The notes under the pieces were generated by a model. It saw only the letters and a program-made list of their open reading frames with translations, was not told the origin of the DNA and did not search any database. Positions 1 through 64,000 of a stretch of DNA of 64,000 bases are shown here, in pieces (positions within the stretch are counted from its first letter, which is position 1; each line of letters opens with the position of its first letter). The DNA is from Bdellovibrionales bacterium (GTDB lineage Bacteria > Bdellovibrionota > Bdellovibrionia > Bdellovibrionales > JAKFYE01). The stretch covers positions 1,563,992 through 1,627,991 of the forward strand of contig OZ220494.1 in assembly GCA_965116215.1 (NCBI GenBank), read 5' to 3'. The position numbers were made by a program, and so were the translations under genes.

Positions 1-1
1 T

Positions 2-814
2 GAGGACTTTGTTCAATCTAGTGCCAAGTTGAGATTTCTTTTTAAAACTTTGGAAGATATAAAATCTAAAAATGAGAAGGTTCTTGTCTCGATCACAAAT
101 AAAAATCTTCAGAGAAAGATAAAGGAAATTTGTTATGCAAAATGGGGGCTTGACGTTGCTGTTATCAATGGTGAGATGTCTGGAGAAAAGCGTAAGAGCA
201 CAGTGGACAAATTTGGTGAGCATTCAGGTTTTAATATTTTGATTATTTCTCCTAGGGCTGGAGGGGTGGGTTTAAATATAGTATCTGCAAATCATATTAT
301 CCATTTAGAGAGATGGTGGAATCCGGCTGTTGAAGATCAGTGTACAGATCGCATTTTTAGAATAGGACAGAAAAAATCTGTATTTATTTACTGTCCTTTA
401 TCTGTTCATCCTCAGTATCCAGAAGAGAGTTTTGATGTTGTTTTAGATAAGATTTTAAAGAGAAAACGGAAAATGAGAGAGGAAACTCTTTGTCGATCTG
501 AACCTAGTGACTATGAAAGGAAAGAGTTCTATAGGGAAATCACTCTTGGAGAAGAGATGTATTCTCATCGAGAAGATTGTTTTTACGATAGCCCAGAATG
601 GAAGAGCCTAAGAAATGAAGTTTTTAAAAAATATCCCAGTATTTGTATGCGCTGTAAGAACAAAAATAATTTGCATGTCGATCATGTTAAGCCCAGATGT
701 AAATATCCGGAATTAGAATTAGAATTAAGTAACCTTCAGATTTTATGTGAATCTTGCAATTATTTAAAGGGCACTAAAGATTCTCCTGATTGGAACTTTA
801 GAAAAGCTGGATAA
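2..814 (+). CDS. SNF2-family helicase C-terminal region fused to an HNH nuclease domain (5' end cut by window edge)
   Basis: The reading frame is open from nt 2. Helicase C-terminal motifs are present (SPRAGGVGLNI; DQCTDRIFRIGQKK, a motif VI-like QxxxRxxRxGQ). They are followed by an HNH signature (HVDHVKP...LQILCESCNYLKG). Confidence 0.8.
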   Translation, partial: EDFVQSSAKLRFLFKTLEDIKSKNEKVLVSITNKNLQRKIKEICYAKWGLDVAVINGEMSGEKRKSTVDKFGEHSGFNILIISPRAGGVGLNIVSANHIIHLERWWNPAVEDQCTDRIFRIGQKKSVFIYCPLSVHPQYPEESFDVVLDKILKRKRKMREETLCRSEPSDYERKEFYREITLGEEMYSHREDCFYDSPEWKSLRNEVFKKYPSICMRCKNKNNLHVDHVKPRCKYPELELELSNLQILCESCNYLKGTKDSPDWNFRKAG

Positions 815-947
815 TTAAGACTTTTCTTGGATTTATGGGAGAACCAATGTTGCGTTTTCTTTCAATATGTAAAAAATATTGTCTAAATATTAAAACTCTT
901 TGCAAATCATCTTAAATCTATTAAGAGTTTATATTTTAAAGTGGGAG

Positions 948-1038
948 CTGTAATAGGATTTAGTGGCTTGAAATACCACAGACGGCACAGGGTTCATAAA
1001 TCATCAAGTCTGTATGGGATTTAGTGGATTGAAATACC
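948..1038. repeat. Two imperfect ~30-nt direct repeats (core GGATTTAGTGGNTTGAAATACC), the second spanning the stop codon of the GshA-like gene
   Basis: ctgtaataggatttagtggcttgaaatacc (948-977) versus ctgtatgggatttagtggattgaaatacc (1010-1038). The core offset is 61 nt. Confidence 0.6.
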
Positions 1039-2256
1039 TAGATCTTTGGCCTCTTGTCCGACGGCTAAAGCACTAATCTTTGCAATCCAACCATACACAT
1101 TTTCCATAGGATAACCATCAATATTGACCCTTAAATCACTCACACATAATTTTCTATAAATAGCCCCTGGAGCGTTGAGACTTTCCGTTGCATCCTTTCT
1201 CTTATGTGCCCTCAAAAAACCACCCAAAAGACGATGTCCAAACAAATAAATCGTTGGTTCGCAAATATTGTCATCAATAGTTAATGTCGATCGCACACCC
1301 TCTTGAAAAATAAATCCATCAATGCTCCCGCCACCCTTTGCAGCCTTCATTTTTGTTCTCTTACGGTTATTCCAAAGAAGAATGTCTTCAGGTGCATCTA
1401 ACTTTGCTACAGCTAAACCATATGTGCCTGAATCGTTCTTTATAAAAAGATAGGGCTTTTCTGAAACTCCATAAGAGGTATACTTTTTATTAAGACGATC
1501 AAACAGTGTCTTTGCCTCTGTCACGGCACGAGCCCGCCCTTTTTCATTAAAAATATCATGTCCTTCCAATGCTTGAGTTTCAATTTGTAAAAGCCAGGGG
1601 TCCACTTGGATAAGATGACAAAATTCCTGTGCAAATTGATTATAATATTTAAAATGATGACTTTTTTTCCTCTGATGCCATCCTAGTTCTCGAGGAGGAT
1701 TTGTCAGCAACCCCTTAGCCCAAGATTTTCTAGATTCAGAGAAGTCGTTGTTGCCCAAAACAATATTACAAAATTCATCATTAATTTTTAATCTTTCATT
1801 TAAAACCTCATTTGGGCTTATAGTCAGGGTTTTTCCAGAGGCGGTTTGAACACATAGTGGGGTCTTTAGCTCTCTAGGAAAAGTTAAAAACACTTTGTAT
1901 TTTGCAGCACTAAGAATATCTTTCAAAGTTGAGACACTTTCCCAATAATAAGAGTTTTTTGTGTGCTCCTCAGTAATGATAGCAATCTTTTTATTGGAGT
2001 CAGGGTAAAAGTTTTCTAAGTAGAACTTTATAATTTCTAAAGAATCCTCCTGATCAGCCTGACAAATATTATTAAACCCCGCAGGGAAAATATTGGCATC
2101 TACAGGTGCAATTTTATATCCTGAATCACGAATATCTACGCTGAGATAAACAGGGACAAACATCTGTTGCCTATGATTTAAAAACCATTTATCCACAGAT
2201 TCCTTGTTTGTAATAATATGACGATGAATATGTTCTTTAATGTCCAGTGGTTCCAC
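1021..2256 (-). CDS. gshA: Glutamate--cysteine ligase of the GshA (Acidithiobacillus-type, ATP-grasp-like) family
   Basis: 411 aa. The N-terminal block VPVYLSVDIRDSGYKIAPVDANIFPAGFNNI matches my recollection of the GshA/PF08886 family. The gene overlaps the upstream ORF by 20 nt. Confidence 0.5.
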   Translation of the reverse strand: MEPLDIKEHIHRHIITNKESVDKWFLNHRQQMFVPVYLSVDIRDSGYKIAPVDANIFPAGFNNICQADQEDSLEIIKFYLENFYPDSNKKIAIITEEHTKNSYYWESVSTLKDILSAAKYKVFLTFPRELKTPLCVQTASGKTLTISPNEVLNERLKINDEFCNIVLGNNDFSESRKSWAKGLLTNPPRELGWHQRKKSHHFKYYNQFAQEFCHLIQVDPWLLQIETQALEGHDIFNEKGRARAVTEAKTLFDRLNKKYTSYGVSEKPYLFIKNDSGTYGLAVAKLDAPEDILLWNNRKRTKMKAAKGGGSIDGFIFQEGVRSTLTIDDNICEPTIYLFGHRLLGGFLRAHKRKDATESLNAPGAIYRKLCVSDLRVNIDGYPMENVYGWIAKISALAVGQEAKDLGISIH

Positions 2257-3013
2257 CTATGTTCAGCTCATGAACTATTCTTGTGCCACCTATCACTGCG
2301 ATGGGTAGGAGAAAGAAATTGAGTCCGGGAAGTAAAAAAGTCAACCCAACAACCATGCCAAAGCCAGAGAGTTCCCAAAAATGAGAATAAAACACACAAA
2401 ATCTTTGCCTCAAGCTCATACCCCTTAATTCCAGGGCATAATCCCAGCAGTCAAAGGCTATGATCAGAGCCCCTAAAATGACAGACACAATTTGCAAGAT
2501 GGGTATAAAGCCCATTATAAATAACATCAAGCCTATTAAAAGAAATACCAAGGCTTTTGCTAATCCTATTAAGAGCATTCGTATATTAAATTTTATCCAT
2601 GAAACAAAACCATGATGCGGTAAAGTATATCCAGCATCTAATGTCATCACTTTTTCGGCAAGAAGAGCATTGAAGGGAAGGGCTATCAGGTTGGCAAAGA
2701 GAAAGGTGATGAAAATAATAAACCCTATGACAAATACATAGGAGACAAAAGAGAGGGTATAAAAAAGAAGGTTATATAAAAATCCTATAGGTTGATCAAA
2801 TAAAAGACCTAATCCCCAAGTAATAAGAGACCCGAAAGTCACAAGACTTTCTGTATATGATATAGCATAGTAAAAAAAGACTCCAAATATGACTAAAGAT
2901 AGACAGAAAGGTGCAAGTATGTATTTCCAAAGTGTTTTGTGTGATAAGCAGTATTTAAAGGCCTGAATAGGTGCTGCCGCTCCCTTTAAAAATCGATGAA
3001 TGAAGTGAGTCAT
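2237..3013 (-). CDS. EI24/CysZ-like integral membrane protein
   Basis: 258 aa with multiple hydrophobic helices. The N-terminal pattern (AAPIQAFKYCLSHKTLWKYILAPF) resembles the CysZ/EI24 (DUF540) family. It overlaps the downstream gene. Confidence 0.5.
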   Translation of the reverse strand: MTHFIHRFLKGAAAPIQAFKYCLSHKTLWKYILAPFCLSLVIFGVFFYYAISYTESLVTFGSLITWGLGLLFDQPIGFLYNLLFYTLSFVSYVFVIGFIIFITFLFANLIALPFNALLAEKVMTLDAGYTLPHHGFVSWIKFNIRMLLIGLAKALVFLLIGLMLFIMGFIPILQIVSVILGALIIAFDCWDYALELRGMSLRQRFCVFYSHFWELSGFGMVVGLTFLLPGLNFFLLPIAVIGGTRIVHELNIGGTTGH

Positions 3014-3095
3014 AAAATAGATATCCCTTTTCTATCGCCTCAACATGTTTTGTTTAAGATGAAACAGGACGTTTTCTGCTTAAACTCTCCTATTT

Positions 3096-4184
3096 CTAAA
3101 TCTCTAAAGCATCCTTTTTTGTAGATTCACTTAATGTCAATTCTAATTCTTTAGAGATAGCATTTAAAGTTTTAAGATCATAGGCCTCTTTACTCAAATC
3201 TGGTAGGGTTATCATCTTTATTCGAGACATTGATTTGCTATTTTTTAATATTTTTAAGCTGCTCTGATAGTAATTATTAAACTTTGAATAATATTTATAA
3301 AAGGGCTTCATCGGGCCCTCTTTATTTCCCTTCCAATGGGGTAAAGCTCTATTGATAATGATAACCGAAAGAGAGTACCCCTCTTTTTTTAGAGAAGACT
3401 GAAAATGGAGGGCCTCCTTGAGTCTCTGCCTTTCAAAACTCGTAATGAGGAAAAATGTGGTCTTTTGTGAGTTGAGTAATTTGTGGACCTCAAGACTGTG
3501 CTTTCTGATGGGGCCTACAAGCTCACTAATAGCTTGAAAAAAATCTGTCAGGTCATCAATAAATGTAGTGCTTGTGAGTTTCTTTAAAAGATCAAAAGCA
3601 GTAAAAACACCTTTATTCAACAAGAGGGATATTTTATTTCTTCTCTTGGACTTATAGGAAAACCACTTAATAATAGAAGATTGGAATAAGGCATTTATTT
3701 TCTTTGGGGCCCTTAAAAAGTCAATAGCATGTTGTGCCGGGGGTGTGTCTACAATGATTAAATCATAATTATGACTATAAAAAGACTGATGTAGTTTCTC
3801 TAAAGCTGTATACTCTTGTGAGTCGCTCAGTGTTGTAGATATCTTTTTGTAGATTTTATTTTGTAAAATTCTATCAGAAGATTCTTTGGATTTAGAAACT
3901 CTTTTAATAAATTCATCGAAAATATATTTGCTATTTAACATTGATGCATAAAGAACTCCCCCATTGTTTTTATAAGCTAAGGTATCATTTGGAAGAGACT
4001 GCTTTAGGTTGAGAGCATCTGCTAATCTGCGAGCAGGATCAATTGTAAGGACAAGGGCTTTTTTGCCTTGATTGGCAGCCAATATTCCTAATGCTGAGGC
4101 CAGTGTTGTTTTCCCAACACCCCCCGTTCCTGCACAAATAATAATAGAGTGTTTATCAATGATTTCTAAAAGTCTATTTGGCAT
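3096..4184 (-). CDS. ArsA/GET3-family P-loop ATPase (divergent switch motif)
   Basis: Walker A motif CAGTGGVGKTT and DTPPAQHAIDFLRAP in place of the DTAPTGHTLRLL signature. The likely start is the ATG at 4184 (MPNRLLEII), 11 nt inside the upstream gene. The longest ORF extends to 4223. Confidence 0.7.
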   Translation of the reverse strand: MPNRLLEIIDKHSIIICAGTGGVGKTTLASALGILAANQGKKALVLTIDPARRLADALNLKQSLPNDTLAYKNNGGVLYASMLNSKYIFDEFIKRVSKSKESSDRILQNKIYKKISTTLSDSQEYTALEKLHQSFYSHNYDLIIVDTPPAQHAIDFLRAPKKINALFQSSIIKWFSYKSKRRNKISLLLNKGVFTAFDLLKKLTSTTFIDDLTDFFQAISELVGPIRKHSLEVHKLLNSQKTTFFLITSFERQRLKEALHFQSSLKKEGYSLSVIIINRALPHWKGNKEGPMKPFYKYYSKFNNYYQSSLKILKNSKSMSRIKMITLPDLSKEAYDLKTLNAISKELELTLSESTKKDALEI

Positions 4185-5088
4185 GGATTGTTTCTCCAAT
4201 TTGTTTGAAAAAATCCATTGCAATCCCTTCTTGTAAATTTAAAGCAGAGAAATAGAGTGGTAAGTCGTTCTTCTCGAGTAGATCTATAAATTTCTTCTGT
4301 TTTTTGAGCCTCTGGCAGAGGAAATCTAAGAATGGATTTCCAGAGTTTAATGCTTTAAAGGCTTCAATATTCTCTGTGTTGTCGTCTGGGAATATCATTT
4401 TATTTATTATTAAAGCGGGATGGATATCAAATTCTTTTTTTAAAGATTCGAGAAACTCAAGGCACTCAGTTATGGGTAACTCCTCAGGTAGGGTAGCTAC
4501 AAGAAATCCTATAAGACGGGGGTTTTGAAGAAGATTGTTAATGTCTTCACATTGCCGCATAAGGGGACCCACTCGCATAATCTCCTTAATTCCTCTGGGG
4601 GCTCGTAACAAGGCCAGAGTGTGACCTGTTGAAAAACTATCGACAATAATAAGATCATAGGGCATGGGGGAGCCTATATCCCGAAGGCCACTGGTGATTT
4701 TTCCTAAAATAGCCATTTCCTTTAATGCGGGAGTCACGTTGAGAAAAGTACGCATCACTTTATTCTCAAAAAATAACTTAAAAATAAGATCGACTTTAAA
4801 TAAATGAAGAAAATACTCTTTGAGACTATTTTCTACGGTGAGATTTAGAAGGCTTAAATTTTTAGCTATGACTTTTGGATGAGAACATGTCTGTTTGATA
4901 TTAAATTCAGAACGCAGATGGGACTCTGTTCCTAATTCAATGATGAGGACTTTTTTATTTAAAGCAGCAGCTTTTAAAGCCAATGCTCCCGTCAGGGTCG
5001 ATTTACCAACTCCCCCCTTGCCGGTAATAAAGAGGATTTTTTTGTTGAACAGTTCCATTGATTTTCTATACTGCTCTGACCCTTTCAA
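4174..5088 (-). CDS. ArsA/GET3-family P-loop ATPase
   Basis: Walker A motif GKGGVGKST and an ArsA-like signature VDSFSTGHTLALLRAP. Confidence 0.75.
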   Translation of the reverse strand: MKGSEQYRKSMELFNKKILFITGKGGVGKSTLTGALALKAAALNKKVLIIELGTESHLRSEFNIKQTCSHPKVIAKNLSLLNLTVENSLKEYFLHLFKVDLIFKLFFENKVMRTFLNVTPALKEMAILGKITSGLRDIGSPMPYDLIIVDSFSTGHTLALLRAPRGIKEIMRVGPLMRQCEDINNLLQNPRLIGFLVATLPEELPITECLEFLESLKKEFDIHPALIINKMIFPDDNTENIEAFKALNSGNPFLDFLCQRLKKQKKFIDLLEKNDLPLYFSALNLQEGIAMDFFKQIGETIHAK

Positions 5089-5378
5089 ACTGTCGACCTC
5101 TTTCTAACACATGCCTTGCATCAAAACCTAGAGATAGATGAACGTCTTTTGTAGAGACTTATCCTGCTCTATCAAGAGTGAAATCCAGCACTCTAGAGGA
5201 GACAAAAGTCTTTTCATTCAGACTTGCTTTTTGTCGGCGAATCATCTACAACCGATCAACTAGAGCTTTTTTGTTGTTGAAAAAACCATTGTGTCGTTGG
5301 TAGATAGAAAATATATAAAAGAGGGCGTACTCAAGTAGATAAGCCAATTTTCGAAAAAGGATCGGAGTTTTAAAAAAT

Positions 5379-6686
5379 ATGAAAGTTGAAATGGAAGAAA
5401 TATCTAAGTTGGAACGGAAACTCCATATTGAAGTGCCGGTGGAAATGGTCAGGTCGGCCTTTGAGAGGGCTTATAAAAAGGTGCAAAAAGACACCACTCT
5501 AAAAGGCTTTCGAAAGGGAAAGGTTCCTATCGGTCAGATTAAATCCCTATATGTTCAGGATGTTCAATCCAAGGTGTTGAATCAAATGGTCCAATCGTCT
5601 TATGTACAGGCAATGACTGAAAAACAATTGCATCCCATAGGCTCGCCTAAGTTTCATATTTCTTCTATTGAAGAGGATAAACCGTTTAAGTTTTCTTTTG
5701 AGGTTGAAATACGTCCAGAAATTAACCTCAAAATATATAAGGGTTTAGAGGTTGAAAAAGAAATATTAGATGTCAATACAGAACATGTTGTTAATAAAGT
5801 TATTGAAAATCTTAGGAATCAGAAGGCTGAAACAACCCCTGTCTTAGATATTCGGCCGGCCCAAATGGGAGATGTCGTGAGGATAGACTTTAACGGGACA
5901 GTGAATGGTCAACCTTTAAATAAAGGGTCGGCAAAAGACTATGATCTTGAGTTAGGGTCTCAATCGTTTATTCCAGGATTTGAAGAAGGGATCGTTGGAA
6001 TGAATATTAATGAAACGAAAACACTGAACCTGACTTTTCCTGAAGACTATAGTAAGGATCTTGCTAATGTTCCTGTTCAGTTTGAGATTCAATTGAAGTC
6101 TTTAAATAAGAAGCGACTTCCAGAAGTGAATGATGAATTTGCCAAAAGTATCGGCTTGGAAAACTTTAAAAGCATGAAACAAAAAATTTTAGAGGACCAT
6201 ATCAATTTAGAAAAAAAGAGAATAAAGGAAGATTTAAGAAAAAGAATTATCAAAGTGTTAGTGGATAAAAACCCTGTGGAGGCCCCAAGCTCTCTTGTTA
6301 AAGAGCAAAAAAACTTACTCATTGAAGATGTTAAAAAGAATATGACCACAAAGGGCTTGTCGGAAGAGGATTTCAAATCCTATGTTAAAAAATGGGATGC
6401 TCAACTTCAACAGTCTGCTCACTTTATGGTGTGCTCTAGTTTTCTTATTCATGAGATTTCTGATAAGGAAAATTTAAAGTCTACAGGGGTAGATGTTGAT
6501 GTGAAAATTAAAGAATATGCTCGCCAGACGGGTATGGATATAAAGAAAATTCAAGATTTTTATACTAAAAAAGAAAATGTGGAGCGGCTCCGTTTTAAAA
6601 TTTCTGAAGATAAGGTTGTAGACTTTTTATTGAGTCAGTCTAAGATCAAGGAAGTTCCTAAAGATAAGATCTCTCAGCTCAGTTAG
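5379..6686 (+). CDS. tig: Trigger factor
   Basis: 435 aa. The N-terminal ribosome-binding motif GFRKGKVP and a central FKBP-like PPIase region (GDVVRIDFNGTVNGQP...FIPGFEEGIVGM) are present. Confidence 0.93.
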   Translation: MKVEMEEISKLERKLHIEVPVEMVRSAFERAYKKVQKDTTLKGFRKGKVPIGQIKSLYVQDVQSKVLNQMVQSSYVQAMTEKQLHPIGSPKFHISSIEEDKPFKFSFEVEIRPEINLKIYKGLEVEKEILDVNTEHVVNKVIENLRNQKAETTPVLDIRPAQMGDVVRIDFNGTVNGQPLNKGSAKDYDLELGSQSFIPGFEEGIVGMNINETKTLNLTFPEDYSKDLANVPVQFEIQLKSLNKKRLPEVNDEFAKSIGLENFKSMKQKILEDHINLEKKRIKEDLRKRIIKVLVDKNPVEAPSSLVKEQKNLLIEDVKKNMTTKGLSEEDFKSYVKKWDAQLQQSAHFMVCSSFLIHEISDKENLKSTGVDVDVKIKEYARQTGMDIKKIQDFYTKKENVERLRFKISEDKVVDFLLSQSKIKEVPKDKISQLS

Positions 6687-6717
6687 ACGTATTAAAAGTA
6701 TTGCAATATGAAAGATT

Positions 6718-8064
6718 TTAGTTGTGGTTCAATGGCGAGCTATGGGTTGGTGTAGGAGGCTTTAAAAGTCTACTTATTTTAAGATAATTATAAGCTTGAA
6801 AAATTTGAAAATCTTTTTGTAAGAGTTCAATATGTTTTGTAGAGTTTAGAGATTCATCTGGTACACTTGAAAATGCAGGCTTTCTATCTTTTTCTAGATG
6901 TCCCTTTATGTCTTTTTCACGGCGAACCTTTTTGTGTATGAGTGCTTTTTTATATATTTCTGGATCTATTTCATCCAGTTCAATATCGGGACGAATGCCT
7001 TCAACTTGGATGGATTTACCAAGAGGTGTATAGTATCGTGCGACAGTGAGTTTAAGAGCGGATCCATCATCTAACTTGACGACAGATTGTATAGAGCCTT
7101 TGCCAAAACTCCTTTTTCCCATAATAATTGCTCGCTTGTTATCTTGTAGGGCCCCTGCTAAAATTTCACTGGCACTCGCTGAATATTCATTTATCAATAA
7201 AATTAAAGGAAAGTTTTCTAATGTCCCTTCTCTCTTTGCTACAAAACTTTCTTTATTTTTTCCATCACGCCCAATAATATTAACGATTTCCCCTTTATTA
7301 AGAAAAAGATCACTTAATCTTACAGCTTGACGGAGCAAGCCTCCCGGATTGGATCGCAAATCGATGATAAGACCTGCAATTTTACCGTGTGTGTTTTTGT
7401 GTTTCTTTATTTTTTTAGTGAATTGATCATATGTGCTTTTAATGAAGTTGGTGATCTTTAAGTACATATAGCCATTATCTAAGTTGGTATATTTAACAGA
7501 TTGAATTTTAACCTTTGCTCGCTTGATAGAAAAATCCCTGGGCTTTTTAAAACCTTCTCTGAGGATACCTAATGTTATTTTTTTCTTTTTATTTCTTAGC
7601 ATAACAGCCGCTTCAGCTAGAGTTAATCCCTTTGTGGACTGACCCTCGATGGATACAATTTGATCTCCAGGTTTAATGCCTGCTTTCCATGCGGAAGAGT
7701 CTTCTACAGGGGAAATAATAGTGAGTTTCCCATCTCTTACAATAATTTCAATCCCTAGACCACCAAACTCCCCGTTGGTTTTGAGTCGAAAATTCTTATA
7801 AATTTCAGGTGATAAAAAGCTTGTATGAGGATCTAGCTCTGAGAGCATTCCTTTGATGCCTCCATAAATGAGTTCCTCAAAGTCTACATTCTCTACATAG
7901 TGTTTTTCTACTAGATTTAAAACCTTAGTGAAGATTTCTAACTGCTCATATCTTGTTAACAATTTATCTTGCTGTGCTGGCGAGTGATTTTGTTTTTTAG
8001 CAAAGGAGTGATGGCTAAAGAAGAGCAATAAAATAATAAAATATATCCACTTCTTTTTTGTCAT
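6718..8064 (-). CDS. ctpA: Carboxy-terminal processing protease (S41 family) with PDZ domain
   Basis: Signal peptide, PDZ block (GGLGIEI...AGIKPGDQIVSIEG), and S41 catalytic region (LINEYSASASEILAGALQD...GKGSIQ). Confidence 0.9.
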   Translation of the reverse strand: MTKKKWIYFIILLLFFSHHSFAKKQNHSPAQQDKLLTRYEQLEIFTKVLNLVEKHYVENVDFEELIYGGIKGMLSELDPHTSFLSPEIYKNFRLKTNGEFGGLGIEIIVRDGKLTIISPVEDSSAWKAGIKPGDQIVSIEGQSTKGLTLAEAAVMLRNKKKKITLGILREGFKKPRDFSIKRAKVKIQSVKYTNLDNGYMYLKITNFIKSTYDQFTKKIKKHKNTHGKIAGLIIDLRSNPGGLLRQAVRLSDLFLNKGEIVNIIGRDGKNKESFVAKREGTLENFPLILLINEYSASASEILAGALQDNKRAIIMGKRSFGKGSIQSVVKLDDGSALKLTVARYYTPLGKSIQVEGIRPDIELDEIDPEIYKKALIHKKVRREKDIKGHLEKDRKPAFSSVPDESLNSTKHIELLQKDFQIFQAYNYLKISRLLKPPTPTHSSPLNHN

Positions 8065-9191
8065 AATAGATCTCTAGAGTTAAATTTTGTTTTTTTATTG
8101 ATCCATTTTTTGGGGTCTAAAGGCTCCGAGAGGTAACGTATTTCAAAATAGCTGCCAGAGCCAAAGAATGGACCAACATGTCCCGAAAGAGCTAGTGTTT
8201 CCCCCTCTTCGACTGTATCACCTTTGCTGACAAGGAGTTTTTTGTTGTTCCCATAGATGGAAAAGTAATTGTGACCATGGTCTATAATGATGCTTTTTCC
8301 AAATGTTTTAACCGGCCCTGCAAATTGAACATCTCCTTTAAAGATACTTTTTACTGGCTGACTCAATGGACTTTTAAAAAATAATCCTTTTAGAGGAAGG
8401 CCTAATCCAGTGTTTTGATAGTGAATTTTTCTAATAATAGATCCATTTAAGGGATAACCAAGATGCCCTTGTCGTTCAAAAAACGAATCTTTTAAAAATT
8501 GCTTAAGAGTGCGAAGTTGATGTGTGGAATACTTATTCTTTTCCATCATCTGCATATATTTTATTTTTATGTCTTTAAGTTTTTTTAGAGCTAGAGACCT
8601 TTTTGTATTAATTGTTTTTATCCGTGAAAGGTTTTTAGATTTGTGCTTTTCAAGCTGTGCCTTTTTCTTTAATAAATCTTTTTTTAGGGCAACAAATTGG
8701 TTCATATTTTTTTCTTGTTTTCTAAAAGATTTTTTAAAAAGATTCTTATTATTTTTATAGGTTTCTAATAGCTTAAAACTGTTATTTTTGATCTCTTGAT
8801 TGGAATTGTGATTCCCTATTGTTTCTAATCGACTCTTCCATGGATAAAGTATTCGAAATAGATTGTCTTTTTTGTGAGATGATATCTGCTTTATTTCTTT
8901 AGTGTGTTTTTCTTTATCTTCTATTTTTTTGTTCAGTTGTTCAATAAGCCTGTTTAAAGAGGATAGGCTCTTTTTGGAGCGATCTGTGTGATGTTCTGTG
9001 TGCTGTATTTCTTTATTGACTTTTTTTATTTGGTCTATGATTTCATTTAGTTTTCTGAGTGTTGAGAGTCTTTTTACCTCTTGTTTGTGAAAAAGTTGCT
9101 CTTTGGATTTAATGGAATCGACTATCTCAGATAGAGAAATGGAATAAAGAGGGGGTGTGATAAACAGTATCAAGTAAACCCATTTATACAT
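8061..9191 (-). CDS. M23 peptidase with long coiled-coil N-terminus (EnvC-like murein hydrolase activator)
   Basis: A Lys/Glu-rich coiled-coil region precedes a C-terminal LytM/M23 domain (GKSIIIDHGHNYFSIYGNN...GDTVEEGETLALSG). The likely start is the ATG at 9191 (MYKWVYLILF, signal-like, GGAG 6 nt upstream). The longest ORF begins with TTG at 9269. Confidence 0.8.
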   Translation of the reverse strand: MYKWVYLILFITPPLYSISLSEIVDSIKSKEQLFHKQEVKRLSTLRKLNEIIDQIKKVNKEIQHTEHHTDRSKKSLSSLNRLIEQLNKKIEDKEKHTKEIKQISSHKKDNLFRILYPWKSRLETIGNHNSNQEIKNNSFKLLETYKNNKNLFKKSFRKQEKNMNQFVALKKDLLKKKAQLEKHKSKNLSRIKTINTKRSLALKKLKDIKIKYMQMMEKNKYSTHQLRTLKQFLKDSFFERQGHLGYPLNGSIIRKIHYQNTGLGLPLKGLFFKSPLSQPVKSIFKGDVQFAGPVKTFGKSIIIDHGHNYFSIYGNNKKLLVSKGDTVEEGETLALSGHVGPFFGSGSYFEIRYLSEPLDPKKWINKKTKFNSRDLL

Positions 9192-9287
9192 GGATGCTCC
9201 ATTGAGAGAAGACAGCCTTGACACTGTGAGATTTCTCAAGAATATGAGTTGCAATGAAATAAAGCCCAATCATTAAGATATATTGTA

Positions 9288-9566
9288 TCAGTTTGATACA
9301 ATATTTCCAGAAAGGACCTGGTCTAGAATTTTTTGATGTTGCTCTCTAATGGCGAGACGTATGGCTTGTTGGTAGTGAGAAGGTTTATTGAGCCAAGCTG
9401 TTTTGTAGCTTGTTTTTATGCTTTTCACAACAGAGCCTCTCTGGAAAATACGTGTCACTATATAGGGGTTTTTAAAACCCCAGTCTTCAGTCTGAATGTG
9501 AAATTTTTTATTGTGAACGTTGATATTGGAATTAAACCCTTTTTCCAACTTCATTCTCCTTTGCAA
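9288..9566 (-). CDS. Small conserved hypothetical protein
   Basis: A 92-aa ORF lying 18-96 nt upstream of the M23 gene on the same strand. No recognisable motif. Confidence 0.4.
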   Translation of the reverse strand: MQRRMKLEKGFNSNINVHNKKFHIQTEDWGFKNPYIVTRIFQRGSVVKSIKTSYKTAWLNKPSHYQQAIRLAIREQHQKILDQVLSGNIVSN

Positions 9567-9898
9567 AAGGCTACAATATGAGATAGAACTGAGTTGTCTC
9601 TTGAAATACCCCTTTAAAGAATGTTGTAGAATAAATTACTTTTTCAAGAAGCCAGCCCTTTTGATCTTTTTATGGAATTATTTTATCAATGGCAAAGGAA
9701 ATTCTTGTTTTAAGTCTCATCTGTTTTTATCTATGAAAAATAAAGCATGGAATATAGGATCTATGTTTCAGGAGGCTGATGAAGAGTTCCCTCTCCCTCT
9801 TTATTCTTAAATCAGCTTATGACTGATGTTCTATAGGTTTCCTCTTTAAAAGATAATATATTCTAATATATACCATCCCTTTACCGATAAATAATATT

Positions 9899-11587
9899 AT
9901 GAGGAACTATACTTTAGCTCTTTTTGTTCTCTCCTGTATTATTATAAGTTGTTCTGACAAAGAAGATCAATCTCCACCGGAGGGAGAGTACTGTCGGTTG
10001 AGAAAAACATCTTTTCAGAATCCAGTCACTATTACTGGAAAGGCTATTTATAAACGCCGTCTTTTTGTCAATGAAGGGCTGGGTGGAGTGGATCCTAAAG
10101 ACTACCCTATTCGTCATGCAGAAGTTAGGATTTTAAAGGATGGTCAACTTGTTCAATGTACAGAAACAAATGCGCTTGGAGGGTTTTCTTTTAATGTTGA
10201 GATGAGTGAGATTTCTTATTTCGTCGAAGTTGTATCTCGAGCAAACAATTCTAAACTTAAAGTGAGCGTCTTAAATACACCAAGTGCTAATAAATATTAT
10301 GCTATCAATAAAGTATTTATTCCAGATGAAGATAAAAATATTGGCACTTTAACGGCTTCTGCAAAAGGTGATGTTATAGGGGGTGCATTTAATATTTATG
10401 ATCAAATATTCAAAGCGAATGAATATTTAAGAGAAGCTGTAGAAGATTGTAATAATGATGATTGTATTTCATTTACTGTTGCTCCAAAGGCTAAGGTTTA
10501 TTGGAGTTTGGGTGTTAATCCCGGAGAGTATTTTGACAGTCAGAGGGGTATTAGTTTCTATCGATTTCATAAAAGGGAAATTTATATTTTAGGTGGAGTC
10601 AAGAATTTGCCGGATCAGACAGACACGGATCATTTTGATGATTCTGTTATTGTTCATGAATATGCACATTTTATTCAGGATGTTTATTCCAAAGTGGATT
10701 CCTCAGGGGGGCCACACAATGGCAATTTTATTATTGACCCCAGATTGGCATGGGCTGAAGGATTTGCAAACTTCTTTGCCTCAGCTGTTCTTGAAGATCC
10801 TGTTTATAGAGATACAAAGGGAAATATAGATGGTGTAACAAGTTATATACTCTATTTAAATCAGGAAACGAATGCTCGTCGTGATGTCCCCTATGACCCG
10901 ACTCCGGAGAATAAAGAAGATCCCACTGGTGAAGGGCTGTTTAGAGAGTTTGCTATATCTCAAGCCCTGTGGGATATCATAGATGAAAATGATGATAGTG
11001 AAACGGTTCATGGTAGTTTTCATGACCTATGGAAAATTTTTTCTGGAAGAAGATTTCGATCTGAACAATATCATTATAGGCACTTTGGTCTGTTTTTAGA
11101 GCTTTATAATACATTGCCAGGGGTAGCAGATGTGAGTTCGGTATTAAAGTATAATCAAATGGTTGCTAATAGGGATCACTACGCTTTTCGATACCGCACA
11201 GAGGGTTCATGTAGGCACGTTATGAATCCAGATCATGTAAGAAATGGTGTTGATGGCTCTATAGTCAAGCGAGATGATGGAAGTTTTAGTAAATCTAATC
11301 AGTTAGCGTCGAATGACTTTTTCTTTTATAAACATAATGGTGGAATTTTAAATATATCTTTAGAAATAAAAAGTGGAAATTCAGATCTTGATATCTATGT
11401 TTGGAAAAAGGGATATACTTTTGGGTCAATTGAGGATGTTGCAGCTTTTAGCTATGGCATCGAGAGGATTGAGAGGATTATTGATAATATACCAGCAGGA
11501 TTTTATTTACTGAATGTGAAAGCTCATAAACCTAATGGAGAAGTGACATATACTTTAAGTGTTAATGGGAGGTTTGTATGCCGATAG
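9899..11587 (+). CDS. Secreted/lipoprotein zinc metalloprotease-like protein with C-terminal pre-peptidase (PPC)-like domain
   Basis: Signal peptide with lipobox-like IISC, a CarboxypepD-reg-like segment (AEVRILKDGQLVQCTETNALGGFSF), an HExxH motif (HEYAHF), and a C-terminal DLDIYVW PPC-like block. Confidence 0.65.
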   Translation: MRNYTLALFVLSCIIISCSDKEDQSPPEGEYCRLRKTSFQNPVTITGKAIYKRRLFVNEGLGGVDPKDYPIRHAEVRILKDGQLVQCTETNALGGFSFNVEMSEISYFVEVVSRANNSKLKVSVLNTPSANKYYAINKVFIPDEDKNIGTLTASAKGDVIGGAFNIYDQIFKANEYLREAVEDCNNDDCISFTVAPKAKVYWSLGVNPGEYFDSQRGISFYRFHKREIYILGGVKNLPDQTDTDHFDDSVIVHEYAHFIQDVYSKVDSSGGPHNGNFIIDPRLAWAEGFANFFASAVLEDPVYRDTKGNIDGVTSYILYLNQETNARRDVPYDPTPENKEDPTGEGLFREFAISQALWDIIDENDDSETVHGSFHDLWKIFSGRRFRSEQYHYRHFGLFLELYNTLPGVADVSSVLKYNQMVANRDHYAFRYRTEGSCRHVMNPDHVRNGVDGSIVKRDDGSFSKSNQLASNDFFFYKHNGGILNISLEIKSGNSDLDIYVWKKGYTFGSIEDVAAFSYGIERIERIIDNIPAGFYLLNVKAHKPNGEVTYTLSVNGRFVCR

Positions 11588-12138
11588 AAATATCCAGATC
11601 TAAAAAACTTTTTCTTTCTTCTGTCATGGGAATTTTTATTATCATCTTGGCTTTTTTGTTGTTCTATGATTTGCCAGAAGATTCTCACACTTCTGCAAAC
11701 TCTATGTTAAGAGTCCATACTGAGGGGGATGGTTGGGAAAAGTCCAATGGTTATTTCTCAGTGGTATTAAACGTTGAAAAATCCAATGCCAATGATTTTA
11801 AATTATTGGCAAAAATCAAACCTCTTCAGTCCTTTGATAATGTCAGACTCAATTGGAATCTGCCTGAGTTTGTTGAGCTTATTGAAGGGGAGTCTATTCA
11901 AGAACTGGGCTCGTTAGACCACAATAGAGAGTATGAATATGAAATTTTAGTTCGCATCACTTCTGATACACCAGTGAATATCATTGTGGAATGTTCAGCC
12001 CTACAGGATGGTATTAAACTGGGGGGCTATGATATTATTGAGATTAACCCCCTAGAAGAACAAGGCCAGGGCCCTATGACGAAGGTACAAAAATCTATGC
12101 GTATGGAGTCTTCCAAAGAGGACATTATTCTACAATAA
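11578..12138 (+). CDS. Membrane-anchored hypothetical protein, translationally coupled to the metalloprotease-like gene
   Basis: Overlaps the upstream stop by 10 nt. It has one N-terminal TM helix (LFLSSVMGIFIIILAFLLF). Confidence 0.5.
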   Translation: MPIEISRSKKLFLSSVMGIFIIILAFLLFYDLPEDSHTSANSMLRVHTEGDGWEKSNGYFSVVLNVEKSNANDFKLLAKIKPLQSFDNVRLNWNLPEFVELIEGESIQELGSLDHNREYEYEILVRITSDTPVNIIVECSALQDGIKLGGYDIIEINPLEEQGQGPMTKVQKSMRMESSKEDIILQ

Positions 12139-12427
12139 AAACTGCTCACATCTAGAGAGGCTGGAAAAATCTATTAGAACTCAATCGAACACCTCAAAAA
12201 TCAAGTGAGTCAAAATTATATAGACAAAGCCCTTGTTCACTCTTTTCTAAAACGCCAAAATATGGATATCACTTCAAAAGACATCACTCATTATAAAAAA
12301 ACATCGCACAAAATTACCCCGATTTTCTATCACTCAAACAAGCCCTTATAGAACAGGGTCTAGATTATAAAACATGGGAAAAACAACTCAGTCTTATCAT
12401 CTTAGGAAGACGGGTGATTGAATTTTT

Positions 12428-12985
12428 TTATAAAGCATAAACACGTATATGTGGGTCGTATTCATTCTGTAAAATAGATTCAATGGCTTGGAGTGTTCCA
12501 GAAATAGCACTCGGACATGTTCCACAGGCCCCTTGATAACGTATTGTCAATACATTGTCTTCGAGAGATATAATATCTAAATCTCCGCCATCACTTTGAA
12601 GCCCAGGGCGTATAGTTTCGTTTAAAATCTTCTCTATTTTTTGAAGGTCTTCAGAGAGGGGAGTAGAGGGTTTCGTTTTACTACCCTTTCTGTCTATAAA
12701 ATGAGGATCATGAACTGGCATACGTGTAATGATAAGACTTTTTAACTGTGGGATCAGAATATCCCAGTCTGGGGCTGTATCCTCTTTTGTAACAGTTATA
12801 AAATTATCAAAAAAATAAACTTCACTAACACCTTGAATTTCAAAAATTTCTTTTGCAAGTTGCACGTCATTGGCGTCTTTAGGTGATTGAAATATGGCCT
12901 TACCACTTGTTTTTACAATTTGGTTGAGGATAAATTTTTTAGAATTAGGATTGGGAGTGGATTGAATAAGTAATTTTACATTCAT
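12428..12985 (-). CDS. Nfu/NifU-like Fe-S cluster carrier (Nfu_N + NifU C-terminal domain)
   Basis: The C-terminal motif GACGTCPSA and its position as the last gene of the suf operon. It overlaps the sufS stop by 4 nt. Confidence 0.85.
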   Translation of the reverse strand: MNVKLLIQSTPNPNSKKFILNQIVKTSGKAIFQSPKDANDVQLAKEIFEIQGVSEVYFFDNFITVTKEDTAPDWDILIPQLKSLIITRMPVHDPHFIDRKGSKTKPSTPLSEDLQKIEKILNETIRPGLQSDGGDLDIISLEDNVLTIRYQGACGTCPSAISGTLQAIESILQNEYDPHIRVYAL

Positions 12986-14193
12986 GAGAGAATATCCTTT
13001 ATTTTTTGAATAGCTTTTATAAAAGCATCAATTTCTAGCTTTATATTATACAGAGAAAAGGATATCCGTACAGACCCTTCTAAGTTCATTTTTTTAAATA
13101 AGGGCATAGCACAGTGATGTCCTGTCCGGACAGCGATGCCCTCTTCATTTAATAGTGTGCCGACGTCGCTTGAGTGAATCTTATCAAGAATAAATGAAAT
13201 AATAGGACCCCTTGGAACGTCTGGATTGAGGATTTTTAATCCTTTGATCTTCTGTAATTCAGACAGGGCATAGTTAAGCAGTTCATTTTCGTAGTTCTCA
13301 ATATGAGATAGACCAAGAGCATTGATATAATCTATGGCAGCCCCTAAGCCAATAGCCCCTGCAATGTGTGGAGTTCCTGCTTCAAAGCGATATGGGGCAT
13401 CTAGAAAGGTCGTTTTTGTTTTGGTGACTTCCCTAATGATGGCACCTCCTCCCAGAAGAGGGGGGAGTGTATTTAGAAGATTCTCTTTTCCATATAAAAC
13501 CCCAATACCTGTTGGGCCATAAATCTTGTGTGCCGAAAAAATGAGAAAGTCACAGTTCATACTTTGGACATCGATTTTTTGATGAGCTACAGTTTGAGCG
13601 GCATCCACAAGAGTGAGTACATCGTATTGTCTGGCATATTCAATAAATTCTTGTGCCTTGGTGATTGTCCCCAAGGTGTTAGACATGGAAGTGAATGAAA
13701 AAATAGCTGTGTTTTTGTCTATCTTACTTTCAAAATCCTCCCTATTCAGTTCACCATTTTTATCAACAGAGATAAACTCTATTTTTGCTCCCTTTTCTTG
13801 AGCCGCTAATTGCCAAGGAACAATGTTCGAGTGGTGTTCAAGTTCAGTGAGAAGAATTTTCTTTTTGTGTTTGAGTTCAAGCCCTCGTGCAATGATATTT
13901 ATTCCCTCTGTTGCCCCATGAGTAAAAATAATTTCATTGGTATTCTTTGCGCGAATAAAATTTTTAACTTTTTTCCTTGAGTCTTCAAATTTTTTTGTGG
14001 CTCTATTGCTTAAGGCATGGAGCCCACGATGGACGTTCGAGGTGTCATTTGAATAGTGGTCATTAATGGCATCTATAACTCTTTGAGGCTTTAATGTTGT
14101 TGCAGCGTTATCCAGATAGATGAGTGGCTTATTGTTGATTTTTTGGTGAAGTGATGGGAAGTCTTTTCTTACTTTTTCAACATTATAATGCAC
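12982..14193 (-). CDS. sufS: Cysteine desulfurase SufS
   Basis: Class V aminotransferase motifs are present (FSAHKIYGPTGIGVLYG PLP-lysine region; RTGHHCA active-site Cys). The likely start is the GTG at 14193, immediately after the sufD stop. The longest ORF (TTG at 14292) would overlap sufD by about 100 nt. Confidence 0.92.
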   Translation of the reverse strand: MHYNVEKVRKDFPSLHQKINNKPLIYLDNAATTLKPQRVIDAINDHYSNDTSNVHRGLHALSNRATKKFEDSRKKVKNFIRAKNTNEIIFTHGATEGINIIARGLELKHKKKILLTELEHHSNIVPWQLAAQEKGAKIEFISVDKNGELNREDFESKIDKNTAIFSFTSMSNTLGTITKAQEFIEYARQYDVLTLVDAAQTVAHQKIDVQSMNCDFLIFSAHKIYGPTGIGVLYGKENLLNTLPPLLGGGAIIREVTKTKTTFLDAPYRFEAGTPHIAGAIGLGAAIDYINALGLSHIENYENELLNYALSELQKIKGLKILNPDVPRGPIISFILDKIHSSDVGTLLNEEGIAVRTGHHCAMPLFKKMNLEGSVRISFSLYNIKLEIDAFIKAIQKIKDILS

Positions 14194-14194
14194 T

Positions 14195-15454
14195 TTAAGA
14201 CTCCAATAAATTAAAAGATTTTGTATGAATTTCAGATTCCACGCAGTTGCAAATATAATCTCGAATGCTGGAAACTTGAATGTCAGAGGCAATATGCATG
14301 AGAAAGCTCTTTAATAAAAATTGAATCGCCTCTTCTTTACTGAAGCCCCGACTTTGTAGATAGAAAGAGGCTTCTTTGTCTAGCTGTCCTGTTGTGGCAC
14401 CATGAACAGCCTTGATAACATCACTTGTGTTGACCGATAAATTGGGTACGGTATTGATTTCAGAACGAGTGCCAATGACTAGATTTTTGTTTATTTGACT
14501 GGAGCTTGATTGAGGACTATTTCGATCAATAAAAACAGAGCCGGTATAACTTCCACGAGATTTTTCAATGGCCACATTTTTTTGTAGCAGAGTGCTTTTG
14601 GTTTTTTTTACCCTATGCTGGACATCGATATGACATTCTAGGGCTTGGTGGTCTTTAGAAAAAGAAAGCCCTCTATAGTCGAAAGATGAGCTCTCTTCTT
14701 TAAGTTCAATTGTTAACACTCTTTTGGAAAATGTAGATCCCAATTCAATGCCTGAATAAGTACAATGGGATTGTTTTGAAAGATCAAAGGTGGCTTCCGA
14801 TAGAATAGATGGTGTTGAGTTTGTTGAGTTTTGAATGTATGTATAATCTAGTTTTGAACCTTTATCTAGTATGACTTTGTCACATAGAGAGGCAAAGCAT
14901 GAGGTTTTCCCCGATAGACAGACATGTCTTAAAAGGTTGAGTTGGGCATTTGGTTCCAGAATAATAATGTGTTGGACAGCCAATGAGTGAGTGATGTGAT
15001 AGATATCCATAAGTTCTAATGGAGTAGAGATCTTTGTATCTTTACTCACATGAATAACACACCCCATGTTTAAAAAAGACTTGTTCAGTAGACCAAAATA
15101 GCTCGAGAATTCATTATGTTTTATATATTTTTCTCCGTGAGTTATTATGAAATCCCTAATGGGTAGAATGCTTATCCCTTTTGGTAAAGAAGAATGAACT
15201 TCTCCATTATGACCCATTATGCATAAGGAATTTTTGAGTTTAGGATCCGAAGTGTGTGTAAGGGTAGGTTGTATATGAGCGTCTAGAGATTTTATTTTTT
15301 TTAAAGATGTGTATTTCCACTTCTCTAATTTTTTTGTTGGAAACTCAGTTTCAAGAAGTTGCTGAAGAGACTTAAGGCAAATGGACCTTAAGTGGGGCTG
15401 ATTGTGAGACTGAAAACCTTGAAAAGATTTTTTCAGATGAGCATGTGTTATCAT
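14195..15454 (-). CDS. sufD: Fe-S cluster assembly protein SufD
   Basis: 419 aa, located between sufC and sufS. The C-terminal SufBD-family block is present (HGATTGQLDKEASFYLQSRGFSKEEA). Confidence 0.88.
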   Translation of the reverse strand: MITHAHLKKSFQGFQSHNQPHLRSICLKSLQQLLETEFPTKKLEKWKYTSLKKIKSLDAHIQPTLTHTSDPKLKNSLCIMGHNGEVHSSLPKGISILPIRDFIITHGEKYIKHNEFSSYFGLLNKSFLNMGCVIHVSKDTKISTPLELMDIYHITHSLAVQHIIILEPNAQLNLLRHVCLSGKTSCFASLCDKVILDKGSKLDYTYIQNSTNSTPSILSEATFDLSKQSHCTYSGIELGSTFSKRVLTIELKEESSSFDYRGLSFSKDHQALECHIDVQHRVKKTKSTLLQKNVAIEKSRGSYTGSVFIDRNSPQSSSSQINKNLVIGTRSEINTVPNLSVNTSDVIKAVHGATTGQLDKEASFYLQSRGFSKEEAIQFLLKSFLMHIASDIQVSSIRDYICNCVESEIHTKSFNLLES

Positions 15455-16224
15455 TATTGAAGGTCTTTCTCTTTTTGGACAACCCAGTCATAACCTTTTT
15501 CCTCTAGTTTTGAAGCGAGGTGGCTGTCTCCAGATTCGACAATACGTCCATTATAAAGAATATGAACATAGTCTGGAACAATATGATTGAGTATTCTTTG
15601 ATAGTGGGTAATAAGAAGAATCGCTCGCTCTTTAGAGCGCATAGAATTCACTCCGTTTGCAATGATTTTAAGAGCATCAATATCTAAACCAGAATCAGTT
15701 TCATCTAAGAGACAGAGTTTTGGTTGTAAGACAAGCATCTGTAAAATTTCATTACGTTTTTTTTCACCACCAGAGAAATCTTCATTTACTCCGCGAGTTA
15801 AGAAGCTAGTATTTAAACCAACTATTCCTAGCTTTTCAGAGAGGTATTTTATAAATGTTTTTTCATCTGCGGGCTTTATACCTTGCGACTTACATATTTG
15901 ATTATATGTATTTAATAAAAACTGTAAATTGCTGAGCCCAGGTATTTCTACTGGATATTGAAAGGCTAAAAATATGCCTTTTTGAGATCTTTCATAAGGC
16001 TTTAGGGTCAGTAGATTGACTTCATTGAATCCATCTTTGTATGTTATGGATCCGTCTATTTCTTTGTATTCAGGGTGTCCTGCTATCACCTTTGCCAGAG
16101 TGCTTTTTCCTGAACCGTTGGGTCCCATAATCGCATGAACTTCACCCACATTGATTTTTAAATTTAATCCTCTAAGAATTTCTTTATTGTCTACTGTTAT
16201 TTTTAAATTTTTTATGTCTAGCAT
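15454..16224 (-). CDS. sufC: Fe-S cluster assembly ATPase SufC
   Basis: ABC ATPase motifs GPNGSGKST, FSGGEKKRNEILQ and LLDETDSGLD. An ATGATAA stop/start overlap links it to sufD. Confidence 0.95.
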   Translation of the reverse strand: MLDIKNLKITVDNKEILRGLNLKINVGEVHAIMGPNGSGKSTLAKVIAGHPEYKEIDGSITYKDGFNEVNLLTLKPYERSQKGIFLAFQYPVEIPGLSNLQFLLNTYNQICKSQGIKPADEKTFIKYLSEKLGIVGLNTSFLTRGVNEDFSGGEKKRNEILQMLVLQPKLCLLDETDSGLDIDALKIIANGVNSMRSKERAILLITHYQRILNHIVPDYVHILYNGRIVESGDSHLASKLEEKGYDWVVQKEKDLQ

Positions 16225-16265
16225 AATAATATCACCAATTTCATATTTGTTTTTGTTTAAGCATT

Positions 16266-17708
16266 CTAACCTATGCTGTCTTCTAATTTCATTTCTATAA
16301 GTTTGACGGCCTCTACTGAAAACTCAAGGGGTAGTTTTTTAAAAATATCTTTACAGAATCCATTAATCAGTAAAGAGATAGCTTTCTCTAGATCTAAACC
16401 CCTTGAGTTTAAATAAAAAAGTTGATCTTCGCTTAATTTGGAAGTGGAAGCTTCATGTTCTACCTGTGCTGTTTTATTTTTTATTTCTAAATAGGGATGA
16501 GTGTTAGAAGAGCAATTGTCTCCTACAAGCATAGAATCACATTGAGAGTAATTTCTGGCTTGGTTTGCTGAAGGTAAAATTTTAACTAGACCCCTATAGG
16601 TATTTAACGAGTCGTCGGCAAGAATGCCCTTAGATAAGATAGTACTTTTAGTGTTTTTTCCTATATGGATCATCTTTGTTCCAGTATCAGCCTGCATTTT
16701 TCCATTAGTTAAAGCGACAGAATAAAAGGCTCCCACAGAGTGATCGCCTTTTAATATACAACTGGGATATTTCCATGTGATGGCAGAGCCCGCCTCAACT
16801 TGTGTCCAAGAAATTTTTGAGTTGTCTCCTGCGCACAGACCTCTTTTTGTCACAAAGTTGTAAACTCCACCCTTGCCCTCGGAAGATCCGGTATACCAGT
16901 TTTGTACAGTAGAATATCTAATTTCTGAATTTTTGTGTGCGTATAATTCAACAATAGCAGCATGAAGCTGATGAGAATCATAACTAGGTGCCGTGCAACC
17001 CTCTAAGTAGTTCACATAACTTTCGGGTTCGGCAATAACTAGAGTTCTTTCAAACTGACCAGAGTTTTCATTGTTTATTCGAAAATATGTAGAGAGATCT
17101 AGAGGGCATCTGACCCCATTAGGTATATAACAAAATGACCCATCGCTAAACACCGCTGAATTGAGGGCCGCATAATAATTATCCGTATATGGGACCACAG
17201 ACCCTAGGTATTTTTCAATAATTTCAGGACACTCTTGTACGGCCTCTGAAAAGGAACAAAATTTAATGCCATATTTTTCTAATGTCTCTTTATGAGTTGT
17301 GCCTATGGAAACGCTATCAAATACGGCATCAATGGCCACCCCAGATAATCTTTTTTGTTCTTGAAGAGGAATTCCTAACCTCTCAAAAGTTTTTAAGAGT
17401 TTTGGATCGACATCATCTAGCGTCTTTGGGTTTTGGCTTTTTTGTTTTGGTGCCGAATAGTATTGAATGTTTTGAAAATCAATCTTTGAATAAGAGACAT
17501 CAGACCATTTTGGCTCTGGCATTTTTTTCCAAAAATCATAGGCCTTAAGACGTGTATTGAGAAGGAACGGGGGCTCTTTTTTTCTCTTTGATATTTCACG
17601 AATGATATCTTCATTTAAGCCATAGGGAAAAGTTTCTGATGGGATATCAGTAGACCACCCATATTGATATTTTCTATTCGTTAAATCTTCTACCATTTTC
17701 TGAGCCAT
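16266..17708 (-). CDS. sufB: Fe-S cluster assembly scaffold SufB
   Basis: 480 aa with typical SufB blocks ([39 protein letters not shown]). Confidence 0.95.
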
Positions 17709-18287
17709 TTCATTTGAGCTGTGTTACTTCTATGTGTGTTTATTTTTTGTTTTTCTGTTGAGTTTTTCTATCATAATTATTATCTGTTTTCACTCTGCTT
17801 TATTTGTTTTCCGATTTGTCTTTATCTTATGAAGCTATTCTTTCTTCCTTTTGTTTTTTATTCCAATCCCACTGGTTCAGGAGGGTGAATAGAGTTTTTA
17901 TACTTTCCCTTCTAAGAGGGCGTTTGGTGTCCGAAGAGGTTATGTCACATATGTTATCAAAGAACCAATTCCTATTTCGCTTCATGATTTCGTTGCGACA
18001 TAAAAGCCCCTAGTCTCTTATAGGGCAGTTTTTGTTGGGTTTTCAACCTCTTCTCTTTAAATAAGTATTTTTTATACTTATTTTAATGAATAACTCCAAT
18101 GAGGGGATAGAAAATGATGAGTTATTATAGTCTTCATAAGGAGCTACAGTGGTGTCGCTCTCTGTTATGATCGTATGTTCTTAGGGGTATCGTTGATTTC
18201 ATGTTTGGGCTTATTCCTTTTATGTGTAATGTTTCACCAGGAGATTTGGTTCTATCTCTTTGAAAGATATGATAAGATATTCATCTT

Positions 18288-19178
18288 ATGGTTCGCTTCC
18301 TATTGCTCATAACAAGTGTTTTAGTCGTCGTGTTTCTGCTCTTAAAGGCTCTTCGTTTTTATGGTTTGCAGAGAAGTTACTCTGAAAAAGAACATGTTTT
18401 TCTTCAAGACACATTAGCTGTTGTTGCCCACAGAGGGGGCAGTTTAGAAGCCCCTGAAAATACACTCGAGTCCTTTCAAAAAGCATTAGAGATATCTCCA
18501 CATATTATTTTAGAACTCGACATTCGTATAACTAAAGATGATGTATTTGTCGTGATCCATGATGATTCTGTAGATAGAACAACAGATGGTAAGGGCAGGG
18601 TGAGGGATCTGACCTTAAAGGAAATAAAGGCTTTAAACGCTGGTTATCACTTCACTTCTAAAGAGGGAATATTTCCATATAGAGAAAACCCTATTCAAGT
18701 GCCGACTCTGAAAGAGGTTGTGCAGGCTGTCCCCAAAAACCGGTTGATTATTGAAATAAAGGATAACTTACCAGATATTCATAAAAAGGCAGCCTATCTC
18801 TTTGAGGAATTAAATATTACCAAAAGAGCATTATTTGGAAGTGAATTCTCTGTTGTTATTTCTTCTCTTAGGGAATTACGTCCAGAGTGGACTTATGCTG
18901 CAACGAAAAATGAAATCTCACGTTTCTTGATGTTAGCTTCTCTAAAAATTGAAACAATAGACTCTATGCCAGCAGATGTCTTTCTTATTCCTATGGAAAG
19001 TGAAGGAATTCGTGTTTTCAGCGAAAGGCTTTTGAACGAAGCGCAAAGGAGAAAAAAACCTGTTATGATATGGACTATAAACAATAGAGAAGAAATGCAA
19101 AAATTGATTCGCAAGGGTGTTCAAGGGATTATTACGGATAAACCCACTACACTTCAGGGTATTATCTCTCAACTTTAG
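18288..19178 (+). CDS. Glycerophosphodiester phosphodiesterase family protein, membrane anchored
   Basis: N-terminal TM helix followed by GDPD motifs (VVAHRGGSLEAPENTLESF; ELDIRITKDDVFVVIHDDSVDRTTDG). Confidence 0.85.
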   Translation: MVRFLLLITSVLVVVFLLLKALRFYGLQRSYSEKEHVFLQDTLAVVAHRGGSLEAPENTLESFQKALEISPHIILELDIRITKDDVFVVIHDDSVDRTTDGKGRVRDLTLKEIKALNAGYHFTSKEGIFPYRENPIQVPTLKEVVQAVPKNRLIIEIKDNLPDIHKKAAYLFEELNITKRALFGSEFSVVISSLRELRPEWTYAATKNEISRFLMLASLKIETIDSMPADVFLIPMESEGIRVFSERLLNEAQRRKKPVMIWTINNREEMQKLIRKGVQGIITDKPTTLQGIISQL

Positions 19179-19244
19179 AAGGGTTGAGAAAGAAAAACTC
19201 TTCAGTTTATTGCGGTTCTTAAAAAGAAGGTTTAATCTGATCAA

Positions 19245-19985
19245 ATGATCAATTTAGCCTATGCGCAAACAGCAGAGGAAAATATTAAAGTTGTTGCACA
19301 ACTTGATGCTTGGGATGCGATTTGGTCTGCCAGTCCTGTTGTGCAATTATCCCTTTTAGTTCTCTTGATGATGTCTATATATAGTTGGTCTATTATCATT
19401 TTAAAGAGAAAAGCCTTTAAAAATTTATTTGAAAATGACAAATATTTTTTAGATCGCTTTTGGAGCGCAAGCTCTTTTGATAAATTGTCTGATCAAATTG
19501 AAGAGTCATCCCCTTCCCCCATGGCTCGAATTTTTCAGTCAGGGTTCAGAGAGCTTCAAAGAGTGGCAAATACAAAAAAAACTACGGATGAAGAAGAGGG
19601 CACCAGTGGATTGATAGGATTGGATAACTTATCGCGATCTTTAAGAGCTGCTATAGATCGTGAAGTGAATGAAATGGAATCTAAATTGGGATTTCTTGCA
19701 ACAACAGGAAGCACAGCTCCTTTCATAGGGCTTTTTGGAACAGTTTGGGGGATTATGGGGGCTTTTCAAAAAATTGGTGCTACAGGAATGGCCAGCTTAG
19801 CTGTTGTGGCTCCGGGGGTATCGGAAGCCTTAATAGCAACAGCCGTTGGCTTAGCTGCCGCAATCCCTGCGGTTGCTGCGTATAATCATTATGTCAATAT
19901 AATTAAAAAGGCTGAACTCAACTTTCACACTTTTTCGTCAGACTTTCTAAACATTTCTAAACGTAATTTTTTTAAAGGTGAGTAG
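19245..19985 (+). CDS. tolQ: Tol-Pal system protein TolQ (MotA/TolQ/ExbB channel)
   Basis: Conserved C-terminal block TAPFIGLFGTVWGIM...APGVSEALIATAVGL. It is followed by tolR, a tolA-like gene and tolB. Confidence 0.9.
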   Translation: MINLAYAQTAEENIKVVAQLDAWDAIWSASPVVQLSLLVLLMMSIYSWSIIILKRKAFKNLFENDKYFLDRFWSASSFDKLSDQIEESSPSPMARIFQSGFRELQRVANTKKTTDEEEGTSGLIGLDNLSRSLRAAIDREVNEMESKLGFLATTGSTAPFIGLFGTVWGIMGAFQKIGATGMASLAVVAPGVSEALIATAVGLAAAIPAVAAYNHYVNIIKKAELNFHTFSSDFLNISKRNFFKGE

Positions 19986-19987
19986 AT

Positions 19988-20404
19988 ATGAATTTATCTG
20001 AACCACTGGGTCGGAGAAAAGTTCTCAATGAAATTAATGTCACACCTCTTGTCGATGTTATGTTGGTCTTACTGATTATTTTTATGGTGACTGCTCCTAT
20101 GATGCAACAGGGAATTGATGTCGAGTTACCGGAAACATCTAGTACCGGAGTTAAGGTGAATGAAGAACCTTTGGTTCTTGTTGTGAAAAAAAATCGTCAT
20201 ATATATATTGGTTCATCCGAGATAAAATTTGTCTCTCTGAGAGAAAAATTAAAAGCGATTTTTCAGATGCGTAGAAATAAGCAAATTTATTTACAGGCCG
20301 ATAAGAATGTTGACTATGGACGTGTAGCAGAGGTGATGGGGGCCATCCGATCTGCAGGAATCTCTAACATAGGGTTAATAACATTACCTCAACAGTTAAA
20401 GTAA
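19988..20404 (+). CDS. tolR: Tol-Pal system protein TolR (ExbD/TolR)
   Basis: INVTPLVDVMLVLLIIFMVTAP TM motif with the conserved Asp; 138 aa. Confidence 0.9.
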   Translation: MNLSEPLGRRKVLNEINVTPLVDVMLVLLIIFMVTAPMMQQGIDVELPETSSTGVKVNEEPLVLVVKKNRHIYIGSSEIKFVSLREKLKAIFQMRRNKQIYLQADKNVDYGRVAEVMGAIRSAGISNIGLITLPQQLK

Positions 20405-20448
20405 TAAAAAAGCAGTACAGAACCTTAACTGATGATGTCAGAGCTCTA

Positions 20449-21108
20449 GTGATATCTCTTGGGGTTCATATTACTTGCGTAGCATTCATGATTTTCAAGG
20501 TTGTATTTTTCCCAAGTGAACCTCTTGTCTATCAATCTTCTGTGCGAGTGGATCTTGTGGATTTACCTGAAAAAGTAAAATCTGTTCCACCAAAAATTCA
20601 AAAAGCACCAGAAGTGAAAGCTCCAAAGAAAAAGAGAAGTGCCCCTAAGAATAAAGTTATAAATCTCAAAAAGAGACAGAATAATGCCCTAAAAAGATTA
20701 CAGGCCATAAAGAGTATTGAAGACTCTTTTCAAAAGAAAAAAGGGGAGCCAAAACAAAATCAAAAGCAAGAGCCCGTGAAAGGCAATATTATTTCGGAGG
20801 GTACTGTTCTTAAGGGATTACAAAAATTAGACTATGATTCGTATATTTCTCAAATTGATGCCCACATTAAAAATCATTGGATCTTGCCTGAATGGTTGGC
20901 TGAATCTTCTCTGAGGGCCTCTGTTTTGGTGAAGTTTGATGAAGAGGGGTATGTGATTCTGAAAAAGATTGTTTATAGTTCAGGGCAAGGGGAATATGAT
21001 AGGCTAGTGCTTCAAACTATAGATCGGGCTTCCCCCTTTCCATCACCGCCATACAAATTTAAAAATCTTGTTGAAATTGATGGTATAATTTTTAGGTTCC
21101 CAGAGTAG
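20449..21108 (+). CDS. tolA: TolA-like protein (TM anchor, Lys/Pro-rich linker, TonB_C-like C-terminal domain)
   Basis: Positioned between tolR and tolB. It has an N-terminal TM helix, a KxP/K-rich middle, and a C-terminal domain ending in GIIFRFPE. Confidence 0.7.
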   Translation: MISLGVHITCVAFMIFKVVFFPSEPLVYQSSVRVDLVDLPEKVKSVPPKIQKAPEVKAPKKKRSAPKNKVINLKKRQNNALKRLQAIKSIEDSFQKKKGEPKQNQKQEPVKGNIISEGTVLKGLQKLDYDSYISQIDAHIKNHWILPEWLAESSLRASVLVKFDEEGYVILKKIVYSSGQGEYDRLVLQTIDRASPFPSPPYKFKNLVEIDGIIFRFPE

Positions 21109-21117
21109 GAATGGAGG

Positions 21118-22539
21118 ATGCAAGTGGATAGATATAAAAAAAATTTTATAAATCCCTGTATTTTTGTCCTCTTCAGCATACAGGTTTTTTTCTCATTTCT
21201 TATAGGTATTCCTCGAATAGAGGCTAAGGACTCCTCTGTTTATATTAATGTTGGAGAGGCTCGGGTGAGAAAATCACTCCTTGCGATCCCTCCTTTAAGG
21301 GTTTCGAGTTCTATCTCAGAAAAGAAAGTGGGTGTAGAGATTTACAATACGCTTTTCAATAATCTTTCAGTCAGTTCTTACTTTAAATTTATTCCCCAAC
21401 GGGCCTATCTTGAGAAGACATCTGAAGTTTCTTTAAAGCCTTATCCTGGTGATCCTAATGGTTTTAAGTTTTCAAAATGGACGCCCTTGGGCGCAGACTT
21501 TTTGATAAGAGCTGGCTGTCGTATCTCTCGGGGGATAATAACTCTTGAGGGATATCTCTATCATGTACCACAAGCTAAAGTTGTTCTGGCTAAATCTTAT
21601 CAGGCCAGCCAAAAGGGAGCGCGAAAATTAGCTCATACATTTGCTAATGATATTATCTATACTCTTACGGGAAAACAGGGGTATTTTCTCAGTCAAATTG
21701 TCGTCTCTAGTGATCGCGCAAGAAGGCGAGGTCATGTTCTAAAAGAAATTTATGTGATGGATTGGGATGGGCGTAATATGAGGCGTATTACATATCATAA
21801 ATCTGTTGCGTTTTCTCCAGCATGGTCTCCCGACGGTAAAATTGTGGCGTATACAGCTTATGGTTATCATAGAAGGGGTCGTGTTTATAATGCTGATTTA
21901 TACACATATAATTTGAGTACAAAAAAGAGAAGGTTGATATCTTCACGTAAGGGAATTAATTCTGGTGCTACATTTCACCCTCTTCAGCCGTTTATTTATT
22001 TGACTCTTTCACAGGGGGGGGCTCCTGATATTTTCAGAATGACATTAAATGGAAAAAAATTAAAACGGATTACACGGGGACCGGCTGGAGCTATGAATGT
22101 GGAACCCTCTGTCAGTCCTGATGGGCGACAAATTGCCTTTTCATCAAATCGCAGTGGTGGGCCAAAAATTTATATTATGAATGTGGATGGCACTCGGGTT
22201 CGCCCAGTGACTTTTGCGGGGCGATATAATTCCACTCCTGTATGGTCACCTGACGGAAGGAAACTCGCTTTTGCTGGCCAATCGGGAAAACACTTTGATA
22301 TTTTTCAAATCAACGTCGATGGAAAGGGTATGATACGTTTGACATCAGCTAGAAAGAAGAATGGAAGACGTGCAAGTAATGAGTTTCCGACATATTCTCC
22401 TGATGGCCGACAAATTATGTTTGTGAGTAATCGTACAGGGAATAGACAGCTTTATATTATAAATGCTGATGGAACAGGAGAGCGGCGAATAACAAGGGAT
22501 AATTATAATTATGATCAGCCTAAATGGTCAATGAAGTGA
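21118..22539 (+). CDS. tolB: Tol-Pal system beta-propeller protein TolB
   Basis: Repeated (W)SPDG(K/R)xIAF / Y(I/V)MN(V/A)DG blades and a signal peptide. Confidence 0.92.
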   Translation: MQVDRYKKNFINPCIFVLFSIQVFFSFLIGIPRIEAKDSSVYINVGEARVRKSLLAIPPLRVSSSISEKKVGVEIYNTLFNNLSVSSYFKFIPQRAYLEKTSEVSLKPYPGDPNGFKFSKWTPLGADFLIRAGCRISRGIITLEGYLYHVPQAKVVLAKSYQASQKGARKLAHTFANDIIYTLTGKQGYFLSQIVVSSDRARRRGHVLKEIYVMDWDGRNMRRITYHKSVAFSPAWSPDGKIVAYTAYGYHRRGRVYNADLYTYNLSTKKRRLISSRKGINSGATFHPLQPFIYLTLSQGGAPDIFRMTLNGKKLKRITRGPAGAMNVEPSVSPDGRQIAFSSNRSGGPKIYIMNVDGTRVRPVTFAGRYNSTPVWSPDGRKLAFAGQSGKHFDIFQINVDGKGMIRLTSARKKNGRRASNEFPTYSPDGRQIMFVSNRTGNRQLYIINADGTGERRITRDNYNYDQPKWSMK

Positions 22540-22609
22540 AAAAAACAATGCAGGGATTGACCTAGAGACGCTATAGGTTATATTTCAAAAAAGGATTGGG
22601 AGAAAAATT

Positions 22610-23404
22610 ATGATGAGAAAGAGAGTGTTCATCCAATGTCTTGTTTTTTTGGCGGGGATATCTTTTGTATCTTTGGTAGGGGTTAAAAATATAGAGGCTC
22701 TAAGTCCTGTAAGTAAAGTTATGAAAAAGAGCAAAACTCTTTCTGATGTCGATCAGATTAAACGTGGGGACAATGTAGTCACAAAAAAGGGAGAAGCTGT
22801 AAAGGCCGATGCCGAAGATAGTAAAAAGTCCAAAAAGGAATCTCATTCTGCTACTAAGACTAAGAAGGTGATAAAGAAGAAAAGAGGGTCTTCCCAAATG
22901 TTTGCCCTATTTGATACTAATCATGGAAAGTTTAAGGTGCTTTTGCACAAAGCGTTGGTTCCTAAGACTGTTAATAATTTTGTCGAATTAGCTACAGGTA
23001 AAAAAACCTACCAAGATCATAAAACCAAACAGCCGAAGACAGGTAAGTACTATGACGGGACAATTTTTCATAGAGTGATAGAGGGGTTCATGATTCAGGG
23101 GGGAGATCCTACGGGAACTGGAAGGGGAGGCCCCGGCTATACTTTTAAAGATGAATTCCATCCCCTACTCAAACATGATAAGCCAGGTGTTCTCTCCATG
23201 GCTAATGCAGGGCCACATACAAATGGCAGTCAATTTTTTATCACAGTGCGTCCTGTGCCTCATCTGGATCGGCGGCATTCTGTCTTTGGAAAAGTCGTTG
23301 AGGGTTATGATGTTGTAGAGGCGATTTCAAAAGTTCCGACAACTCCTTTTGATAAGCCTCTTAAAGTGGTTCAGTTAAATAAAATCACAATTGTTGAACA
23401 GTAA
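22610..23404 (+). CDS. Cyclophilin-type peptidyl-prolyl cis-trans isomerase with signal peptide and Lys-rich N-terminal extension
   Basis: Cyclophilin blocks are present: [25 protein letters not shown] and [18 protein letters not shown]. Confidence 0.92.
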
Positions 23405-23535
23405 TCAAAATTAAGTGTTTTTAGAAAAATGCAGCAGTTGTTGAACTCTCTTTATATATTGCGGCGAATATGTGTTTCTATAAGTGAAAATGGCACCTCT
23501 TAATCATCCTGTTTGTATGTTTTACAGTTAGGAGT

Positions 23536-24102
23536 TTGAAAGTGTTTGAGTTAGATCAATTTTTATTTCAACAGATAAACATGGTATGGACTCACCCTCT
23601 AGCCCATAAGTTTTTTGGATACATCACTGACCTTCATTATCGCAAGTTTATTTCTTTTTTTTTGACTCCCTTAATTGTCTTTATTTGTCTGTTAAAGTTT
23701 AAGAAAAGAGCTTTTATTGTTTTAGTTGGATTGATAGGTAGTATTCTCTTGTCAGAGGTCCTCTCTCATAGAGTTATTAAACCGATTATTCAAAGAGAGC
23801 GTCCTACAAATCAGGTTGAGGGAGCTGTGCTTAGAACATTTCGTCATAGTGGATGGAGCCTCCCATCGACTCATGCAACAAATTTTTTTGCAGGAGCTAC
23901 ATTTCTTTATTTGTTTTTACCTCAATGGATAGGGGTAGGGCTTTTTGTTTTAGCCATTCTTGTGTCCTACAGTAGAGTTTACTTGGGTGTTCATTATCCC
24001 TTAGATATTACTGTAGGTGCTCTATTGGGGATGGGGATTTCTGTGTGTTGGTATAGAGGGTATGGAAGGTTGATTGCCTATATGGAAAAACGAAATGGAT
24101 AG
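23536..24102 (+). CDS. PAP2-family lipid phosphatase
   Basis: PAP2 motifs KPIIQRERP, PSTHA and SRVYLGVHYPLD, with multiple TM helices. Confidence 0.85.
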   Translation: MKVFELDQFLFQQINMVWTHPLAHKFFGYITDLHYRKFISFFLTPLIVFICLLKFKKRAFIVLVGLIGSILLSEVLSHRVIKPIIQRERPTNQVEGAVLRTFRHSGWSLPSTHATNFFAGATFLYLFLPQWIGVGLFVLAILVSYSRVYLGVHYPLDITVGALLGMGISVCWYRGYGRLIAYMEKRNG

Positions 24103-24114
24103 TGTGTGTAGTGT

Positions 24115-25104
24115 GTGGCTATGGATAAAATATTAGTCACTGGAGCTTCTGGGTTTTTAGGCGAATGGATTGTACGTGATTTGGTCAAAAGGGGACACTT
24201 TGTTCGTATTCTTCATCGTAGAAATTCGGATCTTTCTGGCCTGCCTTCTTCTATTGAAAAATATATAGGTGATGTAACAGATTTCAATTCATTGTTACCT
24301 GCTTTGAAGGGAGTCGATGGTGTTTTTCATCTGGCGGGGGTGGTCGCCTATACAAGATCAGAACGTCAGAAAATGTACAATGTTAATGTTGGGGGAACAA
24401 AAAATATCTTAAAGGCCTGTCATGCCACAGGGGTAAGAAAAATTTTATACTCCAGTAGCGTGACAGCTATCGGGGCGAGTTTTGATGGTAAGATGCCTCT
24501 CAATGAAGATTCCAAGTACAATATAGGACATTTAGGTTTGGGTTATTTCGACTCTAAACATGAAGCTGAAAAATGTGTTCTAAAAGCTGTCCGCTCTAGA
24601 GAAATTGAAGCTAAGATTGTTAATCCCTCAACGATTTATGGTTCTGGAGATGCTAAAAAAAGCTCTCGAAAAACAATGGTTAAAGTGGCAAGGGGTGAGT
24701 TTCCCTTTTATACCTGTGGTGGAGTGAGTGTTATCTCTGTGCATGATGTTGTAGCGGCTACCTATAGAGCCTATATGGATGGTCGATCAGGTGAAAGGTA
24801 TATATTATCAGGGGAAAATATAAGAATTAAAGATTTATTTAAACAAATTTCTGCTTGTGCAGGAGTGCGTCCTCCGACAATTTATCTACCTCGCCCCGTT
24901 TTGTTGGCTTTGGGTTTTGTCGGGGATTTCATAGATAAATGGGGCGGGCATGGATTTATGAGCGTGGAAAATGCATGGACATCAACGTTATTTCATTGGT
25001 TTGATAATACAAAGGCCAAGAGAGAGCTGGGTTTGAATCCTATGTCAGCCAAAGAGGCAATAAGAGAAAGTGTTCTCTGGATGAGGGAAAATAACCAACT
25101 TTAA
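24115..25104 (+). CDS. NAD(P)-dependent epimerase/dehydratase (extended SDR, dihydroflavonol-reductase-like)
   Basis: Rossmann motif GASGFLG and a YxxxK region (YFDSKHEAEK). Confidence 0.85.
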   Translation: MAMDKILVTGASGFLGEWIVRDLVKRGHFVRILHRRNSDLSGLPSSIEKYIGDVTDFNSLLPALKGVDGVFHLAGVVAYTRSERQKMYNVNVGGTKNILKACHATGVRKILYSSSVTAIGASFDGKMPLNEDSKYNIGHLGLGYFDSKHEAEKCVLKAVRSREIEAKIVNPSTIYGSGDAKKSSRKTMVKVARGEFPFYTCGGVSVISVHDVVAATYRAYMDGRSGERYILSGENIRIKDLFKQISACAGVRPPTIYLPRPVLLALGFVGDFIDKWGGHGFMSVENAWTSTLFHWFDNTKAKRELGLNPMSAKEAIRESVLWMRENNQL

Positions 25105-25157
25105 TGACAATATTTTAGAAAAGTTGTCTAAAGAAATTTTGTTTTCTAAGATGACAA

Positions 25158-25220
25158 AGGAAGAGTTTTTCTTAAGGCTTCCAAAATCTCAGACAACTCT
25201 GAGGTTCGCAGCTCGTCTCC
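25158..25220 (-). repeat. Dispersed repeat module, copy of the element at 40702-40765 (inverted orientation)
   Basis: The reverse complement ggagacgagctgcgaacctcagagttgtctgagattttggaagccttaagaaaaactcttcct aligns to 40702-40765 with about 8 differences in 64 nt. Confidence 0.8.
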
Positions 25221-25300
25221 GCCAGAGCCTAAAATCTGGTTGGATAGGGCTCGATATATTCAGGGATAGAACAAACTGCATTTCTGCAGATATACCCTTC

Positions 25301-25440
25301 TGTAGGAAAAAGACTTTATTATCTTCCCCTTAAAGCTCAAGCAGCTTTGAAGGGCGCAAAGCGTCTCCTCTCTATGAAGAAGATACGCATTGCGCTTCAA
25401 AAAACTCGCTTTAAGAGAAAGATAAAAATCTTTTTCCCCA
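25301..25440 (-). repeat. ~140-bp palindromic (MITE/REP-like) element, copy A
   Basis: Terminal inverted repeats GGAAAAAGACTTTATTATCTTCCCCTTAAAGC ... GCTTTAAGAGAAAGATAAAAATCTTTTTCC. The reverse complement aligns along its whole length to 40425-40557. Confidence 0.8.
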
Positions 25441-25512
25441 TTATCCACAAACTTTAAAATACGCCATAAAAACTCTCCTTCCATCAACATTTTTTCAGGG
25501 GCATAAGTCATT

Positions 25513-25566
25513 AAGGTTCGCAGCTCGTGGCACAGCTTAAAATGTTGGCTGGATAGAGTTTGTGCA
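25513..25566 (+). repeat. Partial direct repeat of 25201-25255 (AGGTTCGCAGCTCGT...TAAAAT...TGGATAG)
   Basis: aaggttcgcagctcgtggcacagcttaaaatgttggctggatagag versus gaggttcgcagctcgtctccgccagagcctaaaatctggttggataggg. The two copies flank palindromic element copy A. Confidence 0.6.
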
Positions 25567-25590
25567 GGATGGAATTTCTTATTGTAGAAT

Positions 25591-26400
25591 TTAATGTGTC
25601 AAAAATCTAAAGAGAGCTATGTCCTTAGTTAAGGATGTCTGTGCATATATAGGAGTGATATCGACCTCTGCTCTTGTATTTCCCATATCATTTATTAATT
25701 CATGAGATTTCTTAAATTCGTCATTTGTACGTTTGATATTGTTAAAATTATGGTGTTGTAACCAATTTTCAATAGAGACAATATAATTTTCATTGGCATA
25801 GACTAAAAGCCCCTTTAAATAAGTATTTCTAAAGGATTGGCCATAAAACTTATAGGCTTTGCTGGCCTTCTTTAAAAAAGCATTGGGTGTATCTGTTGCT
25901 CTTCGTACGATGAGGCGACCAACGGTGTGCCCTCTTTTCCAATTAACAGGGTAGCCCATAAAATCATAGGCCGTGTTCGGCTGAAGCTGTGAAGGGGTAA
26001 AAACAAAAAAGTTTTTTGACGGCATAAAGTGTGTGAAGTCCGGTTCAAAAAGCTGACTATAAAGGGTCTTTAATTTTTCCAAATGTTCAGGGTGTTGTGT
26101 TGCTTTATTATAGTCTCCTTCTGTGGAGAGGGTGAGGAATTGAAAAAAAGAAGGTGCTCTATAGGGATCTAATAAGTGCCTTTGAATTTTAAAAATAAAA
26201 AAACTATTGAGGGTTTTGGGATTGTCTTTTTCTAAAATGGTTGTCATATCTTTTGCATAACGTTTGATGGCCAAGCTACGATTGGACACCTCTGGACGGA
26301 TGTGAAATGCACCCACAACGGAAGCACTAGATACGTACTCTCTAGCTACAGCGAGATTTGCAGTCGCTAAAATAAAAAATAACAGAAGCCATCGGTTCAT
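25591..26400 (-). CDS. Secreted hypothetical protein
   Basis: A 269-aa ORF with a signal peptide (LLLFFILATANLAVA). No recognisable catalytic motif. Confidence 0.55.
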   Translation of the reverse strand: MNRWLLLFFILATANLAVAREYVSSASVVGAFHIRPEVSNRSLAIKRYAKDMTTILEKDNPKTLNSFFIFKIQRHLLDPYRAPSFFQFLTLSTEGDYNKATQHPEHLEKLKTLYSQLFEPDFTHFMPSKNFFVFTPSQLQPNTAYDFMGYPVNWKRGHTVGRLIVRRATDTPNAFLKKASKAYKFYGQSFRNTYLKGLLVYANENYIVSIENWLQHHNFNNIKRTNDEFKKSHELINDMGNTRAEVDITPIYAQTSLTKDIALFRFLTH

Positions 26401-26427
26401 TGTAAACTCCTTCTAGGGAGAATTCCC

Positions 26428-26456
26428 TTTATCACCTCTGGGTTGCAGGGCGTCAA
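26428..26456 (-). promoter_or_regulatory. Candidate sigma-70 promoter for the 25591-26400 gene
   Basis: On the minus strand: TTGACG, a 17-nt spacer, then GATAAA. The start codon lies about 28 nt further downstream, preceded by AGGAG. Confidence 0.4.
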
Positions 26457-26602
26457 TAAAATTCTTAAAATAGAGATTTTTTTATGGGGAGCATTTTTTA
26501 AAGGTTGGTATCTTTAAACTCGTATTATAAAAGTAGGGGGCTTACTATAGGTAGGTCCTGTTAGTTTATAGGGATTTTTGTGGTCTTAATGAGGAGGACT
26601 TT

Positions 26603-27115
26603 GTGAAGAGAATCGTGTTTTTCTCTTTCATTTTCATTCTCTGGTCTGGTGTCGTCAGGGCGGACAATATCCACCGTGGGCAGTGGATTATCCGTCATCA
26701 ATTTATAGGTCATTCACAGAATCTTTATCCTTTCAATCTCACAATGGATAGGGTGGGGGTATCGTTTTCTTTAGCTCCTGGCATTGAATACATGATGAGC
26801 GATGTGCTTGCGGTCGGTGGAACCCTTATGATTTTCAAAAGGGGAGCGAAGGCGGTGACTTTATTTTCTTTAGGTCCGTCAGTGCATTATTATTTTTATG
26901 GTTCTCCTAATACGGCAGCCTCTTTGGGAGCAGCCTTTGGATTTACAACAGGAGGAGGGACATCTCGTTCGGATCTGGATGTGAATCTCAATTTTGACTA
27001 TTTCCTGACTTCGAATGTAGCCTTAGGTCCTGTTGCTAATTTGAATTGGGATCTTTCAAATAGGAGATTACAATTTATGTTGTTGGGTGCTTTTAAAATT
27101 GTTCTCTCGCTTTGA
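26603..27115 (+). CDS. Small outer-membrane beta-barrel-like protein (hypothetical)
   Basis: Signal peptide (FIFILWSGVVRA) and alternating hydrophobic/Gly-rich strands typical of small OM barrels. Confidence 0.5.
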   Translation: MKRIVFFSFIFILWSGVVRADNIHRGQWIIRHQFIGHSQNLYPFNLTMDRVGVSFSLAPGIEYMMSDVLAVGGTLMIFKRGAKAVTLFSLGPSVHYYFYGSPNTAASLGAAFGFTTGGGTSRSDLDVNLNFDYFLTSNVALGPVANLNWDLSNRRLQFMLLGAFKIVLSL

Positions 27116-27149
27116 TTTTGTTGTTTTATGTCTCTTACTATGAAGTGAT

Positions 27150-27623
27150 TTATCCCCCACTTCTTTTGGCTTTAAAAAAATCAGATAAGAGTTGAGATGA
27201 GGCATCGGCCAGTAGCCCTTTAATAATTTGAGGGTGGTGGTTTAATTTTTTATCTTCAAAAGCACTGTAGACAGATTCAATGGCTCCAGCTTTTTTATCG
27301 CAGGCTCCATAGATGAGGTGTCCAATACGAGCGGCAATGATGGCTCCTGTACACATGAGACAGGGCTCAAGGGTTGTATATAGAGTGCAGTCTGTTAGTC
27401 TCCAACGTCCTAAACGTTTTTCTGCCTTTTGAATAGTTAATATCTCTGCATGAGCGAGTGCAGAGGGTGTGGTTTCCTTTAAGTTGTGTGCTTGGGCTAT
27501 CACTTTGTTATTACAAACAAGAACAGCTCCCACGGGGACTTCTTGGAGTTCAGCAGCCTTTTTAGCGAGATCGAGAGCCATGGACATATATTTTTTATGA
27601 AGACGTACAGATAGGACAGGCAT
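27150..27623 (-). CDS. tadA: tRNA-specific adenosine deaminase TadA
   Basis: CDA zinc motifs HAEILTI and PCLMCTGAI; 157 aa. Confidence 0.9.
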   Translation of the reverse strand: MPVLSVRLHKKYMSMALDLAKKAAELQEVPVGAVLVCNNKVIAQAHNLKETTPSALAHAEILTIQKAEKRLGRWRLTDCTLYTTLEPCLMCTGAIIAARIGHLIYGACDKKAGAIESVYSAFEDKKLNHHPQIIKGLLADASSQLLSDFFKAKRSGG

Positions 27624-27755
27624 TAGAGTCGAGTTTTGTCTTTAATCTCAATAAACTCAAATGATTATATTAAGCTGTTGTCAAAAAGAAGGCTTGAAAT
27701 TCTCAACGGAGCAGGCTAGATAGGCAGTAGACGTGAGAGGTAGGTGAGAGATAAT

Positions 27756-27959
27756 TTGGCATTGGTGAAATTACGTGAAGGCGAGAGCTTCGAGCAGGCT
27801 TTGCGCCGTTTTAAAAAGCAGTGTGAGAAATCTGGTATACTTTCTGAAATTAAAAAACGTGAACACTATGAAAAACCGAGTGTTCGAAAAAAGAAGAAGT
27901 CACTTGCAGCACGAAAGCGATTGGTTAAGAAAATGAAAAAAGGGTTCACCTCTTTATAG
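27756..27959 (+). CDS. rpsU: 30S ribosomal protein S21
   Basis: [42 protein letters not shown] aligns with E. coli [27 protein letters not shown]. A TTG start at 27756 fits the homology. The ORF track gives an in-frame GTG at 27744. Confidence 0.92.
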
Positions 27960-28140
27960 AATAGGACTCAAAAAGGGGCATTGCTCTACGTGTCATGAGC
28001 TATCCAAAGAGATAGTGGAGGACCAGCTGAGTGGGATAGGCTATTTGGTCATGGGTCTATCTTTGTAATGCAGGCGAGCTTTTATTGTTGTTGTTCTTTT
28101 AAAGTGTCACTCAATAGAAGTCTTCTAGAGGGGTTCATCT

Positions 28141-28593
28141 ATGGTTAAAAATTTAAGAGAAAGAATACTTAATGATATTAAATCTGCCATGCGGGAGAAA
28201 GATAGAGTTCGTTTAGAGACATTGAGGTTTTTAAATTCTTCGATAAAAAACAAGGAAATTGACCTGCGACCAAAGGTATTGACAGAGCAGGACACGCTAT
28301 CTGTTTTGAAAAAAATGGTCAAACAGAGAAAAGAATCTATAGCTCAGTACACTTCTGCTGGTAGGCAAGATTTAGCAGAAAAAGAAACGCAAGAATTAAA
28401 GATTTTAGAAGACTATATGCCTGAGCCAATGAGTCGTGAGGCTGTGAAAAAACTTGTCCTTCAAGCTATTGATGAAACAGGGGCGACGAATATAAAGGAT
28501 ATGGGAAAAGTCATAAAATATGTGCTGACAAAAGTGGAAGGGGCTGCTGATGGCCAGCTTGTAAGTGAGCTTGTCAAATCCCAGTTGGCCTGA
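28141..28593 (+). CDS. yqeY: GatB/YqeY domain protein
   Basis: 150 aa with a typical YqeY N-terminus (LRERILNDIKSAMREKDRVRLETLRFL), located between rpsU and dnaG. Confidence 0.85.
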   Translation: MVKNLRERILNDIKSAMREKDRVRLETLRFLNSSIKNKEIDLRPKVLTEQDTLSVLKKMVKQRKESIAQYTSAGRQDLAEKETQELKILEDYMPEPMSREAVKKLVLQAIDETGATNIKDMGKVIKYVLTKVEGAADGQLVSELVKSQLA

Positions 28594-28647
28594 GTGGCAG
28601 AGGGCAAACTGTGTTTAAACTTTTGTAAGAAATAGAGGTATCAAGCA

Positions 28648-30546
28648 GTGGTTTACTCAAATGACTTTATTCATAGAGTTTTAGAGGCTACCAATATTGT
28701 AGATTTAATTTCACAGCATGTTCATTTAAAAAAAACAGGATCGAATCTTATGGGTCTTTGTCCTTTTCCTGACCACAAGGAAAAGACGCCCAGTTTTTCT
28801 GTCAATGAAATCAAGCAGGTCTATTATTGTTTTGGTTGTCAACGTGGAGGAAACGCTATTACTTTTATGAAAGACTACAGGGCTATGGGTTTTCTTCAGG
28901 CCATGGAGTATTTGGCTGATTTAGCCGGAATTGCAATATCCTATGAGCAGCATTCAGGAGTCTCAGTCGATAGGGATCAGAAACAAAAGCTGTACTCGAT
29001 AAATAAAATATCTGCTGAGTTTTTCCAATCCAACTTAAAGCAGTGTCCTCTTCATGTTAAATCGTATATTGCCAAACGAGGTCTTCAGCCTGAAACGATA
29101 AAGTCTTTTGAATTGGGATATGCAGTGGATGACTGGGAGGCATTGCAAAATCATTTAAAATCAAAAAATATTGATCTCAAATTGGCTGCACAACTAGGTC
29201 TTGTCAGGCGCAGAGAAAAGGGGTCGGGTTATTATGATATTTTTCGTCATCGATTGATATTTCCCATTAGAGATATATCAGGTCGCATTTTGGGTTTTGG
29301 GGGAAGGGTTTTGGATAAAGAGCATTATCCCAAATATCTGAACAGTCCTGAGACCTCGCTGTTCCGTAAGGGACATATTTTTTACGGTCTCAATGAAACA
29401 GCAAAATATATTAGGTCTAAGGATAGTGTCATTGTTGTGGAAGGCTATATGGATCTTTTAGCCTTATATCAGGGTGGATTTAAGAATGTGGTTGCAACTT
29501 TAGGGACAGCATTGACAGAGAAGCACGCTCAGCAATTGGCTCGGCTGACAAAGAATGTGACTGTGCTTTTTGATGGAGATGATGCGGGTATTTTGGCTGC
29601 ACGGAAGAGTTTAAATATTATTTTAAAACACGATCTTTTGGTCAAGGGAGTTTGTCTTCCCTATGGCAAAGATCCCGATGACCTTTTAACCTTGAAACAG
29701 GGAGAGTCTGAATTTTTAAAGGTCTCTTTAAAGAAAGTGGGAACGGCCGGTCATACGGGCTTAGAGTTGCTAAAAGCTCTTTTGCAAGAAGCTCCCGATT
29801 TATTTGAAATAGCACTAAATGGTTCAATGAGAGGGTTTCGAAAAACATCTTCAGAACAAATGCGAGTTTTAAGTGAACTACAAGAGGTTTTAGTGACAAT
29901 GAAAAATCCATTATTGAAGGACCTTTATATACAGAAATTGGCAGAAAGAATTTTTGTGAGTGAAGATTGGGTGAGGAAAGGATTGCGTCGCTTTTCAATA
30001 AATAAGGGACCGTCTCCAAAGCAACAAAGACCTCATGGAAACAAATCCGTAAAGTCTATAAAGTCCTTAGAGGCATCTAAGGGAAAGGGTCATCAGGCCC
30101 CCTATAGAATTGCCGATGCGCACAATAACGAAATTGTTCTTTTGAACTTAGCACTAAGTCATGAGGCCTCTCTTCAAAAAATCAGGGAGATGAATATTGT
30201 TAAAGACTTGGCTTCAGAAGAGTTAAAGAAAGTGTTTGAAGAAATTTTTCGGGTTTATAGACAGAACCCAAGAGATTTTGATAAACTAGCTCCTCTGGTT
30301 GCATCTAAAGTAGATAGGGCCAACTTAGTGACACAACACGTGCAGTTTGGGAACGGAGTTGAGGCAGATGTTCAAGACTGTATTCAAAAAATTCGTGAGG
30401 CCCATTTACGTTCTCGGGCGGATCAACTTGTTAGTGAGTTCAAAACACTTTCAGAACCTGACTCTGAAAAATTGGAATATTTTATGAATATACAAAGGCA
30501 GAGAAGACGGTCGAATCAAACCAACAAAGGACATTCAAAGAACTGA
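28648..30546 (+). CDS. dnaG: DNA primase DnaG
   Basis: CHC2 zinc finger (GLCPFPDHKEKTPSFSV...YYCFGCQRGGN) and TOPRIM domain (VVEGYMDLLAL...LFDGDDAG). Confidence 0.95.
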   Translation: MVYSNDFIHRVLEATNIVDLISQHVHLKKTGSNLMGLCPFPDHKEKTPSFSVNEIKQVYYCFGCQRGGNAITFMKDYRAMGFLQAMEYLADLAGIAISYEQHSGVSVDRDQKQKLYSINKISAEFFQSNLKQCPLHVKSYIAKRGLQPETIKSFELGYAVDDWEALQNHLKSKNIDLKLAAQLGLVRRREKGSGYYDIFRHRLIFPIRDISGRILGFGGRVLDKEHYPKYLNSPETSLFRKGHIFYGLNETAKYIRSKDSVIVVEGYMDLLALYQGGFKNVVATLGTALTEKHAQQLARLTKNVTVLFDGDDAGILAARKSLNIILKHDLLVKGVCLPYGKDPDDLLTLKQGESEFLKVSLKKVGTAGHTGLELLKALLQEAPDLFEIALNGSMRGFRKTSSEQMRVLSELQEVLVTMKNPLLKDLYIQKLAERIFVSEDWVRKGLRRFSINKGPSPKQQRPHGNKSVKSIKSLEASKGKGHQAPYRIADAHNNEIVLLNLALSHEASLQKIREMNIVKDLASEELKKVFEEIFRVYRQNPRDFDKLAPLVASKVDRANLVTQHVQFGNGVEADVQDCIQKIREAHLRSRADQLVSEFKTLSEPDSEKLEYFMNIQRQRRRSNQTNKGHSKN

Positions 30547-30560
30547 GGAGTTAGAAATAT

Positions 30561-32393
30561 ATGTCTTACACACCTTCTTTAAAGACAAAAAAAGCAAAGG
30601 CTTTAGAGGCCAATATTGAATACCAAAAGACTTTAATTACTGAGGAGATACCAAGGCTTATAGCTCTAGGGCAGAAGAAATCTGGATTGACAATTGCAGA
30701 TATTAACGACCTTCTTCCACCTGAGGTATTGGCGGCTGAAGTGCTGGATCAGCTCATGCAGAAGCTGGAAGCAAATGATGTAAAAATTCTAGAGCCATCA
30801 AGTATAAAAAACAAAAAGACGGAACAATCCGAAGAATTTATGTTGGATGACTCAAGCAAGATGGAAGACGAGGAGGATGAGAAGGCAGAGGTTGAAGATA
30901 TAAAGGGGAGTGATCCTGTTCGCCTGTATCTGCGTAAGATGGGAAGCGTGTCACTTTTGACAAGACAGGGTGAAGTGGCGATTGCCCAGAGAATTGAAAA
31001 TGGAGAAAGGGAGATTGTTAAGGCCATTTTGTTATCCCCTGTCGGGACAACGGAAATTATTAACTTAGGAGAAAGGCTCGAGAAGGGGCGTATTAAGGTA
31101 AAGTCTATTTTTCGCGGCTTAGAAGATGAAGAGACGCAGTATGAAGAAAATGAATATATTGAGAAAATTCATGAATTAATTGGTCATGTGAAGGGTTATC
31201 AGAAAAAGACCGCCTCGGAGTTTAGAACACTTCGAAAGGACTATAAGAAGGAGTCTAAGCGAATCGCTTCTCAAAAAAAAGTAATTGAACTCAATCTTGA
31301 ATTAATGAAGGACTTTGAGCAAATCAATTTCAACAGGAAAATTATAGATCGTATTATTATAAAGTTTAAAAATATTGTTGGGCGTATGACAGAACTGCGT
31401 AGTCGATTGAGAAATAGTGCCAAAAAAACATTTACCAATGATGCTCATGATCTTATTGCCCAGTATGAAAGGGCTCAATCAGATGATGTTGAAATGCAAA
31501 ACATACTGCGTAAAACAGGTTTGAGTTATGACACCTTTAGAGCCTATGCTTTGAGTGCAAAAGATGCACTCATAAGAATTGAACGCCTAGAAAAAGAAAC
31601 AGAGATGAATTTTGAGTGGATAAGAGACACGTATACAGCTATTTGGAGGGGAGAAAAGGCAGCTGATGCAGCGAAATCGGAACTTGTTAAGGCCAATTTG
31701 AGACTTGTTGTCTCTATTGCAAAGAAATATACAAATCGTGGTTTGCAGTTCTTAGACCTGATTCAAGAGGGAAATATTGGCCTGATGAAAGCTGTCGATA
31801 AATTTGAGTATCGTCGTGGATATAAGTTTTCAACCTACGCTACATGGTGGATTCGTCAGGCTATTACACGGGCTATTGCCGATCAAGCCAGGACAATTCG
31901 TATTCCCGTGCATATGATTGAAACAATTAATAAGCTTGTAAGGACTTCTCGTCATCTTGTTCAGGAGCTGGGAAGAGAGCCTACACCCGAAGAAATTTCT
32001 GCCAAGATGGAGATGCCGACTGATAAAGTCAGGAAGGTTTTAAAAATAGCAAAGGAGCCTATTAGCCTTGAGACCCCCGTGGGTGAGGAAGAGGATTCCC
32101 ATTTGGGAGACTTTATAGAGGATAAAAAAGTCATTAATCCCTCTGAGGCTATTATAAATATGAATTTAGCGGAGCAAACACGTCGTGTCTTATCTACTTT
32201 AACAGCTCGTGAGGAAAAGGTTTTGAGAATGCGTTTTGGCATTGGTGAGGAGAGCGATCATACTCTTGAGGAAGTCGGGCAGGATTTTAATGTCACACGT
32301 GAGCGTATTCGCCAGATTGAAGCGAAGGCTTTGCGTAAATTGAGACATCCAAATCGATCTAAAAAGATTAAGAATTTTATAGATAGTAAGTGA
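30561..32393 (+). CDS. rpoD: Primary RNA polymerase sigma factor RpoD (sigma-70)
   Basis: Regions 1.1 to 4.2 are present ([11 protein letters not shown]; [40 protein letters not shown]; [30 protein letters not shown]). Confidence 0.97.
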
Positions 32394-32417
32394 TCTTTTC
32401 TGAGAGTTCACCGCATA

Positions 32418-32494
32418 GGGCCTATAGCTTAGTTGGTTAAAGCATCCGGCTCATAACCGGAGGATCCGAGGTTCGAGTCCTCGTAGGCCTACCA
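32418..32494 (+). tRNA. tRNA with CAU anticodon (Met or lysidine-modified Ile2; acceptor stem C4/C5 and the AGGCCT-ACCA 3' end favour Ile2)
   Basis: A 77-nt cloverleaf: acceptor GGGCCTA/TAGGCCT (G1-U72), D stem GCTT/AAGC, anticodon stem TCCGG/CCGGA with loop CTCATAA, T arm CGAGG-TTCGAGT-CCTCG, and an encoded CCA. Confidence 0.9.
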
Positions 32495-32764
32495 ATTTTC
32501 TAGAAGATTTTATGGACCTCTCTGACAGAACAGTATGTTGCGTTTTCTAAATCAATTCCATCTGTTCAATTTAAGATTTCTATTTATTGGAAAAAATCAA
32601 TCCTTATGAATCAGAGATTCGAGTCGGTTTTTGAAGGCTTGTTTTTTGGATTTTATTGAGAATTCACCTCTAACAACTTTGGTCTTTTTGGAAAAAGTGC
32701 ATGGAGTGAGGTGTCCCATATTCACAGTTCGACAGTTTTTACTTCTTTATGATAGTTTTAAATT

Positions 32765-33178
32765 GGTTTTGCAGGTGATCGCTGTGTGGGGTATCTGTAG
32801 TTCATGTCTTTTCTTGGACTTGTAAACAGATATGTCAGTACAGAGGAAAGTCCGGACTCCAAATGGCAACGTAGAGGGTAATACCCTCCCATCGCAAGGT
32901 GAGGAACAGTGGAACAGAAAGGATGTCCAGAGCATTGAGCCTAGGGCTGGGAACGGGAAGCCTTGGGGGAGCTGCTGGAGTGAAATCAGCTAAACTCTAC
33001 GTGGAGCAAGATCAAATAGGAGAGCACTTGAGCACGGCCAGTGCAAGCTTTCGGGTGAGATCGCTAGAGGGCTCTTGTGAAAGAGCCCCCAGATGAATGG
33101 TCCCCTCCTAAATTTGTTTTTGTCGAGCAGGTTTAGAAGACAGAATCCGGCTTAACGCAAATCCCTCGATCGATAAAC
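32765..33178 (+). ncRNA. rnpB: RNase P RNA (bacterial type A)
   Basis: The universally conserved P4 strands GAGGAAAGTCCGG (about 32842) and ACAGAATCCGGCTTA (about 33140) are present. A P3-like hairpin TATCTGT...ACAGATA lies upstream of P4. The ends are inferred from partial 5'/3' complementarity (GGTTTT..GATCG..GGGG versus CCCT CGATC G ATAAAC) and are uncertain by about 15 nt. Confidence 0.9.
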
Positions 33179-33183
33179 TATAG

Positions 33184-33219
33184 GGCCAGCATCTTTATTA
33201 AGTGCTGGCCTTATTTTAT
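33184..33219 (+). terminator. Rho-independent terminator after rnpB
   Basis: Hairpin GGCCAGCA-tctttattaag-TGCTGGCC followed by TTATTTTAT. Confidence 0.75.
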
Positions 33220-33365
33220 ATCTTTTCATCAAGCTCAATTTCAGGAAATAGCAGACATTTCAACCAAAATCTTTTATATCTATGAGAGCTTCGTAAGAGC
33301 TGTGATGTATTGAGAAGACATCCTTCTATCTTTTAGAGCTTTACAAAAGGGAGATAGAAAACCCT

Positions 33366-34970
33366 ATGGAGATAGGATCACCTATTCATCATCAAGATCT
33401 CTCTTTTCAAGAGAATCAGAAATCCATGTTAAAGTGTGTCCAAAATTGGAAATCTGCTCTAGAAACGGTTTATAGTGGAGGAGGAGAATCTTCTATTCGA
33501 AGGCATAAAGAGCGAGGCAAATGGACTGCCCGTGAACGCATTAATCAACTGATAGATGCACAGTCCTCATTTCTAGAATTGAGTGCTCTTGCGGCTTGGG
33601 ATATGTATGACAATGTGGCCCCCGGTGCAGGGCTTATTACGGGCATTGGTGTCATTCATGGCCATGAGTGTGTTGTTGTAGCTAATGATGCCACTGTTAA
33701 GGGGGGAACCTATTTCCCTATCACAGTAAAGAAACATTTACGTGCGCAAGAAATTGCTATGGAAAATGGGCTCCCCTGTATCTATCTTGTGGACAGTGGT
33801 GGTGCCTTCCTTCCGCTACAATCAGAGGTTTTTCCAGATCGTGATCACTTTGGAAGAATTTTTTATAATCAAGCCCAAATGTCAGCTATGGGTTTGGCTC
33901 AGATTGCTGTTGTGATGGGGAGTTGTACAGCAGGTGGAGCTTATGTTCCGGCTATGAGTGATGAAAATATCATTGTTAAAGGGAATGGAACTATTTTTTT
34001 AGGAGGCCCGCCCCTTGTAAAGGCTGCCACGGGAGAAACAGTAACATCTGATGAGTTAGGAGGAGGGCATGTTCATTGTGAGGTGAGTGGCGTTACAGAT
34101 CATTTAGCAGACAACGATGAAGAGGCTCTTCTTATTTGTCGGGACATTATAAAAAATCTAAATATTCAAAAAAATATTCCTCTAAAAACTCTTGAACCAA
34201 GAGATCCACTTTTTGATAAAAAAGAACTTTATGGTATTGTTCCCAGTGATTTGCGAAGAACATTTGATATGAAAGAAGTTATTGCACGTATTGTTGATGG
34301 TAGTGAGTTTTATGAATTTAAACCCAGGTATGGAAAAACCTTATTAACGGGCTTTTCACATATTTGGGGATATCCCGTTGGTCTTATTGCAAACAATGGT
34401 GTGCTCTTTGGAGAAAGTGCTCTTAAAGGGGCTCACTTTGTTGAGCTATGTTGTCAAAGGGGAGTTCCTATTGTGTTTTTACAAAACATTACTGGTTTTA
34501 TGGTTGGAAAAAAGTATGAAAATGAGGGTATTGCTAAGGATGGAGCGAAGTTAGTGATGGCTGTTAGCAACGCCAATGTTCCTAAATTTACCGTGGTTAT
34601 TGGAGGATCTTTTGGTGCTGGTAATTATGGTATGTGTGGAAGGGCTTTTCAACCAAGACAGCTATGGATGTGGCCGAATGCACGCATATCCGTTATGGGT
34701 GGTGAGCAAGCAGCAAATGTTTTATTGACAGTGAAAAAGGATCAGCTTCTTAAGAAAAAGAAAACTTGGAGTGAGGAAGAGTGTGATGAGTTTAAAAAGC
34801 CTATTTTAGATAAATATGAAAGAGAAAGTTCAGCCTATTTTTCAACAGCTCGAATATGGGATGACGGTATTATTGACCCCATAGATACACGAAAAGTATT
34901 AGCTCTGGGTATTTCGGCAAGTTTTAACAAAAAATGGGAAAATACTCACTTCGGTATTTTTAGAATGTAA
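33366..34970 (+). CDS. mccB: Methylcrotonyl-CoA carboxylase carboxyltransferase (beta) subunit
   Basis: Long blocks match those I recall from MCCC2/LiuB ([45 protein letters not shown]; [15 protein letters not shown]; [19 protein letters not shown]). Confidence 0.9.
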
Positions 34971-35023
34971 TGAAAAGTCTTTCTGTATTTTCTGCTGATA
35001 TATGAGGTATATGGACTGTTAAT

Positions 35024-35803
35024 ATGAAAACAATAAAAACCACTCAAGATAATGATATTTTTAGAATCACTTTAAATAGACCAGAGGTTCATAATGCATT
35101 TCATCCGGAAATGATAAGTGAGCTGACTGATATATTTAGATCTGTACAGACGAGGCAAGATATCAGGGTTATTGTTTTGAATGGGGAAGGTCCAAGCTTT
35201 TGCTCTGGAGCTGATTTAAATTGGATGAAATCTATGGTGAATTTTTCTTTTGAGGAAAACATGAAGGATGCAGAGAAGTTTCATGATTTATTGACAGCAG
35301 CCATGGAAACACTCACACCTATTATTGGAAGAGTTCATGGCCATGTGTTTGGCGGAGGTCTGGGGCTTTTGGCCATCTGTGATATTGTTGCTGCCGAAAC
35401 TCAAACACAATTTTGTTTTAGTGAAGTGAGAATAGGACTTGTACCTGCTATTATCTTACCCTTTGTATTGTTAAAAGTCGCTCCCTCTTGGATTAGAGAG
35501 TATGCTCTAACAGCTCAATCTTTTGATACAGCTTTAGCAAAGGAAATGCGGTTGATACAGTTTTTTGGTCATCTAAAAGTTGTGGATGAGTATGTAAATC
35601 GTCATATTGATATGTTGAGGTGTTCGGGTCCAGAAGCCATCAGAGAGACTAAGCGGATATTAAATACAGCATCGGGACATTATATTCATGAAACCTCTAA
35701 GGCAGAAACCATAAGAATTATATCTGAACGCAGGATCAGTAAAGAGGGGCAAGAGGGTTTACGCACTTTTTTTGATAAGCAAAAACCTCACTGGTTAAAA
35801 TAG
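35024..35803 (+). CDS. liuC: Enoyl-CoA hydratase family, probable methylglutaconyl-CoA hydratase
   Basis: Crotonase fold motifs (FCSGADL; GHVFGGGLGLLAICDI) and a position between the MCC beta and alpha genes. Confidence 0.8.
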   Translation: MKTIKTTQDNDIFRITLNRPEVHNAFHPEMISELTDIFRSVQTRQDIRVIVLNGEGPSFCSGADLNWMKSMVNFSFEENMKDAEKFHDLLTAAMETLTPIIGRVHGHVFGGGLGLLAICDIVAAETQTQFCFSEVRIGLVPAIILPFVLLKVAPSWIREYALTAQSFDTALAKEMRLIQFFGHLKVVDEYVNRHIDMLRCSGPEAIRETKRILNTASGHYIHETSKAETIRIISERRISKEGQEGLRTFFDKQKPHWLK

Positions 35804-35821
35804 ATATCATTGGTAAAGATT

Positions 35822-37276
35822 ATGAACTTTAAGAAAGTAGCGATTGCAAACCGAGGAGAGGTGGCTGTTCGAATCATTCATGCCTGTAAAGAACTGGGAA
35901 TCGAAACGGCTTTATTACATTCAGATGCAGATGTAGATACAAAGGCCTATCGTCTTGCCGATGAATGTGTATGTATTGGCTCTGGGCCATCTATTGAGAG
36001 CTATTTAAATATTCAAAATAATATTGATGGGTCTTTAAGTGTGGGTGCAGATGCTGTTCATCCGGGGTTTGGCTTCCTTTCAGAAAATCCAAATTTTTCT
36101 AAAGCCTGTAAAGAAGTAGGGATTGTGTTTATAGGGTGTTCTTCGAAGGTCATGGCCTTAATGGGAAATAAAGTAGAGGCCAGAAAAGTGGCAAAGCAGG
36201 CGGGTCTTCTTGTTTTAGAGGGTTTGGAGTCTGCAGATGTTCAGGCGTGTGCGCAATATGCTGAAGAAATAGGTTACCCTGTCATTATAAAAGCCACTGG
36301 GGGAGGAGGGGGGAAGGGATTAAAAATCGTACGCTCTTCAAAAGAGTTTCAGGAGCAATGGTCTTCGGCCCAAAGAGAATCGCAGAGCAGCTTTGGTTCT
36401 TCTGAGGTTTTTTTAGAAAAATATTTAGCTCATGCTAAACACATTGAGGTTCAAGTCTTAGCAGACTCTAAAGGCAATGTAGTGACCGTTGGTGAGCGTG
36501 AGTGTAGTGTTCAAAGGCGGCATCAGAAAATAATCGAAGAGGCCCCTTGTTTATCATTGGATAGTACAACTAAGGAGTCTATGTATGAGGCTTCGCAAAA
36601 GTTAGCCAGTTCTATTGGATATGTTGGAGCAGGAACTGTTGAGTTTTTATATGAAGGGGGGATGTTTTATTTTTTGGAGATGAATACACGACTACAAGTA
36701 GAGCATCCGGTGACAGAGTTAGTGTACGGGATGGATCTTGTTAAGGAGCAAATTCGTATTGCCGAGGGAGCTCCGCTCTCTGTTACACAATCGGAAATTA
36801 TCCCTAGAGGTCATGCTCTCGAATGTCGTTTATATGCAGAAGATGCCTATGCTGGCGGGCTACCGAGCACGGGGATTTTAGGAAGTGTCATTTGGCCTAT
36901 GGGGCCTCATAGACGCTTTGATGTTGGTTTTGAAACGGGAGATGAAATTAAGCCCCTGTATGATTCTATGATTGCTAAAATTATCACATGGGATACGGCT
37001 AGAGCAGAAAACTTAAGAAAAATGCAAGAGGTTTTATCCAATGTGATTGTTTTTGGAGTACAGACAAATATTCCTCTTTTAAGGGAAATTATTCGTCATT
37101 CTGATTTTTCAAAAGGAGTAATGACTACAGAGTTTATAGAGAAGTATTTCTCTGAAGCATTAAAAAAGCCGTCTCCGCCAAAAGAGATTTTAGAGTTAAG
37201 AGACAAGCTATTAACAGATAATATGCAAGTAGTGGGGAGAGTCCCTTCGCCTTGGGTAGCTGATTGGAAATGTTGA
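35822..37276 (+). CDS. mccA: Methylcrotonyl-CoA carboxylase alpha subunit, biotin carboxylase portion (no BCCP domain)
   Basis: Biotin carboxylase motifs (KVAIANRGEVAVRIIHAC; GYPVIIKATGGGGGKGL; EMNTRLQVEHPVTE). The likely ATG is at 35822. The ORF ends right after SPWVADWKC. Confidence 0.88.
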   Translation: MNFKKVAIANRGEVAVRIIHACKELGIETALLHSDADVDTKAYRLADECVCIGSGPSIESYLNIQNNIDGSLSVGADAVHPGFGFLSENPNFSKACKEVGIVFIGCSSKVMALMGNKVEARKVAKQAGLLVLEGLESADVQACAQYAEEIGYPVIIKATGGGGGKGLKIVRSSKEFQEQWSSAQRESQSSFGSSEVFLEKYLAHAKHIEVQVLADSKGNVVTVGERECSVQRRHQKIIEEAPCLSLDSTTKESMYEASQKLASSIGYVGAGTVEFLYEGGMFYFLEMNTRLQVEHPVTELVYGMDLVKEQIRIAEGAPLSVTQSEIIPRGHALECRLYAEDAYAGGLPSTGILGSVIWPMGPHRRFDVGFETGDEIKPLYDSMIAKIITWDTARAENLRKMQEVLSNVIVFGVQTNIPLLREIIRHSDFSKGVMTTEFIEKYFSEALKKPSPPKEILELRDKLLTDNMQVVGRVPSPWVADWKC

Positions 37277-37298
37277 TTTTTTTAAGGGATAAAAGAAT

Positions 37299-37709
37299 AT
37301 GGTGAGACAGAATGTTGCAGGATCCAGTTTATCCAGTGTGGAGACAGCAGGAGGCGTTTTACTATGGGAAAAAATGAAAGATGGGACGCTCTGGGTGCAC
37401 TTCCAAGGTGATGTGTATGTCTTTCACAGGGGATCTCGTCGTCAAAAGAAGGGGGGGGATTTTAGTGAATCACCTCAAGTGATTAAGGCTCCTATGCCGG
37501 GTAAGGTTATACAGCTTTTAAAAAATGAGGGAGATCTTGTTCAAGAGGGTGATGTGATTGTTGTCATGGAGGCCATGAAAATGGAATACAATTTAAAGTC
37601 TATAAAGAGTGGCACAGTTTCTCAAATCACTTGTCAGGTAGGTGATCAGGTCCCATTGGGTCGGCACCTTGTACACATAAAAATTGAAGATGTCGTTCAG
37701 AGCGAATAA
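37299..37709 (+). CDS. Biotin carboxyl carrier (biotinyl domain) portion of the carboxylase alpha subunit, encoded as a separate ORF
   Basis: Biotinylation motif VMEAMKMEY within a lipoyl/biotinyl fold (APMPGKVIQLLKNEGDLVQEGDVIVVMEAMKME). Confidence 0.85.
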   Translation: MVRQNVAGSSLSSVETAGGVLLWEKMKDGTLWVHFQGDVYVFHRGSRRQKKGGDFSESPQVIKAPMPGKVIQLLKNEGDLVQEGDVIVVMEAMKMEYNLKSIKSGTVSQITCQVGDQVPLGRHLVHIKIEDVVQSE

Positions 37710-37819
37710 TCCTATGAGCAGTTGTTTTATTTAGTGAGAACCTTGTGCTTGTGTACATAAAAATTAAATGTGTAGTGGTTTAGGTTTGATAGGGCCGTTT
37801 CTTCTCCTTCCTATTGAAC

Positions 37820-38557
37820 TTACAAAGCTTCGTCGATAATATTTTTTAACTCATCTTCAAGTTTCTTAAGATCCTTAACAAATAAAGTGTGTTTTTTACT
37901 TAAAAGTTTTCTCAAGCGAGGTCCATTCTTATATGATGATATTATCCACTTTGCACTGTCTCTAAAGAACTTGACCGTGAAATCAAAAGTTTTCTCAAAT
38001 GCTTGCTGCAGCGGTAATTCAGCTTTAAGATTTAAACCCACATCTACTAGGAATATTCCCATAGCCATTGAATAAGCCCCTATACCAACCCCCTGAGCAA
38101 AAGCAGCCGCCCCTCCCCCTACAGCAGCACCTCCAGCAATCGATGGGTTTGTGATTAACGGGATTGTGAATAACGCTAATACTAAAATGGGAACACCTAT
38201 ACTCGTTAAGTTAGTTTTTATTAAAAATTTCTTTAGTGGTTTTATACCTATTGGATGGACCAACTTTTCGCAATCTTGACCTAGATAACACTTGTAAAGA
38301 TGAACTCTTTTTAAGGGTTGGTTGGAACTAGGGGGGACTGTGTAGTAAATGGTTTCAGTCCTAATCTCAAGCCATTCCGACTGAGAGAGTGGCTCAATTC
38401 CTTTTTGATAAATCCTAGTTATTTGCCAGTGTTTATACTGCAAATTGCTAATAGGCGGATGAGTTCCTTCTTGCGTCTGTTTAGTTGTTTGGGCCAAAGA
38501 GCCTGTAGAGAGTGTTAATCCCACAGCTAGAGTGAAAATGAATTTTAAAGGGTTCAT
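37820..38557 (-). CDS. Signal-peptide / Gly-Ala-rich (glycine-zipper-like) membrane protein, paralogue 1
   Basis: 245 aa. The signal peptide MNPLKFIFTLAVGLTLSTGSLAQ is nearly identical to that of the 39288-39893 product. It has a Cys pair (YKCYLGQDCEKLV), the segment AGGAAVGGGAAAFAQGVGIGAYSMAMGIF, and a conserved C-terminal RLRKLLSKKxxLFV. Confidence 0.7.
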   Translation of the reverse strand: MNPLKFIFTLAVGLTLSTGSLAQTTKQTQEGTHPPISNLQYKHWQITRIYQKGIEPLSQSEWLEIRTETIYYTVPPSSNQPLKRVHLYKCYLGQDCEKLVHPIGIKPLKKFLIKTNLTSIGVPILVLALFTIPLITNPSIAGGAAVGGGAAAFAQGVGIGAYSMAMGIFLVDVGLNLKAELPLQQAFEKTFDFTVKFFRDSAKWIISSYKNGPRLRKLLSKKHTLFVKDLKKLEDELKNIIDEAL

Positions 38558-38609
38558 AAAAATTCCTCCTGTTACAGGTTAGTCTTATATATATGCCCTA
38601 TGTTTAAGG

Positions 38610-38625
38610 AGCAAGTGCTGTGCTA
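38610..38625 (-). promoter_or_regulatory. Degenerate sigma-54-type promoter (TAGCACAGCACTTGCT; GG->AG at -24)
   Basis: Positional homologue of the consensus promoter at 39946-39961. The same -12 TTGCT is present but the -24 element reads TAGCAC. Confidence 0.45.
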
Positions 38626-38708
38626 GGTTATAGAGTTTGGTTTTTATTTGAAAAAAAAGGGGATTGTTTTTAAAAGGAGCCAACTTCTTGTTTAAAACAA
38701 AACAATGA

Positions 38709-38728
38709 GCAAACTTTATACAGTTTGC
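38709..38728. promoter_or_regulatory. Perfect 20-bp palindrome GCAAACT-TTATAC-AGTTTGC (candidate activator binding site)
   Basis: The 7-bp arms are exactly complementary. It lies 84 bp upstream of the -24 element of paralogue 1 and directly next to the (AAAAC)2 tract. Confidence 0.4.
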
Positions 38729-38856
38729 CAAGTTCTTTTACATTTTTTCATCATTTCAAAGAGTCTGTCTTTAGTTGTCAGGCTTTTAGATTTTATATGT
38801 CACAAATCCCTATATCAGCTCTTTAGAGCCAAGAGTTTTAAGATTTTGCCAGACAA

Positions 38857-39040
38857 GGGGAGGAAAGGGTTTTTGTCTTTGTCTTAAAGCGAGTTTTCCA
38901 AAGCGCAGGGGCGTATCTTCAAGGAGATACAGTTTATTTTCAACTTGAGTATATGAGCTTTAGTCTGGAGCGGAAAAGGATTTTTATCTTTCTTTTAAAG
39001 GGAGTTTTCCAAAGTATAGGGGTGTATTTGTAATTGAGAT
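38857..39040 (+). repeat. Two tandem direct half-copies of the palindromic-element left arm (copy B)
   Basis: ggaaagggtttttgtctttgtcttaaagcgagttttccaaagcgcaggggcgtatcttc and ggaaaaggatttttatctttcttttaaagggagttttccaaagtataggggtgtatttg. Both resemble 40430-40490. Confidence 0.7.
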
Positions 39041-39164
39041 AGCCACATTTTTGAAGGATTTTAAGTGAGAAGTAGAACATATCTGTGACTGTGAAGTTTC
39101 ATAACGCTTAAATCATGTCACTCTGTTTGCGCTTTTTCTTTTGGTAAAAGATCTTAATAAATAG

Positions 39165-39219
39165 TTATAAAAAACCGCTGACAGACACTCTTTGTGTTTT
39201 TGAGAGTCTTCAGCGGTTT
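39165..39219 (-). terminator. Rho-independent terminator of the 39288-39893 gene
   Basis: Inverted repeat AAACCGCTGA(cagacactc...gagagtct)TCAGCGGTTT, followed on the minus strand by TTTTTTATA. Confidence 0.75.
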
Positions 39220-39287
39220 GAAAGTCGTGTTTCAATGAGAGGTTTTGAGTTTTTTGCTCAAACCTTAATTCCCATTAGTGAGAAAAT

Positions 39288-39893
39288 TTATCGTACGTAG
39301 TTTCTGGGCTCCTCTCTTTTCAAAATTATCTTTTTAATAAGATATTCTAAGTTCTGCTCAAGCTGCTCAATATTGCGAACAAATAAGACATCCTTTTTAC
39401 TTAAAAGTTTTCTCAAACGAGAGCCTTCTGTTAAATTTCTAGTTAGATTATGTCCTCCTTTCTTCATTGTTGTTGCTCCTCCTATTAATGAAACTGCACC
39501 CGTGGCTCCTGCTGCTAACGTTGTTGATGGCACTAGGACGACTGCACCCACCATCACTCCTGCCCCGAAGAGCAAAGCTCCGACTCCGAATACGCCAGCT
39601 TTCAAGTTCTCCTGTTTTAACGTGTTTCTTAACTCATTTAAGGTCACCACTTCATCAACCAAGGGTTCACAACTCTCATTGTTATGACGCTCATCTCTAG
39701 TGCATGTATAGACCACAATGGCTGTGAGTTCTTCATTATTTACCTGTTCAGATGCTTTTCGGACCTCAATCCATTTGAGAAAAGAGGGGTCAGCATTTTT
39801 TTCTTTTATTGTGGTGGTTTTTTGAGCCAAAGAGCTGATAGAGAGTGTTAATCCCACAGCTAGAGTGAAAATGAATTTTAAATAGTGATTCAT
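39288..39893 (-). CDS. Signal-peptide / Gly-Ala-rich (glycine-zipper-like) membrane protein, paralogue 2
   Basis: 201 aa. It has signal peptide MNHYLKFIFTLAVGLTLSISSLAQ, a Cys pair (YTCTRDERHNNESCEPLV), the segment GVFGVGALLFGAGVMVGAVV...AAGATGAVSLIGGA, and C-terminal RLRKLLSKKDVLFV. A strong AGGAGG lies upstream of the ATG. Confidence 0.7.
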   Translation of the reverse strand: MNHYLKFIFTLAVGLTLSISSLAQKTTTIKEKNADPSFLKWIEVRKASEQVNNEELTAIVVYTCTRDERHNNESCEPLVDEVVTLNELRNTLKQENLKAGVFGVGALLFGAGVMVGAVVLVPSTTLAAGATGAVSLIGGATTMKKGGHNLTRNLTEGSRLRKLLSKKDVLFVRNIEQLEQNLEYLIKKIILKREEPRNYVR

Positions 39894-39945
39894 AAAAAGT
39901 TCCTCCTGTTATAGGTTAGTCCTATTGTATGTTCTATGTTTAAGG

Positions 39946-39961
39946 AGCAAGTGTTGTGCCA
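39946..39961 (-). promoter_or_regulatory. Consensus sigma-54 (RpoN) promoter TGGCAC-AACAC-TTGCT
   Basis: The minus-strand sequence TGGCACAACACTTGCT matches TGGCAC-N5-TTGCW at every specified position. Its -12 GC lies about 54 nt upstream of the ATG at 39893. Confidence 0.8.
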
Positions 39962-40034
39962 GGTTATAGAAATTGATTTTTTATTTGAAGAAAGGAAGAT
40001 TGTTTTTGCTCTTAAAAGGAGCTAACCTTTTGTT

Positions 40035-40269
40035 AAAACAAAACAAAACAAAACAAAACAAAACAAAACAAAACAAAACAAAACAAAACAAAACAAAACA
40101 AAACAAAACAAAACAAAACAAAACAAAACAAAACAAAACAAAACAAAACAAAACAAAACAAAACAAAACAAAACAAAACAAAACAAAACAAAACAAAACA
40201 AAACAAAACAAAACAAAACAAAACAAAACAAAACAAAACAAAACAAAACAAAACAAAACAAAACAAAAC
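40035..40269. repeat. Perfect pentanucleotide microsatellite (AAAAC)47, read as (GTTTT)47 on the gene strand
   Basis: 235 bp with no interruption, counted directly and consistent with the KQNKT-periodic ORF in the track. The homologous position at 38694-38703 has 2 units. Confidence 0.98.
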
Positions 40270-40274
40270 AATGA

Positions 40275-40294
40275 GCAAACTTTATACAGCTTGC
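40275..40294. promoter_or_regulatory. 20-bp near-palindrome GCAAACT-TTATAC-AGCTTGC (homologue of 38709-38728, one arm mismatch)
   Basis: Located immediately distal to the microsatellite, 314 bp upstream of the sigma-54 -24 element. Confidence 0.35.
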
Positions 40295-40424
40295 CAAATT
40301 GTTTTACAGTTTTCCATCATTTCAAAGAGTCTGCCTTTAATGGTCAGGCGTTTAGATTTTATATGTCACAAATCCCTATATCAGCTCTTTAGAGCCAAGA
40401 GTTTTTAGCTTTTACCAGACAATA

Positions 40425-40557
40425 GGGGAGGAAAGGATTTTGATCTTTCTATTAAAGCGAGTTTTTCAAAGCGCAGGGCGTATTTCGAAGAAAGACGAGC
40501 CTGCGGCCTTTGAAGCTGTTTGAGCTTGAAGGGGAAGATAAAAATCCTTTTCCTACA
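40425..40557 (+). repeat. ~135-bp palindromic (MITE/REP-like) element, copy C
   Basis: Arms GGAAAGGATTTTGATCTTTCTATTAAAGC ... GCTTGAAGGGGAAGATAAAAATCCTTTTCC. It aligns end to end with the reverse complement of 25301-25440. Confidence 0.8.
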
Positions 40558-40701
40558 GTGACTCATGCGTGAGAAAATCGCTTGTTCTATGCCCAATCAA
40601 ATCAAGCACTATTCAGTCAAGGCTTTTAAACTTTACCAAAGATAGCTTGTTTTATTCTAATGATATCAAGTTTTATCTAACTTCTATTTTTAGGTTTTTG
40701 T

Positions 40702-40765
40702 GGAGACGAGCTGCGGACCTCAGAGTTATTTGAGCTTTTGGAAGGTTTGAGAAAAAACTCTTCCT
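40702..40765 (+). repeat. Dispersed repeat module (related to the right half of the palindromic element), copy D
   Basis: ggagacgagctgcggacctcagagttatttgagcttttggaaggtttgagaaaaaactcttcct is about 87% identical to the reverse complement of 25158-25220. Confidence 0.8.
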
Positions 40766-40981
40766 AGTTATCCATCTTAACAAAGACCATAAAATCTCTG
40801 ATCGGATAATAAACTATCTATACCTTATAAAGAACTAGAGTCAGTTACACTCTATAGCAACCATAACTTAAACTGTGATGAACGAAGATAAGGGCTTTTC
40901 GAAGGGACTCTAATATAGTGATATTTTATACCTTGTTTCTTAAGAGAGTGAAAGATATAGAGGCTAATCGCTCTGGCATTG

Positions 40982-41941
40982 TTATATTTTACTTCGCTCC
41001 TTAAGACTTAAAGGATGGTGTTTTTCTAAGGTGGTGCGTAGAGAATCAAAATCTAAGTGCGTGTACTTTTCTGTTGTTTTCAATGAAGAGTGTCCAAGCA
41101 GATCCTGTATGGTACGTAGATCTGCTCCTCCACGCAGAAGATGGGTGGCGTAGCTATGCCTTAGGGCATGAGGAGAGAGGGGCCGCAAAAGTCCTGCTTG
41201 AGTGCCACAGGATCTGATAAGGGTATAGGCCTGTCGTTCAGAGAGTTTGGGGTTTAAAAGATATCCTGTTTTTTTATTAGAGGTTTTCAATTCTTCAGTG
41301 AGTATGGAAGGCAGACTAATATAGCGTTCTTTAGATCCCTTTCCTAATATGCGAAGTTTGGATTTCTCTAATATGACGTCTTTCCACTGTGAGTGACAGG
41401 CTTCGGAAACTCTTAGTCCACCGCCATAGAGAAGTAGAAAGAGCCGTCGTTTTCTAATCAAAATGTCCGACTTGGGCTGATCTTTAAACGCTTTTTTAAA
41501 ATAGTTCAAAACAGCTAACACTTCATCCAGGGAGAGGTATCGTGGGAGTTTTTCATCAACCTTTGGGAGAGTGATGGTGGTCGAGAGATCATGAACTAAA
41601 TGTCCTTCTTCAAACAAAAACCGCAAAAAACTTTTAAGGGTTGAAAATTTTCTCTGGCGTGTGGAAATAGCTAAATCTGACCAAATTTTCTTCCCCACAT
41701 CGATGAGCAGTTGACAGTTTAGATCTAAATTTTCCAATTTTTGGGACCTTTTATTTTTTTCAATATAATCGGCTAGTTGTAAAAAATCGGAAGAATAGGC
41801 CCGAAGAGTCTCAGGACTAAAGGACTTTAAATTCTCTAATGATTCCAACCAAATATCAAAATACTTGGACAGGAAAGGTTTTGGGGCTTTGTCAGAATTT
41901 CTCACTAAAATTTCCAAGATAATGCATTTTTTTACTTGCAT
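40982..41941 (-). CDS. Tyrosine site-specific recombinase, XerC/XerD family
   Basis: Catalytic signature GGGLRVSEA...HALRHSYATHLL...LLGHSSLKTTEKYTH, plus an N-terminal SAM-like domain (TLRAYSSDFLQLADYI). Confidence 0.88.
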   Translation of the reverse strand: MQVKKCIILEILVRNSDKAPKPFLSKYFDIWLESLENLKSFSPETLRAYSSDFLQLADYIEKNKRSQKLENLDLNCQLLIDVGKKIWSDLAISTRQRKFSTLKSFLRFLFEEGHLVHDLSTTITLPKVDEKLPRYLSLDEVLAVLNYFKKAFKDQPKSDILIRKRRLFLLLYGGGLRVSEACHSQWKDVILEKSKLRILGKGSKERYISLPSILTEELKTSNKKTGYLLNPKLSERQAYTLIRSCGTQAGLLRPLSPHALRHSYATHLLRGGADLRTIQDLLGHSSLKTTEKYTHLDFDSLRTTLEKHHPLSLKERSKI

Positions 41942-42080
41942 TTATTATATTCCTCCAGTAGTTTTATGCAACGTTTCAAAATGATGCATATTGTTATTTT
42001 ATGGGGGGAGGGATATAAGGACAGCCTACGGGGTGGGTAGGTTAAAAATATAAACCATCAATGAAAGATAGGCGGTACGT

Positions 42081-43157
42081 ATGTCAGAACGTGAAAGTTT
42101 TATACTCCCATCCAATAATCAGAGTTCCACATTTAGTCAAAAGGGGCAGGTCCGCAATAAAAATAAGGTGAATATCATCTATAAGTCTGAGGTGATTGAT
42201 CAGCTTTTGAAGATGATTGATCGTGTGGCCCAAAGCGATGCCAGCGTTCTCATTTTAGGAGAGTCGGGAACAGGTAAAGAACTTATAGCTAAGGCTCTTC
42301 ATGAGAAGAGCACACGAAAGTATAAACCTTTTGTGCCTATTAATTGTGGTGCTTTAAGGGAGTCGCTTTTAGAGAGTGAACTTTTTGGTCATGAAAGAGG
42401 TGCCTTTACAGGGGCCTATATGCGAAAAACAGGTTTAGCTGAAGTCGCTAATGGTGGAACATTATTTTTGGATGAAATAGGCGAACTCACTCCGGGTATT
42501 CAGGCTAAACTTTTGCGTTTTATTCAAGAGGGCGAGATTTATAGAGTGGGAGGAAAAGATCCTATCAAGGTGGATATTCGCTTGGTGAGTGCAACAAATA
42601 AAGATTTAGAATCAGAAGTTGTGCGAGGAATATTTAGGGAAGATCTTTTCTATAGAATTAATACTATTACTGCACAAGTTCCTGCTCTCAGGCGTCGAAA
42701 AGAAGATATTCCTTTACTTATCCAGCATTTCTTAACTTCAGGTTCTTATAGGTATCTCAATAGAGGACATCAGGTGAGCCCTGAAGCTATGGAGATTTTG
42801 CAGAAATATGATTGGCCGGGAAATATTCGTGAATTGCAAAACATTTGTGAACGCACACAAATATTGACAGAAGGTCACACTATTATGCCTGGAGACTTGC
42901 CTGATAGTATTAGACATCCGGATCAAAAGACTGTCATTGATGATTATGATCCGACTCTGACTCTTCATGAGCTAGAGAGACGTTATATCCTTAAGGCTTT
43001 AAGTTATTTTGAGGGTAATAAAACACGAGCGGCTCATGCTCTCGGTATTACGATCAAAACACTTTATAATAAGCTCCATGAATATGGTGAATTTGAAAAC
43101 TATGCTATTCATTCAAAACCCAAATCTTCCTCTATAAAGAAAACAGCATCAAATTAA
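42081..43157 (+). CDS. Sigma-54-dependent transcriptional activator lacking a receiver or sensor domain (AAA+ core + Fis-type HTH only)
   Basis: The AAA+ core begins about 35 aa from the N-terminus (GESGTGKELIAKALH; the sigma-54 contact loop ESELFGHERGAFTGA; WPGNIRELQN). The C-terminal HTH is NKTRAAHALGITIKTLYNKL. Confidence 0.88.
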   Translation: MSERESFILPSNNQSSTFSQKGQVRNKNKVNIIYKSEVIDQLLKMIDRVAQSDASVLILGESGTGKELIAKALHEKSTRKYKPFVPINCGALRESLLESELFGHERGAFTGAYMRKTGLAEVANGGTLFLDEIGELTPGIQAKLLRFIQEGEIYRVGGKDPIKVDIRLVSATNKDLESEVVRGIFREDLFYRINTITAQVPALRRRKEDIPLLIQHFLTSGSYRYLNRGHQVSPEAMEILQKYDWPGNIRELQNICERTQILTEGHTIMPGDLPDSIRHPDQKTVIDDYDPTLTLHELERRYILKALSYFEGNKTRAAHALGITIKTLYNKLHEYGEFENYAIHSKPKSSSIKKTASN

Positions 43158-43179
43158 GTCTCGTTTTGCAATAATAGGA

Positions 43180-44616
43180 ATGATTATGGGCTTATTATTC
43201 AGGGTAAGGGTTTTCTTACTTTTCATTGTTTGTTTTTCTTTTTCCTTATTATATGGGGCCGATGAAAAGGATTATAGAAATCTACGTCCATCTGTTGGGA
43301 TTGTTCAGTCCATTAAGGGTTATGGGACTGGTTTTTTTATAACAGAAAATTTATTTGTCACTGCCTACCATAATATTCAAGCTTCAGATAATGCGAGTAA
43401 TGAGCGATTGGGAAGAGATCCGTTGCGTGTCTATACTCTGGGGAAAAAGGATTATGGAAGAGTTCTAGTTGTTGATCCTCAAAATGATTTGGCGATTATT
43501 AAGATGCAAAGAAATGATTATAAGCCACTCAGTATAGGAAGTGATACAGATATTATTCGGGGTAAGGAAACTTTTACTATTGGTTATCCCCCCGATATTG
43601 CTTTGATCAATAGAGGAGAAAATGAAGCAGTTATAAGAGCTGTTGTGGCTCAGGGCTTTATTGGGATGAAGATGGGGAATGAAATCTTTGGTATTACAGC
43701 TTTTGCTTCAAAAGGGAGTAGTGGCTCCCCTGTTTTTTCAGAGGATTTGAAAGTCGTTGGGGTAGTTGTATTAATTACTCCAAAATCAATTTCAGGCTAT
43801 CAGACTTTTGTTACGCCGATCCATAAATTAAAGACTCTTATTGATAGAAATAAAGACCTTTTAGAAAGAGAGGGTGGAATGGGTTTTGGTCATATCTCTT
43901 CTGAGCCGTTGAAGAGGCGTGCTTTTGATGCCGATGTCAAAACAGCAGAGGATATGTTTATTTTGGGTTTAATATATAAAGAGGGTTTGAGACATAGACG
44001 GCCTAACTTTCAGAAAGCTCATTATTGGCATGAACGTGCAGCGAAGAGTGGATATAGAGATGCTGCTTTTTCCGTGGCCCAAATGTATTATACGGGCAAA
44101 GGGGTGAAAAAAGATTTTCAAAAGGCGTTTTACTGGTTTCAGGTGGCCGCAACTCATGGACATAGGGAGTCGCAATTTCATGTTGCACTTATGCACTATC
44201 GAGGGGAGGGAACAGCTCAGAACTTTTCAAAGGCCTTTGAAGGTTTTAAGAGCCTTGCAGAACAGAGGAAGTATAGAGGGGCATCAGCTCAGGTGGCGTT
44301 AATGTATTATGCGGGCAAAGGGGTAAAAAAAGATTTTCAAAAGGCATTTTACTGGTTTCAGGTGGCTGCAACCCATGGACATAGGGACTCTCAGTATAAT
44401 GTTGCACTTATGCACTATCGAGGGGAGGGAACAGCTCAGAACTTTTCAAAGGCCTTTGAAGGTTTTAAGAGCCTTGCAGAAAAGGGACATAAAATAGCGC
44501 AACATGATCTGTCTGTAATGTATGCTAGAGGAGAGGGAGTTTTAAAAAATCTTAAAAAAGCAACATATTGGTGGAAGAAGAGCAAAGGGGAAGAAGGTTC
44601 ACAGTGTTTTTATTAA
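43180..44616 (+). CDS. Secreted trypsin-like (S1) serine protease domain fused to C-terminal Sel1/SLR repeats
   Basis: Signal peptide. The catalytic triad context is VTAYHN, NDLAIIK and GSSGSPVF. There are at least 5 Sel1-type repeats (A..MY..G.GV.KD..KA..W...AA..G). The start lies 22 nt after the activator gene. Confidence 0.8.
   Translation: MIMGLLFRVRVFLLFIVCFSFSLLYGADEKDYRNLRPSVGIVQSIKGYGTGFFITENLFVTAYHNIQASDNASNERLGRDPLRVYTLGKKDYGRVLVVDPQNDLAIIKMQRNDYKPLSIGSDTDIIRGKETFTIGYPPDIALINRGENEAVIRAVVAQGFIGMKMGNEIFGITAFASKGSSGSPVFSEDLKVVGVVVLITPKSISGYQTFVTPIHKLKTLIDRNKDLLEREGGMGFGHISSEPLKRRAFDADVKTAEDMFILGLIYKEGLRHRRPNFQKAHYWHERAAKSGYRDAAFSVAQMYYTGKGVKKDFQKAFYWFQVAATHGHRESQFHVALMHYRGEGTAQNFSKAFEGFKSLAEQRKYRGASAQVALMYYAGKGVKKDFQKAFYWFQVAATHGHRDSQYNVALMHYRGEGTAQNFSKAFEGFKSLAEKGHKIAQHDLSVMYARGEGVLKNLKKATYWWKKSKGEEGSQCFY
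44083..44487 (+). repeat. Tandem 219-bp (73-aa, two Sel1 units) near-identical duplication inside the protease-Sel1 gene
   Basis: cgggcaaaggggt(g/a)aaaaaagattttcaaaaggc... recurs at 44093 and 44312. About 175 bp align with roughly 13 substitutions and no indels. Confidence 0.85.
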
Positions 44617-44659
44617 AAGCTCATAAGAGCTTAAGTCCACCTTTCTTCTTTTGCTCTTT

Positions 44660-45349
44660 TTAAGAAGTCAGTGAATGGTGTTTTTGCGACCGCTTTGAGA
44701 AATAGAATTTAGTTATTAAGGGGGATAAAGCGAGTACGGTCAATAGAGAGATAATTTTTAAGGAGATCAAGTCATCTGTAGAGTTTATTTCCTTTAATTG
44801 TGTTCCTGTGTAAACGTATAAAAAAGTTATGGGTAACATTCCAATCTGACTAATCAGGTAAAAATTTAAAGTTCGTATAGGTGTTAATCCCATAGCTACA
44901 TTCACTAGAAAAAATGGGAATATAGGAGTAAGGCGTAAGCTGAAAAGATAGAACCCTCCTTCTTTTTCTATCATTTGATAAAATGTTTTAAGTTTCTTTT
45001 TAAATTTTGATTGAACTTTTTCAAAAAGGAAAAAACGAGAGATTAAAAATGTTAAAGTGGCTGCAATGGAGCTTGAAAATGAAATTATAAGTGTTCCTTT
45101 TATAAGTCCAAAGAGTGCTCCGGCACCAATGGTTAATAGGGTAAGGATGGGTAGGCCAATGGTAGCTGATAGACCGTAAATAATAAAATATAATAAATAG
45201 GTGAATAGGGTATACTTCTTATAGTAGATGAGCAAAATCTCATATTGTGACTTTAAATCATCTAATGTCAATCCATGAAAGAGTTGTGTTTTAAAAAAAA
45301 CAAATACACTAATACATAGACATAGTGTTAATAGGACGGCTATTTTCAT
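44660..45349 (-). CDS. TVP38/TMEM64 (DedA-related, VTT-domain) membrane protein
   Basis: 229 aa, polytopic, with the family-like core GAGALFGLIKGTLI...RLTPIFPFFLVNVAMGLTPI. Confidence 0.7.
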   Translation of the reverse strand: MKIAVLLTLCLCISVFVFFKTQLFHGLTLDDLKSQYEILLIYYKKYTLFTYLLYFIIYGLSATIGLPILTLLTIGAGALFGLIKGTLIISFSSSIAATLTFLISRFFLFEKVQSKFKKKLKTFYQMIEKEGGFYLFSLRLTPIFPFFLVNVAMGLTPIRTLNFYLISQIGMLPITFLYVYTGTQLKEINSTDDLISLKIISLLTVLALSPLITKFYFSKRSQKHHSLTS

Positions 45350-45584
45350 TTACTTTTATAATATAAAACAGTATTCGATAAAAGGATATTATGGGGTTAT
45401 ACTCGGCTTCGTTTTAAATGTTTTATCAAAAGGCTGGTGCATTTTTATAAATATTCTAAACTTATGAGCAGTGTAGAAAAAGAGTCTGAAATGTAGGGAA
45501 TAATAAAAAGCTCGCATGGAGGACGTGAAGGATCATCTCTATTTGATTCATGTAGAAGTGTTAATGAGGTATAAGAGGTGAACT

Positions 45585-46688
45585 TTAAAGTGACTCATAG
45601 AAGTGGATAAGTTGCTTTGTTACATTTTCTGGAGTGAATTTTTGAGCCCAGAGATAAGACTTTTGGGCCGTTAAAGCTCTTTCTTTGGGAGAGTCGAGAA
45701 TTTCTTGTAATTGAGCAGCTAGCTCTTCTGGCCGATCGGGATCTGCATAATAGCTGTGGGGGCCAGCAACTTCTGGTAAGCAGGAATGCGAAGAGGTCAA
45801 TGTTGCTGTTTTGGAAAAATGGGCCTCTAAGATGGGGAGCCCGAAGCCTTCGGCGACACTCGGGTAGAGCAGCAGTTCGGATTTTTGGCAGAGCATGGCC
45901 ATTTGTTCAGTGGATGTGGGGGAAATAAAATGAACTCGTTTATTGAGTTCATTTTGTTTAACAAATCTTTGACACCTTTTCTTTTCAGGTCCATTGCCAA
46001 TCATTACAAAATCTATATCTGTAGCATGGGCTATGTGTTGAAAAGCAAGGAGAGCTTTCATGGGGTTTTTGCGAGGGATAAAAGATCCTACGAAGTGTAT
46101 GTAGGGTTTGGAAAGAGTAAATTGTTTGCAGGAGTGAACTATATCTTGAGATGAATATTTTTTAAGAAAAGCAGGGTGACAGCTTTGAGGGATGAGGACT
46201 ATTTTTTTTTCAGGGATGTTTAAGCAGTGAATAAGGTTTTTCTTGGTTTCTTCAGTAAAAGTTAGAATATGATGAGCATGATGAGTCGCATAACGAATCT
46301 TATAATTATATATTTGACGGTCTGTCCAAGTAAACTCTTGAGGGCGTAATAGAAAAATGAGGTCGTGAATTGTAACTACCGTTTTTACTTTCTGATGGAT
46401 TCCATATGGAATTTCATGAGTTAATCCATGGTAGAGATCTAAATTGAGCTTTGAAATATTTTGTGGGATCGAGAAACTTCTCCAGATAGAGTGAAAGGTT
46501 TTATTGACAGAACTTTGTGGCGTGATGACTTGCCCCTTTGGAGAAAAGGCTAATTTGCGCAAAGGGGTAAATAGAAAGAGCGTCCAGTGAGGACGGAAAG
46601 CCTCCACGTCTTGAATAAGAGTTCTGGAATAGTTCCCCAGTCCTGTCGTGTTACAAAAAGCTCTTTTTGCGTCGTACCCTATTCGCAT
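45585..46688 (-). CDS. Glycosyltransferase family 4 (GT-B, GT1-domain)
   Basis: C-terminal EX7E-type block (LLLYPSVAEGFGLPILEAHFSKTATLTS); 367 aa. Confidence 0.85.
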   Translation of the reverse strand: MRIGYDAKRAFCNTTGLGNYSRTLIQDVEAFRPHWTLFLFTPLRKLAFSPKGQVITPQSSVNKTFHSIWRSFSIPQNISKLNLDLYHGLTHEIPYGIHQKVKTVVTIHDLIFLLRPQEFTWTDRQIYNYKIRYATHHAHHILTFTEETKKNLIHCLNIPEKKIVLIPQSCHPAFLKKYSSQDIVHSCKQFTLSKPYIHFVGSFIPRKNPMKALLAFQHIAHATDIDFVMIGNGPEKKRCQRFVKQNELNKRVHFISPTSTEQMAMLCQKSELLLYPSVAEGFGLPILEAHFSKTATLTSSHSCLPEVAGPHSYYADPDRPEELAAQLQEILDSPKERALTAQKSYLWAQKFTPENVTKQLIHFYESL

Positions 46689-46719
46689 GAATTTATCTTA
46701 GCAGAAACTGTAGAAAATT

Positions 46720-48135
46720 CTATTCATTGGCTGCTTCATCTCTTAAATCATCATCTGCTGAACCCAGTCCATACTTATCAACTCTGTATCTCATGGATCG
46801 AAATGTAATATTTAAAAGCTTAGCAGCCTTTTTTTTGACTCCCGAGCTTTTGTGGATCGCTTTAATCAATAACTCTTTTTCAATTTGTCCAATGATCTTT
46901 TCTAGATCAATTCCCTCATTTGTAATTTCAATTTCATGACTAGAGGCTATTTTTCGTCCAGATGATGTATTGACAAAAGGGGGTAGAGACTCAGGTAATA
47001 TCACAGAGCCACCCTCAAGAGCCACTGTCCTTTCAATAATATTTTCTAATTCACGGACATTTCCCGGATATTGATAAGACTTTAATGTACTCATGGCTTC
47101 ATCAGAGATGCCGCTAATACTCTTATTCAATCGCTCATTGTATTTTTTTAAAAAATGATGAGCTAAAGTAGGGATATCTACAGATCGATTTCTCAACGGA
47201 GGTGTTTTAATTAAAATCACATTCAATCTATAATAAAGATCTTCTCTAAATTGCCCTGAGCGAACCATTTCCTCTAAGTTTCTATTTGTAGCAGCTATAA
47301 TCCTCACATTTATTTTAATATCTTCTGTTGCTCCTATTCGGCGAATAGTTCTTTCTTGAATGGCTCTGAGCAGTTTCACTTGAATATTCAGTGGAAGCTC
47401 TCCAACTTCATCGAGAAAGAGTGTGCCGCTGTTAGCAACTTCAAAGAGACCTAACTTATCGGAAACTGCACCCGTGAAAGCTCCTTTTTTATGACCAAAC
47501 ATCTCTGACTCTATAAGATTTTCAGGAATAGCCCCACAGTTAACAGTTACAAAGGGGTTTTCTTTTAAGGGACCACTGTAATGAATAGCCTTGGCTACCA
47601 TTTCTTTGCCTGTTCCACTTTCTCCAATAATTAATACATTTGTGGGAGACTGAGAAACACGTTCAATGAGATCATAAATTTTATGCATTTCATCTGAATT
47701 ACCTACTAAATTTTTGAAGCTGTATTCTTTATTTAACTCCTTCTTTAAATTTCTGTTTTCAATTTCTAGATTTTTACTTCGGAGCGCATGTTTAATATTA
47801 ATTCTGACTTCATCAATTTTAAATGGTTTTGTGATATAGTCATAGGCTCCCATTTTCATGATTTCCACGGCGGACTCTGTAGTTCCAAATGCCGTAATGA
47901 TTATAAATAGCGTGTCAGGACAATTATTTTTTACGTATTCTAAGACTTCAGTTCCCGTTAGGTTAGGCATTTGCAAATCTGATATGATCAGATCAAAGGC
48001 TCTCTTTTTTATCATATCTATTGCCACTTGACCATCTTCAGCGAGGGTGACATCATAGCCTTCTTTTTTGAGCATGATATCTAAAAATTCTCTTATGGAT
48101 TCCTCATCATCAATAACAAGAATTCGTGGCTTCAC
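46720..48135 (-). CDS. pilR: Sigma-54-dependent response regulator, PilR-like (REC + AAA+ + HTH)
   Basis: Receiver domain (ILVIDDE...DLIISDLQMP), AAA+ core (GESGTGKEMVAKAIH, GAFTGA) and a Fis-type HTH. It lies directly downstream of a PilS-like kinase in the pil cluster. Confidence 0.85.
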   Translation of the reverse strand: MKPRILVIDDEESIREFLDIMLKKEGYDVTLAEDGQVAIDMIKKRAFDLIISDLQMPNLTGTEVLEYVKNNCPDTLFIIITAFGTTESAVEIMKMGAYDYITKPFKIDEVRINIKHALRSKNLEIENRNLKKELNKEYSFKNLVGNSDEMHKIYDLIERVSQSPTNVLIIGESGTGKEMVAKAIHYSGPLKENPFVTVNCGAIPENLIESEMFGHKKGAFTGAVSDKLGLFEVANSGTLFLDEVGELPLNIQVKLLRAIQERTIRRIGATEDIKINVRIIAATNRNLEEMVRSGQFREDLYYRLNVILIKTPPLRNRSVDIPTLAHHFLKKYNERLNKSISGISDEAMSTLKSYQYPGNVRELENIIERTVALEGGSVILPESLPPFVNTSSGRKIASSHEIEITNEGIDLEKIIGQIEKELLIKAIHKSSGVKKKAAKLLNITFRSMRYRVDKYGLGSADDDLRDEAANE

Positions 48136-48152
48136 TAAGCACTCCCTTCCCT

Positions 48153-49832
48153 TTAGGCTATGAAACTTTTATTATCTAATTTTTTAGGTTTCTCTGCAAG
48201 TCTATTAAACTCTAAGATGAACTCAGTTCCTTTATTGATATCGCTGTTTACAAAAATCTGTCCTCCATGATGTTCAATAATCTTGTGAACTGTAGCAAGC
48301 CCGAGACCTGTGCCTCCTTTTTTTGTTGTTAAAAAAGGCTCAAAAAGTCTTGCTAGTATTTCTGGAGGCATACCTATGCCATTATCTTGGACAATGACGA
48401 CTAGAGTGCCTCTTTTTCGAAAATAACTTTTGACATGTAATATGGGGTTCTCTGTTTTATTCATTGCTTGATAACTATTAATAAAAAGATTTAAGAAAAC
48501 TTGCTTTAATTTATCATATGTTCCTTCAATTTGATGATTCGTATTTAATTCCAATTTGTGTTTTACATTTTTATTTAAATTTTCATTCATCTTTATCATC
48601 GAAAGGCATTCTAGGATTAATGTATTTATATCTATTGGATCAAAGCGTTCCTCCTCTTTTTTTGTAAAGTTTAGAAAGTCATTGATAAGCCCGTTTAATC
48701 TGTCAATCTCTCTTAATGTAATAGTCATAAGTTTATTATCTTCGGGAGATGCTTTATCTTTCATCAACTGTATACTTCCGCTAATACTAGCCAATGGATT
48801 TCGTATTTCGTGTGCAATGCTTGCTGATAATTGACCAATAGCAGCTAGCTTTTCTGATCGTCTCATAGCCTTTTCAAGCCGTTTAATTTGAGTGAGGTCT
48901 TCAAATATTAAAACATAGCCACAAAACAGACCTTCGCGATCATAGATAGAACATGAATTGATTCCTAAGAGCAATTTTTCATCTTTTGAGTTCACATAAG
49001 GCATTTCAAAACGTTCTGTTTTTTTCTCTTGATAAGCTGTTTTATAAACTTCAATCACTCGATCCATTTCCGGGTGAATCTGTTTAAGACTTAAACCTAT
49101 AATTTCCTTCTGATGTCCTAATATTTTTAAGGCAGACTTATTTGCGTGAAGGATTTGAAAATTTTTATCAATGGCCATTAAGCCAATTGTGAGGTTTTCG
49201 ACAATCATTTCATTTAAGTTTTTTAGGATTTTAATATCTTTTTCTTTTTTAATGAGAATATCGCCCATTAAGTTGAGCTGTTCACTTAAATGTCCACTTA
49301 GGGCAGCTATAACAAAGAATGCCAAGTTGTTAATGATTAAGGAAAGGTAAAGGCTTGGCCCCTCCAATTTGGAATCTAGAGCCAATAATAAACTGAAACA
49401 AATAGATGTTAGGAGAGATAAAGTAAAGGCACCGTGCTTTTGGAAAATGAATCCACATAGAATAATATTTACAAGATACATGAACAAAAATATGGGTTGT
49501 GCAATATCAGTATAGAAAATTAGCCCTGTGATAAAAAGAGTATCTATAAAAAATAAAAATGCAGACCAAATATGAGTGTGCTTTTTTTCTATAAAGAATA
49601 GATATAGAGAATGAATAATAAAATTTCCTGCCAACATACAGTATAAAGGTAGAATGACTTCTATATTTATAAACTCTGGTTGTTTTAGTTGAAAGAGAAC
49701 TGTCAGTAATGTAATAGTACTTAAAAATAAAATCCGTACTGTTTCAATGATAAGTAATCGCTTTTTAAATCTCTGGGAGTCTTTTTCGAGATCTGTGGTC
49801 ATATGAAATATTTGAAAAAATAATGACCTCAT
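48153..49832 (-). CDS. pilS: Sensor histidine kinase, PilS-like (about 6 TM helices, PAS, HisKA, HATPase_c)
   Basis: H-box SASIAHEIRNPLASI and G-boxes (DNGIGM; GGTGLGLATV). The likely start is the ATG at 49832 (MRSLFF), 4 nt after the pilC stop. The longest ORF (49880) would overlap pilC. Confidence 0.8.
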   Translation of the reverse strand: MRSLFFQIFHMTTDLEKDSQRFKKRLLIIETVRILFLSTITLLTVLFQLKQPEFINIEVILPLYCMLAGNFIIHSLYLFFIEKKHTHIWSAFLFFIDTLFITGLIFYTDIAQPIFLFMYLVNIILCGFIFQKHGAFTLSLLTSICFSLLLALDSKLEGPSLYLSLIINNLAFFVIAALSGHLSEQLNLMGDILIKKEKDIKILKNLNEMIVENLTIGLMAIDKNFQILHANKSALKILGHQKEIIGLSLKQIHPEMDRVIEVYKTAYQEKKTERFEMPYVNSKDEKLLLGINSCSIYDREGLFCGYVLIFEDLTQIKRLEKAMRRSEKLAAIGQLSASIAHEIRNPLASISGSIQLMKDKASPEDNKLMTITLREIDRLNGLINDFLNFTKKEEERFDPIDINTLILECLSMIKMNENLNKNVKHKLELNTNHQIEGTYDKLKQVFLNLFINSYQAMNKTENPILHVKSYFRKRGTLVVIVQDNGIGMPPEILARLFEPFLTTKKGGTGLGLATVHKIIEHHGGQIFVNSDINKGTEFILEFNRLAEKPKKLDNKSFIA

Positions 49833-49836
49833 TGGT

Positions 49837-51039
49837 TTAAAAGGCTCCAGCCATGTTAAATATAGGTAGATACATTGCAATAACTATAGTGCAAACTATA
49901 GCACCAACAACAATCATCATTATGGGTTCTATGATAGTTGTTAGAGCAGTCGCTGTATGTTCCACTTCCATTTCATAGAAATCTGCAATTTTAGATAACA
50001 TAACATCTAACTCTCCAGATTGTTCACCAATTTCTAACATTTGTATAACCATCTGGGGGATATACTTATTTGTTTTTAATGGAGTTATGAGGGTTTGTCC
50101 TCGAGTTATAGAATCTTTTGATTGTAGAAGTGAGTTTTCAATGAAACTATTTCCAGAAACCTTTGCTGAAAGATCCAGTGCCTCAATAATATCAATTCCA
50201 CTCATTAGCATAGTAGACATTGTGCGAGTAAATCTAGCTATTGCAGATTTTTGAACTAGAGAGCCAAGAATGGGCAGGCGAAGAAGGATATAATCGAATT
50301 GCTTCTTCCCTTCGTTCGAGTTTTTCCAGACAAAGAGGCTATAAATTAAAGCGCCGAAACCTCCGAAGATCAAATACCAATAGTCTATAAAAAGATGGGA
50401 TAGTCCTACAATGAACTCTGTGAGAAATGGCAAGTCTGTTTTTGAATTCTTAAAGAGGTTTTCAAATTTTGGAATAACAAAAACAAGTATAACAGAGAGA
50501 ATGATGGGGATAATAAACATTATAACGGCCGGATACCATAAAGCCCCACGAATTTTACCATTGATTCGTCGTCTTATTTCAACATACTCAGCCAATCTAC
50601 TTAAGACAACATCTAAAACACCACCCTCTTCTCCTGCACGAGTGAGATTAATAAATAATGTATCAAAAATATTAGGAAATTTTCCCATAGCATTCGCTAA
50701 TCTGGTTCCTGATTCAATGTCTTCTTTTATTTTTATAAGAGTGTGTTTTAAATTAGGCTTTTCTGTCGATTGTTGTAAACTTTCTAAACTTTGAACAATG
50801 GGGATACCAGAATTAATGAGCGTTGCGAATTGTCTTGAAAAAATCTGAAGGTCTTTGCTGCTTATTTTGCCCTGTGTTTTTTTCTCTGGGGATGTTTTTT
50901 CAATTTTTATTTTCACCGATATTGGAATGAGTTGTTGAGATCTCAATTTAATACGGGCTTCTGTTTCTGTTGTTGCAGAAAGGTTTCCTGTAATCATTTT
51001 GCCTTCAAGAGTTTTGGCTTGGAATGTATAAGTTGCCAT
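49837..51039 (-). CDS. pilC: Type IV pilus platform protein PilC (GspF family)
   Basis: 400 aa with two GspF repeats and 3 TM helices. The context is pilB-pilT-pilC. Confidence 0.9.
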   Translation of the reverse strand: MATYTFQAKTLEGKMITGNLSATTETEARIKLRSQQLIPISVKIKIEKTSPEKKTQGKISSKDLQIFSRQFATLINSGIPIVQSLESLQQSTEKPNLKHTLIKIKEDIESGTRLANAMGKFPNIFDTLFINLTRAGEEGGVLDVVLSRLAEYVEIRRRINGKIRGALWYPAVIMFIIPIILSVILVFVIPKFENLFKNSKTDLPFLTEFIVGLSHLFIDYWYLIFGGFGALIYSLFVWKNSNEGKKQFDYILLRLPILGSLVQKSAIARFTRTMSTMLMSGIDIIEALDLSAKVSGNSFIENSLLQSKDSITRGQTLITPLKTNKYIPQMVIQMLEIGEQSGELDVMLSKIADFYEMEVEHTATALTTIIEPIMMIVVGAIVCTIVIAMYLPIFNMAGAF

Positions 51040-52116
51040 TTAGAAACCAGCCTTTTTGATAAGACGGTCTAGTTCTTCTGGGTCAGGACTATGTTTAAAG
51101 GCTTCTTTAAGCTCTACTTTTCTCTTTAGAATCAAGTTGAGTAGAGATTGATTCATTGTTTGCATTCCTGTTTTGGCTTGTCCGACTTGCATGTTGCTAT
51201 ACACTTGATGCAATTTATCCTCTCTAATTAGATTTCGTATGGCCGGTGTCGGAACGAGCACTTCATAGGCCAGTTCAAGTCCTCCACTTTTTCCAGGTAA
51301 AAGTTGCTGAGAGATAATACCAACTAATATAAAGCTCATTTGTACTCGGACTCTATTTTGTTGCTCTGATGGGAAAACAGTAACAAGTCGACTTACCGTC
51401 TGAACAGCACTATTTGTATGTAGTGTTGTAAGGACAAGGTGACCTGTTTCTGCTAAGCGTAGGGCTTGCTCAATAGTTTCCAAGTCTCTGAGTTCTCCAA
51501 TGAGGCAGTAATTCGGATCTTGTCTTAAGAGGTGTTTCGTGGAATTTTGATAAGACCAGGTGTCAGGCCCTACTTCTCTTTGAGAGACAATGCTCTGTTT
51601 GTGGTGGTGAATATATTCTATAGGGTCTTCGATGGTAATGATATGACTTCTATGTTCTGCGTTGACCTTATCTATTAGAGATGCGAGTGTTGTCGATTTT
51701 CCTGACCCTGTTGGCCCTGTTACTAATATTAATCCATTGGGTGCATTTGTAAAATTTGCGACGGAAGAAGAAAGCCCTAATTGTTCAAAGTTAGGAATTT
51801 TATAGGGAACTCTACGAAAGGCACCTGACACCGCCCCTTTTTGATAGAATAGATTTCCTCTAAATCGTGCGGTCTGTTTCCATCCAAAACTGAAATCTAG
51901 CTCTTTTGTCTCTTCAAATCTTGCTTTTTGTTTATCTGTTAAAACAGAATAACAAAGACGTTTTGTATCTTCGCTTGTTAGCTTAGGGGCTTTTATTCTT
52001 AAGATCTGCCCCCCTATACGTACAATAGGTGCAGAACCTGTGACAATATGTAGATCTGTTGCATGCTCTTTATCAATAACAACTTTTAATATCTGTTGTA
52101 ATGTGAGGTTGATCAT
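51040..52116 (-). CDS. pilT: Twitching-motility retraction ATPase PilT
   Basis: Walker A GPTGSGKST, HIITIEDPIEY, RQDPNYCLIGELRD, and a His box (TGHLVLTTLHTNSA). Confidence 0.92.
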   Translation of the reverse strand: MINLTLQQILKVVIDKEHATDLHIVTGSAPIVRIGGQILRIKAPKLTSEDTKRLCYSVLTDKQKARFEETKELDFSFGWKQTARFRGNLFYQKGAVSGAFRRVPYKIPNFEQLGLSSSVANFTNAPNGLILVTGPTGSGKSTTLASLIDKVNAEHRSHIITIEDPIEYIHHHKQSIVSQREVGPDTWSYQNSTKHLLRQDPNYCLIGELRDLETIEQALRLAETGHLVLTTLHTNSAVQTVSRLVTVFPSEQQNRVRVQMSFILVGIISQQLLPGKSGGLELAYEVLVPTPAIRNLIREDKLHQVYSNMQVGQAKTGMQTMNQSLLNLILKRKVELKEAFKHSPDPEELDRLIKKAGF

Positions 52117-53849
52117 TTTAAGTCCTTAGTTGAGCTATTGATGACCTCACTTATTGTAATTTCGCCTTCTTTTAATTTTTTTAGAGCTGATTTTCTAAGT
52201 GTTTTCATTCCTGATTTGAGAGCACATCTTTTTAATTCCATGGGACTTACTCTTTGAAATACTAACTTTTTGAGTTTATCTGTGAATGTCATAACTTCAT
52301 AAATAGCCATTCTACCCTTAAAGCCCGTTCCATTACATTGATGACATCCTGTCCCTTTCATCACTTGAAATGTTCCAATTTCTTCTTTTGGTACTTCTAG
52401 ATCTATTAATACTTGAGGGTCCACTGAGATTGGGGTTTTACAGGAGTTACAAATTTTTCTCACAAGTCTTTGGGCCACAATAAGATTTATTGTCGATGTT
52501 ACAAGAAAAGGTTCTATACCCATATTTAATAATCTATTTACAGTTGAGGGTGCATCGTTTGTATGGAGAGTGCTCACTACAAGGTGACCTGTTAAGGCGG
52601 CCTTAAATGCAACTTCAGCCGTTTCCAGGTCGCGAATTTCACCCACCATTAGAATATCTGGATCTTGCCGTAGAAAGCTCCTTAATGCAGACGCAAAATT
52701 AAGGTCAATAGCAGAGTTCATTTGAACCTGATTAATGCCTTCTAGGTTGAATTCGACAGGATCTTCTGCGGTTGAAAGGTTCACATTGGGTTTATTAAGT
52801 TCTGCTAATGCAGAATAAATCGTTGTTGTTTTTCCTGACCCTGTGGGTCCTGTTATCAATACCATTCCATAAGGTTGATATATCCCATCTTGAAACGTAT
52901 CGAGTTGTTCTTGTGTAAATCCTAGACGAGTCATGTCTAATTGAAGAGTTGACTTATCTAATAGACGCATAACAACTTTTTCTCCAAATAACGTTGGGAG
53001 AACGCTGACACGAAAATCAATTTCCTGATTGTCTTTTAAAGTTATTTTTAATCGGCCGTCTTGAGGTCGTCGTCTTTCTGCAATATCCAACTTGCTCATA
53101 ACTTTTAAACGGCTAGTGACCGCACTGGCGATTTCGGAGCTGGGTTGGATTTTTTCATGTAATTGTCCATCAACACGAAACCGTATGCGGAATTTTTTTT
53201 CATAGGGCTCGATGTGAATATCTGATGCCTTGAGTTTAATGGCTTCACTTAACATGAGGTTGACAAACTTTATAATAGGCGGACTATTCTCTGATTTTTT
53301 TGTATCTATAGATGTAGATGTAGATGTAGATGTAGATGTAGATGTAGATGTAGATGTAGATGACATTTTTTCGACAAAAGTGTCTTTTTCTACTTCTGTT
53401 AATATCTCTTCATATCTTACTTCTGTTTGATAGTATCTTTCAATGGCACTTGTGATTTGAGCTTCTACAGAGAGAGCGATTTCAATTTTACAATGAGTGA
53501 GGAATGATAAATCATCTCGAACAGCTACATTAGATGGGTCAGCCATTGCTACAACAAGTGTATTAGAAGCTTTTGAAATGGGAATGAGTTTATTTTTTTC
53601 GCAGAAGTGGCGAGGGATAAGTTTGATAACCTCTGGGTCGATCTCAAAAGTTGATAGATTGATGGATGGAACAGAATATTGCTCAGACATAAATTCAATG
53701 AGCTGTTCTTCATTGACGTACCCTAGCTTTATAAGAGTTTCACCAAGACGCCCACCCATTGCCTTTTGTTCTTTGAGTGCTTGTTCTAATTGATGAATAT
53801 TAATAAAATTTTTGCGAACTAAGATTTCCCCAATATTTTTTGCACCCAT
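52113..53849 (-). CDS. pilB: Type IV pilus assembly ATPase PilB (GspE family) with an internal (Ser-Thr)8 linker
   Basis: N-terminal T2SSE_N/MshEN-like domain, Walker A GPTGSGKTT, LRQDPDILMVGEIRD, and a tetracysteine motif (CNSC...CHQCNGTG). Confidence 0.92.
   Translation of the reverse strand: MGAKNIGEILVRKNFINIHQLEQALKEQKAMGGRLGETLIKLGYVNEEQLIEFMSEQYSVPSINLSTFEIDPEVIKLIPRHFCEKNKLIPISKASNTLVVAMADPSNVAVRDDLSFLTHCKIEIALSVEAQITSAIERYYQTEVRYEEILTEVEKDTFVEKMSSTSTSTSTSTSTSTSTSIDTKKSENSPPIIKFVNLMLSEAIKLKASDIHIEPYEKKFRIRFRVDGQLHEKIQPSSEIASAVTSRLKVMSKLDIAERRRPQDGRLKITLKDNQEIDFRVSVLPTLFGEKVVMRLLDKSTLQLDMTRLGFTQEQLDTFQDGIYQPYGMVLITGPTGSGKTTTIYSALAELNKPNVNLSTAEDPVEFNLEGINQVQMNSAIDLNFASALRSFLRQDPDILMVGEIRDLETAEVAFKAALTGHLVVSTLHTNDAPSTVNRLLNMGIEPFLVTSTINLIVAQRLVRKICNSCKTPISVDPQVLIDLEVPKEEIGTFQVMKGTGCHQCNGTGFKGRMAIYEVMTFTDKLKKLVFQRVSPMELKRCALKSGMKTLRKSALKKLKEGEITISEVINSSTKDLK
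53311..53362. repeat. Hexanucleotide repeat (GATGTA)8, equal to (TCTACA)n on the coding strand and encoding (Ser-Thr)8 in PilB
   Basis: Eight perfect units counted directly. The repeat is in frame. Confidence 0.95.
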
Positions 53850-53870
53850 ATTTTATATTCCCCCCAAATG

Positions 53871-53886
53871 AGCCACTTTTGTGCCG
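53871..53886 (-). promoter_or_regulatory. Sigma-54-like promoter candidate upstream of pilB (CGGCAC-AAAAG-TGGCT)
   Basis: GG and GC are correctly spaced (GG-N10-GC), with 9 of 11 matches to TGGCAC-N5-TTGCT. It lies very close to the ATG, which implies a leader of only about 12 nt. Confidence 0.3.
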
Positions 53887-54003
53887 ATTGAAACTTGTTT
53901 TAGTAAAGAAGTTTCCTACCTATATTCTACATTTAGGTGACATTTTTTGTAACTAGAAAAAGGTCTTTAAAATTAAAATTTTTGAAATTCTGAAGGTCCC
54001 TAT

Positions 54004-54963
54004 TTATTTTATGGGCTTTTCTGTCGCCTTATTCAGAGTTTGGGTCTTTATATAGCTTATATCTTTTTTAATTTGTTTTGATAGTTTTTCTGCCGAAGAG
54101 AAAGCGATTTCATCTCGAATTCGATCTTTAAATTGAAAAGTGAGATCTTTTCCATATAAGTTTTCATTAAAATTTAATAAATGTACCTCTACCTTAGGAG
54201 TGGTGTTTAAGAAATGTTTGAATGTTGGACAATAGCCAATATTGGAAAGAGCATCAAAATACTTTCCGTTTATTTTGACTTGTCCATAATAGACCCCATT
54301 TTTAGGGTAAATTTCAGATTCTGTTTTGATGTTTGCCGTGGGAAAGCCCATTGAAGCTCCTCGTCCATCACCTCTTATAACAACTCCAGAAATATAAAAG
54401 GATCTTCCTAGAAGTATGTTGGCTTCAGAAATATTTCCTAACTGTATTTGTTTTCTAATTCGAGTACTAGATATTATTTTTTTCTTGTATGATATAGGGG
54501 GCTCAAGGATAAGTTTAATATCTAATTTTTTTAGAATATCCTTTAAATATTTTAGAGTCCCAGATCGCTCTTTGCCGAAGCTAAAGTCATAACCGGCAAC
54601 TATAACTTTAGGTTGGAGCTTTGGAATAATGAATTTTAATAAAAAATCCTCAGGTAATAGGAGGCTTAAGTCACGAGTGAAGGGCTGTATAATAAGATGT
54701 TGTATCTTCAGTTTTTCAAATGTACGTATTTGATCATCAAAACTAAAAATTCTTGTAACAGGGGCTTCGGGATTTAAAATTTTTCTAGGGTGGGGGTGAA
54801 ATGTAAAAACAACTGATTCAAAAGGGGGGTTTTTTTGGGCAACTTTTAACAGAGTTGAAATAATTTTGCGATGTCCTAAATGGATGCCATCAAAGTTTCC
54901 TAATGTGAGAATAGAACCTTTGAGTGGCCGAGGGAGGGTATGGACGTCTTTCCAAATGTGCAA
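54004..54963 (-). CDS. ribF: Bifunctional riboflavin kinase / FMN adenylyltransferase RibF
   Basis: N-terminal LGNFDGIHLGH and C-terminal kinase block (GRGASMGFPTANI...GVYYG...NIGYCPTF); TTG start. Confidence 0.92.
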   Translation of the reverse strand: MHIWKDVHTLPRPLKGSILTLGNFDGIHLGHRKIISTLLKVAQKNPPFESVVFTFHPHPRKILNPEAPVTRIFSFDDQIRTFEKLKIQHLIIQPFTRDLSLLLPEDFLLKFIIPKLQPKVIVAGYDFSFGKERSGTLKYLKDILKKLDIKLILEPPISYKKKIISSTRIRKQIQLGNISEANILLGRSFYISGVVIRGDGRGASMGFPTANIKTESEIYPKNGVYYGQVKINGKYFDALSNIGYCPTFKHFLNTTPKVEVHLLNFNENLYGKDLTFQFKDRIRDEIAFSSAEKLSKQIKKDISYIKTQTLNKATEKPIK

Positions 54964-55117
54964 AGGAACTCCTTTAAGGAATGTGGCTTCACTTCAATCT
55001 CCCTCTTTCCAAGAATTTTCAAAAGAAAACCTTATTTGTAAAGAGGGTTGTGCTTTAAAGGACATAAGATAATGATACACTGACAATAATTGCTACGAGA
55101 TGATGAATCTTTCTTTT

Positions 55118-55858
55118 TTAAAATAAGTCTGTCTCATCGTCATCATCATCTGTGGAAAGGTTATCATAGTCATCATCTATGAAGTCATTTTCCAGATCCT
55201 CAAGATCATCATAGTCATTTGATTGTAGGTCATCATCTGTGTTTTCAAAATGTCTTTCATCCATATCATCGAATCTTGAAGATATTTCTTTATTATCCTC
55301 ACTTTTTATCGTTCTTGTTGTTTCAAGATTGGCCAGAGGGTTGGTTATTGAATGTTTGGGAGGGTTTTCGTCTTTTGTAATTTCGGCAAGGCTTCGGACT
55401 GTGGGTTTATTGAACTCTTTTCGGGAGGTGGGTTTTTTAGAAGATTGTTTTTTCCCAGTTGTTTTTTTCTTTGTCTTTTTTTGGGTTAAGGTTTTGGTTT
55501 TCTTCCGAGAGGCCCTTTTTTTAGAAGCTCGTTTTTTCCCGGTCGTTTTTTTCTTTGCCTTTTTTTGGGTTAAGGTTTTGGTTTTCTTCCGAGAGGCCCT
55601 TTTTTTAGAAGCTCGTTTTTTCCCGGTCGTTTTTTTCTTTGCCTTTTTTTTGTTTAAAGATTTGGCTTTCTTTCTGGAGGTGGTTTTCTTTGAAGTTCGT
55701 TTTTTCCCGGTTGTTTTTTTCTTTGCCTTTTTTTTGTTTAAAGATTTGGTTTTCTTCCGAGAGGCCCTTTTTTTAGAATATTGGTTTTTCCCAGTTGCTT
55801 TTTTCTTTGCTATTTGTTTTCGAGTCTTTTTACTTTTTATTCGTCTCTTCTTGGCCAT
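55118..55858 (-). CDS. Lysine-rich, histone H1-like repeat protein with strongly acidic C-terminal tail
   Basis: The N-terminal ~150 aa are almost entirely K/R/T/S/A/G in 28-aa repeats (KKAKKKTTGKKRASKKRASRKKTKTLTQ). The C-terminal ~90 aa are D/E-rich and end in DDDDDETDLF. Confidence 0.75.
   Translation of the reverse strand: MAKKRRIKSKKTRKQIAKKKATGKNQYSKKRASRKKTKSLNKKKAKKKTTGKKRTSKKTTSRKKAKSLNKKKAKKKTTGKKRASKKRASRKKTKTLTQKKAKKKTTGKKRASKKRASRKKTKTLTQKKTKKKTTGKKQSSKKPTSRKEFNKPTVRSLAEITKDENPPKHSITNPLANLETTRTIKSEDNKEISSRFDDMDERHFENTDDDLQSNDYDDLEDLENDFIDDDYDNLSTDDDDDETDLF
55440..55815. repeat. 84-bp tandem repeat (about 4.5 units) encoding the 28-aa basic repeat
   Basis: The landmark TTAA(G/A)G(G/A)TTT(T)GG recurs at 55486, 55570, 55654 and 55738 (period 84). 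Confidence 0.85.
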
Positions 55859-55971
55859 TGTATGATCCTCTATTGAAAAATATGTTTTTATAATTAATAG
55901 AAAAGTCTATAAATGGGAGTGTCTATAAAAATCAATATTTTTTCTTTGATTTAAGGCTTCCGTCGTGAGAA

Positions 55972-57156
55972 TCAGGGGATGATATTATCTAAGGTCCGTG
56001 CTATTGATGGGGGGAAAATCAGTGCGAGATAGACCCCTCCCGACACGCCGCCACTAGATGGGACAAGAGCAAAATAGCCAATGGTTTGTCGCTTAGATTT
56101 TGTGTGAATAGGAAATCTGAGCCCTACTGGCCAGGAATAGTCTTCAATGGGATAATAGATCGCAAAGGCCCCTTTTCCCAGATAAAGATGAATAGTTTCA
56201 TTACCTTTGCTCAAATGTATTCCTACGCTGGGGAGTTCTCCTCCAGGAATTCCAGGCAAGGGTTGGCCGTTGGGTAATCTTTTAATAATGCCCCCTGGTG
56301 GACCATGGAAGACATAGGGTAATGGCATATAAATTTCCATGGCGGGAGTACCGTTCCTGTGGGTAAAGGTACTATAGGCCCCTGGCATTCCAGGAATCGG
56401 AGTGTAGGGTGCGGTCCCTCCCAGTGGGGGGATGAGGGTGGGTGCGCTCAGTATAACCGCATTGTTGCGCCTATCTAGCCGTATAACCTCATGGTTATAA
56501 AAGGGACCTCTATTGAGCCTATAGCTCATATCTAGCTGATCTAGTGGGTGAGTCGTTGTATAGCGATTGGGTGGGTTGCTGTAGTTATAAGGTGATCCGT
56601 TGTATCTATTATAGTTGGTGTAGGGATTGGGAGTATTGCGAGCATTGCGATTGTAATAGAAGTTGTTGTCGTAGGGATTGGGTGGGTTGCTGTAGTTATA
56701 AGGTGAGTCGTTGTATCTATTATAGTTGGTGTAGGGATTGGGAGTATTGCGATTGTAATAGAAGTTGTTGTCGTAGGGATTGGGTGGGTTGCTGTAGTTA
56801 TAAGGTGAGTCGTTGTATCTATTATAGTTGGTGTAGGGATTGGGAGTATTGCGATTGTAATAGAAGTTGTTGTCGTAGGGATTGGGTGGGTTGCTGTAGT
56901 TATAAGGTGAGTCGTTGTATCTATTATAGTTGGTGTAGGGATTGGGAGTATTGCGATTGTAGTAGGAATAGTCCTCATTGTCGTTATCGTCATTGTTGTT
57001 GTAGCCTTGGTGATCGCAGTGAGTTAGGGTCAATAGGCAGAGGGGTAAAAAGAGACTGAGGATCAGCCTTTTTGGTGTTTTATTACGGAAAATCATAAGC
57101 CAGAACTTCTTCTGGGCTTCAGTCGATGAATGCAAAAGATCTGTTGCAGAAATCAT
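55972..57156 (-). CDS. Exported (possibly lipo-) protein with Asn/Tyr/Pro-rich 34-aa tandem repeats and a Gly/Pro-rich C-terminal domain
   Basis: Signal-like LILSLFLPLCLLTLTHC, then four copies of YYNRNTPNPYTNYNRYNDSPYNYSNPPNPYDNNF. An alternative start is the ATG at 57096 (MIFRNKTPKR). Confidence 0.7.
   Translation of the reverse strand: MISATDLLHSSTEAQKKFWLMIFRNKTPKRLILSLFLPLCLLTLTHCDHQGYNNNDDNDNEDYSYYNRNTPNPYTNYNRYNDSPYNYSNPPNPYDNNFYYNRNTPNPYTNYNRYNDSPYNYSNPPNPYDNNFYYNRNTPNPYTNYNRYNDSPYNYSNPPNPYDNNFYYNRNARNTPNPYTNYNRYNGSPYNYSNPPNRYTTTHPLDQLDMSYRLNRGPFYNHEVIRLDRRNNAVILSAPTLIPPLGGTAPYTPIPGMPGAYSTFTHRNGTPAMEIYMPLPYVFHGPPGGIIKRLPNGQPLPGIPGGELPSVGIHLSKGNETIHLYLGKGAFAIYYPIEDYSWPVGLRFPIHTKSKRQTIGYFALVPSSGGVSGGVYLALIFPPSIARTLDNIIP
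56559..56965. repeat. 102-bp tandem repeat: three copies identical by eye (56649-56954) plus one variant copy
   Basis: The unit gattgtaatagaagttgttgtcgtagggattgggtgggttgctgtagttataaggtgagtcgttgtatctattatagttggtgtagggattgggagtattgc starts at 56649, 56751 and 56853. Confidence 0.9.
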
Positions 57157-57477
57157 TTCTCTGGTGTGTTCCCCTAAAAAGGAATCGGACTATGGTTGTA
57201 GGATTTTTACTTAATCTTATAAAGTCAGAGGGCCTTTTGCTTTGATATTTTAAAACTAGACATTCAGATGGGAGGTCAAACATGATTTTCATCCCAGTAC
57301 TTGTTGTAAAATACTTAAAATAGATCATTAGACAAAATATTTTTGAACCACTACTTAGCTAAAAGGCTTTTGATTTTGTCACAGGGATTAAGAGGAGAAA
57401 TGGTTATAAAACCTCAACGATGACTGTTCCCAACCAATAGGATGAAAAAGTTAATATATGAAGATTATGCCCTTAGC

Positions 57478-57795
57478 CTAATAGGGATAGCCATAATAAG
57501 GATAGCCATAATAAGGCTGTAGGCAGCGACGTCCATAGCTAACAGAGCCATTTTCATCTGTGTATTGAAGGGCTAGATTATTACAAGAGGGGTCGCGGTA
57601 TCTGGGGTCGTTATAGTATCCATACTGATTACCGTATTGGTTGCCATACTGATTACCATACTGGTTACCATATCCATATCCATCGTCATCACAACCAGAT
57701 ATCAACGTTATAGATACAGCCATTGATAAGATAATAAACGTATTTAAAATCACGCTTTTTAACTTTTTTGATATTTTGTGCTGGCAGTGAACCAT
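57478..57795 (-). CDS. Small lipoprotein with (GNQY)4 repeat and Tyr/Gly-rich C-terminus
   Basis: Lipobox LISGC, followed by DDDGYGY(GNQY)4GYYNDPRY...YYGYPYYGYPY; 105 aa. Confidence 0.65.
   Translation of the reverse strand: MVHCQHKISKKLKSVILNTFIILSMAVSITLISGCDDDGYGYGNQYGNQYGNQYGNQYGYYNDPRYRDPSCNNLALQYTDENGSVSYGRRCLQPYYGYPYYGYPY
57622..57669. repeat. 12-bp tandem repeat x4 encoding (Gly-Asn-Gln-Tyr)4
   Basis: atactgattacc / gtattggttgcc / atactgattacc / atactggttacc. Confidence 0.85.
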
Positions 57796-58062
57796 AATAA
57801 ATCCTCCTTACTTATGACTATTTATCGGACCTTTGTATAAAGACTTAAGAAAAATTTATTTTAATTTTCATTGGAGGAAACCAGTTGACCGTTTAAACAG
57901 AGCTGGGATGACATTAAGTGAATAAAAACAGTAGGGATATTGGACTCTGGGAAAAAGTATTGCTAAGAGTTCCTAGACTTTCGATGGAGGTGTATGCCCT
58001 TATGATTGGAGCGGCGTGGAGAAAAACGCTGGCAGGAACCCCTCTGGGCTTTAGGCTGTCTT

Positions 58063-58995
58063 TCAAGATTTTGTAAGAAAATTCATTATTTGATCATATG
58101 TCCAATGGGGTATGTCTTCCATAATGTGATGACCCGCTTCGGAGTGAGTTTTTAGAGTGACATTAGGGATTATGGATACGAGTTCTTCCATGACAAACCG
58201 AGGGATGACTTTGTCCTTTTCCCCATAAAGGATGTGAACTCTTGATGAAATATCTTTGAGTTTGTGGGGGAGCCGAGGATCTTTGACTAATTTTGTGGAT
58301 TTAAAAAAACAAGTCATGCTGTTTTTGTCACTTATGTAGGGTCGCAAATAGGCATTTATGGATTCGGATGTAATAAGGTGGTGATTTGCCATTGCTCTTT
58401 TCATTGCGACTTTAATAATAAATGGACTGAGAAGAAAATGTTGAATTTTTGGAAGTGGGGTTTTTGCCAATTTGTAATAGTTGTATCTTACAATGGAAGG
58501 GTTTGTTGCGGGGGCAAGGGCAATAACCTTAGAGAAACGTTTGGGTGCCATTTTTGATAACCAAAGGGCAATAGTTCCACCCATGGAACTTCCTATGAGA
58601 ATGGCTTGCTTTACCTTAATCTCATTTAAAAAGTCGGTAATAATTTGTGTCTGCTCATCTAAATCATACTTTCGATGAGGATCTTTTGAACTCGATCCAA
58701 AACCAGGTATGTCTAAGGCTGTGACAGTATAATGTCTTGATAACATCGGCATAAGAAACCGCCAAGAGTATATTGAAGCTGATAATCCATGAAATAGAAC
58801 AAGATGAGGCCCTCTGCCCATTTGAGTGTAATAAATGTGTACACCATTGACTGTATGTATTTGCGGAGAGGGATAATGGTGGAGAGATTTATTCCATTGT
58901 TTGCGACGAGAACAGATCCACCATATAACTCCTAAGAGCCCGACAAATAGTATGCCAATGAAGAGGAAAGTCAGTTGATTTGTCATTGTTATCAC
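58063..58995 (-). CDS. Alpha/beta-fold hydrolase with N-terminal membrane anchor
   Basis: HGLSAS oxyanion region, nucleophile elbow GSSMGG, and a C-terminal GHHIMED motif carrying the catalytic His. Confidence 0.8.
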   Translation of the reverse strand: MITMTNQLTFLFIGILFVGLLGVIWWICSRRKQWNKSLHHYPSPQIHTVNGVHIYYTQMGRGPHLVLFHGLSASIYSWRFLMPMLSRHYTVTALDIPGFGSSSKDPHRKYDLDEQTQIITDFLNEIKVKQAILIGSSMGGTIALWLSKMAPKRFSKVIALAPATNPSIVRYNYYKLAKTPLPKIQHFLLSPFIIKVAMKRAMANHHLITSESINAYLRPYISDKNSMTCFFKSTKLVKDPRLPHKLKDISSRVHILYGEKDKVIPRFVMEELVSIIPNVTLKTHSEAGHHIMEDIPHWTYDQIMNFLTKS

Positions 58996-59119
58996 CGTTG
59001 TCGTACTTTCTCACTTCTTTTATGAAAAGTGGAGTGTGAATTTTTTATATTAACTTTTCGGTAGCTTTGACTAAGATATTCACCATTAGCATTCTGTATT
59101 CTTAGAGAAAGGCGATAAT

Positions 59120-59872
59120 ATGTTTTCGGGAATTGTAGAGGCCACAGGTCAGCTTATACATTTTAAGCGTCGTCAAGATGTCTATGAGTTATGCATTTCT
59201 AAACCAAAAAACTTTAATGATTTAAAAAATGGAGACAGCGTTTCGGTAGATGGTGTGTGTTTAACAGTAGAAAGTTTAGCTCGGCGAGATATTGTATTTG
59301 CTGTGACTGCTGAGACTTTAAGGTTTACGGGGTGGAGTAGGCTTTTTAATTCTCCAGATAAAGTGTTTAATCTAGAGCGTTCAGTGTCCTTTGGAGCAAG
59401 AGTTCATGGTCATTTTGTTACAGGTCATGTGGATGGGGTAGGTCAAGTTATCGATAAAGTCAATGACATAGAAACCTGTCGTATGGTTATCGATTTGCCA
59501 GAAAGTCTAATGTCTTTTGCTTGGGATAGAGGAACGTTAGCTCTTAATGGGGTCAGTCTTACAATTCATGTTGTGAGAGGAAATAGAGTCCATCTTAACT
59601 TGATTCCTGAAAGTTTAAAAAGGACAAATTTATGGGAACTACAAATAGGTGATAGAGTCTGTATAGAAATGGATATGATGGCAAAGTCCGTTGTGAATTA
59701 TATTGAAAATTTAAATCCTAAGGAGTATTTCTTGAATATTTTAATGAATCAGATACCTAAGCCGGTCAATTGGTTTCGTCATTCCGTTTTAGGGTGGGGA
59801 GAATTGACGAATGGGATTGAGTTTATCTCCAAGAGTCGCTTAGGCAAAAGATTTCGGAAGAAAAGTCTTTAG
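59120..59872 (+). CDS. ribE: Riboflavin synthase alpha chain, with a ~40-aa C-terminal extension
   Basis: MFSGIVEATG start and duplicated lumazine-binding repeats (GDSVSVDGVCLTV / GTLALNGVSLTI). Confidence 0.9.
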   Translation: MFSGIVEATGQLIHFKRRQDVYELCISKPKNFNDLKNGDSVSVDGVCLTVESLARRDIVFAVTAETLRFTGWSRLFNSPDKVFNLERSVSFGARVHGHFVTGHVDGVGQVIDKVNDIETCRMVIDLPESLMSFAWDRGTLALNGVSLTIHVVRGNRVHLNLIPESLKRTNLWELQIGDRVCIEMDMMAKSVVNYIENLNPKEYFLNILMNQIPKPVNWFRHSVLGWGELTNGIEFISKSRLGKRFRKKSL

Positions 59873-59912
59873 AGATATAGTCAATAGAAATGTAAAGCGA
59901 TAGAGGCTTATT

Positions 59913-61142
59913 ATGTTAAATACAATTGAAGAACTTGTTGAAGATTTACGTCAGGGTAAAATGGTGGTGCTTGTGGATGATGAAGACAGGGAGAATGAAG
60001 GGGATCTTATTTTATCAGCAGAGAGGGCAACACCTGAGGCGATTAATTTTATGGCTAAAAAGGCAAGAGGTCTTATTTGTTTGAGTTTGATGCAGGAGCA
60101 AGTCCAGAGATTAGAGTTACCTTTAATGGTTAAGGATGAATTGAATATGTCATCGCATAAAACGGCATTTACTGTAAGTATTGAAGCTTCTGAAGGGGTA
60201 ACAACTGGAATTTCTGCATATGATAGAGCTCAGACTGTAAAAGTTGCTAGTGACCCCTCAGCGACATCAAAGGATATTGTTATTCCCGGGCATATTTTCC
60301 CTATCAGGGCTCAGGAGGGTGGTGTTTTAAAAAGGGCTGGGCATACAGAAGGGAGTGTCGATCTGTGTAAGTTAGCCGGCTGTTGGCCAGCTGCAGTTAT
60401 TTGTGAAGTGATGAATGAAGATGGGTCGATGGCTCGTTTAGCAGATCTCCAAAGATTTACGAGCGAAAATGATTTAAAAATTGGAAGCATTGTGGACTTG
60501 ATAAGGCATAGAGTTCGTAATGAGTCTTTAGTTAAAGAGTTGGCCAGTACCCGTTTGCCTAATCGGTTTGGTAAAGATTTTCGCATTCGTGTGTTTCAAA
60601 ATGTGATTGATAGATCAGAACATCTCATTGTACAAAAGGGTAACGTAGACGATGGAGAGACAACTTTAGTTCGTGTTCATTCTGAATGTATGACAGGTGA
60701 TGTCTTTGGTAGTTTAAGATGTGATTGTGGACCTCAATTACATAAAGCTCTTGAGATGATTGAGAATGAAGGCAGTGGTATTTTACTTTATCTGAGGCAA
60801 GAGGGGCGAGGTATTGGTTTAGGAAATAAAATTCGTAGTTATGCTCTCCAAGAAGAAAACGGGTTAGATACCGTGGAGGCTAATATTCATTTGGGTTTTA
60901 GAGCTGATCATCGAGATTATGGTATTGGTGCTCAAATATTAAGAGCGATTGGGGTAGAAAAAATTAGATTGCTAACAAATAATCCGGCTAAAAGAGTGGG
61001 TTTAAAAGGTTACGGTCTTGAGATTGTCGAACGTGTTCCTATTGAGATTCCGCCCAATCAGGAAAATTCAAAGTATTTAAAAACAAAGCATACAAAGATG
61101 GGCCATCTTTTAAGTCATTTCGATGAAGGTCTACCTTTGTGA
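59913..61142 (+). CDS. ribBA: Bifunctional 3,4-dihydroxy-2-butanone-4-phosphate synthase / GTP cyclohydrolase II
   Basis: DHBP synthase block ([12 protein letters not shown]; [11 protein letters not shown]) and GCH-II block ([22 protein letters not shown]; RQEGRGIGL). Confidence 0.95.
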
Positions 61143-61627
61143 GAGTTCTAGAGAGCCATGTAGAGCCGGAGATATTAAAAGTAGGTCTTGTTGTCTCCAG
61201 GTTTAATCGTCACATTACAGAAAAATTAGAGAAAGGAGCTCTTAAAATATTAGAACAAGAAGGAGTGAATCCAACTTTCCTGGTTTATGTTTCCGGAGCT
61301 ATTGAGATTCCTCTGATGGCCAAAAAACTGATTGAAGCAGGGTGTAATGGCATAGTGGCTTTGGGTTGTGTTATTCGAGGGGAGACTTCTCATTATGAAG
61401 CCGTCTGTAACACCGTCGAACGTGGGTGTTTATCTGTGCAATTAGAAAAGGGAGTTCCGATTGGGATGGGTGTTTTAATGACAGAAACATCTTCTCAGGC
61501 TTTCGAAAGAACTGGCGGTAAAAAAGGCCATAAGGGAGCTGAGGCAGCAAATGTCACATTGGAAATGATAGGGCTTATTCAATCTATAAAGGATATAAAG
61601 AAGACAGGGGAATATGAAAAAAAATAA
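61139..61627 (+). CDS. ribH: 6,7-dimethyl-8-ribityllumazine synthase
   Basis: [14 protein letters not shown]...[14 protein letters not shown]; GTG start overlapping the ribBA stop. Confidence 0.92.
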
Positions 61628-63854
61628 CAATAACCCCTCTCAGATGAAATGGACAACAGAGCTTCGCAAGAGAAAGAGAGAGTTTATTATTGTTGTTTTG
61701 TTAACCCTTTTGCTTTTTGTTTTAACATGGGTTGAGTTTCGTTTTACTCAAATGGGGGAAGAGCTTCCTTTTTCTGATACGATATTCTTTTTTGCATTAG
61801 TTAATTTCAATTTCATTCTTCTACTTTTGATTTTATTTCTAATTTTTAGAAATGTCGTGAAAGTTTTTGTTGAAAGACGAGGGCGTCTTATAGCCTCTTC
61901 TCTTAGAGCTAAACTTGTCGTTGCCTTTGTGGCTTTTAGTTTTGTTCCTACTGTTTTTATGTTTTTAATTTCTATTTTTTACATCAATAGTAGTTTTGAT
62001 AAATGGTTTAATGTTAAAACAGGTAGCGTTTTAAAAAGTGCCTTAGAGGTAACAGATGTATTTTATAGTTCTGTCAAAGATAAAAATCAGCATTTTGCTG
62101 AGCAGGTTGCCAAACAGATAGCCTTGGCTGAAGATGAAAACATATCAACTCTCCTTGAGAAGTTTATAAATGAATATAGAGTAGACTCTATAGAGTATTA
62201 TGATGATATTATTCAGAGTCCCATTGCTGTGATATCTGAAAATGTACATTTAAGTCAGGTCCCACAGGTCTCTTTAGAGTTTTTGAAAAAAGGTCTTCTT
62301 CTTGGTCATATATCAAGTACAATCCATCATTTTTCAAAGGGAAATCTCATACGTGTTATTGCCCCAGTTGAAAAACCCGAATCTATTGAGGGTGCAATTG
62401 TCGTTTCATCTTATGTTCCTACATCATTACTTTCTAAAATTGATGATATATCGACAACCTATAATCAATTTCGAGAGGATAATCCTTTAGAGTATCCTTT
62501 AAAGTCTATTTATTTGGCTATTCTTATACTGATAACTCTGGTTATTCTTTTTGCTGCCACATGGTTTGGATTTCATTTGGCAAAGCAGTTGTCAACTCCA
62601 TTGTCTTTATTGGGGCGAGCCGCACGCAGAGTTTCTAGGAGGCAGTATAAACCTGTAGAAATTCAATCGGGGAGTGATGAAATTCATCAGCTCATTAAAA
62701 GTTTTAATATAATGATGACTGAATTAGAGAAGTCTGAAGAAGAGGTTCGTAAGAAAAACTCTGACCTCAATGAGTATAGCCATTACATTAAAGTTGTTTT
62801 ATCTAATGTCATGACAGGTGTGTTGTCTTTGGATAGCAAGGGACGTTTGACAGCCTATAGTCAGTATGCTGAGAAATTATTAAAGATCGATTTATCTCAT
62901 TTCACAGGCCAGAAGATTGTTGATTTTATTCCCAAAAAGTATTGCCTTCTCTTTGAAAATATGGTGAATACGTTGCAAAAACATAAGGGTCGAACTTTAG
63001 AGAAAGAAATTTCTATTAAAGTCGTAGACGAGTTAAGAACATTTCAAGTGACACTATCTTCCTTAAAAGATCCAGATCATAAAAATGTTGGTTTAATAAT
63101 AGTTTTTGATGATTTCACAGATATGATAAGTGCTCAGAGAAAATCAGCGTGGACAGAAGTGGCTCGGAGAATTGCTCATGAAATTAAAAACCCTTTAACA
63201 CCTATTCGACTGGCTGCTCAGCGTTTGGAAAAAAAATTTGGAGAAAATGTTTCGGATCCAGATTTTTCTAAGTGTACGCAAACCATTATTAATGAAGTTG
63301 ATGGTCTTAAGGAATTAGTCAATGAATTTGGGGAATATGCACGACTCCCTCAGGCTAAAATGAATATGGCCGACTTTCATAAATTAGTGGATGAAGTTTT
63401 AGTATTGTATCGAACGGGTCACAAGAGCTTAGATTTTAAATTGGAAAAAGATATCAGACTGTCTTCATTTTTATTTGACCCCTATCAGATAAAGAGGGTT
63501 CTTATGAACCTTATTGAAAATGCTATTGCGGCAACTAAAAACCAGGAATTTCCCTCTATAACAATAAAAACACAATATGATAGTGTCCGAAAGCTGGTGC
63601 AGGTAGAAGTTTTAGATAATGGGACTGGGATTCCTCTGCATGTTGGAGATCAGATATTTGAACCCTATTATAGTACCAAGAGTGTGGGTACAGGTTTGGG
63701 ATTAGCTATTGTCAGGAAAATTATTTCTGATCATCATGGAACTATAAAGGTCATGCGCAATAAACCTTGTGGAACTCGTATCCTATTTAGAATGCCTTTT
63801 AGGATTTTTGAAAAAGAGCAGACCTTGGACATGCAAACACTGGAGATACAGTAG
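61614..63854 (+). CDS. ntrY: NtrY-like sensor histidine kinase (TM region, HAMP, PAS, HisKA, HATPase_c)
   Basis: H-box ARRIAHEIKNPLTPIRLAAQRL typical of NtrY and G-boxes (DNGTGI; GTGLGLAIV). A response regulator follows. Confidence 0.8.
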   Translation: MKKNNNNPSQMKWTTELRKRKREFIIVVLLTLLLFVLTWVEFRFTQMGEELPFSDTIFFFALVNFNFILLLLILFLIFRNVVKVFVERRGRLIASSLRAKLVVAFVAFSFVPTVFMFLISIFYINSSFDKWFNVKTGSVLKSALEVTDVFYSSVKDKNQHFAEQVAKQIALAEDENISTLLEKFINEYRVDSIEYYDDIIQSPIAVISENVHLSQVPQVSLEFLKKGLLLGHISSTIHHFSKGNLIRVIAPVEKPESIEGAIVVSSYVPTSLLSKIDDISTTYNQFREDNPLEYPLKSIYLAILILITLVILFAATWFGFHLAKQLSTPLSLLGRAARRVSRRQYKPVEIQSGSDEIHQLIKSFNIMMTELEKSEEEVRKKNSDLNEYSHYIKVVLSNVMTGVLSLDSKGRLTAYSQYAEKLLKIDLSHFTGQKIVDFIPKKYCLLFENMVNTLQKHKGRTLEKEISIKVVDELRTFQVTLSSLKDPDHKNVGLIIVFDDFTDMISAQRKSAWTEVARRIAHEIKNPLTPIRLAAQRLEKKFGENVSDPDFSKCTQTIINEVDGLKELVNEFGEYARLPQAKMNMADFHKLVDEVLVLYRTGHKSLDFKLEKDIRLSSFLFDPYQIKRVLMNLIENAIAATKNQEFPSITIKTQYDSVRKLVQVEVLDNGTGIPLHVGDQIFEPYYSTKSVGTGLGLAIVRKIISDHHGTIKVMRNKPCGTRILFRMPFRIFEKEQTLDMQTLEIQ

Positions 63855-63863
63855 AGGTAAGAA

Positions 63864-64000
63864 ATGAGTATTTTGAGAAAAGAAAAAATTTTGATCGTGG
63901 ATGATGAAGCGACTATTCGCGACTTGTTGGCAGCTTCACTGACAGATGAGGGCTATGAGGTTGTTTCTTGTCAAAATGGTAAAGAGGCATTGGAGATTCT
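63864..64000 (+). CDS. Response regulator receiver domain (NtrX-like), 3' end beyond the window
   Basis: The ATG at 63864 lies 9 nt after the ntrY stop. MSILRKEKILIVDDEATIRDLLAASLTDEGYEVVSCQNGKEALEI is a canonical REC N-terminus. It is absent from the ORF track because it is truncated. Confidence 0.8.
   Translation, partial: MSILRKEKILIVDDEATIRDLLAASLTDEGYEVVSCQNGKEALEI

Follow-up and report, generated by a model that had tools for sequence, protein, structure and literature searches.

In Borrelia burgdorferi, the upstream homology box families ospE/ospF/elp combine a conserved upstream region and leader with divergent, mosaic mature proteins, and this pattern is attributed to recombination among paralogues (Marconi et al. 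1996, PMC178399, via PMC10016077). Repeats can also occupy the spacer between distal promoter elements and modulate expression from there, as the TAAA tract of Neisseria meningitidis nadA (PMC2791445) and the T-tract of Helicobacter pylori sabA (PMC4081817) do. Concerning envelope proteins, SlyB and YfgH are glycine-zipper lipoproteins with a small periplasmic domain and a Gly-rich transmembrane hairpin, which are stress-responsive and oligomerise (bioRxiv 10.64898/2025.12.22.696046).

The locus analysed here, a pair of genes (A and B) in a window of 64 kb (the whole stretch of DNA that was analysed), can be compared with each of these systems. A and B resemble the upstream homology box families in being multicopy, with a common upstream region and leader and diverged mature proteins. 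They differ in protein family and organism, in being chromosomal and tandem and not on prophage plasmids, in a second short conserved tract near the 3' end, and in having a hydrophobic insert as their variable part. With nadA and sabA, the likeness is a repeat between distal sites and the polymerase-binding site, where the number of units alters spacing and phasing and not the reading frame. Unlike them, B has a sigma-54 core promoter and its distal element would be the enhancer of an AAA+ activator; moreover, its repeat has a unit of 5 bp and, with 47 units or 237 bp in the one sequence known, forms a very long tract.

The resemblance to SlyB and YfgH is one of architecture only: A and B are predicted to be exported and to have a periplasmic domain and a Gly-rich hairpin. 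However, they have no Gly-zipper Pfam or fold match, the putative hairpin would interrupt the globular domain, and the signal is of the signal-peptidase-I type with no lipobox. Regarding regulation, the −24/−12 promoter, the upstream palindrome and the neighbouring AAA+/HTH activator recall sigma-54 regulons with sensor-less activators (PspF-psp, HrpR/S-hrpL), although the targets are unrelated to Psp or Hrp, the activator and its targets are linked by proximity only, and the activator has no PspA-like or HrpV-like gene as a neighbour.

Considering the results jointly, we find it moderately probable that A and B are old paralogues whose ends have been homogenised by gene conversion, that they are under sigma-54 control with a spacing split by a repeat in B, and that they encode split-domain envelope proteins.

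Organisation of the gene pair

Gene A (37820..38557, minus strand; 245 aa, P0001) and gene B (39288..39893, minus strand; 201 aa, P0005) are both present as open reading frames, and the description of this pair as tandem mosaic paralogues in the initial annotation was confirmed. In the AlphaFold2 (AF2) models, A consists of a signal peptide, a two-Cys beta domain, a Gly/Ala-rich hydrophobic insert and a C-terminal LRKLLSKK strand and helix; B, the shorter of the two paralogues, is built in the same way. Both genes are preceded by a strong Shine-Dalgarno sequence (AGGAGGAA). B also has its own intrinsic terminator (39166..39219, minus strand), a long G+C-rich hairpin followed by U6 (RNA fold z = −5.5), so A and B are separate transcription units.

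The two proteins share 29% identity (BLASTP E = 1e-17), and pairwise DNA alignment bore out the diverged core between conserved ends that had been described. The signal-peptide codons, delimited in B by the DNA alignment and the codon test, are 87% identical and include a 44-nt identical run (codons 1–23 of A, 38489..38557, minus strand, MNPLKFIFTLAVGLTLSTGSLAQ; codons 1–24 of B, 39822..39893, minus strand); in A they would form the 3' end of a homogenised 5' module. Further upstream, identity is 83% over the promoter-proximal 135 aligned nt, 88% in a 55-nt repeat element and 92.6%, with no gaps, in a 163-nt block (38694..38856 in A, 40260..40422 in B), which in A holds two palindromes, one of 20 bp and the other GCTCTAAAGAGC, as well as 55 consecutive nt shared exactly with B. 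The core, on the other hand, is at random-level DNA identity (33% of alignment columns, gaps counted), and the C-terminal 102 nt reach 66%.

Two of the lengths given initially had to be revised. The upstream DNA, said to be near-identical over about 300 bp, is indeed common to both genes, but it extends over ~350 bp (to 38915 in A and 40482 in B) at 83–93% identity, and in B it is broken by a 237-bp (TTTTG)47 repeat. Likewise, the identical block near the 3' end is real, but it comprises 23 nt encoding LRKLLSKK (37893..37915 in A and 39394..39416 in B, both minus strand; DNA alignment), instead of 25 nt encoding RLRKLLSKK.

At the distal edge of the common upstream DNA lies a hairpin-forming dispersed repeat of ~130 nt (40427..40556; DNA fold z = −6.0), with half copies at 38856–38910 and 38967–39021 and an inverted copy at 25290–25444. 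The order of the 5' module is then the dispersed hairpin repeat, the conserved block with its palindrome, the −24/−12 promoter, a leader of ~42 nt with the Shine-Dalgarno sequence, and the signal peptide. A shufflon or an invertible promoter was considered and rejected, as none of the inverted repeats lies within the upstream regions and all of them have their partner in a region 15 kb away.

A small family of exported proteins

The family to which A and B belong is small and undescribed, and its members are exported membrane proteins of the envelope. No Pfam, NCBIfam, PDB or fold match was found for it in profile and structure searches against curated families and solved folds, in agreement with the initial reading that the function was not recognisable. 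The family is rare: 1.84 billion representative proteins include only 16 clusters that match it at E < 1e-3, and the only homologues with a named source belong to a Bdellovibrionales MAG, where one of them looks frameshifted. The genome-wide count gave five paralogues, A and B included, all of them on a single contig of 1,824,586 bp in this small genome (1.82 Mb). A is closest to P0002 (54%, or 57% by tblastn) and B to P0003 (80%).

A and B are predicted to carry a Sec signal peptide of the signal-peptidase-I type and not a lipobox, which some homologues carry in place of the plain Sec signal. The AF2 models, built on only 18 sequences and with a mean pLDDT of 69–72, suggest that the conserved domain lies in two separated pieces split by an insert. 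The N-terminal piece is predicted to combine a long helix with a beta-sheet that has one Cys pair, and the C-terminal piece to consist of a strand and a helix carrying G-x-LRKLLSxKDVLFV; two independent models gave a pLDDT of ~90 for these pieces and below 50 for the insert. In the family alignment, a conserved N-domain and a conserved C-motif flank an insert of 53–172 aa. The only possible sheet partners of the short C-terminal strand are N-terminal strands, and the models place the strand and its helix in the conserved globular domain. The architecture proposed initially (signal peptide, two-Cys domain, Gly/Ala-rich segment, C-terminal helix) is therefore roughly right, except that the helix would not be a free amphipathic tail. 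The two Cys, previously given as C-x(6-11)-C, are separated by five residues in A (C-x5-C) and by ten in B (C-x10-C).

Gly and Ala make up 24–44% of the insert, which contains 7–30 small-xxx-small motifs and shows hydropathy peaks above 2, while that of P0019 is charged and not hydrophobic. The insert is most likely a hairpin in the membrane whose two ends face the periplasm; since both of its flanks are positively charged, membrane placement and topology are uncertain. Searches for Gly-zipper Pfam families gave none at E ≤ 0.1 in 18 family members and none at E ≤ 1 for A and B. Our most likely guess about the role of A and B is that of a membrane-embedded, oligomerising envelope protein of the glycine-zipper type. 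The family is a rare orphan with an unusual layout, in which a hypervariable membrane insert is predicted to divide the globular domain, and an envelope function particular to the lineage may go with it.

The repeated small-xxx-small motifs could also be those of secreted glycine-zipper pore-formers, that is, toxins directed against prey or competitors and not resident envelope proteins. Bdellovibrionales is an order containing predatory bacteria, and the only named relatives come from a MAG of this order. Very weak sub-threshold matches to the T6SS effector Ssp4 and to MakA would fit too, but they fall far under the family cut-offs. Moreover, neither A nor B has an immunity-like small ORF as a neighbour, a Sec signal or a lipobox suggests a destination in the producing cell's envelope, and a hydrophobic insert is not general, as P0019 shows. 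A toxin function is thus considered improbable, and a resident envelope protein is preferred.

Codon tests and probable gene conversion

Where A and B have the same residue, they also share the codon at 17 of 19 positions in the signal peptide (local codon usage predicts 7.2, p < 5e-6) and at 12 of 17 in the C-terminus (5.9 expected, p = 0.0017), whereas the N-domain is at expectation (7 of 17, with 7.4 expected) and its synonymous sites are saturated. Protein conservation does not account for the excess identity, because the excess of same codons was found among identical residues; hence gene conversion, which had been suggested initially for the conserved ends, is the best reading of them. 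The contrast between a 5' end at 83–93% and a core at 33%, together with excess synonymous identity, is the pattern of concerted evolution.

The difference between the cores can be attributed to old paralogy, since each gene has a closer partner elsewhere in the genome and the synonymous sites of the N-domain are saturated. Accordingly to such a history, the A-type and B-type genes would have split long ago, and gene conversion between A and B would have homogenised the 5' module plus the first 23 codons and, to a lesser degree, the region of the C-terminal motif. Homogenised ends joined to old cores would give the mosaic pattern of A and B. For the three other paralogues, the comparison of the 5' module was made at the protein (signal-peptide) level only.

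Conserved ends could also be obtained with no gene conversion, if strong purifying selection acted at the DNA or RNA level on the 5' region and the C-terminal block while the rest drifted. There are plausible functional sites in the upstream DNA, the LRKLLSKK motif is nearly invariant family-wide, and the signal peptide is fairly well conserved also in P0007 and P0008, which are proteins of other sources. Nevertheless, when the synonymous sites of the adjoining core are saturated, selection alone can hardly explain ~350 bp of non-coding DNA at this level of identity, with identical runs of 30–55 nt. The dispersed repeat, an unlikely regulatory site, is also part of the conserved stretch, and no position of a sigma-54 promoter is more constrained than the −24 GG, yet the copies differ there. 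Selection as the sole cause is consequently seen as very unlikely, and gene conversion remains the preferred explanation.

The initial annotation had also proposed a cassette-like diversification of an exposed domain. In an antigenic-variation system of this kind, the conserved ends would be recombination anchors and an exposed variable core would be swapped between copies. The mosaic pattern of A and B fits with it, and the mosaic is even sharper between B and P0003, where residues 1–89 and 161–190 are 100% identical and residues 101–150 only 30–45%; there are also five copies in a small genome, and a tyrosine recombinase gene adjoins B. However, the hypervariable part between close paralogues is the Gly/Ala-rich insert, which is hydrophobic, probably membrane-buried and unlikely to be an exposed epitope domain, and the middles of B and P0003 are still alignable homologues and not swapped unrelated cassettes. 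Neither A nor B is silent in its organisation, both being complete genes with promoter region, Shine-Dalgarno sequence and signal peptide, plus a terminator in B. A and B are in direct orientation, neither inverted repeats nor recombination sites were found at the edges of the promoters or the genes, and the recombinase looks like an ordinary enzyme of the XerC/XerD type. Cassette exchange is thus judged quite unlikely, and the codon tests point instead to gene conversion between old paralogues.

Sigma-54 promoters and activator genes

Sigma-54 promoters require GG at −24 and GC at −12 with a fixed spacing, and the sigma-54 polymerase requires an upstream-bound activator that touches it through DNA looping. 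A promoter of this type lies upstream of B (39946..39961, minus strand; TGGCACAACACTTGCT), with the −24 GG and the −12 GC, and ends 53 nt before the ATG. It is the sole match without mismatches to TGGCAC-N5-TTGCW in the window, where ~0.03 exact matches would be expected by chance according to our composition-based estimate. One of the MAG homologues has a near-consensus sigma-54 promoter (TGGCATCTTTCTTGCT), likewise 53 nt from the ATG; two other MAG homologues have no recognisable one, and no activator gene was found beside the MAG copies. A carries a degenerate element with one mismatch (38610..38625, minus strand; TAGCACAGCACTTGCT) as far from the ATG as the element of B. Its −24 GG has become AG (TAGCAC), so that A, in contrast to B, lacks the GG required of such a promoter. 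With this loss, the A and B copies would not be equivalent.

In the 163-nt block, a perfect 7+7 palindrome, GCAAACT-N6-AGTTTGC (38709..38728), is located ~105 bp upstream of the −12 element of A, and the same 20-bp palindrome, with one mismatch, ~336 bp upstream of that of B (40275..40294). These are the only two good matches to it in the window, and the palindrome is a candidate activator-binding enhancer. Pfam and NCBIfam identified two sigma-54 activator genes in the window. One of them (42081..43157, plus strand; Pfam and NCBIfam) encodes an enhancer-binding protein with an AAA+ domain carrying GAFTGA and an HTH_8 domain, with no N-terminal sensory domain, and it scores under every NCBIfam equivalog cut-off. 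Its proximity (2 kb) makes this sensor-less activator a candidate regulator of A and B. Both copies would then depend on sigma-54 and an activator, possibly this one.

The 163-nt block might also encode a small RNA or an attenuator leader, in which a sigma-70-like promoter (CTGATA-17-TAAAAT) would give a transcript of ~90 nt ending at the palindrome hairpin and a T-rich tract, with (TTTTG)n extending the U-tract. The promoter-like site is at the same place in both copies, the hairpin was flagged as terminator-like (palindrome and T-rich tract also score as a weak terminator), and the sole stem difference between the copies, A to G, keeps G-U pairing. Against this, the promoter scan found 8 sites when 8.3 were expected from shuffled sequence, the putative RNA is not unusually stable (z −0.8 and −2.3) and has no Rfam match, and G-C pairs number only 3 in the hairpin, after which the tract starts with CAUUG. 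Furthermore, textbook activator sites are placed just as this palindrome is, ~105 bp before a sigma-54 promoter. An RNA encoded here is regarded as highly improbable, and the palindrome is better read as a candidate enhancer.

Pentanucleotide repeat upstream of gene B

The initial annotation mentioned neither the sigma-54 promoter nor the candidate enhancer palindrome, nor the microsatellite between them. This microsatellite (40035..40271) is (AAAAC)47.4 on the plus strand, or (TTTTG)n gene-wise (TRF 100% matches, score 474), and represents a long pure repeat in the promoter region of B, as is typical of contingency loci. Copy A has 2 units at this place. The palindrome starts at −401 in B and at −171 in A, a displacement of 230 bp away from the promoter of B. 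Expansion of a 2-unit seed to (TTTTG)47 in B would have moved the candidate enhancer by this distance.

Long perfect microsatellites mutate by slippage. Each unit of 5 bp spans roughly half a turn of the helix, so slippage should alter both the distance and the helix face between enhancer and promoter, and this would give heritable, reversible variation in the expression of B. On the other hand, beyond a separation of 300 bp, looping usually tolerates changes in distance and in helical phase, so the repeat might affect expression little.

It may even be that the microsatellite is neutral junk and both copies in the window are regulatory cripples, with the functional members being the three copies elsewhere. 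The change of GG to AG in A, the 237-bp insertion in B and the apparent frameshift of one MAG homologue agree with this, and in our view the small genome fits with relaxed selection or repair. However, both ORFs are intact, with the conserved family motif and the two conserved Cys, and a perfectly pure tract of 47 units implies recent or ongoing slippage and not old decay. The shift of 230 bp corresponds to 21.9 turns at 10.5 bp per turn and so nearly to an integral number of turns, which is weak evidence, as the chance of this is ~1 in 5. That both copies have decayed is considered unlikely; a repeat-split spacing in a sigma-54-controlled B is preferred.

A further step would be a novel contingency switch, in which the hypermutable tract sets the distance and face between enhancer and sigma-54 promoter and each slip toggles the contact of activator and polymerase, while conversion spreads 5'-module variants among the five paralogues, resulting in stochastic and combinatorial expression of the envelope proteins. 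This is a speculative idea with a rather small chance of being right. A search of the full-text literature found no example of microsatellite phase variation at enhancer-dependent sigma-54 promoters, and to our knowledge none has been described. If the repeat does tune the enhancer-promoter geometry, microsatellite phase variation would extend to this class of promoters, and also to a Bdellovibrionales-like lineage with a 1.8-Mb genome, outside the classic host-adapted pathogens. If it has no effect, the case reduces to ordinary concerted evolution in a small family of hypothetical proteins. The 5'-module variants that such a switch would involve would differ in the −24 element, intact or defective, and in the repeat, present or absent.

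Two neighbouring paralogues with conserved ends and a diverged core

Genes A (37820-38557, minus strand, ORF of 245 aa) and B (39288-39893, minus strand, 201 aa) are neighbouring paralogues for exported membrane proteins, and both ORFs are present exactly as the initial annotation had claimed. Judging from sequence, they are best regarded as belonging to a rare, uncharacterised family of envelope proteins. The two genes have in common a homogenised, predicted sigma-54 control module and signal peptide, and the spacer from candidate enhancer to promoter in B has expanded into a 237-bp microsatellite.

Pairwise DNA alignment of A and B gave an identity of 88% in a repeat element (55 nt) that forms the distal edge, 92.6% in a 163-nt block without gaps (38694-38856 / 40260-40422), 83% over 135 aligned nt of promoter-proximal DNA and 87% in the signal-peptide codons, versus 33% of alignment columns (gaps counted) in the core and 66% in the final 102 nt. 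The longest identical runs were 55, 44, 30 and 23 nt. Hence, the conserved ends around a diverged core noticed initially were confirmed (83-92.6% upstream and in the signal peptide, 33% in the core). The identical block described near the 3' end also exists, but it measures 23 nt instead of 25 (37893-37915 = 39394-39416), and it encodes LRKLLSKK. Likewise, the cysteine pair is present in both proteins, but A has C-x5-C and B has C-x10-C, against the 6-11 residues first given. The two proteins share 29% identity (E=1e-17).

Other readings of the conserved block were considered. A plus-strand ORF starting with MSKLYT (38705-38887, 40271-40408) was rejected as a gene, with 9 nt differences (4/3/2 over the codon positions) producing 8 amino-acid changes. 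The block could also be a small RNA or an attenuator, given its promoter-like site and a palindrome that might serve as terminator. However, this is not supported, since the fold stability is ordinary (z = -0.8 and -2.3) and Rfam revealed no known RNA family in the intergenic DNA.

Probable gene conversion and the variable insert

A same-codon test was used to determine whether protein conservation alone could account for the DNA identity. For residues identical in A and B, the number encoded by the same codon was compared with the expectation from the codon usage of 15 long ORFs of the window. An excess was found in the signal peptide (17/19 identical residues, expected 7.2, p<5e-6) and the C-terminus (12/17, expected 5.9, p=0.0017), in contrast to the N-domain (7/17, expected 7.4, p=0.69) and the hydrophobic insert (1/6, expected 1.9, p=0.90). 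Therefore, the conserved ends of A and B have been kept at the DNA level.

Synonymous sites in the N-domain are saturated between A and B, and both genes have closer partners among the five paralogues of this genome: A is closest to P0002 (54% identity, 57% by tblastn) and B to P0003 (80%). These two and P0004 sit elsewhere in the genome, outside the A/B pair. By these comparisons A and B are old paralogues and not recent duplicates of one another, so the near-identical 5' module (about 350 bp of upstream DNA plus the signal-peptide codons) must have moved between them. The same-codon excess, the N-domain saturation and the closer partners elsewhere thus support the gene conversion (concerted evolution) suggested in the initial annotation.

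The mosaic of B and P0003 looks sharper than that of A and B, residues 1-89 and 161-190 being 100% identical and residues 101-150 only 30-45%. According to this pattern, the fast-evolving part is the hydrophobic insert, which is not an obviously exposed domain. The earlier proposal of cassette-like diversification of an exposed domain is consequently only partly supported. An invertible promoter or shufflon was rejected, as repeat searches around A and B and in the upstream regions detected no suitable shufflon-type inverted repeats or recombination sites. The tyrosine recombinase adjoining B (40982-41941) resembles a standard enzyme of the XerC/XerD type.

A rare protein family

Profile searches with both proteins gave no match to Pfam, NCBIfam, PADLOC or PHROGs models or to PDB sequences, in line with the initial remark that the family has no recognisable function. 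With A as query, 5.8 billion protein clusters returned five proteins only, P0001 (identical to A), P0005 (identical to B), P0002, P0003 and P0004. All are on a single 1,824,586-bp contig that is evidently the source genome, and the genome-wide family count, proposed earlier as a check, is five. Searching 1.84 billion representative proteins exhaustively with a profile yielded 16 clusters at E<1e-3. Scanning the GTDB species representatives, a set that lacks the source genome, located homologues in a Bdellovibrionales MAG, which holds the only named relatives of the family; scans of JGI metagenomes and viral contigs showed no relatives. The profile of all 18 members recovered at least three known members among the matches listed and nothing further, and removing the insert from the profile gave no match.

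The alignment of 18 sequences showed a conserved N-domain, (Y/W)L(D/E)IR ... GIxVYKC-x(4-10)-CxPLVxEVVTxEELRxxLxxxN, and a conserved C-terminal motif, GxxLRKLLSxKDVLFVxNLxxLExxL. The insert varies from 53 to 172 aa; in all members except one, Gly+Ala account for 24-44% of it and small or hydrophobic residues for about 85%. Several members carry a lipobox in place of the signal-peptidase-I site. The AlphaFold models of A and B agree with each other, with pLDDT of about 90 for the N-terminal sheet and the following helix as well as for a short C-terminal strand and helix, and below 50 for the insert. As the other modelled strands are N-terminal only, the predicted C-terminal strand must pair with the N-terminal sheet.

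The family proteins could be pore-forming toxins; nevertheless, there is no immunity-like neighbour beside A and B, and all toxin matches fell far under threshold.

In the MAG, all three family members lie directly downstream of ankyrin-repeat genes, some with a lipoprotein signal (locus L001 4977-5357; L002 3879-5069 and 6669-7703; L003 1464-4132), and genes for WG-repeat proteins are near two of the three (L002, L003). Two members are only ~6.4 kb apart on one contig. The homologue at L002 5268-6099 seems frameshifted near its 3' end, where tblastn places the LRKLLS motif in another frame than the main ORF. Either a pseudogene or an assembly error could explain the shift.

Predicted sigma-54 promoter and candidate enhancer

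A scan of the whole window for TGGCAC-N5-TTGCW gave a single exact match, against ~0.03 expected by chance (our own estimate from base composition). It is the predicted promoter of B (39946-39961, minus strand, TGGCACAACACTTGCT), which ends 53 nt before the ATG. In the MAG, the gene for the 292-aa homologue carries TGGCATCTTTCTTGCT, which ends at precisely the same distance of 53 nt from the ATG; a 22-nt inverted repeat lies ~125 bp further upstream. This equal spacing lends independent support to the predicted promoter of B. The two other MAG copies, one within an operon and one apparently frameshifted, have no such promoter. The corresponding element of A (38610-38625, minus strand, TAGCAC..TTGCT) is defective, having lost the GG of the -24 element, which is nearly invariant and needed for sigma-54 binding.

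The palindrome GCAAACT-N6-AGTTTGC, which occurs in the window only upstream of A (38709-38728, 20 bp, perfect) and B (40275-40294, one mismatch), is a candidate enhancer. In A its centre precedes the -12 element by ~105 bp, which is where an activator site usually lies.

The window encodes two sigma-54 activators, a PilR-like response regulator and a sensor-less activator (42081-43157, plus strand, 2 kb from B) with an AAA+ domain (GAFTGA) and HTH_8; going by proximity, one of them may act on A and B. Without a sensory or receiver domain at its N-terminus, the sensor-less activator has a PspF/HrpS-like architecture. A PspA-like partner gene was sought near it, with no match; the adjoining 229-aa ORF encodes a DedA/VTT-domain protein. 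No activator or Xer-like gene was found beside the MAG homologues. The gene after the activator (43180-44616) encodes a trypsin-like protease joined to six Sel1 repeats and contains a 219-nt internal duplication (44037-44474). The PilR-like regulator and a PilS-like histidine kinase adjoin pilC, pilT and pilB (46720-53849, minus strand), a region where every match to the sigma-54 promoter has at least 2 mismatches.

B has its own strong intrinsic terminator (39166-39219, minus strand, z=-5.5), and therefore A and B are separate transcription units. They may both be regulatory cripples.

A microsatellite upstream of B

A perfect (AAAAC)47.4 repeat of 237 bp (40035-40271; (TTTTG)n in gene orientation) separates the palindrome from the promoter of B. 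The same site in A has two repeat units, so the tract of B grew from a two-unit seed. As a result, the palindrome of B starts at -401 versus -171 in A, a displacement of 230 bp or ~21.9 helical turns. A tract of this length and perfect purity should be highly prone to slippage. Each unit of 5 bp is about half a turn, and gain or loss of one would flip the face of the enhancer relative to the promoter. We infer that repeat length might matter for B at a separation of more than 300 bp.

Of the documented tracts, those most like it are the TAAA tract of nadA, through which distal promoter elements change their spacing (PMC2791445), and the T-tract of sabA (PMC4081817). Neither involves a sigma-54 enhancer. 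A literature search found no case of a repeat tract between a sigma-54 enhancer and its promoter; what is new here is the orphan protein family and a possible repeat-tuned sigma-54 enhancer.

Other repeats and neighbouring genes

A second long pure simple-sequence repeat of the window is a perfect (TAGATG)9 (53309-53362) inside the pilB-like ORF (52113-53849, minus strand), where it is translated as a run of dipeptides, (ST)9, in the linker that follows the N-terminal domain. A ~130-nt dispersed repeat that forms a hairpin and ends in inverted arms (DNA fold z=-6) is found at 40427-40556 and 25290-25444 (inverted), and as half copies at 38856-38910 and 38967-39021; one copy lies at the outer end of the DNA common to A and B. 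A further repeat, of 69 nt (25166-25234 and 40688-40756), occurs in the intergenic DNA of both 25.1-25.6 kb and 40.4-40.8 kb. Both may be MITE- or REP-like elements.

The ORFs 55118-55858 and 55972-57156 (minus strand) have no Pfam match and carry long tandem repeats within their coding sequence, 4.5 copies of 84 nt at 55433-55810 and 3.2 copies of 102 nt at 56635-56965; more short repeats are present at 57474-57683. Finally, the methylcrotonyl-CoA-carboxylase-like operon (33366-37709), which is convergent with gene A, has upstream of it a tRNA gene (32418-32491) and an RNase P RNA of bacterial class A (32763-33170).

Follow-up and report, generated by a model that had tools for sequence, protein, structure and literature searches.

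A long (AAAAC)n tract upstream of a predicted sigma-54 promoter in a Bdellovibrionales genome: a putative expression dial beside conserved chromosomal DNA

Introduction

In Neisseria meningitidis, the number of TAAA repeats at nadA determines a periodic alternation of high and low expression, by means of changed contacts (PMC6113495). The hmw1A and hmw2A genes of Haemophilus influenzae carry a heptanucleotide repeat, and expression of the adhesins falls as the number of units rises (PMC8262952). In the Vpma system of Mycoplasma agalactiae, inversions at sites in the 5' regions switch the genes, for which one shared promoter is available (PMC2268961).

Here, a locus of a Bdellovibrionales bacterium is compared with these systems. 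The window, i.e., the whole stretch of DNA that was analysed, is 64,000 nucleotides long (GCA_965116215.1, OZ220494.1:1563992-1627991). A sequence-only reading of positions 37820-44616 (the block) had described six elements as one repeat-tunable envelope module: duplicated genes for exported glycine-zipper-like (gz) proteins, a -24/-12 promoter, a hyper-expanded microsatellite, palindromic repeats, a Xer-family recombinase, and a sigma-54 activator (bEBP) with a secreted protease-Sel1 protein. All six were found (Table 1). They do not constitute one accessory module. Two unrelated things are juxtaposed at 37.7-44.6 kb. We give even chances to the reading in which one of these two parts is a sigma-54 unit of gene B, with the tract as a putative expression dial, and the other is the conserved DNA next to it.

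Table 1. Positions of the features in the window.
Feature	Position	Strand	Remarks
Full hairpin element, second copy	25158..25439	-	Outside the block, between convergent genes; hairpin z = -9.0
gz paralogue A (gene A), 245 aa	37820..38557	-	Signal peptide, two conserved Cys, Gly/Ala-rich hydrophobic core, C-terminal LRKLLSKK..LFV motif
Degenerate -24/-12 element before gene A, TAGCACAGCACTTGCT	38610..38625	-	TAGCAC; -24 GG to AG, one mismatch, homologous position
Proto-microsatellite (AAAAC)2 before gene A	38694..38703	+	Position homologous to the expanded tract
Conserved upstream block, copy A	38706..38856	-	92-93% identical to 40272-40422
Two partial hairpin-repeat copies	38856..39077	+	38856-38925 and 38972-39077
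Intrinsic terminator of gene B (predicted)	39174..39222	-	Stem-loop of -23.9 kcal/mol, then U6
gz paralogue B (gene B), 201 aa	39288..39893	-	Signal peptide, Gly/Ala-rich hydrophobic core
Consensus sigma-54 promoter, TGGCACAACACTTGCT	39946..39961	-	TGGCAC-N5-TTGC; predicted start site near 39935
(AAAAC)47.4 microsatellite, 237 bp	40035..40271	+	100% pure; (GTTTT)n on the gene strand
Conserved upstream block, copy B	40272..40422	-	Homologous to copy A
Full hairpin element	40424..40769	+	137-nt hairpin, z = -3.8
Xer-like tyrosine recombinase	40982..41941	-	Phage_integrase PF00589 8.7e-33, SAM_1 PF02899 1.6e-07
Sigma-54 activator (bEBP)	42081..43157	+	AAA+ PF00158 4.3e-69 with GAFTGA; HTH_8 PF02954 6.5e-13
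Exported trypsin-like protease with five Sel1 repeats	43180..44616	+	Signal peptide, Trypsin_2

Organization of the Block

The block falls into two halves. The left one (37.7-41.0 kb) is a variable segment, 59% of which is non-coding. The gz genes that it contains vary in their location between relatives, in support of the sequence-only reading. The right half (41.0-44.6 kb, starting at 40.98 kb), with the genes for the Xer-like recombinase, the bEBP and the protease-Sel1 protein, is conserved chromosomal DNA, as judged from its synteny.

The best NCBIfam matches of the recombinase, XerC (205.4 bits, cutoff 335.15) and XerD (203.2 bits, cutoff 329.6), are below the equivalog cutoffs, and the protein is therefore named Xer-like. 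Its gene (-) is divergent from that of the bEBP (+), a pair which recurs in L005 (bEBP identity of 90%), L006/L007 (77%) and L008/L009 (75%). The AAA+ domain of the bEBP begins at residue 32, and none of the domain matches points to a sensory or receiver domain at the N-terminus. Its relatives at 70-90% identity amount to at least 120 protein clusters, defined at 90% identity, with the same domain content and mostly the same length; those among the matches listed are 336-414 aa long, most of them 345-360 aa. Within Bdellovibrionota, the bEBP gene is part of the core and strongly conserved. The protease-Sel1 gene, which starts 22 nt past the bEBP stop codon, is lineage-conserved, though fast-evolving. 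Together with VTT and GT4, it is syntenic in L005, the closest relative.

The whole of 37.8-44.6 kb had been claimed as one accessory island. Absence or loss of synteny in relatives applies to 37.7-41.0 kb only, where the gz genes are absent to the left of the Xer-like gene in L005, L006 and L008. The assignments of the other genes were correct, since the recombinase has tyrosine recombinase domains and the orphan activator and secreted protease-Sel1 protein were properly identified, but these genes do not belong to an accessory island. The recombinase, with its conserved divergent bEBP neighbour, does not qualify as an island integrase; the bEBP is a core gene, and the protease-Sel1 gene is syntenic in L005. 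The sequence-only reading had itself named conservation as syntenic core genome as the outcome that would speak against it, and this is the state of the right half.

One horizontally acquired island with its own activator driving the gz genes would account for the closeness of the elements and for the presence of a recombinase gene. This explanation is nevertheless very unlikely. The Xer-bEBP pair keeps its synteny in three further lineages, and conservation of the bEBP amounts to 70-90%, which contradicts island status for 41.0-44.6 kb. The GC and GC3 values of every gene in the block are within ~1 SD of the window mean, and at the block borders, within the 64-kb window, neither an att-like repeat, nor a flanking tRNA, nor a compositional shift was found. 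The sole tRNA of the window is located at 32418, outside the block. The flanks correspond to what had been claimed: the left one has a cluster of the methylcrotonyl-CoA carboxylase type, and the right one contains pilSR-pilC-pilT-pilB.

A contrast in repeat density between the block and these flanks had been noted as well. The repeats of the block are present, but tandem repeats were also identified in the flanks, at 53-57 kb, and repeat richness is therefore not limited to the block. The same applies to the MITE-like palindromes: the hairpins were confirmed, but they are not island-specific. The hairpin element is a dispersed repeat family, with several copies having hairpin-forming inverted arms. 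One full copy is found outside the block (Table 1) and a related copy in another genome (L001, 6550-6635).

The gz Protein Family

Genes A and B are indeed paralogous (BLASTP E 1e-17, 29% identity), and both products have a signal peptide. Their upstream DNA (~370 nt) and signal peptide are 80-97% identical, the central coding sequence only 15-50% and the 3' end 63-73%. Between gene B and P0003, identity amounts to 98% in the N-terminal part, 42% in the core and 93% in the C-terminal part. The family is rare, with 16 representatives among 1.84 billion proteins, and its architecture is kept across 19 sequences. The source contig, of 1,824,586 bp, encodes at least eight paralogues. This number, the conserved 5' region and the hypervariable core are hallmarks of a variable surface-protein family.

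A known glycine-zipper, holin or phage family was rejected for these proteins, as no significant profile match was obtained. None of 19 members matches Pfam at gathering level, and no NCBIfam match was found. The search against PHROG gave nothing below 1e-3, sequence profiles of the PDB gave only E values of at least 0.92, and Foldseek against the PDB gave nothing at E <= 0.001. The AF2 model is confident for the N- and C-terminal parts, and the Gly-rich middle is disordered.

The gz proteins are predicted to be Sec-exported and to contain a small domain rich in beta structure, which has two conserved Cys as a pair. The hypervariable Gly/Ala-rich hydrophobic segment is probably a membrane-inserted hairpin, and the C-terminal part would be a conserved strand-helix. 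They belong to a rare multigene family of a Bdellovibrionales sub-lineage. Gene B had been described as coding for an exported protein of no recognisable function, which is in line with these results: its product carries an export signal and is probably membrane-inserted, with a function not assignable by family match.

The Predicted Sigma-54 Promoter of Gene B

The consensus -24/-12 promoter reported upstream of gene B is an exact match. It is the single exact TGGCAC-N5-TTGCW site in the 64 kb, where 0.01 is expected by chance. Its GG and GC dinucleotides are 10 bp apart. The -12 element precedes the ATG at 39893 by 53 nt, and AGGAGG occurs between the two as a ribosome-binding site. These characteristics make it very probable that gene B is sigma-54-dependent. 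Gene B would be a self-contained unit, consisting of this promoter, a 42-nt leader counted from the predicted start site, the ORF and the intrinsic terminator.

A gene with a sigma-54 promoter needs an enhancer-binding ATPase to fire. The window contains two candidate activators, the bEBP and a PilR-type regulator (46720..48135). The presence of two bEBP genes, within 7 kb, implies that rpoN exists; this gene is not inside the window. Near the bEBP orthologues in L005-L009, no gz gene, sigma-54 promoter or AAAAC tract was found, so the bEBP is linked to the gz genes by proximity only.

An independent occurrence in another genome (L001), TGGCATCTTTCTTGCT (TGGCAT-N5-TTGCT), is positioned 53 nt upstream of the start codon (ATG) of a gz member with 26-27% identity. 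Upstream of the distant members in L002, L003, L004 and L130, no -24/-12 element could be recognised. Gene A, with its GG-to-AG change at -24, has kept the short tract and is probably weak or silent from that promoter.

One promoter is thus intact and one impaired, the 5' sequences of the two paralogues are largely shared, and a recombinase gene is located 1.1 kb from the locus. This combination could mean that the Xer-like enzyme recombines the gz 5' regions, swapping the gene behind the one intact promoter, for which a precedent exists in M. agalactiae (PMC2268961). Such switching is hardly to be expected here. A Vpma/Xer1-type switch was rejected since the 5' blocks are direct repeats only, with no inverted 5' block in the window, and since both copies have their own -24/-12-like element. 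Moreover, the pairing of the recombinase with the bEBP is conserved in genomes where no gz genes adjoin the recombinase.

The (AAAAC)n Tract

The microsatellite upstream of the gene B promoter deserves the term hyper-expanded, as its 47.4 units of 100% purity compare with two units in copy A. This contrast between the paralogous sites is the only indirect sign that tract length varies at the locus. The tract begins 73 bp upstream of the -24 element and spans ~-100 to -336 from the predicted start. Its placement in an enhancer-promoter spacer, as given in the sequence-only reading, is putative. Because it is very long and pure, it is slippage-prone. A long pure short-unit repeat in the regulatory DNA of a gene for a signal-peptide protein is a trait of contingency loci, and the arrangement points to a plausible promoter-repeat contingency locus.

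Directly distal to the tract, the conserved upstream block contains a palindrome. In copy A, GCAAACT-N6-AGTTTGC is perfect (38709-38728) and centred at ~-120 from the predicted start. The version of copy B, GCAAACT-N6-AGCTTGC (40275-40294), may represent either an activator site or a terminator-like hairpin; this tract-adjacent palindrome also scores as a weak hairpin of the latter type. The palindrome was found at these two homologous sites only, and nothing alike is present in L001 or near the bEBP gene, including the bEBP upstream region.

It is proposed that a seed of two units, within the conserved upstream region, expanded to (AAAAC)47. This growth would displace the distal 218 nt of the region to ~-350, including the 20-bp palindrome that is positioned at -120 in gene A. 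Slippage at such a long pure tract should add and remove 5-bp units, each of which would alter the distance and the helical face (by about half a turn) between the promoter and the distal upstream DNA. In this way, the tract would serve as a heritable and reversible dial on gene B expression. In favour of this, the length of AAAAC tracts differs between 99.4%-identical metagenome loci, although these come from an unrelated organism; a metagenome copy of the gene B locus was not found. The 237 extra bp may matter little, because bEBPs are able to act over several hundred bp.

Neutral expansion is possible, though we consider it rather unlikely. The tract would then be a slippage by-product at the T-rich tail, (GTTTT)2, behind a terminator-like hairpin in slack intergenic DNA, without effect on gene B, and the activator would work at any distance or from a site within the 73 bp proximal to the tract. 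The seed (AAAAC)2 does adjoin a hairpin of -10 to -11 kcal/mol, after which comes CAUUGUUUUG, both copies being flagged as terminator-like, and the high non-coding share of 37.7-41.0 kb fits this explanation. An AAAAGG-N6-CCTTTT palindrome is available proximally, between the tract and the gene B promoter, and (AAAAC) runs of at least 12 units occur commonly between the genes of many unrelated metagenome contigs. However, 100% purity over 47 units indicates ongoing turnover instead of an old relic, and no other non-coding block of the locus is as conserved as the one that contains the tract. The AAAAC unit is also found again near the same rare gz family in a second genome, as L001 has an (AAAAC)29.6 tract 2 kb from a gz member. 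This tract is not adjoining a sigma-54 promoter and is located 125 nt before a lipoprotein gene, which is a point against the dial.

The tract could instead serve a rightward sigma-70 promoter on the + strand. It would be an A-tract region resembling an UP element, and the transcript, a non-coding one, would run into the hairpin repeat. TTGCCA-18-CATCAT is present at 40291..40320 and 38725..38754, both on the + strand. In L001, the AAAAC tract is oriented alike relative to the downstream gene and ends 35 nt before the TGnTATACT -10 element of the lipoprotein gene. Against this, promoter-like matches number 22, with 21.6 expected in shuffled sequence, no Rfam match was obtained and no downstream ORF is under purifying selection. 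A 45-codon frame starting at the tract edge has eight amino-acid changes in its 45 codons, corresponding to most of the differences between copies A and B (read directly from the sequence). Together, this makes such a promoter improbable.

The putative dial on gene B might be part of a wider strategy, in which a Bdellovibrionota sub-lineage uses hypermutable (AAAAC)n in sigma-54 upstream activating regions to switch or grade individual members of a hypervariable membrane-inserting family. This generalization is speculative and, at present, doubtful. If true, phase variation would act via enhancer-promoter geometry and not via a sigma-70 spacer or the reading frame. It would also place a contingency mechanism in a lineage from the environment, whereas such loci are known from host-adapted pathogens.

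Comparison with Known Systems

The hairpin element resembles REP, BIME and MITE palindromes in its long imperfect hairpin and its several dispersed intergenic copies, one of which lies between convergent genes. It differs from the known types in having no Rfam family match.

The bEBP has the composition of PspF/HrpRS-type activators, with only an AAA+ domain (GAFTGA) and a C-terminal HTH. A PspF-like architecture implies control in trans or by expression level. This bEBP, however, reaches 269.6 bits against the PspF equivalog, far short of the cutoff (443.55), and has no pspA-like partner. Its orthologue group extends across Bdellovibrionota and is paired with a Xer-like gene.

As in the Vpma/Xer1 system, a variable multigene family of exported proteins, with conserved 5' regions and signal peptides, is adjacent to a Xer-type recombinase. 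Unlike the Vpma genes, the gz copies are direct and each has its own -24/-12-like element and, unlike Xer1, the recombinase is of a housekeeping type and has the bEBP as a conserved neighbour.

With hmw1A and hmw2A, gene B shares a long tract in the promoter region. The hmw tract is flanked by two sigma-70 promoters and becomes part of the 5' UTR of the transcript, whereas the tract of gene B precedes the predicted start site and would be transcribed only from a distal promoter that has escaped recognition. The nadA gene has a sigma-70 promoter, NadR and IHF, and ~5-14 units; the present promoter is of the sigma-54 class, with 47 units of 5 bp, as deduced from the DNA sequence. In both cases, a short-unit repeat is found upstream of the core promoter of a gene for a surface or exported protein, and in nadA this repeat is positioned between the promoter and the upstream regulatory sequences.

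Genes of the Block and Its Flanks

The block (37.8-44.6 kb) holds five real ORFs (table below). Its flanks are those given by the sequence-only reading, a methylcrotonyl-CoA-carboxylase-type cluster on the left and a pilS/pilR-pilC-pilT-pilB cluster on the right. The paired exported-protein genes, -24/-12 site, microsatellite, recombinase and activator with a protease-Sel1 protein that it had described are likewise real. ORFs running through the repeat (39973..40392 and others) were rejected as repeat artefacts. A small ORF from the right edge of the tract was also rejected as coding, because most differences between copies A and B alter the amino acid.

Other repeats occur in the right flank. 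A perfect (TAGATG)9 hexanucleotide repeat (53309-53362) within a PilB-like ATPase ORF (52113..53849, minus strand) encodes (ST)9 in frame, as a linker that joins the MshEN and T2SSE domains. Just upstream of the start of this ORF at 53849, CGGCACAAAAGTGGCT at 53871-53886 (minus) is a two-mismatch -24/-12-like site, possibly another sigma-54 promoter under the PilR-type regulator. Two adjoining minus-strand ORFs without a Pfam match (55118-57156) are made of long tandem repeats: one encodes a protein of 246 aa, rich in Lys and Arg and with an acidic tail (84 nt x 4.5), the other an exported protein of 394 aa whose repeats are rich in Asn, Pro and Tyr (102 nt x 3.2).

Features of the window and of loci with orthologous activators in other assemblies (L005-L009)
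Feature	Position	Strand	Remark
Gene A, exported protein	37820..38557	minus	ORF
Gene B, exported protein	39288..39893	minus	ORF
Tyrosine recombinase (Xer-like)	40982..41941	minus	ORF
Sigma-54 activator	42081..43157	plus	ORF
Signal-peptide protein, trypsin-like domain and five Sel1 repeats	43180..44616		start 22 nt past activator stop codon
PilR-type regulator	46720..48135		
Hairpin element, second full copy	25158-25439		between convergent genes
Hairpin element, partial copies	38856-38925; 38972-39077		
Xer-activator pair, window	40982-43157		
Xer-activator pair, L005	3500-5649		activator 90%, Xer 85% identity
Xer-activator pair, L006/L007	L006 8867-11041		activator 77%, Xer 42% identity
Xer-activator pair, L008/L009	L008 8893-11050		activator 75% identity
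3' of Xer, window	37710-40981		gz genes
3' of Xer, L005	1-3500		exported unknown protein and ankyrin protein
3' of Xer, L006	7541-8870		HAD hydrolase directly adjoining
3' of Xer, L008	1936-8881		~7 kb of ORFs without Pfam match

Upstream Region of Genes A and B

The upstream regions of the two genes were aligned on the gene strand and compared by sliding-window identity. Some 370 nt 5' of the start codon and the first ~75 nt of the coding sequence, encoding the signal peptide, are 80-97% identical. The central coding sequence drops to 15-50% and is essentially unalignable, and identity returns to 63-73% over the last ~80 nt. This pattern of conservation is a mosaic.

Gene B is preceded by a predicted consensus sigma-54 promoter in the correct position. 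TGGCACAACACTTGCT at 39946..39961(-) is the sole exact TGGCAC-N5-TTGCW in the window, where 0.01 would be expected by chance; gene A has TAGCAC in place of TGGCAC at the -24 element. All distances were obtained by arithmetic on the sequence, counted from a predicted start site, which for gene B lies at ~39935 (from the -12 GC) and leaves a 42-nt leader with an AGGAGG site. A strong intrinsic terminator (39174-39222, -23.9 kcal/mol, then U6) closes gene B, so that the gene forms a monocistronic unit. Copy A contains a perfect 20-bp palindrome, GCAAACT-N6-AGTTTGC, from which copy B departs by a single mismatch; with up to two mismatches, the palindrome occurs elsewhere in the window at one unrelated site only. 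Its centre lies at ~-120 in copy A versus ~-350 in copy B.

The (AAAAC)n Tract

The tract itself accounts for the only large difference between the two upstream regions. At the same point where copy A has AAAACAAAAC (38694-38703), copy B carries 47 units, identified by Tandem Repeats Finder as (AAAAC)47.4 at 40035-40271 with 100% matches. This long pure tract, spanning ~-100 to -336 in gene B, sits inside the most conserved upstream DNA. A rival to any regulatory role is that the tract may have arisen by neutral expansion, starting in the T-rich tail of a hairpin that resembles a terminator.

A perfect (AAAAC)29.6 is also found at 12618-12765 of L001, a locus from a different species, 2 kb downstream of one gz member and 4 kb upstream of another (9740..10618; 16930..17934). 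Its flanks share no homology with those of the window tract, so the two tracts arose independently. This recurrence (n=2) could reflect a link to the gz gene neighbourhood, or a lineage in which the AAAAC motif expands easily. In L001, a lipoprotein gene begins 125 nt past the tract, whose position there suggests another rival, namely that the tract serves a rightward sigma-70 promoter.

Scanning metagenomes for (AAAAC)12 matched at least 120 contigs. Tracts of (AAAAC)≥12 are common and intergenic on many unrelated contigs, and among the matched contigs listed, none was related to the source lineage and none carried a gz gene. Two 99.4%-identical contigs from an unrelated low-GC, gene-dense organism (L037 6520-6609 and L042 6538-6607) differ in the length and interruption of (GTTTT)n at the same intergenic site, which illustrates the instability of the motif in general, not at the window locus. 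All that the scan shows is that tracts of this kind are widespread and polymorphic in length. A literature search for AAAAC microsatellites in bacteria returned eukaryotic marker papers only.

The palindromic repeats that the sequence-only reading had counted among the features of the locus are present, but belong to a wider set. The 55-nt repeats are parts of a ~340-nt element, of which the first ~137 nt form a long hairpin with imperfect pairing; another full copy is found at a distance from the block (table) and a related piece occurs in L001. In Rfam, no match was found for the element, and the search gave only two sub-threshold, snoRNA-like chance matches. The element is a dispersed intergenic repeat family, not specific to the gz locus.

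The gz Protein Family

The proteins of genes A and B, the exported Gly/Ala-rich family called gz here, have no match in Pfam, NCBIfam, PHROGs or PDB sequences. Exact-sequence look-ups of the two proteins and of the paralogues P0002-P0004 and P0006 gave no record. Among 5.8 billion proteins, a word-indexed search yielded five relatives, all on one 1,824,586-bp contig, and an exhaustive profile search of 1.84 billion representatives yielded 16 members. With a 19-sequence profile, a second indexed search brought the source contig to eight (P0001-P0007 and P0022). Scanning a genome collection with the gz alignment gave only two loci, both from one Bdellovibrionales MAG (L001, L002), the source genome not among them. 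Further members were found on Logan contigs (L003, L004, P0014; the first two loci were read) and on an ENA/NCBI contig (L130). A metagenome scan for the conserved signal-peptide DNA gave no matches.

All members share an N-terminal signal peptide (with a lipobox in some), a [LI][ED][IV]R...Y/F-x-C...C-x-P-L-V...L...N domain, a Gly/Ala-rich hydrophobic stretch of very variable length and a C-terminal G-x-x-LRKLLS-x-K-[DE]-x-L motif. In the AlphaFold model (mean pLDDT 60), the confident parts are a four-strand sheet with a helix (residues 26-110) and a C-terminal strand-helix (169-194), while the Gly-rich middle falls below 50; no PDB fold matched the model. We infer an exported protein that would be anchored or inserted via a Gly/Ala hairpin. 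The middle segment is hypervariable among close paralogues: identity between gene B and P0003 is 98% at residues 1-97, 42% at 98-150 and 93% at 151-190. Independent of how the tract is read, gz is new and very rare as a family, and its hypervariable membrane segment is cassette-like. In L002 (9911-10763) and L130 (10001-10779), frameshifts interrupt the members and put the C-terminal motif in another frame, which reflects either pseudogene formation or homopolymer errors in long reads.

Judged from promoter motifs, sigma-54 control appears to be partly a family property. Ahead of an L001 member with 26-27% identity to gene B, TGGCATCTTTCTTGCT ends 53 nt before the ATG and is the best site in the 20-kb locus. 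No comparable -24/-12 site was found for the distant members in L002, L003, L004 and L130.

Conservation of the Activator and the Recombinase

At least 120 relatives of the activator (90%-identity clusters) were listed, with 70-90% identity over 88-100% of its length; nearly all have 345-360 aa, and the named sources are Bdellovibrionales, Bdellovibrionota or Bdellovibrionaceae MAG proteins. For the recombinase, the highest scores came from the XerC and XerD models, below their cutoffs, and it is therefore named Xer-like. The divergent Xer(-)/activator(+) pair recurs in the gene neighbourhoods of three other lineages, the activator being 75-90% identical and the recombinase only 42-85%. L005 keeps the same gene order, with Sel1/protease-Sel1 (three versus one, 32-37% identity), VTT (62%) and GT4 (70%) genes. 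Genes for gz proteins, good -24/-12 sites and AAAAC tracts are all missing from these loci (L005, L006/L007, L008/L009). In L006 and L008, flagellin genes are found 2-3 kb from the pair.

The protease-Sel1 gene contains a 219-nt tandem duplication (44037-44474, 86-94% identity) that doubles a pair of Sel1 repeats, and in L005, the closest relative, three Sel1 or protease-Sel1 genes stand in its place (5960-10518). Given these copies, and 32-37% identity against 90% for the adjoining activator, this gene is expanding and diverging fast.

The DNA 3' of the Xer-like gene differs in each of the four lineages and may be a recurrent insertion or rearrangement point. GC and GC3 of every block gene lie within about one standard deviation of the window genes, no border repeats were found around the block, and the only tRNA lies 5 kb outside it. 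The variable part is therefore confined to 37.7-41.0 kb, of which 59% is non-coding. The block as drawn is not an island: of the proposed single island with its own activator, this variable part stands, but recombinase, activator and protease are conserved chromosomal neighbours. A recombinational switch like that of Vpma/Xer1 (PMC2268961) would give the recombinase a role in gz variation; against it, the gz copies are in direct orientation and the recombinase has conserved synteny.

Whatever the role of the tract, the receiver-less activator paired with the Xer-like gene is a strongly conserved phylum regulator, apparently unstudied together with its regulon. In an alignment of the Xer-activator intergenic regions of the four lineages, searched for an operator, conservation is limited to the context of the ribosome-binding site and the start, and no part of these regions recurs upstream of the gz genes.

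Proposed Mechanism and Comparison with Known Systems

Repeat tracts in promoters are an established idea, as are multigene families whose 5' ends are conserved. Promoter-repeat contingency loci are known almost only in host-adapted pathogens and with sigma-70 promoters; our literature search found no precedent for a repeat tract combined with a sigma-54 upstream region, nor any case from Bdellovibrio-like organisms. Novel in this case are the promoter class (sigma-54), the tract with its 47 pentanucleotide units, the lineage and the protein family. If the tract tunes the promoter, it would offer a simple natural system in which to study the effect of enhancer distance and helical phase on sigma-54 activation, and would suggest stochastic variation of the cell surface in a lineage with cultured members that attack other bacteria.

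A tract-tuned sigma-54 locus before gene B is plausible. The distal conserved upstream block would hold the activator site and the tract would lengthen or shorten by slippage, and every 5-bp change, roughly half a helical turn, would alter activation of the gene B promoter; the AG at -24 would weaken gene A. Two sigma-54 activator genes lie near gene B. Proximity is weak evidence for the adjacent one acting on gz, because it is a phylum-wide core regulator with neighbourhoods elsewhere that lack gz, and the PilR-type regulator is an equal candidate.

Two known systems suggest the form of such tuning. The TAAA tract upstream of nadA has a periodic effect (PMC6113495), and the heptamer tract of hmw1A a graded one (PMC8262952). 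If the tract resembles that of nadA, the effect of its 5-bp steps would be periodic; in the alternative likeness, to the hmw1A heptamer, it would be graded.

Follow-up and report, generated by a model that had tools for sequence, protein, structure and literature searches.

Classical sigma-54 promoters, such as glnAp2 and nifH, conform to the consensus TGGCAC-N5-TTGCW, and sigma-54 activators act across hundreds of bp. In phase-variable promoters a repeat can lie between the site of a regulator and the core promoter, as is the case for the TAAA repeat of Neisseria meningitidis nadA, the poly-C tract of Bordetella fim and the TA repeat of Haemophilus hif. Gene families of the Mycoplasma vlp/vsp type combine a conserved 5' cassette, consisting of promoter and signal peptide, with variable gene bodies. 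As for the -24 element of sigma-54 promoters, the RpoN box contacts it in a base-specific manner, and a rewritten element leaves only ~1% of wild-type sigma-54 activity (PMC12096077); on the other hand, some characterised Myxococcus promoters show single-base deviations in GG or GC, and a GG-to-TT change lowers activity 3- to 11-fold without abolishing it (PMC7910581). The locus described here has points of contact with all of these systems.

The window, by which we mean the whole 64-kb stretch of DNA analysed, contains two related genes on the minus strand, to which we refer as paralogue 1 and paralogue 2 (Table 1). On the coding strand of paralogue 2, upstream of the gene, the coordinates were re-read and the minus strand at 39961-39946 was found to be TGGCACAACACTTGCT, an exact match to TGGCAC-N5-TTGCW: all 11 of the 11 specified consensus positions agree, and GG and GC are 10 nt apart. 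No other exact match occurs on either strand of the 64 kb (n = 1, against 0.01 expected from shuffles). A gap of 52 nt separates the 16-mer from the ATG, and transcription is predicted to start near 39935, which would give a 5' UTR of ~42 nt. The aligned counterpart upstream of paralogue 1, on the minus strand at 38625-38610, is TAGCACAGCACTTGCT; it keeps 10 of the 11 consensus positions, among them the second G, CAC and TTGCT, and its gap to the ATG is also 52 nt. These readings bear out what the initial annotation had reported of the two sequences, namely an exact consensus, which is in fact the sole one in the window, well placed before a strong AGGAGG (39907-39902) and the ATG at 39893 in the case of paralogue 2, and an AG in place of the -24 GG at 38610-38625 in the case of paralogue 1.

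Table 1. Positions in the window of the features discussed in the text.
Feature	Position	Strand	Remarks
Paralogue 1 gene, 245 aa	37820..38557	-	intact ORF; the furthest diverged of the genome's six family members
Shine-Dalgarno AGGAGG, paralogue 1	38565-38570	-	ATG at 38557
Degenerate promoter homologue, paralogue 1	38610..38625	-	first G of the -24 GG changed to A, plus one spacer change
Inverted repeat GGCAAACTGTATAAAGTTTGCT, paralogue 1	38708..38729	-	perfect GCAAAC-N8-GTTTGC; centred 95 bp upstream of AG
55-nt block, 100% identical in both cassettes	38785..38839; other copy 40351-40405	-	holds the palindrome GCTCTAAAGAGC and a sigma-70-like CTGATA-17-TAAAAT
Strong intrinsic terminator after paralogue 2	39166..39219	-	long hairpin, then UUUUUU
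Paralogue 2 gene, 201 aa	39288..39893	-	signal peptide, two-cysteine N-terminal domain, Gly/Ala-rich hydrophobic stretch, C-terminal G-S-x-LRKLLSKKDVLFV helix region
Shine-Dalgarno AGGAGG, paralogue 2	39902..39907	-	8 nt before the ATG (39893-39891)
Very probable sigma-54 (-24/-12) promoter, paralogue 2	39946..39961	-	exact consensus, unique in the window; motif and gap kept in the L014 homologue
(TTTTG)47 microsatellite, paralogue 2	40035..40271	-	period 5, 47.4 copies, 100% matches
Inverted repeat GGCAAGCTGTATAAAGTTTGCT, paralogue 2	40274..40295	-	one A-to-G change; centred 325 bp upstream of GG
Sigma-54 activator gene, 358 aa	42081..43157	+	AAA+ with GAFTGA plus Fis-type HTH; without receiver or sensor domain
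Second sigma-54 activator gene	46720-48135		receiver-AAA+-HTH, Sigma54_activat domain

With one mismatch allowed, the window contains two matches to the consensus versus 1.24 expected; the site of paralogue 1 is thus not significant alone, and derives its meaning solely from its alignment with the paralogue-2 site, whose positional homologue it is. Having AG where the class has GG, it would be a degenerate homologue of a sigma-54 promoter rather than a member of the class.

The strongest evidence for a real promoter at paralogue 2 is the conservation of the -24 and -12 elements at identical spacing in a related Bdellovibrionales MAG. There, L014:5584-6462 encodes a family member with only 28% identity to paralogue 2, and TGGCATCTTTCTTGCT lies ahead of it at L014:5516-5531, separated from the ATG by 52 nt, a gap that both window copies share exactly. 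When the three upstream regions are aligned, the agreement is confined to the -24 and -12 elements and the start codon; the flanks are unrelated, and the chance of a motif match at equal spacing is roughly 1e-6. A chance occurrence of the motif is ruled out by this match at equal spacing together with the expectation of 0.01 in the window, and the paralogue-2 site is very probably a real sigma-54 promoter; as such, it is ordinary sigma-54 biology. No GG-N10-GC was found in the readable upstream DNA of four further members (L019, L074, L075 and L073), so that only part of the family would be under sigma-54 control. The family gene of L073 begins 31 nt after another gene.

The promoter of paralogue 2 would be read by sigma-54 RNA polymerase and would need an AAA+ activator, whose identity and binding site we infer. 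The nearest candidate is the product of the gene at 42081-43157, in which we read the GAFTGA motif; both this activator and the second one encoded in the window carry a Sigma54_activat domain. No rpoN was present among the ORFs scanned in the 64-kb window; since the window has two activator genes, the organism presumably uses sigma-54, the presence of rpoN being surmised from the activators alone. The nearer activator gene stays beside a recombinase gene in relatives that lack the paralogues there: a recombinase-activator-protease synteny is shared by related genomes at ~81% DNA identity, and these syntenic relatives have a different gene at the position of the paralogues. One synteny-sharing Bdellovibrionales relative is rich in ankyrin-repeat genes. 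The window itself has ~37% G+C; among its genes are rpoD, dnaG and that for the RNase P RNA, a cluster for type IV pili that includes a PilS/PilR-like two-component pair, and genes for Sel1-repeat proteases. The host belongs to a poorly known and probably host-associated branch of the Bdellovibrionales.

The two paralogues had been described as a duplicated gene pair. This is incorrect: the genome has six such paralogues, of which these are two, their proteins are only 29% identical, and it is only the 5' cassette that is alike in the two (~87%). Common to both proteins are a near-identical signal peptide, two conserved cysteines in an N-terminal domain, a hydrophobic stretch rich in Gly and Ala and, in the C-terminal part, the conserved segment G-[SP]-x-LRKLLSKK-x-x-LFV. 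Neither protein has a match in Pfam or NCBIfam, and an AlphaFold model of paralogue 2 (mean pLDDT 55) was too poor for a fold search. Among 5.8 billion proteins searched there are six family members, all on one 1.82-Mb contig; four of them (P0002-P0005) are outside the window, and paralogue 1 (P0006) is the outlier of the set. A profile search of 1.84 billion representatives added 13 more distant members. A degenerate DNA pattern for G-x-x-LRK[LI]LS-x-K[DE]-x-L recovered two family members in one Bdellovibrionales MAG among genome contigs, and no family member in metagenome contigs. The family appears to be a small one, made up of proteins that are secreted or anchored in the membrane, and restricted to a few Bdellovibrionales-like bacteria.

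The stretch of similarity between the two loci extends from ~360 nt upstream of each ATG through the signal-peptide codons, with 378 identical columns out of 435 aligned (87%). Read in the downstream direction, this cassette would consist of a conserved block, a hairpin and the sigma-54 promoter, followed by a leader of 42 nt in which AGGAGG is found and by the codons of the signal peptide. In the two-locus alignment the level of identity is 89% in the far-upstream part, 21/22 in the inverted repeat, 76% from the end of the repeat to the -24 element, 14/16 in the promoter 16-mer, 87% in the leader and 89.5% in the signal-peptide codons. Judged by these values, the 16-mer seems to be neither protected nor singled out, as one change in 11 consensus positions is what the background would lead one to expect. 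A run of 55 identical bases, instead, is unexpected at a background of 87% (0.87^55 ~5e-4), and the block in which it is found is an alternative candidate regulatory site. Searches of Rfam in gathering and E-value modes returned no family in the cassette. The cassette begins inside a dispersed palindromic repeat that is also present at 25147-25439.

As GG is shared by paralogue 2 and the L014 homologue, it is the ancestral state, from which the A of paralogue 1 is derived. We judged the severity of this change from k-mer counts in 720 published sigma-54 promoter sequences (PMC12316311 S2), with the proviso that such counts are not position-specific: TGGCAC occurs 236 times and TGGCAT 117 times (together 353), while TAGCAC, TCGCAC and TGACAC are all at 0; TTGCAC occurs 17 times, but many of these are likely -12 elements, and at least one is at the -24 position (PMC12316311). 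Since TAGCAC is missing from this set, the G-to-A change at a near-invariant -24 base likely weakens the promoter of paralogue 1. The initial annotation had gone further, calling the -24 GG essential and this promoter crippled. The former statement is too strong in view of the single-base deviations, and of the limited effect of GG-to-TT, recorded for Myxococcus promoters (PMC7910581); of the latter, a likely weakening stands, a full loss of activity is unproven, and by analogy with the deviations tolerated in characterised promoters the site may still work.

The explanation that we favour, and that we hold to be reasonably probable, is that of a real sigma-54 promoter at paralogue 2 and of a drift-weakened copy at paralogue 1, within a family of which the two members studied here share a cassette. 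In this explanation the derived transition that replaced the first -24 G most likely lowers the binding of the sigma-54 holoenzyme at paralogue 1, which would hence be transcribed less from the cassette promoter. Because the change matches the background divergence of the cassette, we read it as ordinary drift of one copy rather than as a change designed to match the repeat insertion of the other copy. Transcription of paralogue 1 by read-through from paralogue 2 is ruled out by the strong terminator at 39219-39166 (MFE of -35.4 kcal/mol for a 136-nt stretch, z = -5.5, with 0 of 200 shuffles as stable), so that paralogue 1, if expressed, needs its own control region; that it is still expressed somehow is implied by an ORF that is intact and has all the family motifs.

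A different view is that the AG is tolerated, both promoters are functional with similar strength, and the difference between them has no regulatory meaning. The 10 consensus positions kept out of 11, the intact ORF and the Myxococcus promoters with single-base changes in GG or GC (PMC7910581) are all in its favour; yet it has to be reconciled with a count of 0 for TAGCAC in 720 sequences that contain TGGCAC or TGGCAT 353 times, and with the base-specific contacts that the RpoN box makes with the -24 element (PMC12096077), and for these reasons we consider it unlikely, although not negligibly so.

Two elements of the cassette are candidate activator sites, the GCAAAC-N8-GTTTGC dyad and the GCTCTAAAGAGC palindrome; neither was found upstream of the L014 homologue, and nothing informative was found near the activator genes. 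The dyad may serve as an activator site, may form the stem of a terminator of the intrinsic type, or may do neither. A consensus scan flagged it as terminator-like, with 8 pairs, 3 of them G-C, and a T-rich tail CATTGTTTTG; terminator-like sites of this kind number 3 versus 2.9 expected by chance. Its centroid hairpin reaches only -8.7 kcal/mol (z = -1.0), and the hairpin stretches of the two copies are not significantly stable (z = -1.0 and -1.7). The one substitution in the stem, A to G, still pairs, as G-U, in the minus-strand RNA.

Between this inverted repeat and the promoter of paralogue 2 sits the (TTTTG)47 tract, while paralogue 1 has only 2 TTTTG units at the equivalent place. The distance from the centre of the dyad to the -24 dinucleotide is 95 bp in paralogue 1 and 325 bp in paralogue 2, the difference being mostly due to the tract. 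The net insertion of 230 bp corresponds to ~21.9 helical turns, and dyad and promoter are therefore expected to be roughly in phase in both copies; a single 5-bp slip would amount to about half a turn. As activators of this class act over hundreds of bp, the 230-bp displacement need not reduce activation. The earlier suggestion that the activator site has been displaced by the repeat is thus correct with regard to the repeat, which is real (40035-40271), while the displaced element is a candidate activator site that also scores as an intrinsic terminator. The tract is a more unusual feature of the locus than the promoter: (TTTTG)47.4 is a long, pure simple repeat in a promoter region, which is the sequence hallmark of a contingency locus.

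On this basis it could be envisaged that the six members of the family form a contingency gene set of a host-associated Bdellovibrionales bacterium, each with the same enhancer-dependent sigma-54 cassette, and that copies are switched by slippage of the tract or by decay of the -24 element. Slippage of (TTTTG)n between enhancer and promoter would rotate the upstream site by ~half a helical turn with each 5-bp step, the site being currently close to in phase, and paralogue 1, its -24 element decayed by point mutation, would be a silenced or archival copy. We regard this possibility as quite improbable, and we know of no description of a repeat-driven phase switch that acts on enhancer-promoter geometry at a sigma-54 promoter.

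The terminator-like appearance of the dyad would acquire a different significance if the -24/-12 motif were not a working promoter and transcription depended on sigma-70, starting from CTGATA-17-TAAAAT or from the -10-like TACAAT/TATATA just downstream of the motif; hairpin and T-run would then terminate or attenuate transcription in a leader, or mark where a small upstream RNA ends. Sigma-70-like sites are indeed found at 38818-38790 and 40384-40356, upstream of the terminator-like hairpins at 38729-38708 and 40295-40274, and the lone difference in the stem preserves pairing. However, sigma-70-like sites number 8 versus 7.7 expected by chance, the hairpins have the modest z-scores given above, Rfam provides no match, and the conservation of the -24/-12 elements at identical spacing in L014 is left unexplained; altogether we find this alternative very hard to credit. 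Finally, the reciprocal tuning proposed in the initial annotation, in which selection would have produced the -24 lesion and the repeat insertion as complementary changes, so that the two genes of a pair are expressed at different levels, has in its favour that both differences exist, in two features that matter for an enhancer-dependent promoter, but it is unsupported and very unlikely, as the promoter (14/16) has diverged neither more nor less than the rest of the cassette (87%), the genes are two of six paralogues with 29% identity, the activator site is a candidate only, and it is established that activators act over distances at which a 230-bp shift need not matter.

If true, the reading with a real sigma-54 promoter at paralogue 2 and a drift-weakened copy at paralogue 1 would assign activator-dependent sigma-54 control to an unannotated family of secreted proteins, and would make of the two paralogues a natural GG/AG comparison for the weight of the first -24 G outside the model Proteobacteria. 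The promoter annotation alone is routine; what would make the locus deserve experimental work is the (TTTTG)47 tract upstream of an intact promoter. Besides this 47-unit pentanucleotide tract, the family of six copies with its homogenised 5' cassette is the more unusual feature.

These results can be viewed in the light of the systems described at the outset. With the classical promoters of the glnAp2 and nifH type the locus shares the exact consensus, the 10-nt separation of GG and GC, the location on the coding strand and the presence of activator genes nearby; it differs from them in that the controlled genes encode small secreted proteins without Pfam or NCBIfam match, in that activator and activator site are candidates, and in its host, which is Bdellovibrionales-like and rich in ankyrin and Sel1 proteins. 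The one-base deviation in a hallmark dinucleotide recalls the non-canonical promoters of Myxococcus xanthus (MXAN3778, which has GA, as well as asgE, spi and nla6; PMC7910581), except that here it is the first G that has changed (AG), and that the change is known from sequence alone. The resemblance to the Mycoplasma vlp/vsp families lies in the contrast between a 5' cassette with ~87-90% identity, up to and including the signal peptide, and mature proteins with ~29%; organism, promoter class and type of protein are different, and there is no evidence of switching here. As compared to nadA, fim and hif, the core promoter is of the sigma-54 type, the unit is 5 bp long and repeated 47 times, and the tract is known from one genome only; what the locus has in common with them is that a long and perfect tract separates the core promoter of a gene for a surface or secreted protein, one of a multigene family, from a conserved element further upstream.

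At the place homologous to the 47-unit TTTTG microsatellite of paralogue 2 (the 201-residue member of the small secreted-protein family), only 2 TTTTG units can be recognized in paralogue 1 (P0006, 245 residues). The purity of the long tract suggests that its expansion is recent or still ongoing. A short pentanucleotide run, TTGGTTTGGTTTGGTTTGC, was also seen upstream of P0014, another member of the family in a related Bdellovibrionales MAG (contig L074, ~2870-2890), where its spacing is incompatible with sigma-54.

The 5' control regions (cassettes) of the two paralogues are marked at their outer edges by copies of a palindromic repeat of ~130-140 nt, which occurs also in one unrelated intergenic region and may represent an element of the REP or MITE kind. 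The 55-nt block common to both cassettes contains the palindrome GCTCTAAAGAGC, which is found elsewhere in the window only once (15627-15638). As for the other copies of the same genome, the N-termini of P0003 and P0004, both encoded outside the window, are called shortened, with MLTLAVG... in place of MNHYLKFIFTLAVG..., which suggests a different start region or 5' cassette in these two genes. The coordinates of these and the other features are collected in the table.

Repeats, RNA genes and other features of the window
Feature	Position	Strand	Details
Dispersed palindromic repeat, ~130-140 nt	25147-25439; 40424-40553; 38856-39027		arms like GGAAAAGGATTTTTATCTT... and complement
55-nt block common to both cassettes	38785-38839 and 40351-40405		100% identical vs 87% background
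Pentanucleotide microsatellite	40035-40271		TTTTG on gene strand; 47 units, perfect, 100% pure
Tyrosine recombinase	40982-41941		scores below XerC and XerD equivalog cut-offs
219-nt internal duplication	44082-44481		94% identical; within trypsin-Sel1 repeat protein gene
Hexanucleotide repeat (TAGATG)9	53309-53362		perfect; within PilB-like ORF
Sigma-54-like site CGGCACAAAAGTGGCT	53871-53886	minus	GG-N10-GC; 9/11 consensus positions
Tandem repeats, 84 nt x 4.5	55433-55810		within ORF 55118-55858
Tandem repeats, 102 nt x 3.2 (alternatively 204 nt x 1.9)	56561-56965		within ORF 55972-57156
tRNA-Met (CAT)	32418-32494		downstream of rpoD
Bacterial RNase P RNA class A	32763-33170		downstream of rpoD

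Repeats are present inside reading frames as well. The trypsin-Sel1 repeat protein gene, with its internal duplication, lies directly 3' of the gene for the 358-residue sigma-54 activator, and the ORF that carries the 102-nt tandem repeats is without a Pfam match.

CGGCACAAAAGTGGCT is possibly a second sigma-54 promoter in the window; it is located 21 nt 5' of the ATG of the PilB-like ATPase gene (52113-53849), the first of a cluster comprising pilT, pilC, a sensor kinase and a sigma-54 response regulator. The sequence TGGCATCACAATTGCT was noted in an unrelated Bdellovibrionota MAG (contig L022, 3470-3485), 13 nt 5' of the ATG of a secreted-protein gene that is itself a chance match of the peptide pattern.

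Finally, the variable paralogue locus is immediately preceded by the tyrosine recombinase gene, whose position next to the activator gene is conserved in related genomes.

Follow-up and report, generated by a model that had tools for sequence, protein, structure and literature searches.

The locus described here raises the question of whether a very long pentanucleotide repeat, located upstream of a sigma-54 type promoter in the genome of a member of the Bdellovibrionota, serves as an adjustable spacer in the activation of the downstream gene or is a microsatellite that has grown there with no adaptive role. The genome is represented by a single contig of 1,824,586 bp with 37% GC, and the window analyzed is a 64-kb (64,000-nucleotide) stretch of this contig. 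In the window, an uninterrupted run of AAAAC, which reads as (GTTTT)n in the orientation of the downstream gene, extends from position 40035 to 40271 (237 bp, 47.4 copies), as found in the raw sequence, by a regular-expression scan and by Tandem Repeats Finder (period 5, 100% matches, 0 indels, score 474). The perfect (AAAAC)47 microsatellite proposed in the initial annotation is thus borne out. It is by far the largest perfect simple sequence repeat (SSR) of the window, in which the next one, (TAGATG)9, measures 54 bp and the longest homopolymer is at most 9 nt. The (TAGATG)9 repeat lies inside pilB. No intergenic SSR besides the AAAAC tract was found in the window or in 82 related loci, no (AAAAC)4 or longer was present in the 82 related loci, and the 23-mer flanking the tract had no match in the metagenome scan. 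The tract is beyond chance origin, and its purity and length over 47 perfect units are those that would be expected of a hypermutable repeat. It is a genuine and unusual microsatellite in a position for which a regulatory role is plausible.

Tracts of this motif are found elsewhere. (AAAAC)10 or longer occurred in at least 120 metagenome contigs, and the longest among the metagenome matches listed had 28 units, many of these tracts being cut by contig ends or probably eukaryotic. In gene-dense metagenome contigs, the AAAAC tracts were scattered over various intergenic positions, none of them close to a sigma-54 site. Two metagenome contigs with identical flanks carried (GTTTT)18 and (GTTTT)14-TTTT-(GTTTT)10, respectively (18 vs. 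~25 units), and this difference indicates that the motif is length-polymorphic in nature, albeit at an unrelated locus. The genes flanking that polymorphic tract encode a ribonucleotide reductase and an exonuclease. Long intergenic arrays with units of 5–11 bp are also known from non-pathogens, including a TAACTGA array of up to 43 copies, and are given no proven role in the account of Mrazek (2007) in PMC4679880, where they are set apart from the 1–4-bp tracts of host-adapted pathogens.

On the minus strand, the tract is followed by a 73-bp spacer (39962–40034, 73% A+T) and by the -24/-12 element TGGCACAACACTTGC at 39947–39961, in which the GG doublet occupies 39960–39959 and the GC doublet 39948–39947. 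This element is an exact consensus match and the only exact occurrence of TGGCAC-N5-TTGC in the 64 kb, where 0.05 would be expected by chance; 5 of the 100 shuffled windows contained one such match. When up to two mismatches were allowed and both GG and GC were kept, TGGCACAACACTTGC was one of two intergenic, correctly oriented matches in front of a gene, the other being a weak one with two mismatches before pilB. From the position of the -24/-12 element, transcription is predicted to start near 39935. The core promoter lies 54 nt upstream of an ATG at 39893, which is preceded at a distance of 6 nt by the Shine-Dalgarno sequence AGGAGGAA (39900–39907, minus strand), as read from the sequence. 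The DNA from the tract to the downstream gene, which encodes a protein of 201 amino acids (aa), contained no sigma-70-type promoter of better quality. The core promoter at 39947–39961 is likely of the sigma-54 type. The rpoN gene is absent from the 64-kb window, and a search of the spacer of the long-tract copy for the IHF consensus, at up to one mismatch, found none.

The upstream DNA of the tract locus is duplicated at 38484–38916 with an identity of 70–98% by segment. The paralogous upstream region (38558–38916) contains (AAAAC)2 at 38694–38703, a perfect palindrome (GCAAACT-N6-AGTTTGC) at 38709–38728 and the degenerate -24/-12 element TAGCACAGCACTTGC at 38611–38625. Around these two units the flanks of the long tract match the paralog base for base, so that the long tract represents the in-register growth of a seed of two units; such joins are a signature of slippage and count against misassembly. 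The two copies compared, among at least nine loci of the family, thus differ in unit number by 2 vs. 47. Given that two units are below any slippage threshold, the tract is not a family-wide device. Between the copies, identity amounts to 92% in the core promoter and 96% in the dyad, and it is lowest (70%) in the spacer between promoter and tract. The conserved distal block on the far side of the tract (40272–40483) is shared with 38706–38916 at 85–98% by segment, and 55 nt of it (40351–40405) show no difference between copies. A sigma-70-like CTGATA-17-TAAAAT on the minus strand lies within this identical stretch.

Adjacent to the tract, the distal block contains the 20-bp dyad GCAAACTTTATACAGCTTGC at 40275–40294 (7-6-7, one mismatch), which is either a candidate activator site or the stem of an RNA hairpin on the minus strand followed by (GUUUU)n. 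The distances given in the initial annotation, i.e., 73 bp from the consensus sigma-54 promoter to the tract, and 84 and 314 bp from the -24 element to the conserved distal DNA in the short and the long copy, respectively, are all correct. Its claims of a duplication upstream with (AAAAC)2 in the other copy, and of an anatomy of core promoter and displaced dyad, hold as well, and two activator genes of the GAFTGA/HTH_8 kind are located nearby. Two details needed revision: the 20-bp palindrome is present in both copies and perfect in the paralog, but it carries one mismatch beside the long tract; and the duplicated region was recognized correctly, but the -24 element of the paralog, which reads TAGCAC (GG to AG), had been missed. 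The -24 GG doublet is near-invariant among sigma-54 promoters. With this doublet broken in the paralog, neither copy shows an intact promoter with the dyad at a canonical distance.

Activator sites of sigma-54 promoters are usually centered around -120 (about 80–150 bp upstream). From the GG doublet to the center of the dyad, the distance is 95 bp in the short-tract copy, which places the dyad at about -120, and 325 bp in the long-tract copy, which places it at about -350. A perfect dyad at about -120 is hence combined with a broken GG in the paralog, and an imperfect dyad at about -350 with an intact core promoter at the tract locus. At 10.5 bp per turn the two distances correspond to 9.05 and 30.95 helical turns, but 325 bp corresponds to 31.86 turns at 10.2 bp per turn, a shift of most of a turn, and the estimate of helical phase was therefore given no weight. 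Neither the dyad nor an exact sigma-54 consensus was found in ~630 kb from 36 Bdellovibrionota loci that carry orthologues of the nearest activator.

The gene downstream of the promoter (39288–39893, minus strand) is predicted from its open reading frame (ORF), a family alignment, hydropathy and an AlphaFold model to encode a protein that starts with a signal peptide and continues with a beta-rich N-terminal domain, in which two Cys are conserved, a hydrophobic segment rich in Gly and Ala, and a conserved strand and helix at the C-terminus. The gene is followed by a strong intrinsic terminator (39164–39219, minus strand; dG -23.1 kcal/mol, z -5.2, then a U-run). The paralogous gene (37820–38557, minus strand) encodes 245 aa with ~29% protein identity to the 201-aa product, but at its signal-peptide codons and in the DNA upstream the identity amounts to 81–93%. 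A word-based search recovered 6 members of the family, all from the source genome, and an exhaustive profile search 16; according to a cluster look-up, at least nine copies occur in the source genome and one to two in each relative. Shared throughout the family are the signal peptide, the beta-rich domain with two invariant Cys, the Gly/Ala-rich hydrophobic stretch and an invariant LRK..S before the C-terminal helix. The family had no sequence match in Pfam, PHROG, PADLOC or PDB and no significant fold match in PDB, and its sequence features suggest that the 201-aa product is an exported or membrane protein of an uncharacterized Bdellovibrionota family. The 5′ cassette of the two paralogous genes is much better conserved than their coding sequence: the signal-peptide codons, the leaders and ~430 nt of upstream DNA are 70–98% identical by segment. 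By analogy, a conserved 5′ cassette joined to diverged coding sequence would resemble known families of variable surface proteins. The sigma-54 consensus, the dyad and the AAAAC tract are all absent upstream of the family genes in four related genomes, which indicates that the arrangement is specific to the expanded subfamily in the source genome. In one relative, a (TTGGT)4.4 repeat is found 57 nt before the likely start codon of the family gene.

Two genes for sigma-54 activators are located within 8 kb of the locus. The nearer one (42081–43157, plus strand), 2.1 kb from the promoter, encodes an AAA+ protein with GAFTGA, a lid and a Fis-type helix-turn-helix (HTH_8) but no receiver or sensor domain, as assigned by Pfam and NCBIfam, and is a candidate for the cognate activator. 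It has orthologues across the Bdellovibrionota, by which the window is assigned to this group, and the closest of which (91% identity) is in a metagenome-assembled genome labeled Bdellovibrionales. The other (46720–48135, minus strand) encodes an NtrC/AtoC-type response regulator (NCBIfam) and adjoins a histidine kinase gene and pilBTC. Synteny with the two closest relatives runs rightwards from 40978, beginning with a gene for a XerC/XerD-like tyrosine recombinase (40982–41941, minus strand), and the paralogs and the tract are on the non-syntenic left side. A dispersed noncoding element of ~300 nt is located beside the locus and recurs at 25.1–25.4 kb. Rfam yielded nothing at the locus; its only matches in the window were a tRNA and RNase P RNA, both far away. 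A replication origin or terminus at the locus was considered and rejected, as the GC skew stays positive across the whole window and does not switch sign.

What the sequence shows directly is the tract itself, the match to the promoter consensus, the dyad, the activator genes close by and the register that the tract shares with the short paralog. To account for these elements, we tentatively propose that the tract serves as a hypermutable spacer within the DNA that loops between an activator site and a sigma-54 promoter, that it now weakens or uncouples activation by distance and that the degree of coupling varies among cells. The setting would be one member of a recently homogenized, lineage-expanded family of small exported or membrane proteins, in which slipped-strand expansion of the pre-existing (AAAAC)2 seed took place between the sigma-54 core promoter and the upstream dyad. 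The core promoter would be used by the sigma-54 holoenzyme, and the dyad, or the conserved block behind it, would bind an activator that has to loop to the promoter. With 47 perfect units slipping readily, unit number would differ among cells, and each 5-bp step would change the length of the loop and rotate the upstream site by roughly half a turn of the helix. In this way, activation of the 201-aa gene may be tuned or partly uncoupled in a heritable yet reversible manner. At the present length, weakening or uncoupling by distance is probably the main effect, and a sharp on/off toggle is less likely. It should be noted that NtrC-type activators act across hundreds to thousands of bp, so that sensitivity to distance and phase at ~325 bp may be modest.

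The hypermutable spacer is favored by the size and purity of the tract, by an exact consensus standing before a Shine-Dalgarno sequence and an ATG, and by the in-register flanks. It also draws on the position of the dyad near -120 in the short copy, on the better conservation of core promoter and dyad than of the spacer between promoter and tract, and on the two activator genes at 8 kb or less; further points are the exported product of a multicopy family, the conserved 5′ cassette, the GTTTT length polymorphism elsewhere and the nadA and vlhA precedents discussed below. Against it stand the broken -24 element of the paralog, the genes of the relatives that are without the arrangement, the lack of an IHF-like site in the spacer, a dyad that can also be read as a hairpin, the restriction of the tract to one of two visible paralogs, and the long arrays of non-pathogens for which PMC4679880 gives no function. 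The repeat-length-dependent switch put forward in the initial annotation is, as a reading of the sequence, plausible. That the host, a member of the Bdellovibrionota, is no classical pathogen was listed among the points that weaken it.

Of the same weight, in our judgment, is the explanation that the tract is a neutral, runaway microsatellite with no adaptive regulatory role, which has at most incidentally parted the promoter from an upstream site; we hold it just as tentatively as the hypermutable spacer. The tract would have grown by slippage, since 5-nt loops escape mismatch repair, and would be tolerated in fast-evolving, non-syntenic intergenic DNA. It is consistent with neutral growth that a long tract occurs in only one of the two visible paralogs and that each copy has a regulatory "lesion", i.e., a broken GG in one, and a displaced and imperfect dyad in the other. 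The locus is also at a synteny breakpoint with dispersed repeats alongside, the window harbors a second long perfect SSR within pilB, the metagenome contigs with at least 10 units (at least 120) place them in assorted contexts, and the 5–11-bp arrays of non-pathogens are, in the account of Mrazek (2007) in PMC4679880, put down to an overall propensity for expansion. The lack of any interruption in 47 units, however, implies that slippage is ongoing or very recent and that the tract is no old relic, while its placement exactly between two conserved elements of the promoter region is suggestive. Neutral growth also has to be reconciled with the lack of any other intergenic SSR in the 64 kb and in the 82 related loci, and with a length of 47 units that exceeds the maximum of 28 among the metagenome matches listed, many of which are cut at contig ends.

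The dyad admits a further explanation, which we regard as unlikely, in which the RNA of the gene strand folds into a hairpin at the dyad, and the tract represents the U-rich tail, now expanded, of an intrinsic terminator or insulator. Such a terminator would stop read-through from upstream, or end a short transcript from the conserved block, before a tightly silent sigma-54 promoter. The seed TTGTTTTGTTTT would have been the original U-tail, which offers a neat origin for it. In both copies, a consensus scan classified the dyad together with the repeat units that adjoin it as terminator-like on the minus strand, and the predicted folds have a dG of -15.3 kcal/mol (z -3.8) for 40305 to 40255 in the long copy and of -12.7 kcal/mol (z -3.3) in the other. 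The stem has 8(+8) pairs and ends directly at (GUUUU)n, with the tail GUUUUGUUUU. The single substitution in the dyad preserves pairing on the minus-strand RNA as a G.U wobble, whereas on the plus-strand RNA it gives a C.A mismatch, and the sigma-70-like CTGATA-17-TAAAAT of the 55-nt identical stretch is on the same strand as the hairpin. Sigma-70-like matches in the region, however, occur at the chance rate (10 observed, 9.4 expected), and the stem is weak and rich in A/U, with no more than 3 G-C pairs, and its tail is broken by a G at every fifth base. Nor does the hairpin directly follow a transcription unit of its own strand: the closest genes upstream stop ~560 and ~690 nt before it, and one has a strong terminator of its own, as does the 201-aa gene (39164–39219). 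The comparison is further limited to two copies, and ~8 U suffice for a terminator, as compared with the 235 nt found here.

It is very unlikely that the tract is spurious, or its length wrong, as an artefact of assembly or polishing. The consensus of long reads is prone to errors at low-complexity repeats, the source is a single 1.82-Mb contig, and many metagenome contigs break at such tracts. However, both flanks join in register with the (AAAAC)2 of the paralog, which is rare for a misassembly, and the tract is enclosed within a megabase contig; an error of a few units would be the worst case. The least credible reading, to which we assign practically no probability, is that the tract encodes a repeat protein, (KQNKT)n or (FCFVL)n, or stands before a genuine small ORF that begins at 40271: although ORFs of 81–139 aa cross the tract on both strands and a 45-aa ORF (60 aa in the paralog) lies at its distal end, this reading is effectively refuted by the 8 nonsynonymous and 0 synonymous codon differences of the small ORF between copies, none of the 10 candidate ORFs is in a protein collection that holds the annotation of the source genome, a homologue search with the tract-spanning ORF was empty, and no ribosome-binding site precedes them.

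Canonical sigma-54 promoters include glnAp2 with NtrC, nifH with NifA and pspA with PspF. The present locus shares with them a GG-N10-GC core, intervening DNA rich in A/T and the proximity of an activator gene, and in the short copy it has a dyad near -120 that is a candidate for the activator site; it differs in that, where the core is intact, the candidate upstream site is ~350 bp away. We know of no canonical sigma-54 promoter with a hypermutable repeat in its loop DNA, and, to our knowledge, contingency loci have not been described in the Bdellovibrionota. No description of a repeat tract coupled to a sigma-54 enhancer was found in the open-access literature, in agreement with the initial annotation.

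Precedents for repeats that change how far distal promoter elements lie apart are nadA and vlhA (PMC2791445; PMC6258824). The TAAA tract of nadA in Neisseria meningitidis, named in the initial annotation, is described by Metruccio et al. (2009; PMC2791445). As proposed for the present locus, that tract is located upstream of the core promoter and between regulator sites, its unit number shifts the spacing of distal elements, DNA looping is invoked and the product is exported. The nadA promoter is, however, of the sigma-70 type and is controlled by the repressor NadR and IHF, with a 4-bp unit in ~4–13 copies, and its phase variation and effects on expression have been measured, whereas the present promoter is of the sigma-54 type, and has a 5-bp unit in 47 copies and no IHF site. 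In the vlhA family of Mycoplasma gallisepticum, a variable (GAA)n tract lies in conserved flanks upstream of the promoters of an exported multigene family, and paralogs differ in unit number (PMC6258824), as they do here. In contrast to the present locus, where one of two visible paralogs is expanded, the tract is present in every vlhA member, with expression requiring a count of exactly 12 units. The organism, the sigma factor and the repeat unit also differ.

The poly-C tract in the fim2 and fim3 promoters of Bordetella pertussis lies between the activator site and the core promoter and sets the geometry of activator and polymerase. It is a homopolymer of ~10–15 bp at a sigma-70 promoter, where the activator is adjacent to the polymerase with no long-range looping. 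Loss of one C from the fim3 promoter is reported to alter the phenotype (PMC10172299). The 5–11-bp arrays of non-pathogens resemble the present tract in being very long, pure, intergenic repeats of a 5–7-bp unit in bacteria that are free-living or at least no classical pathogens, and in being oriented to the downstream gene, with no known function in the account of PMC4679880; those arrays, as described there, are usually multi-locus and often directly before the start codon, whereas the present tract is a single locus in 64 kb and lies upstream of the promoter.

If functional, the locus would be of a known kind, i.e., repeat-tuned promoter spacing, in a sigma-54 setting that is new. We consider it rather unlikely that it is the first contingency locus to act via enhancer-promoter geometry at a sigma-54 promoter, in which slippage, with each unit worth half a turn of the helix, would randomly readjust or uncouple the activator-dependent transcription of one member of an expanded family in a small-genome member of the Bdellovibrionota that is no classical pathogen. 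Should activation indeed be tuned by the number of units, simple-repeat phase variation would reach the one bacterial promoter class that is strictly dependent on distant looping and would extend to the phylum Bdellovibrionota, and the tract would constitute a natural spacer-length series for the rules of distance and phase in enhancer-dependent transcription in vivo. If the tract has no effect, it would be a striking case of the growth of a 5-bp microsatellite in a compact bacterial genome, and it would also be of use as a high-resolution strain marker.

In addition to the locus, the window carries type IV pilus genes, a PilS/PilR-like pair and Sel1-trypsin proteins, and ankyrin-repeat proteins are found in the relatives. 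This richness in ankyrin and Sel1 repeat proteins hints at host association.

The two adjacent paralogs, the 245-aa and 201-aa membrane-protein genes that together with their upstream DNA occupy window positions 37820-40483, are only ~29% identical in protein. In contrast, their signal-peptide codons, leaders and ~430 nt of upstream DNA share 70-98% identity. This disparity in sequence conservation points to a conserved 5' cassette that would have been held alike by gene conversion or by strong constraint. Variable surface-protein families likewise possess a conserved 5' cassette. At least nine copies of this uncharacterised membrane-protein family (P0001-P0006, P0012, P0013, and P0020) are found in the 1.82-Mb source genome, compared to one or two in the relatives (loci L203-L206). 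The invariant residues of the family are R45, C64, C75, L92, N96, G157, L160, R161, K162, and S165. No name for the family was found in the databases searched (Pfam, PHROG, PADLOC, and PDB).

The synteny with the loci of the closest relatives, L003 and L002, has its exact left edge at window position 40978, at the gene for a Xer-like recombinase, and extends rightwards from there. To the left of this boundary, where the window has the paralogs and the AAAAC tract, the relatives instead carry an unrelated gene of 268 aa together with genes for ankyrin-repeat proteins. Adjacent to the tract locus is a gene for a sigma-54 activator (42081-43157) that has neither a receiver nor a sensor domain, with just ~30 residues ahead of its AAA+ core. 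This activator is 64-91% identical over ~35 Bdellovibrionota loci, in which trypsin-Sel1 genes usually come next. The trypsin-Sel1 protein gene of the window contains a large tandem repeat of Sel1 units (219 nt × 1.8; 44082-44481).

We also noticed a dispersed noncoding element of ~300 nt, whose two copies (40415-40800 and 25130-25450) are 77% identical and lie in opposite orientations. The element contains inverted arms (40432-40458 and 40524-40550), and a 55-nt sub-repeat of it is present again at 38856-38910 and 38967-39021. Possibly the element is MITE- or REP-like and marks rearrangement points.

Period-5 repeats are also found elsewhere. In L203, which comes from the closest relative, the likely GTG start of the family gene is preceded at a distance of 57 nt by (TTGGT)4.4 (3842-3863), a short tract of pentanucleotides rich in T and G; it may be a coincidence or a hint of ancestral T/G-rich period-5 DNA upstream of the family. 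Two metagenome contigs carry (GTTTT)18 (L130, 6520-6609) and (GTTTT)14-TTTT-(GTTTT)10 (L136, 6538-6662), with identical repeat flanks and convergent ribonucleotide reductase and exonuclease genes on either side. The GTTTT motif, which is the AAAAC unit read on the opposite strand, is naturally length-polymorphic in this unrelated low-GC organism or virus.

The second long perfect simple-sequence repeat of the window is a hexanucleotide, (TAGATG)9 at 53309-53362, which is in frame within pilB (52113-53849, minus strand) and encodes an (ST)9 linker at residues ~162-180; its length could change with the reading frame kept. A weak sigma-54-like site with two mismatches, CGGCACAAAAGTGGC (53872-53886), is located 23 nt upstream of pilB and adjoins a PilS/PilR-like pair. 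Large tandem repeats (84 nt × 4.5 and 102 nt × 3.2) are found on the minus strand at 55433-55810 and 56561-56965, within two unannotated ORFs.
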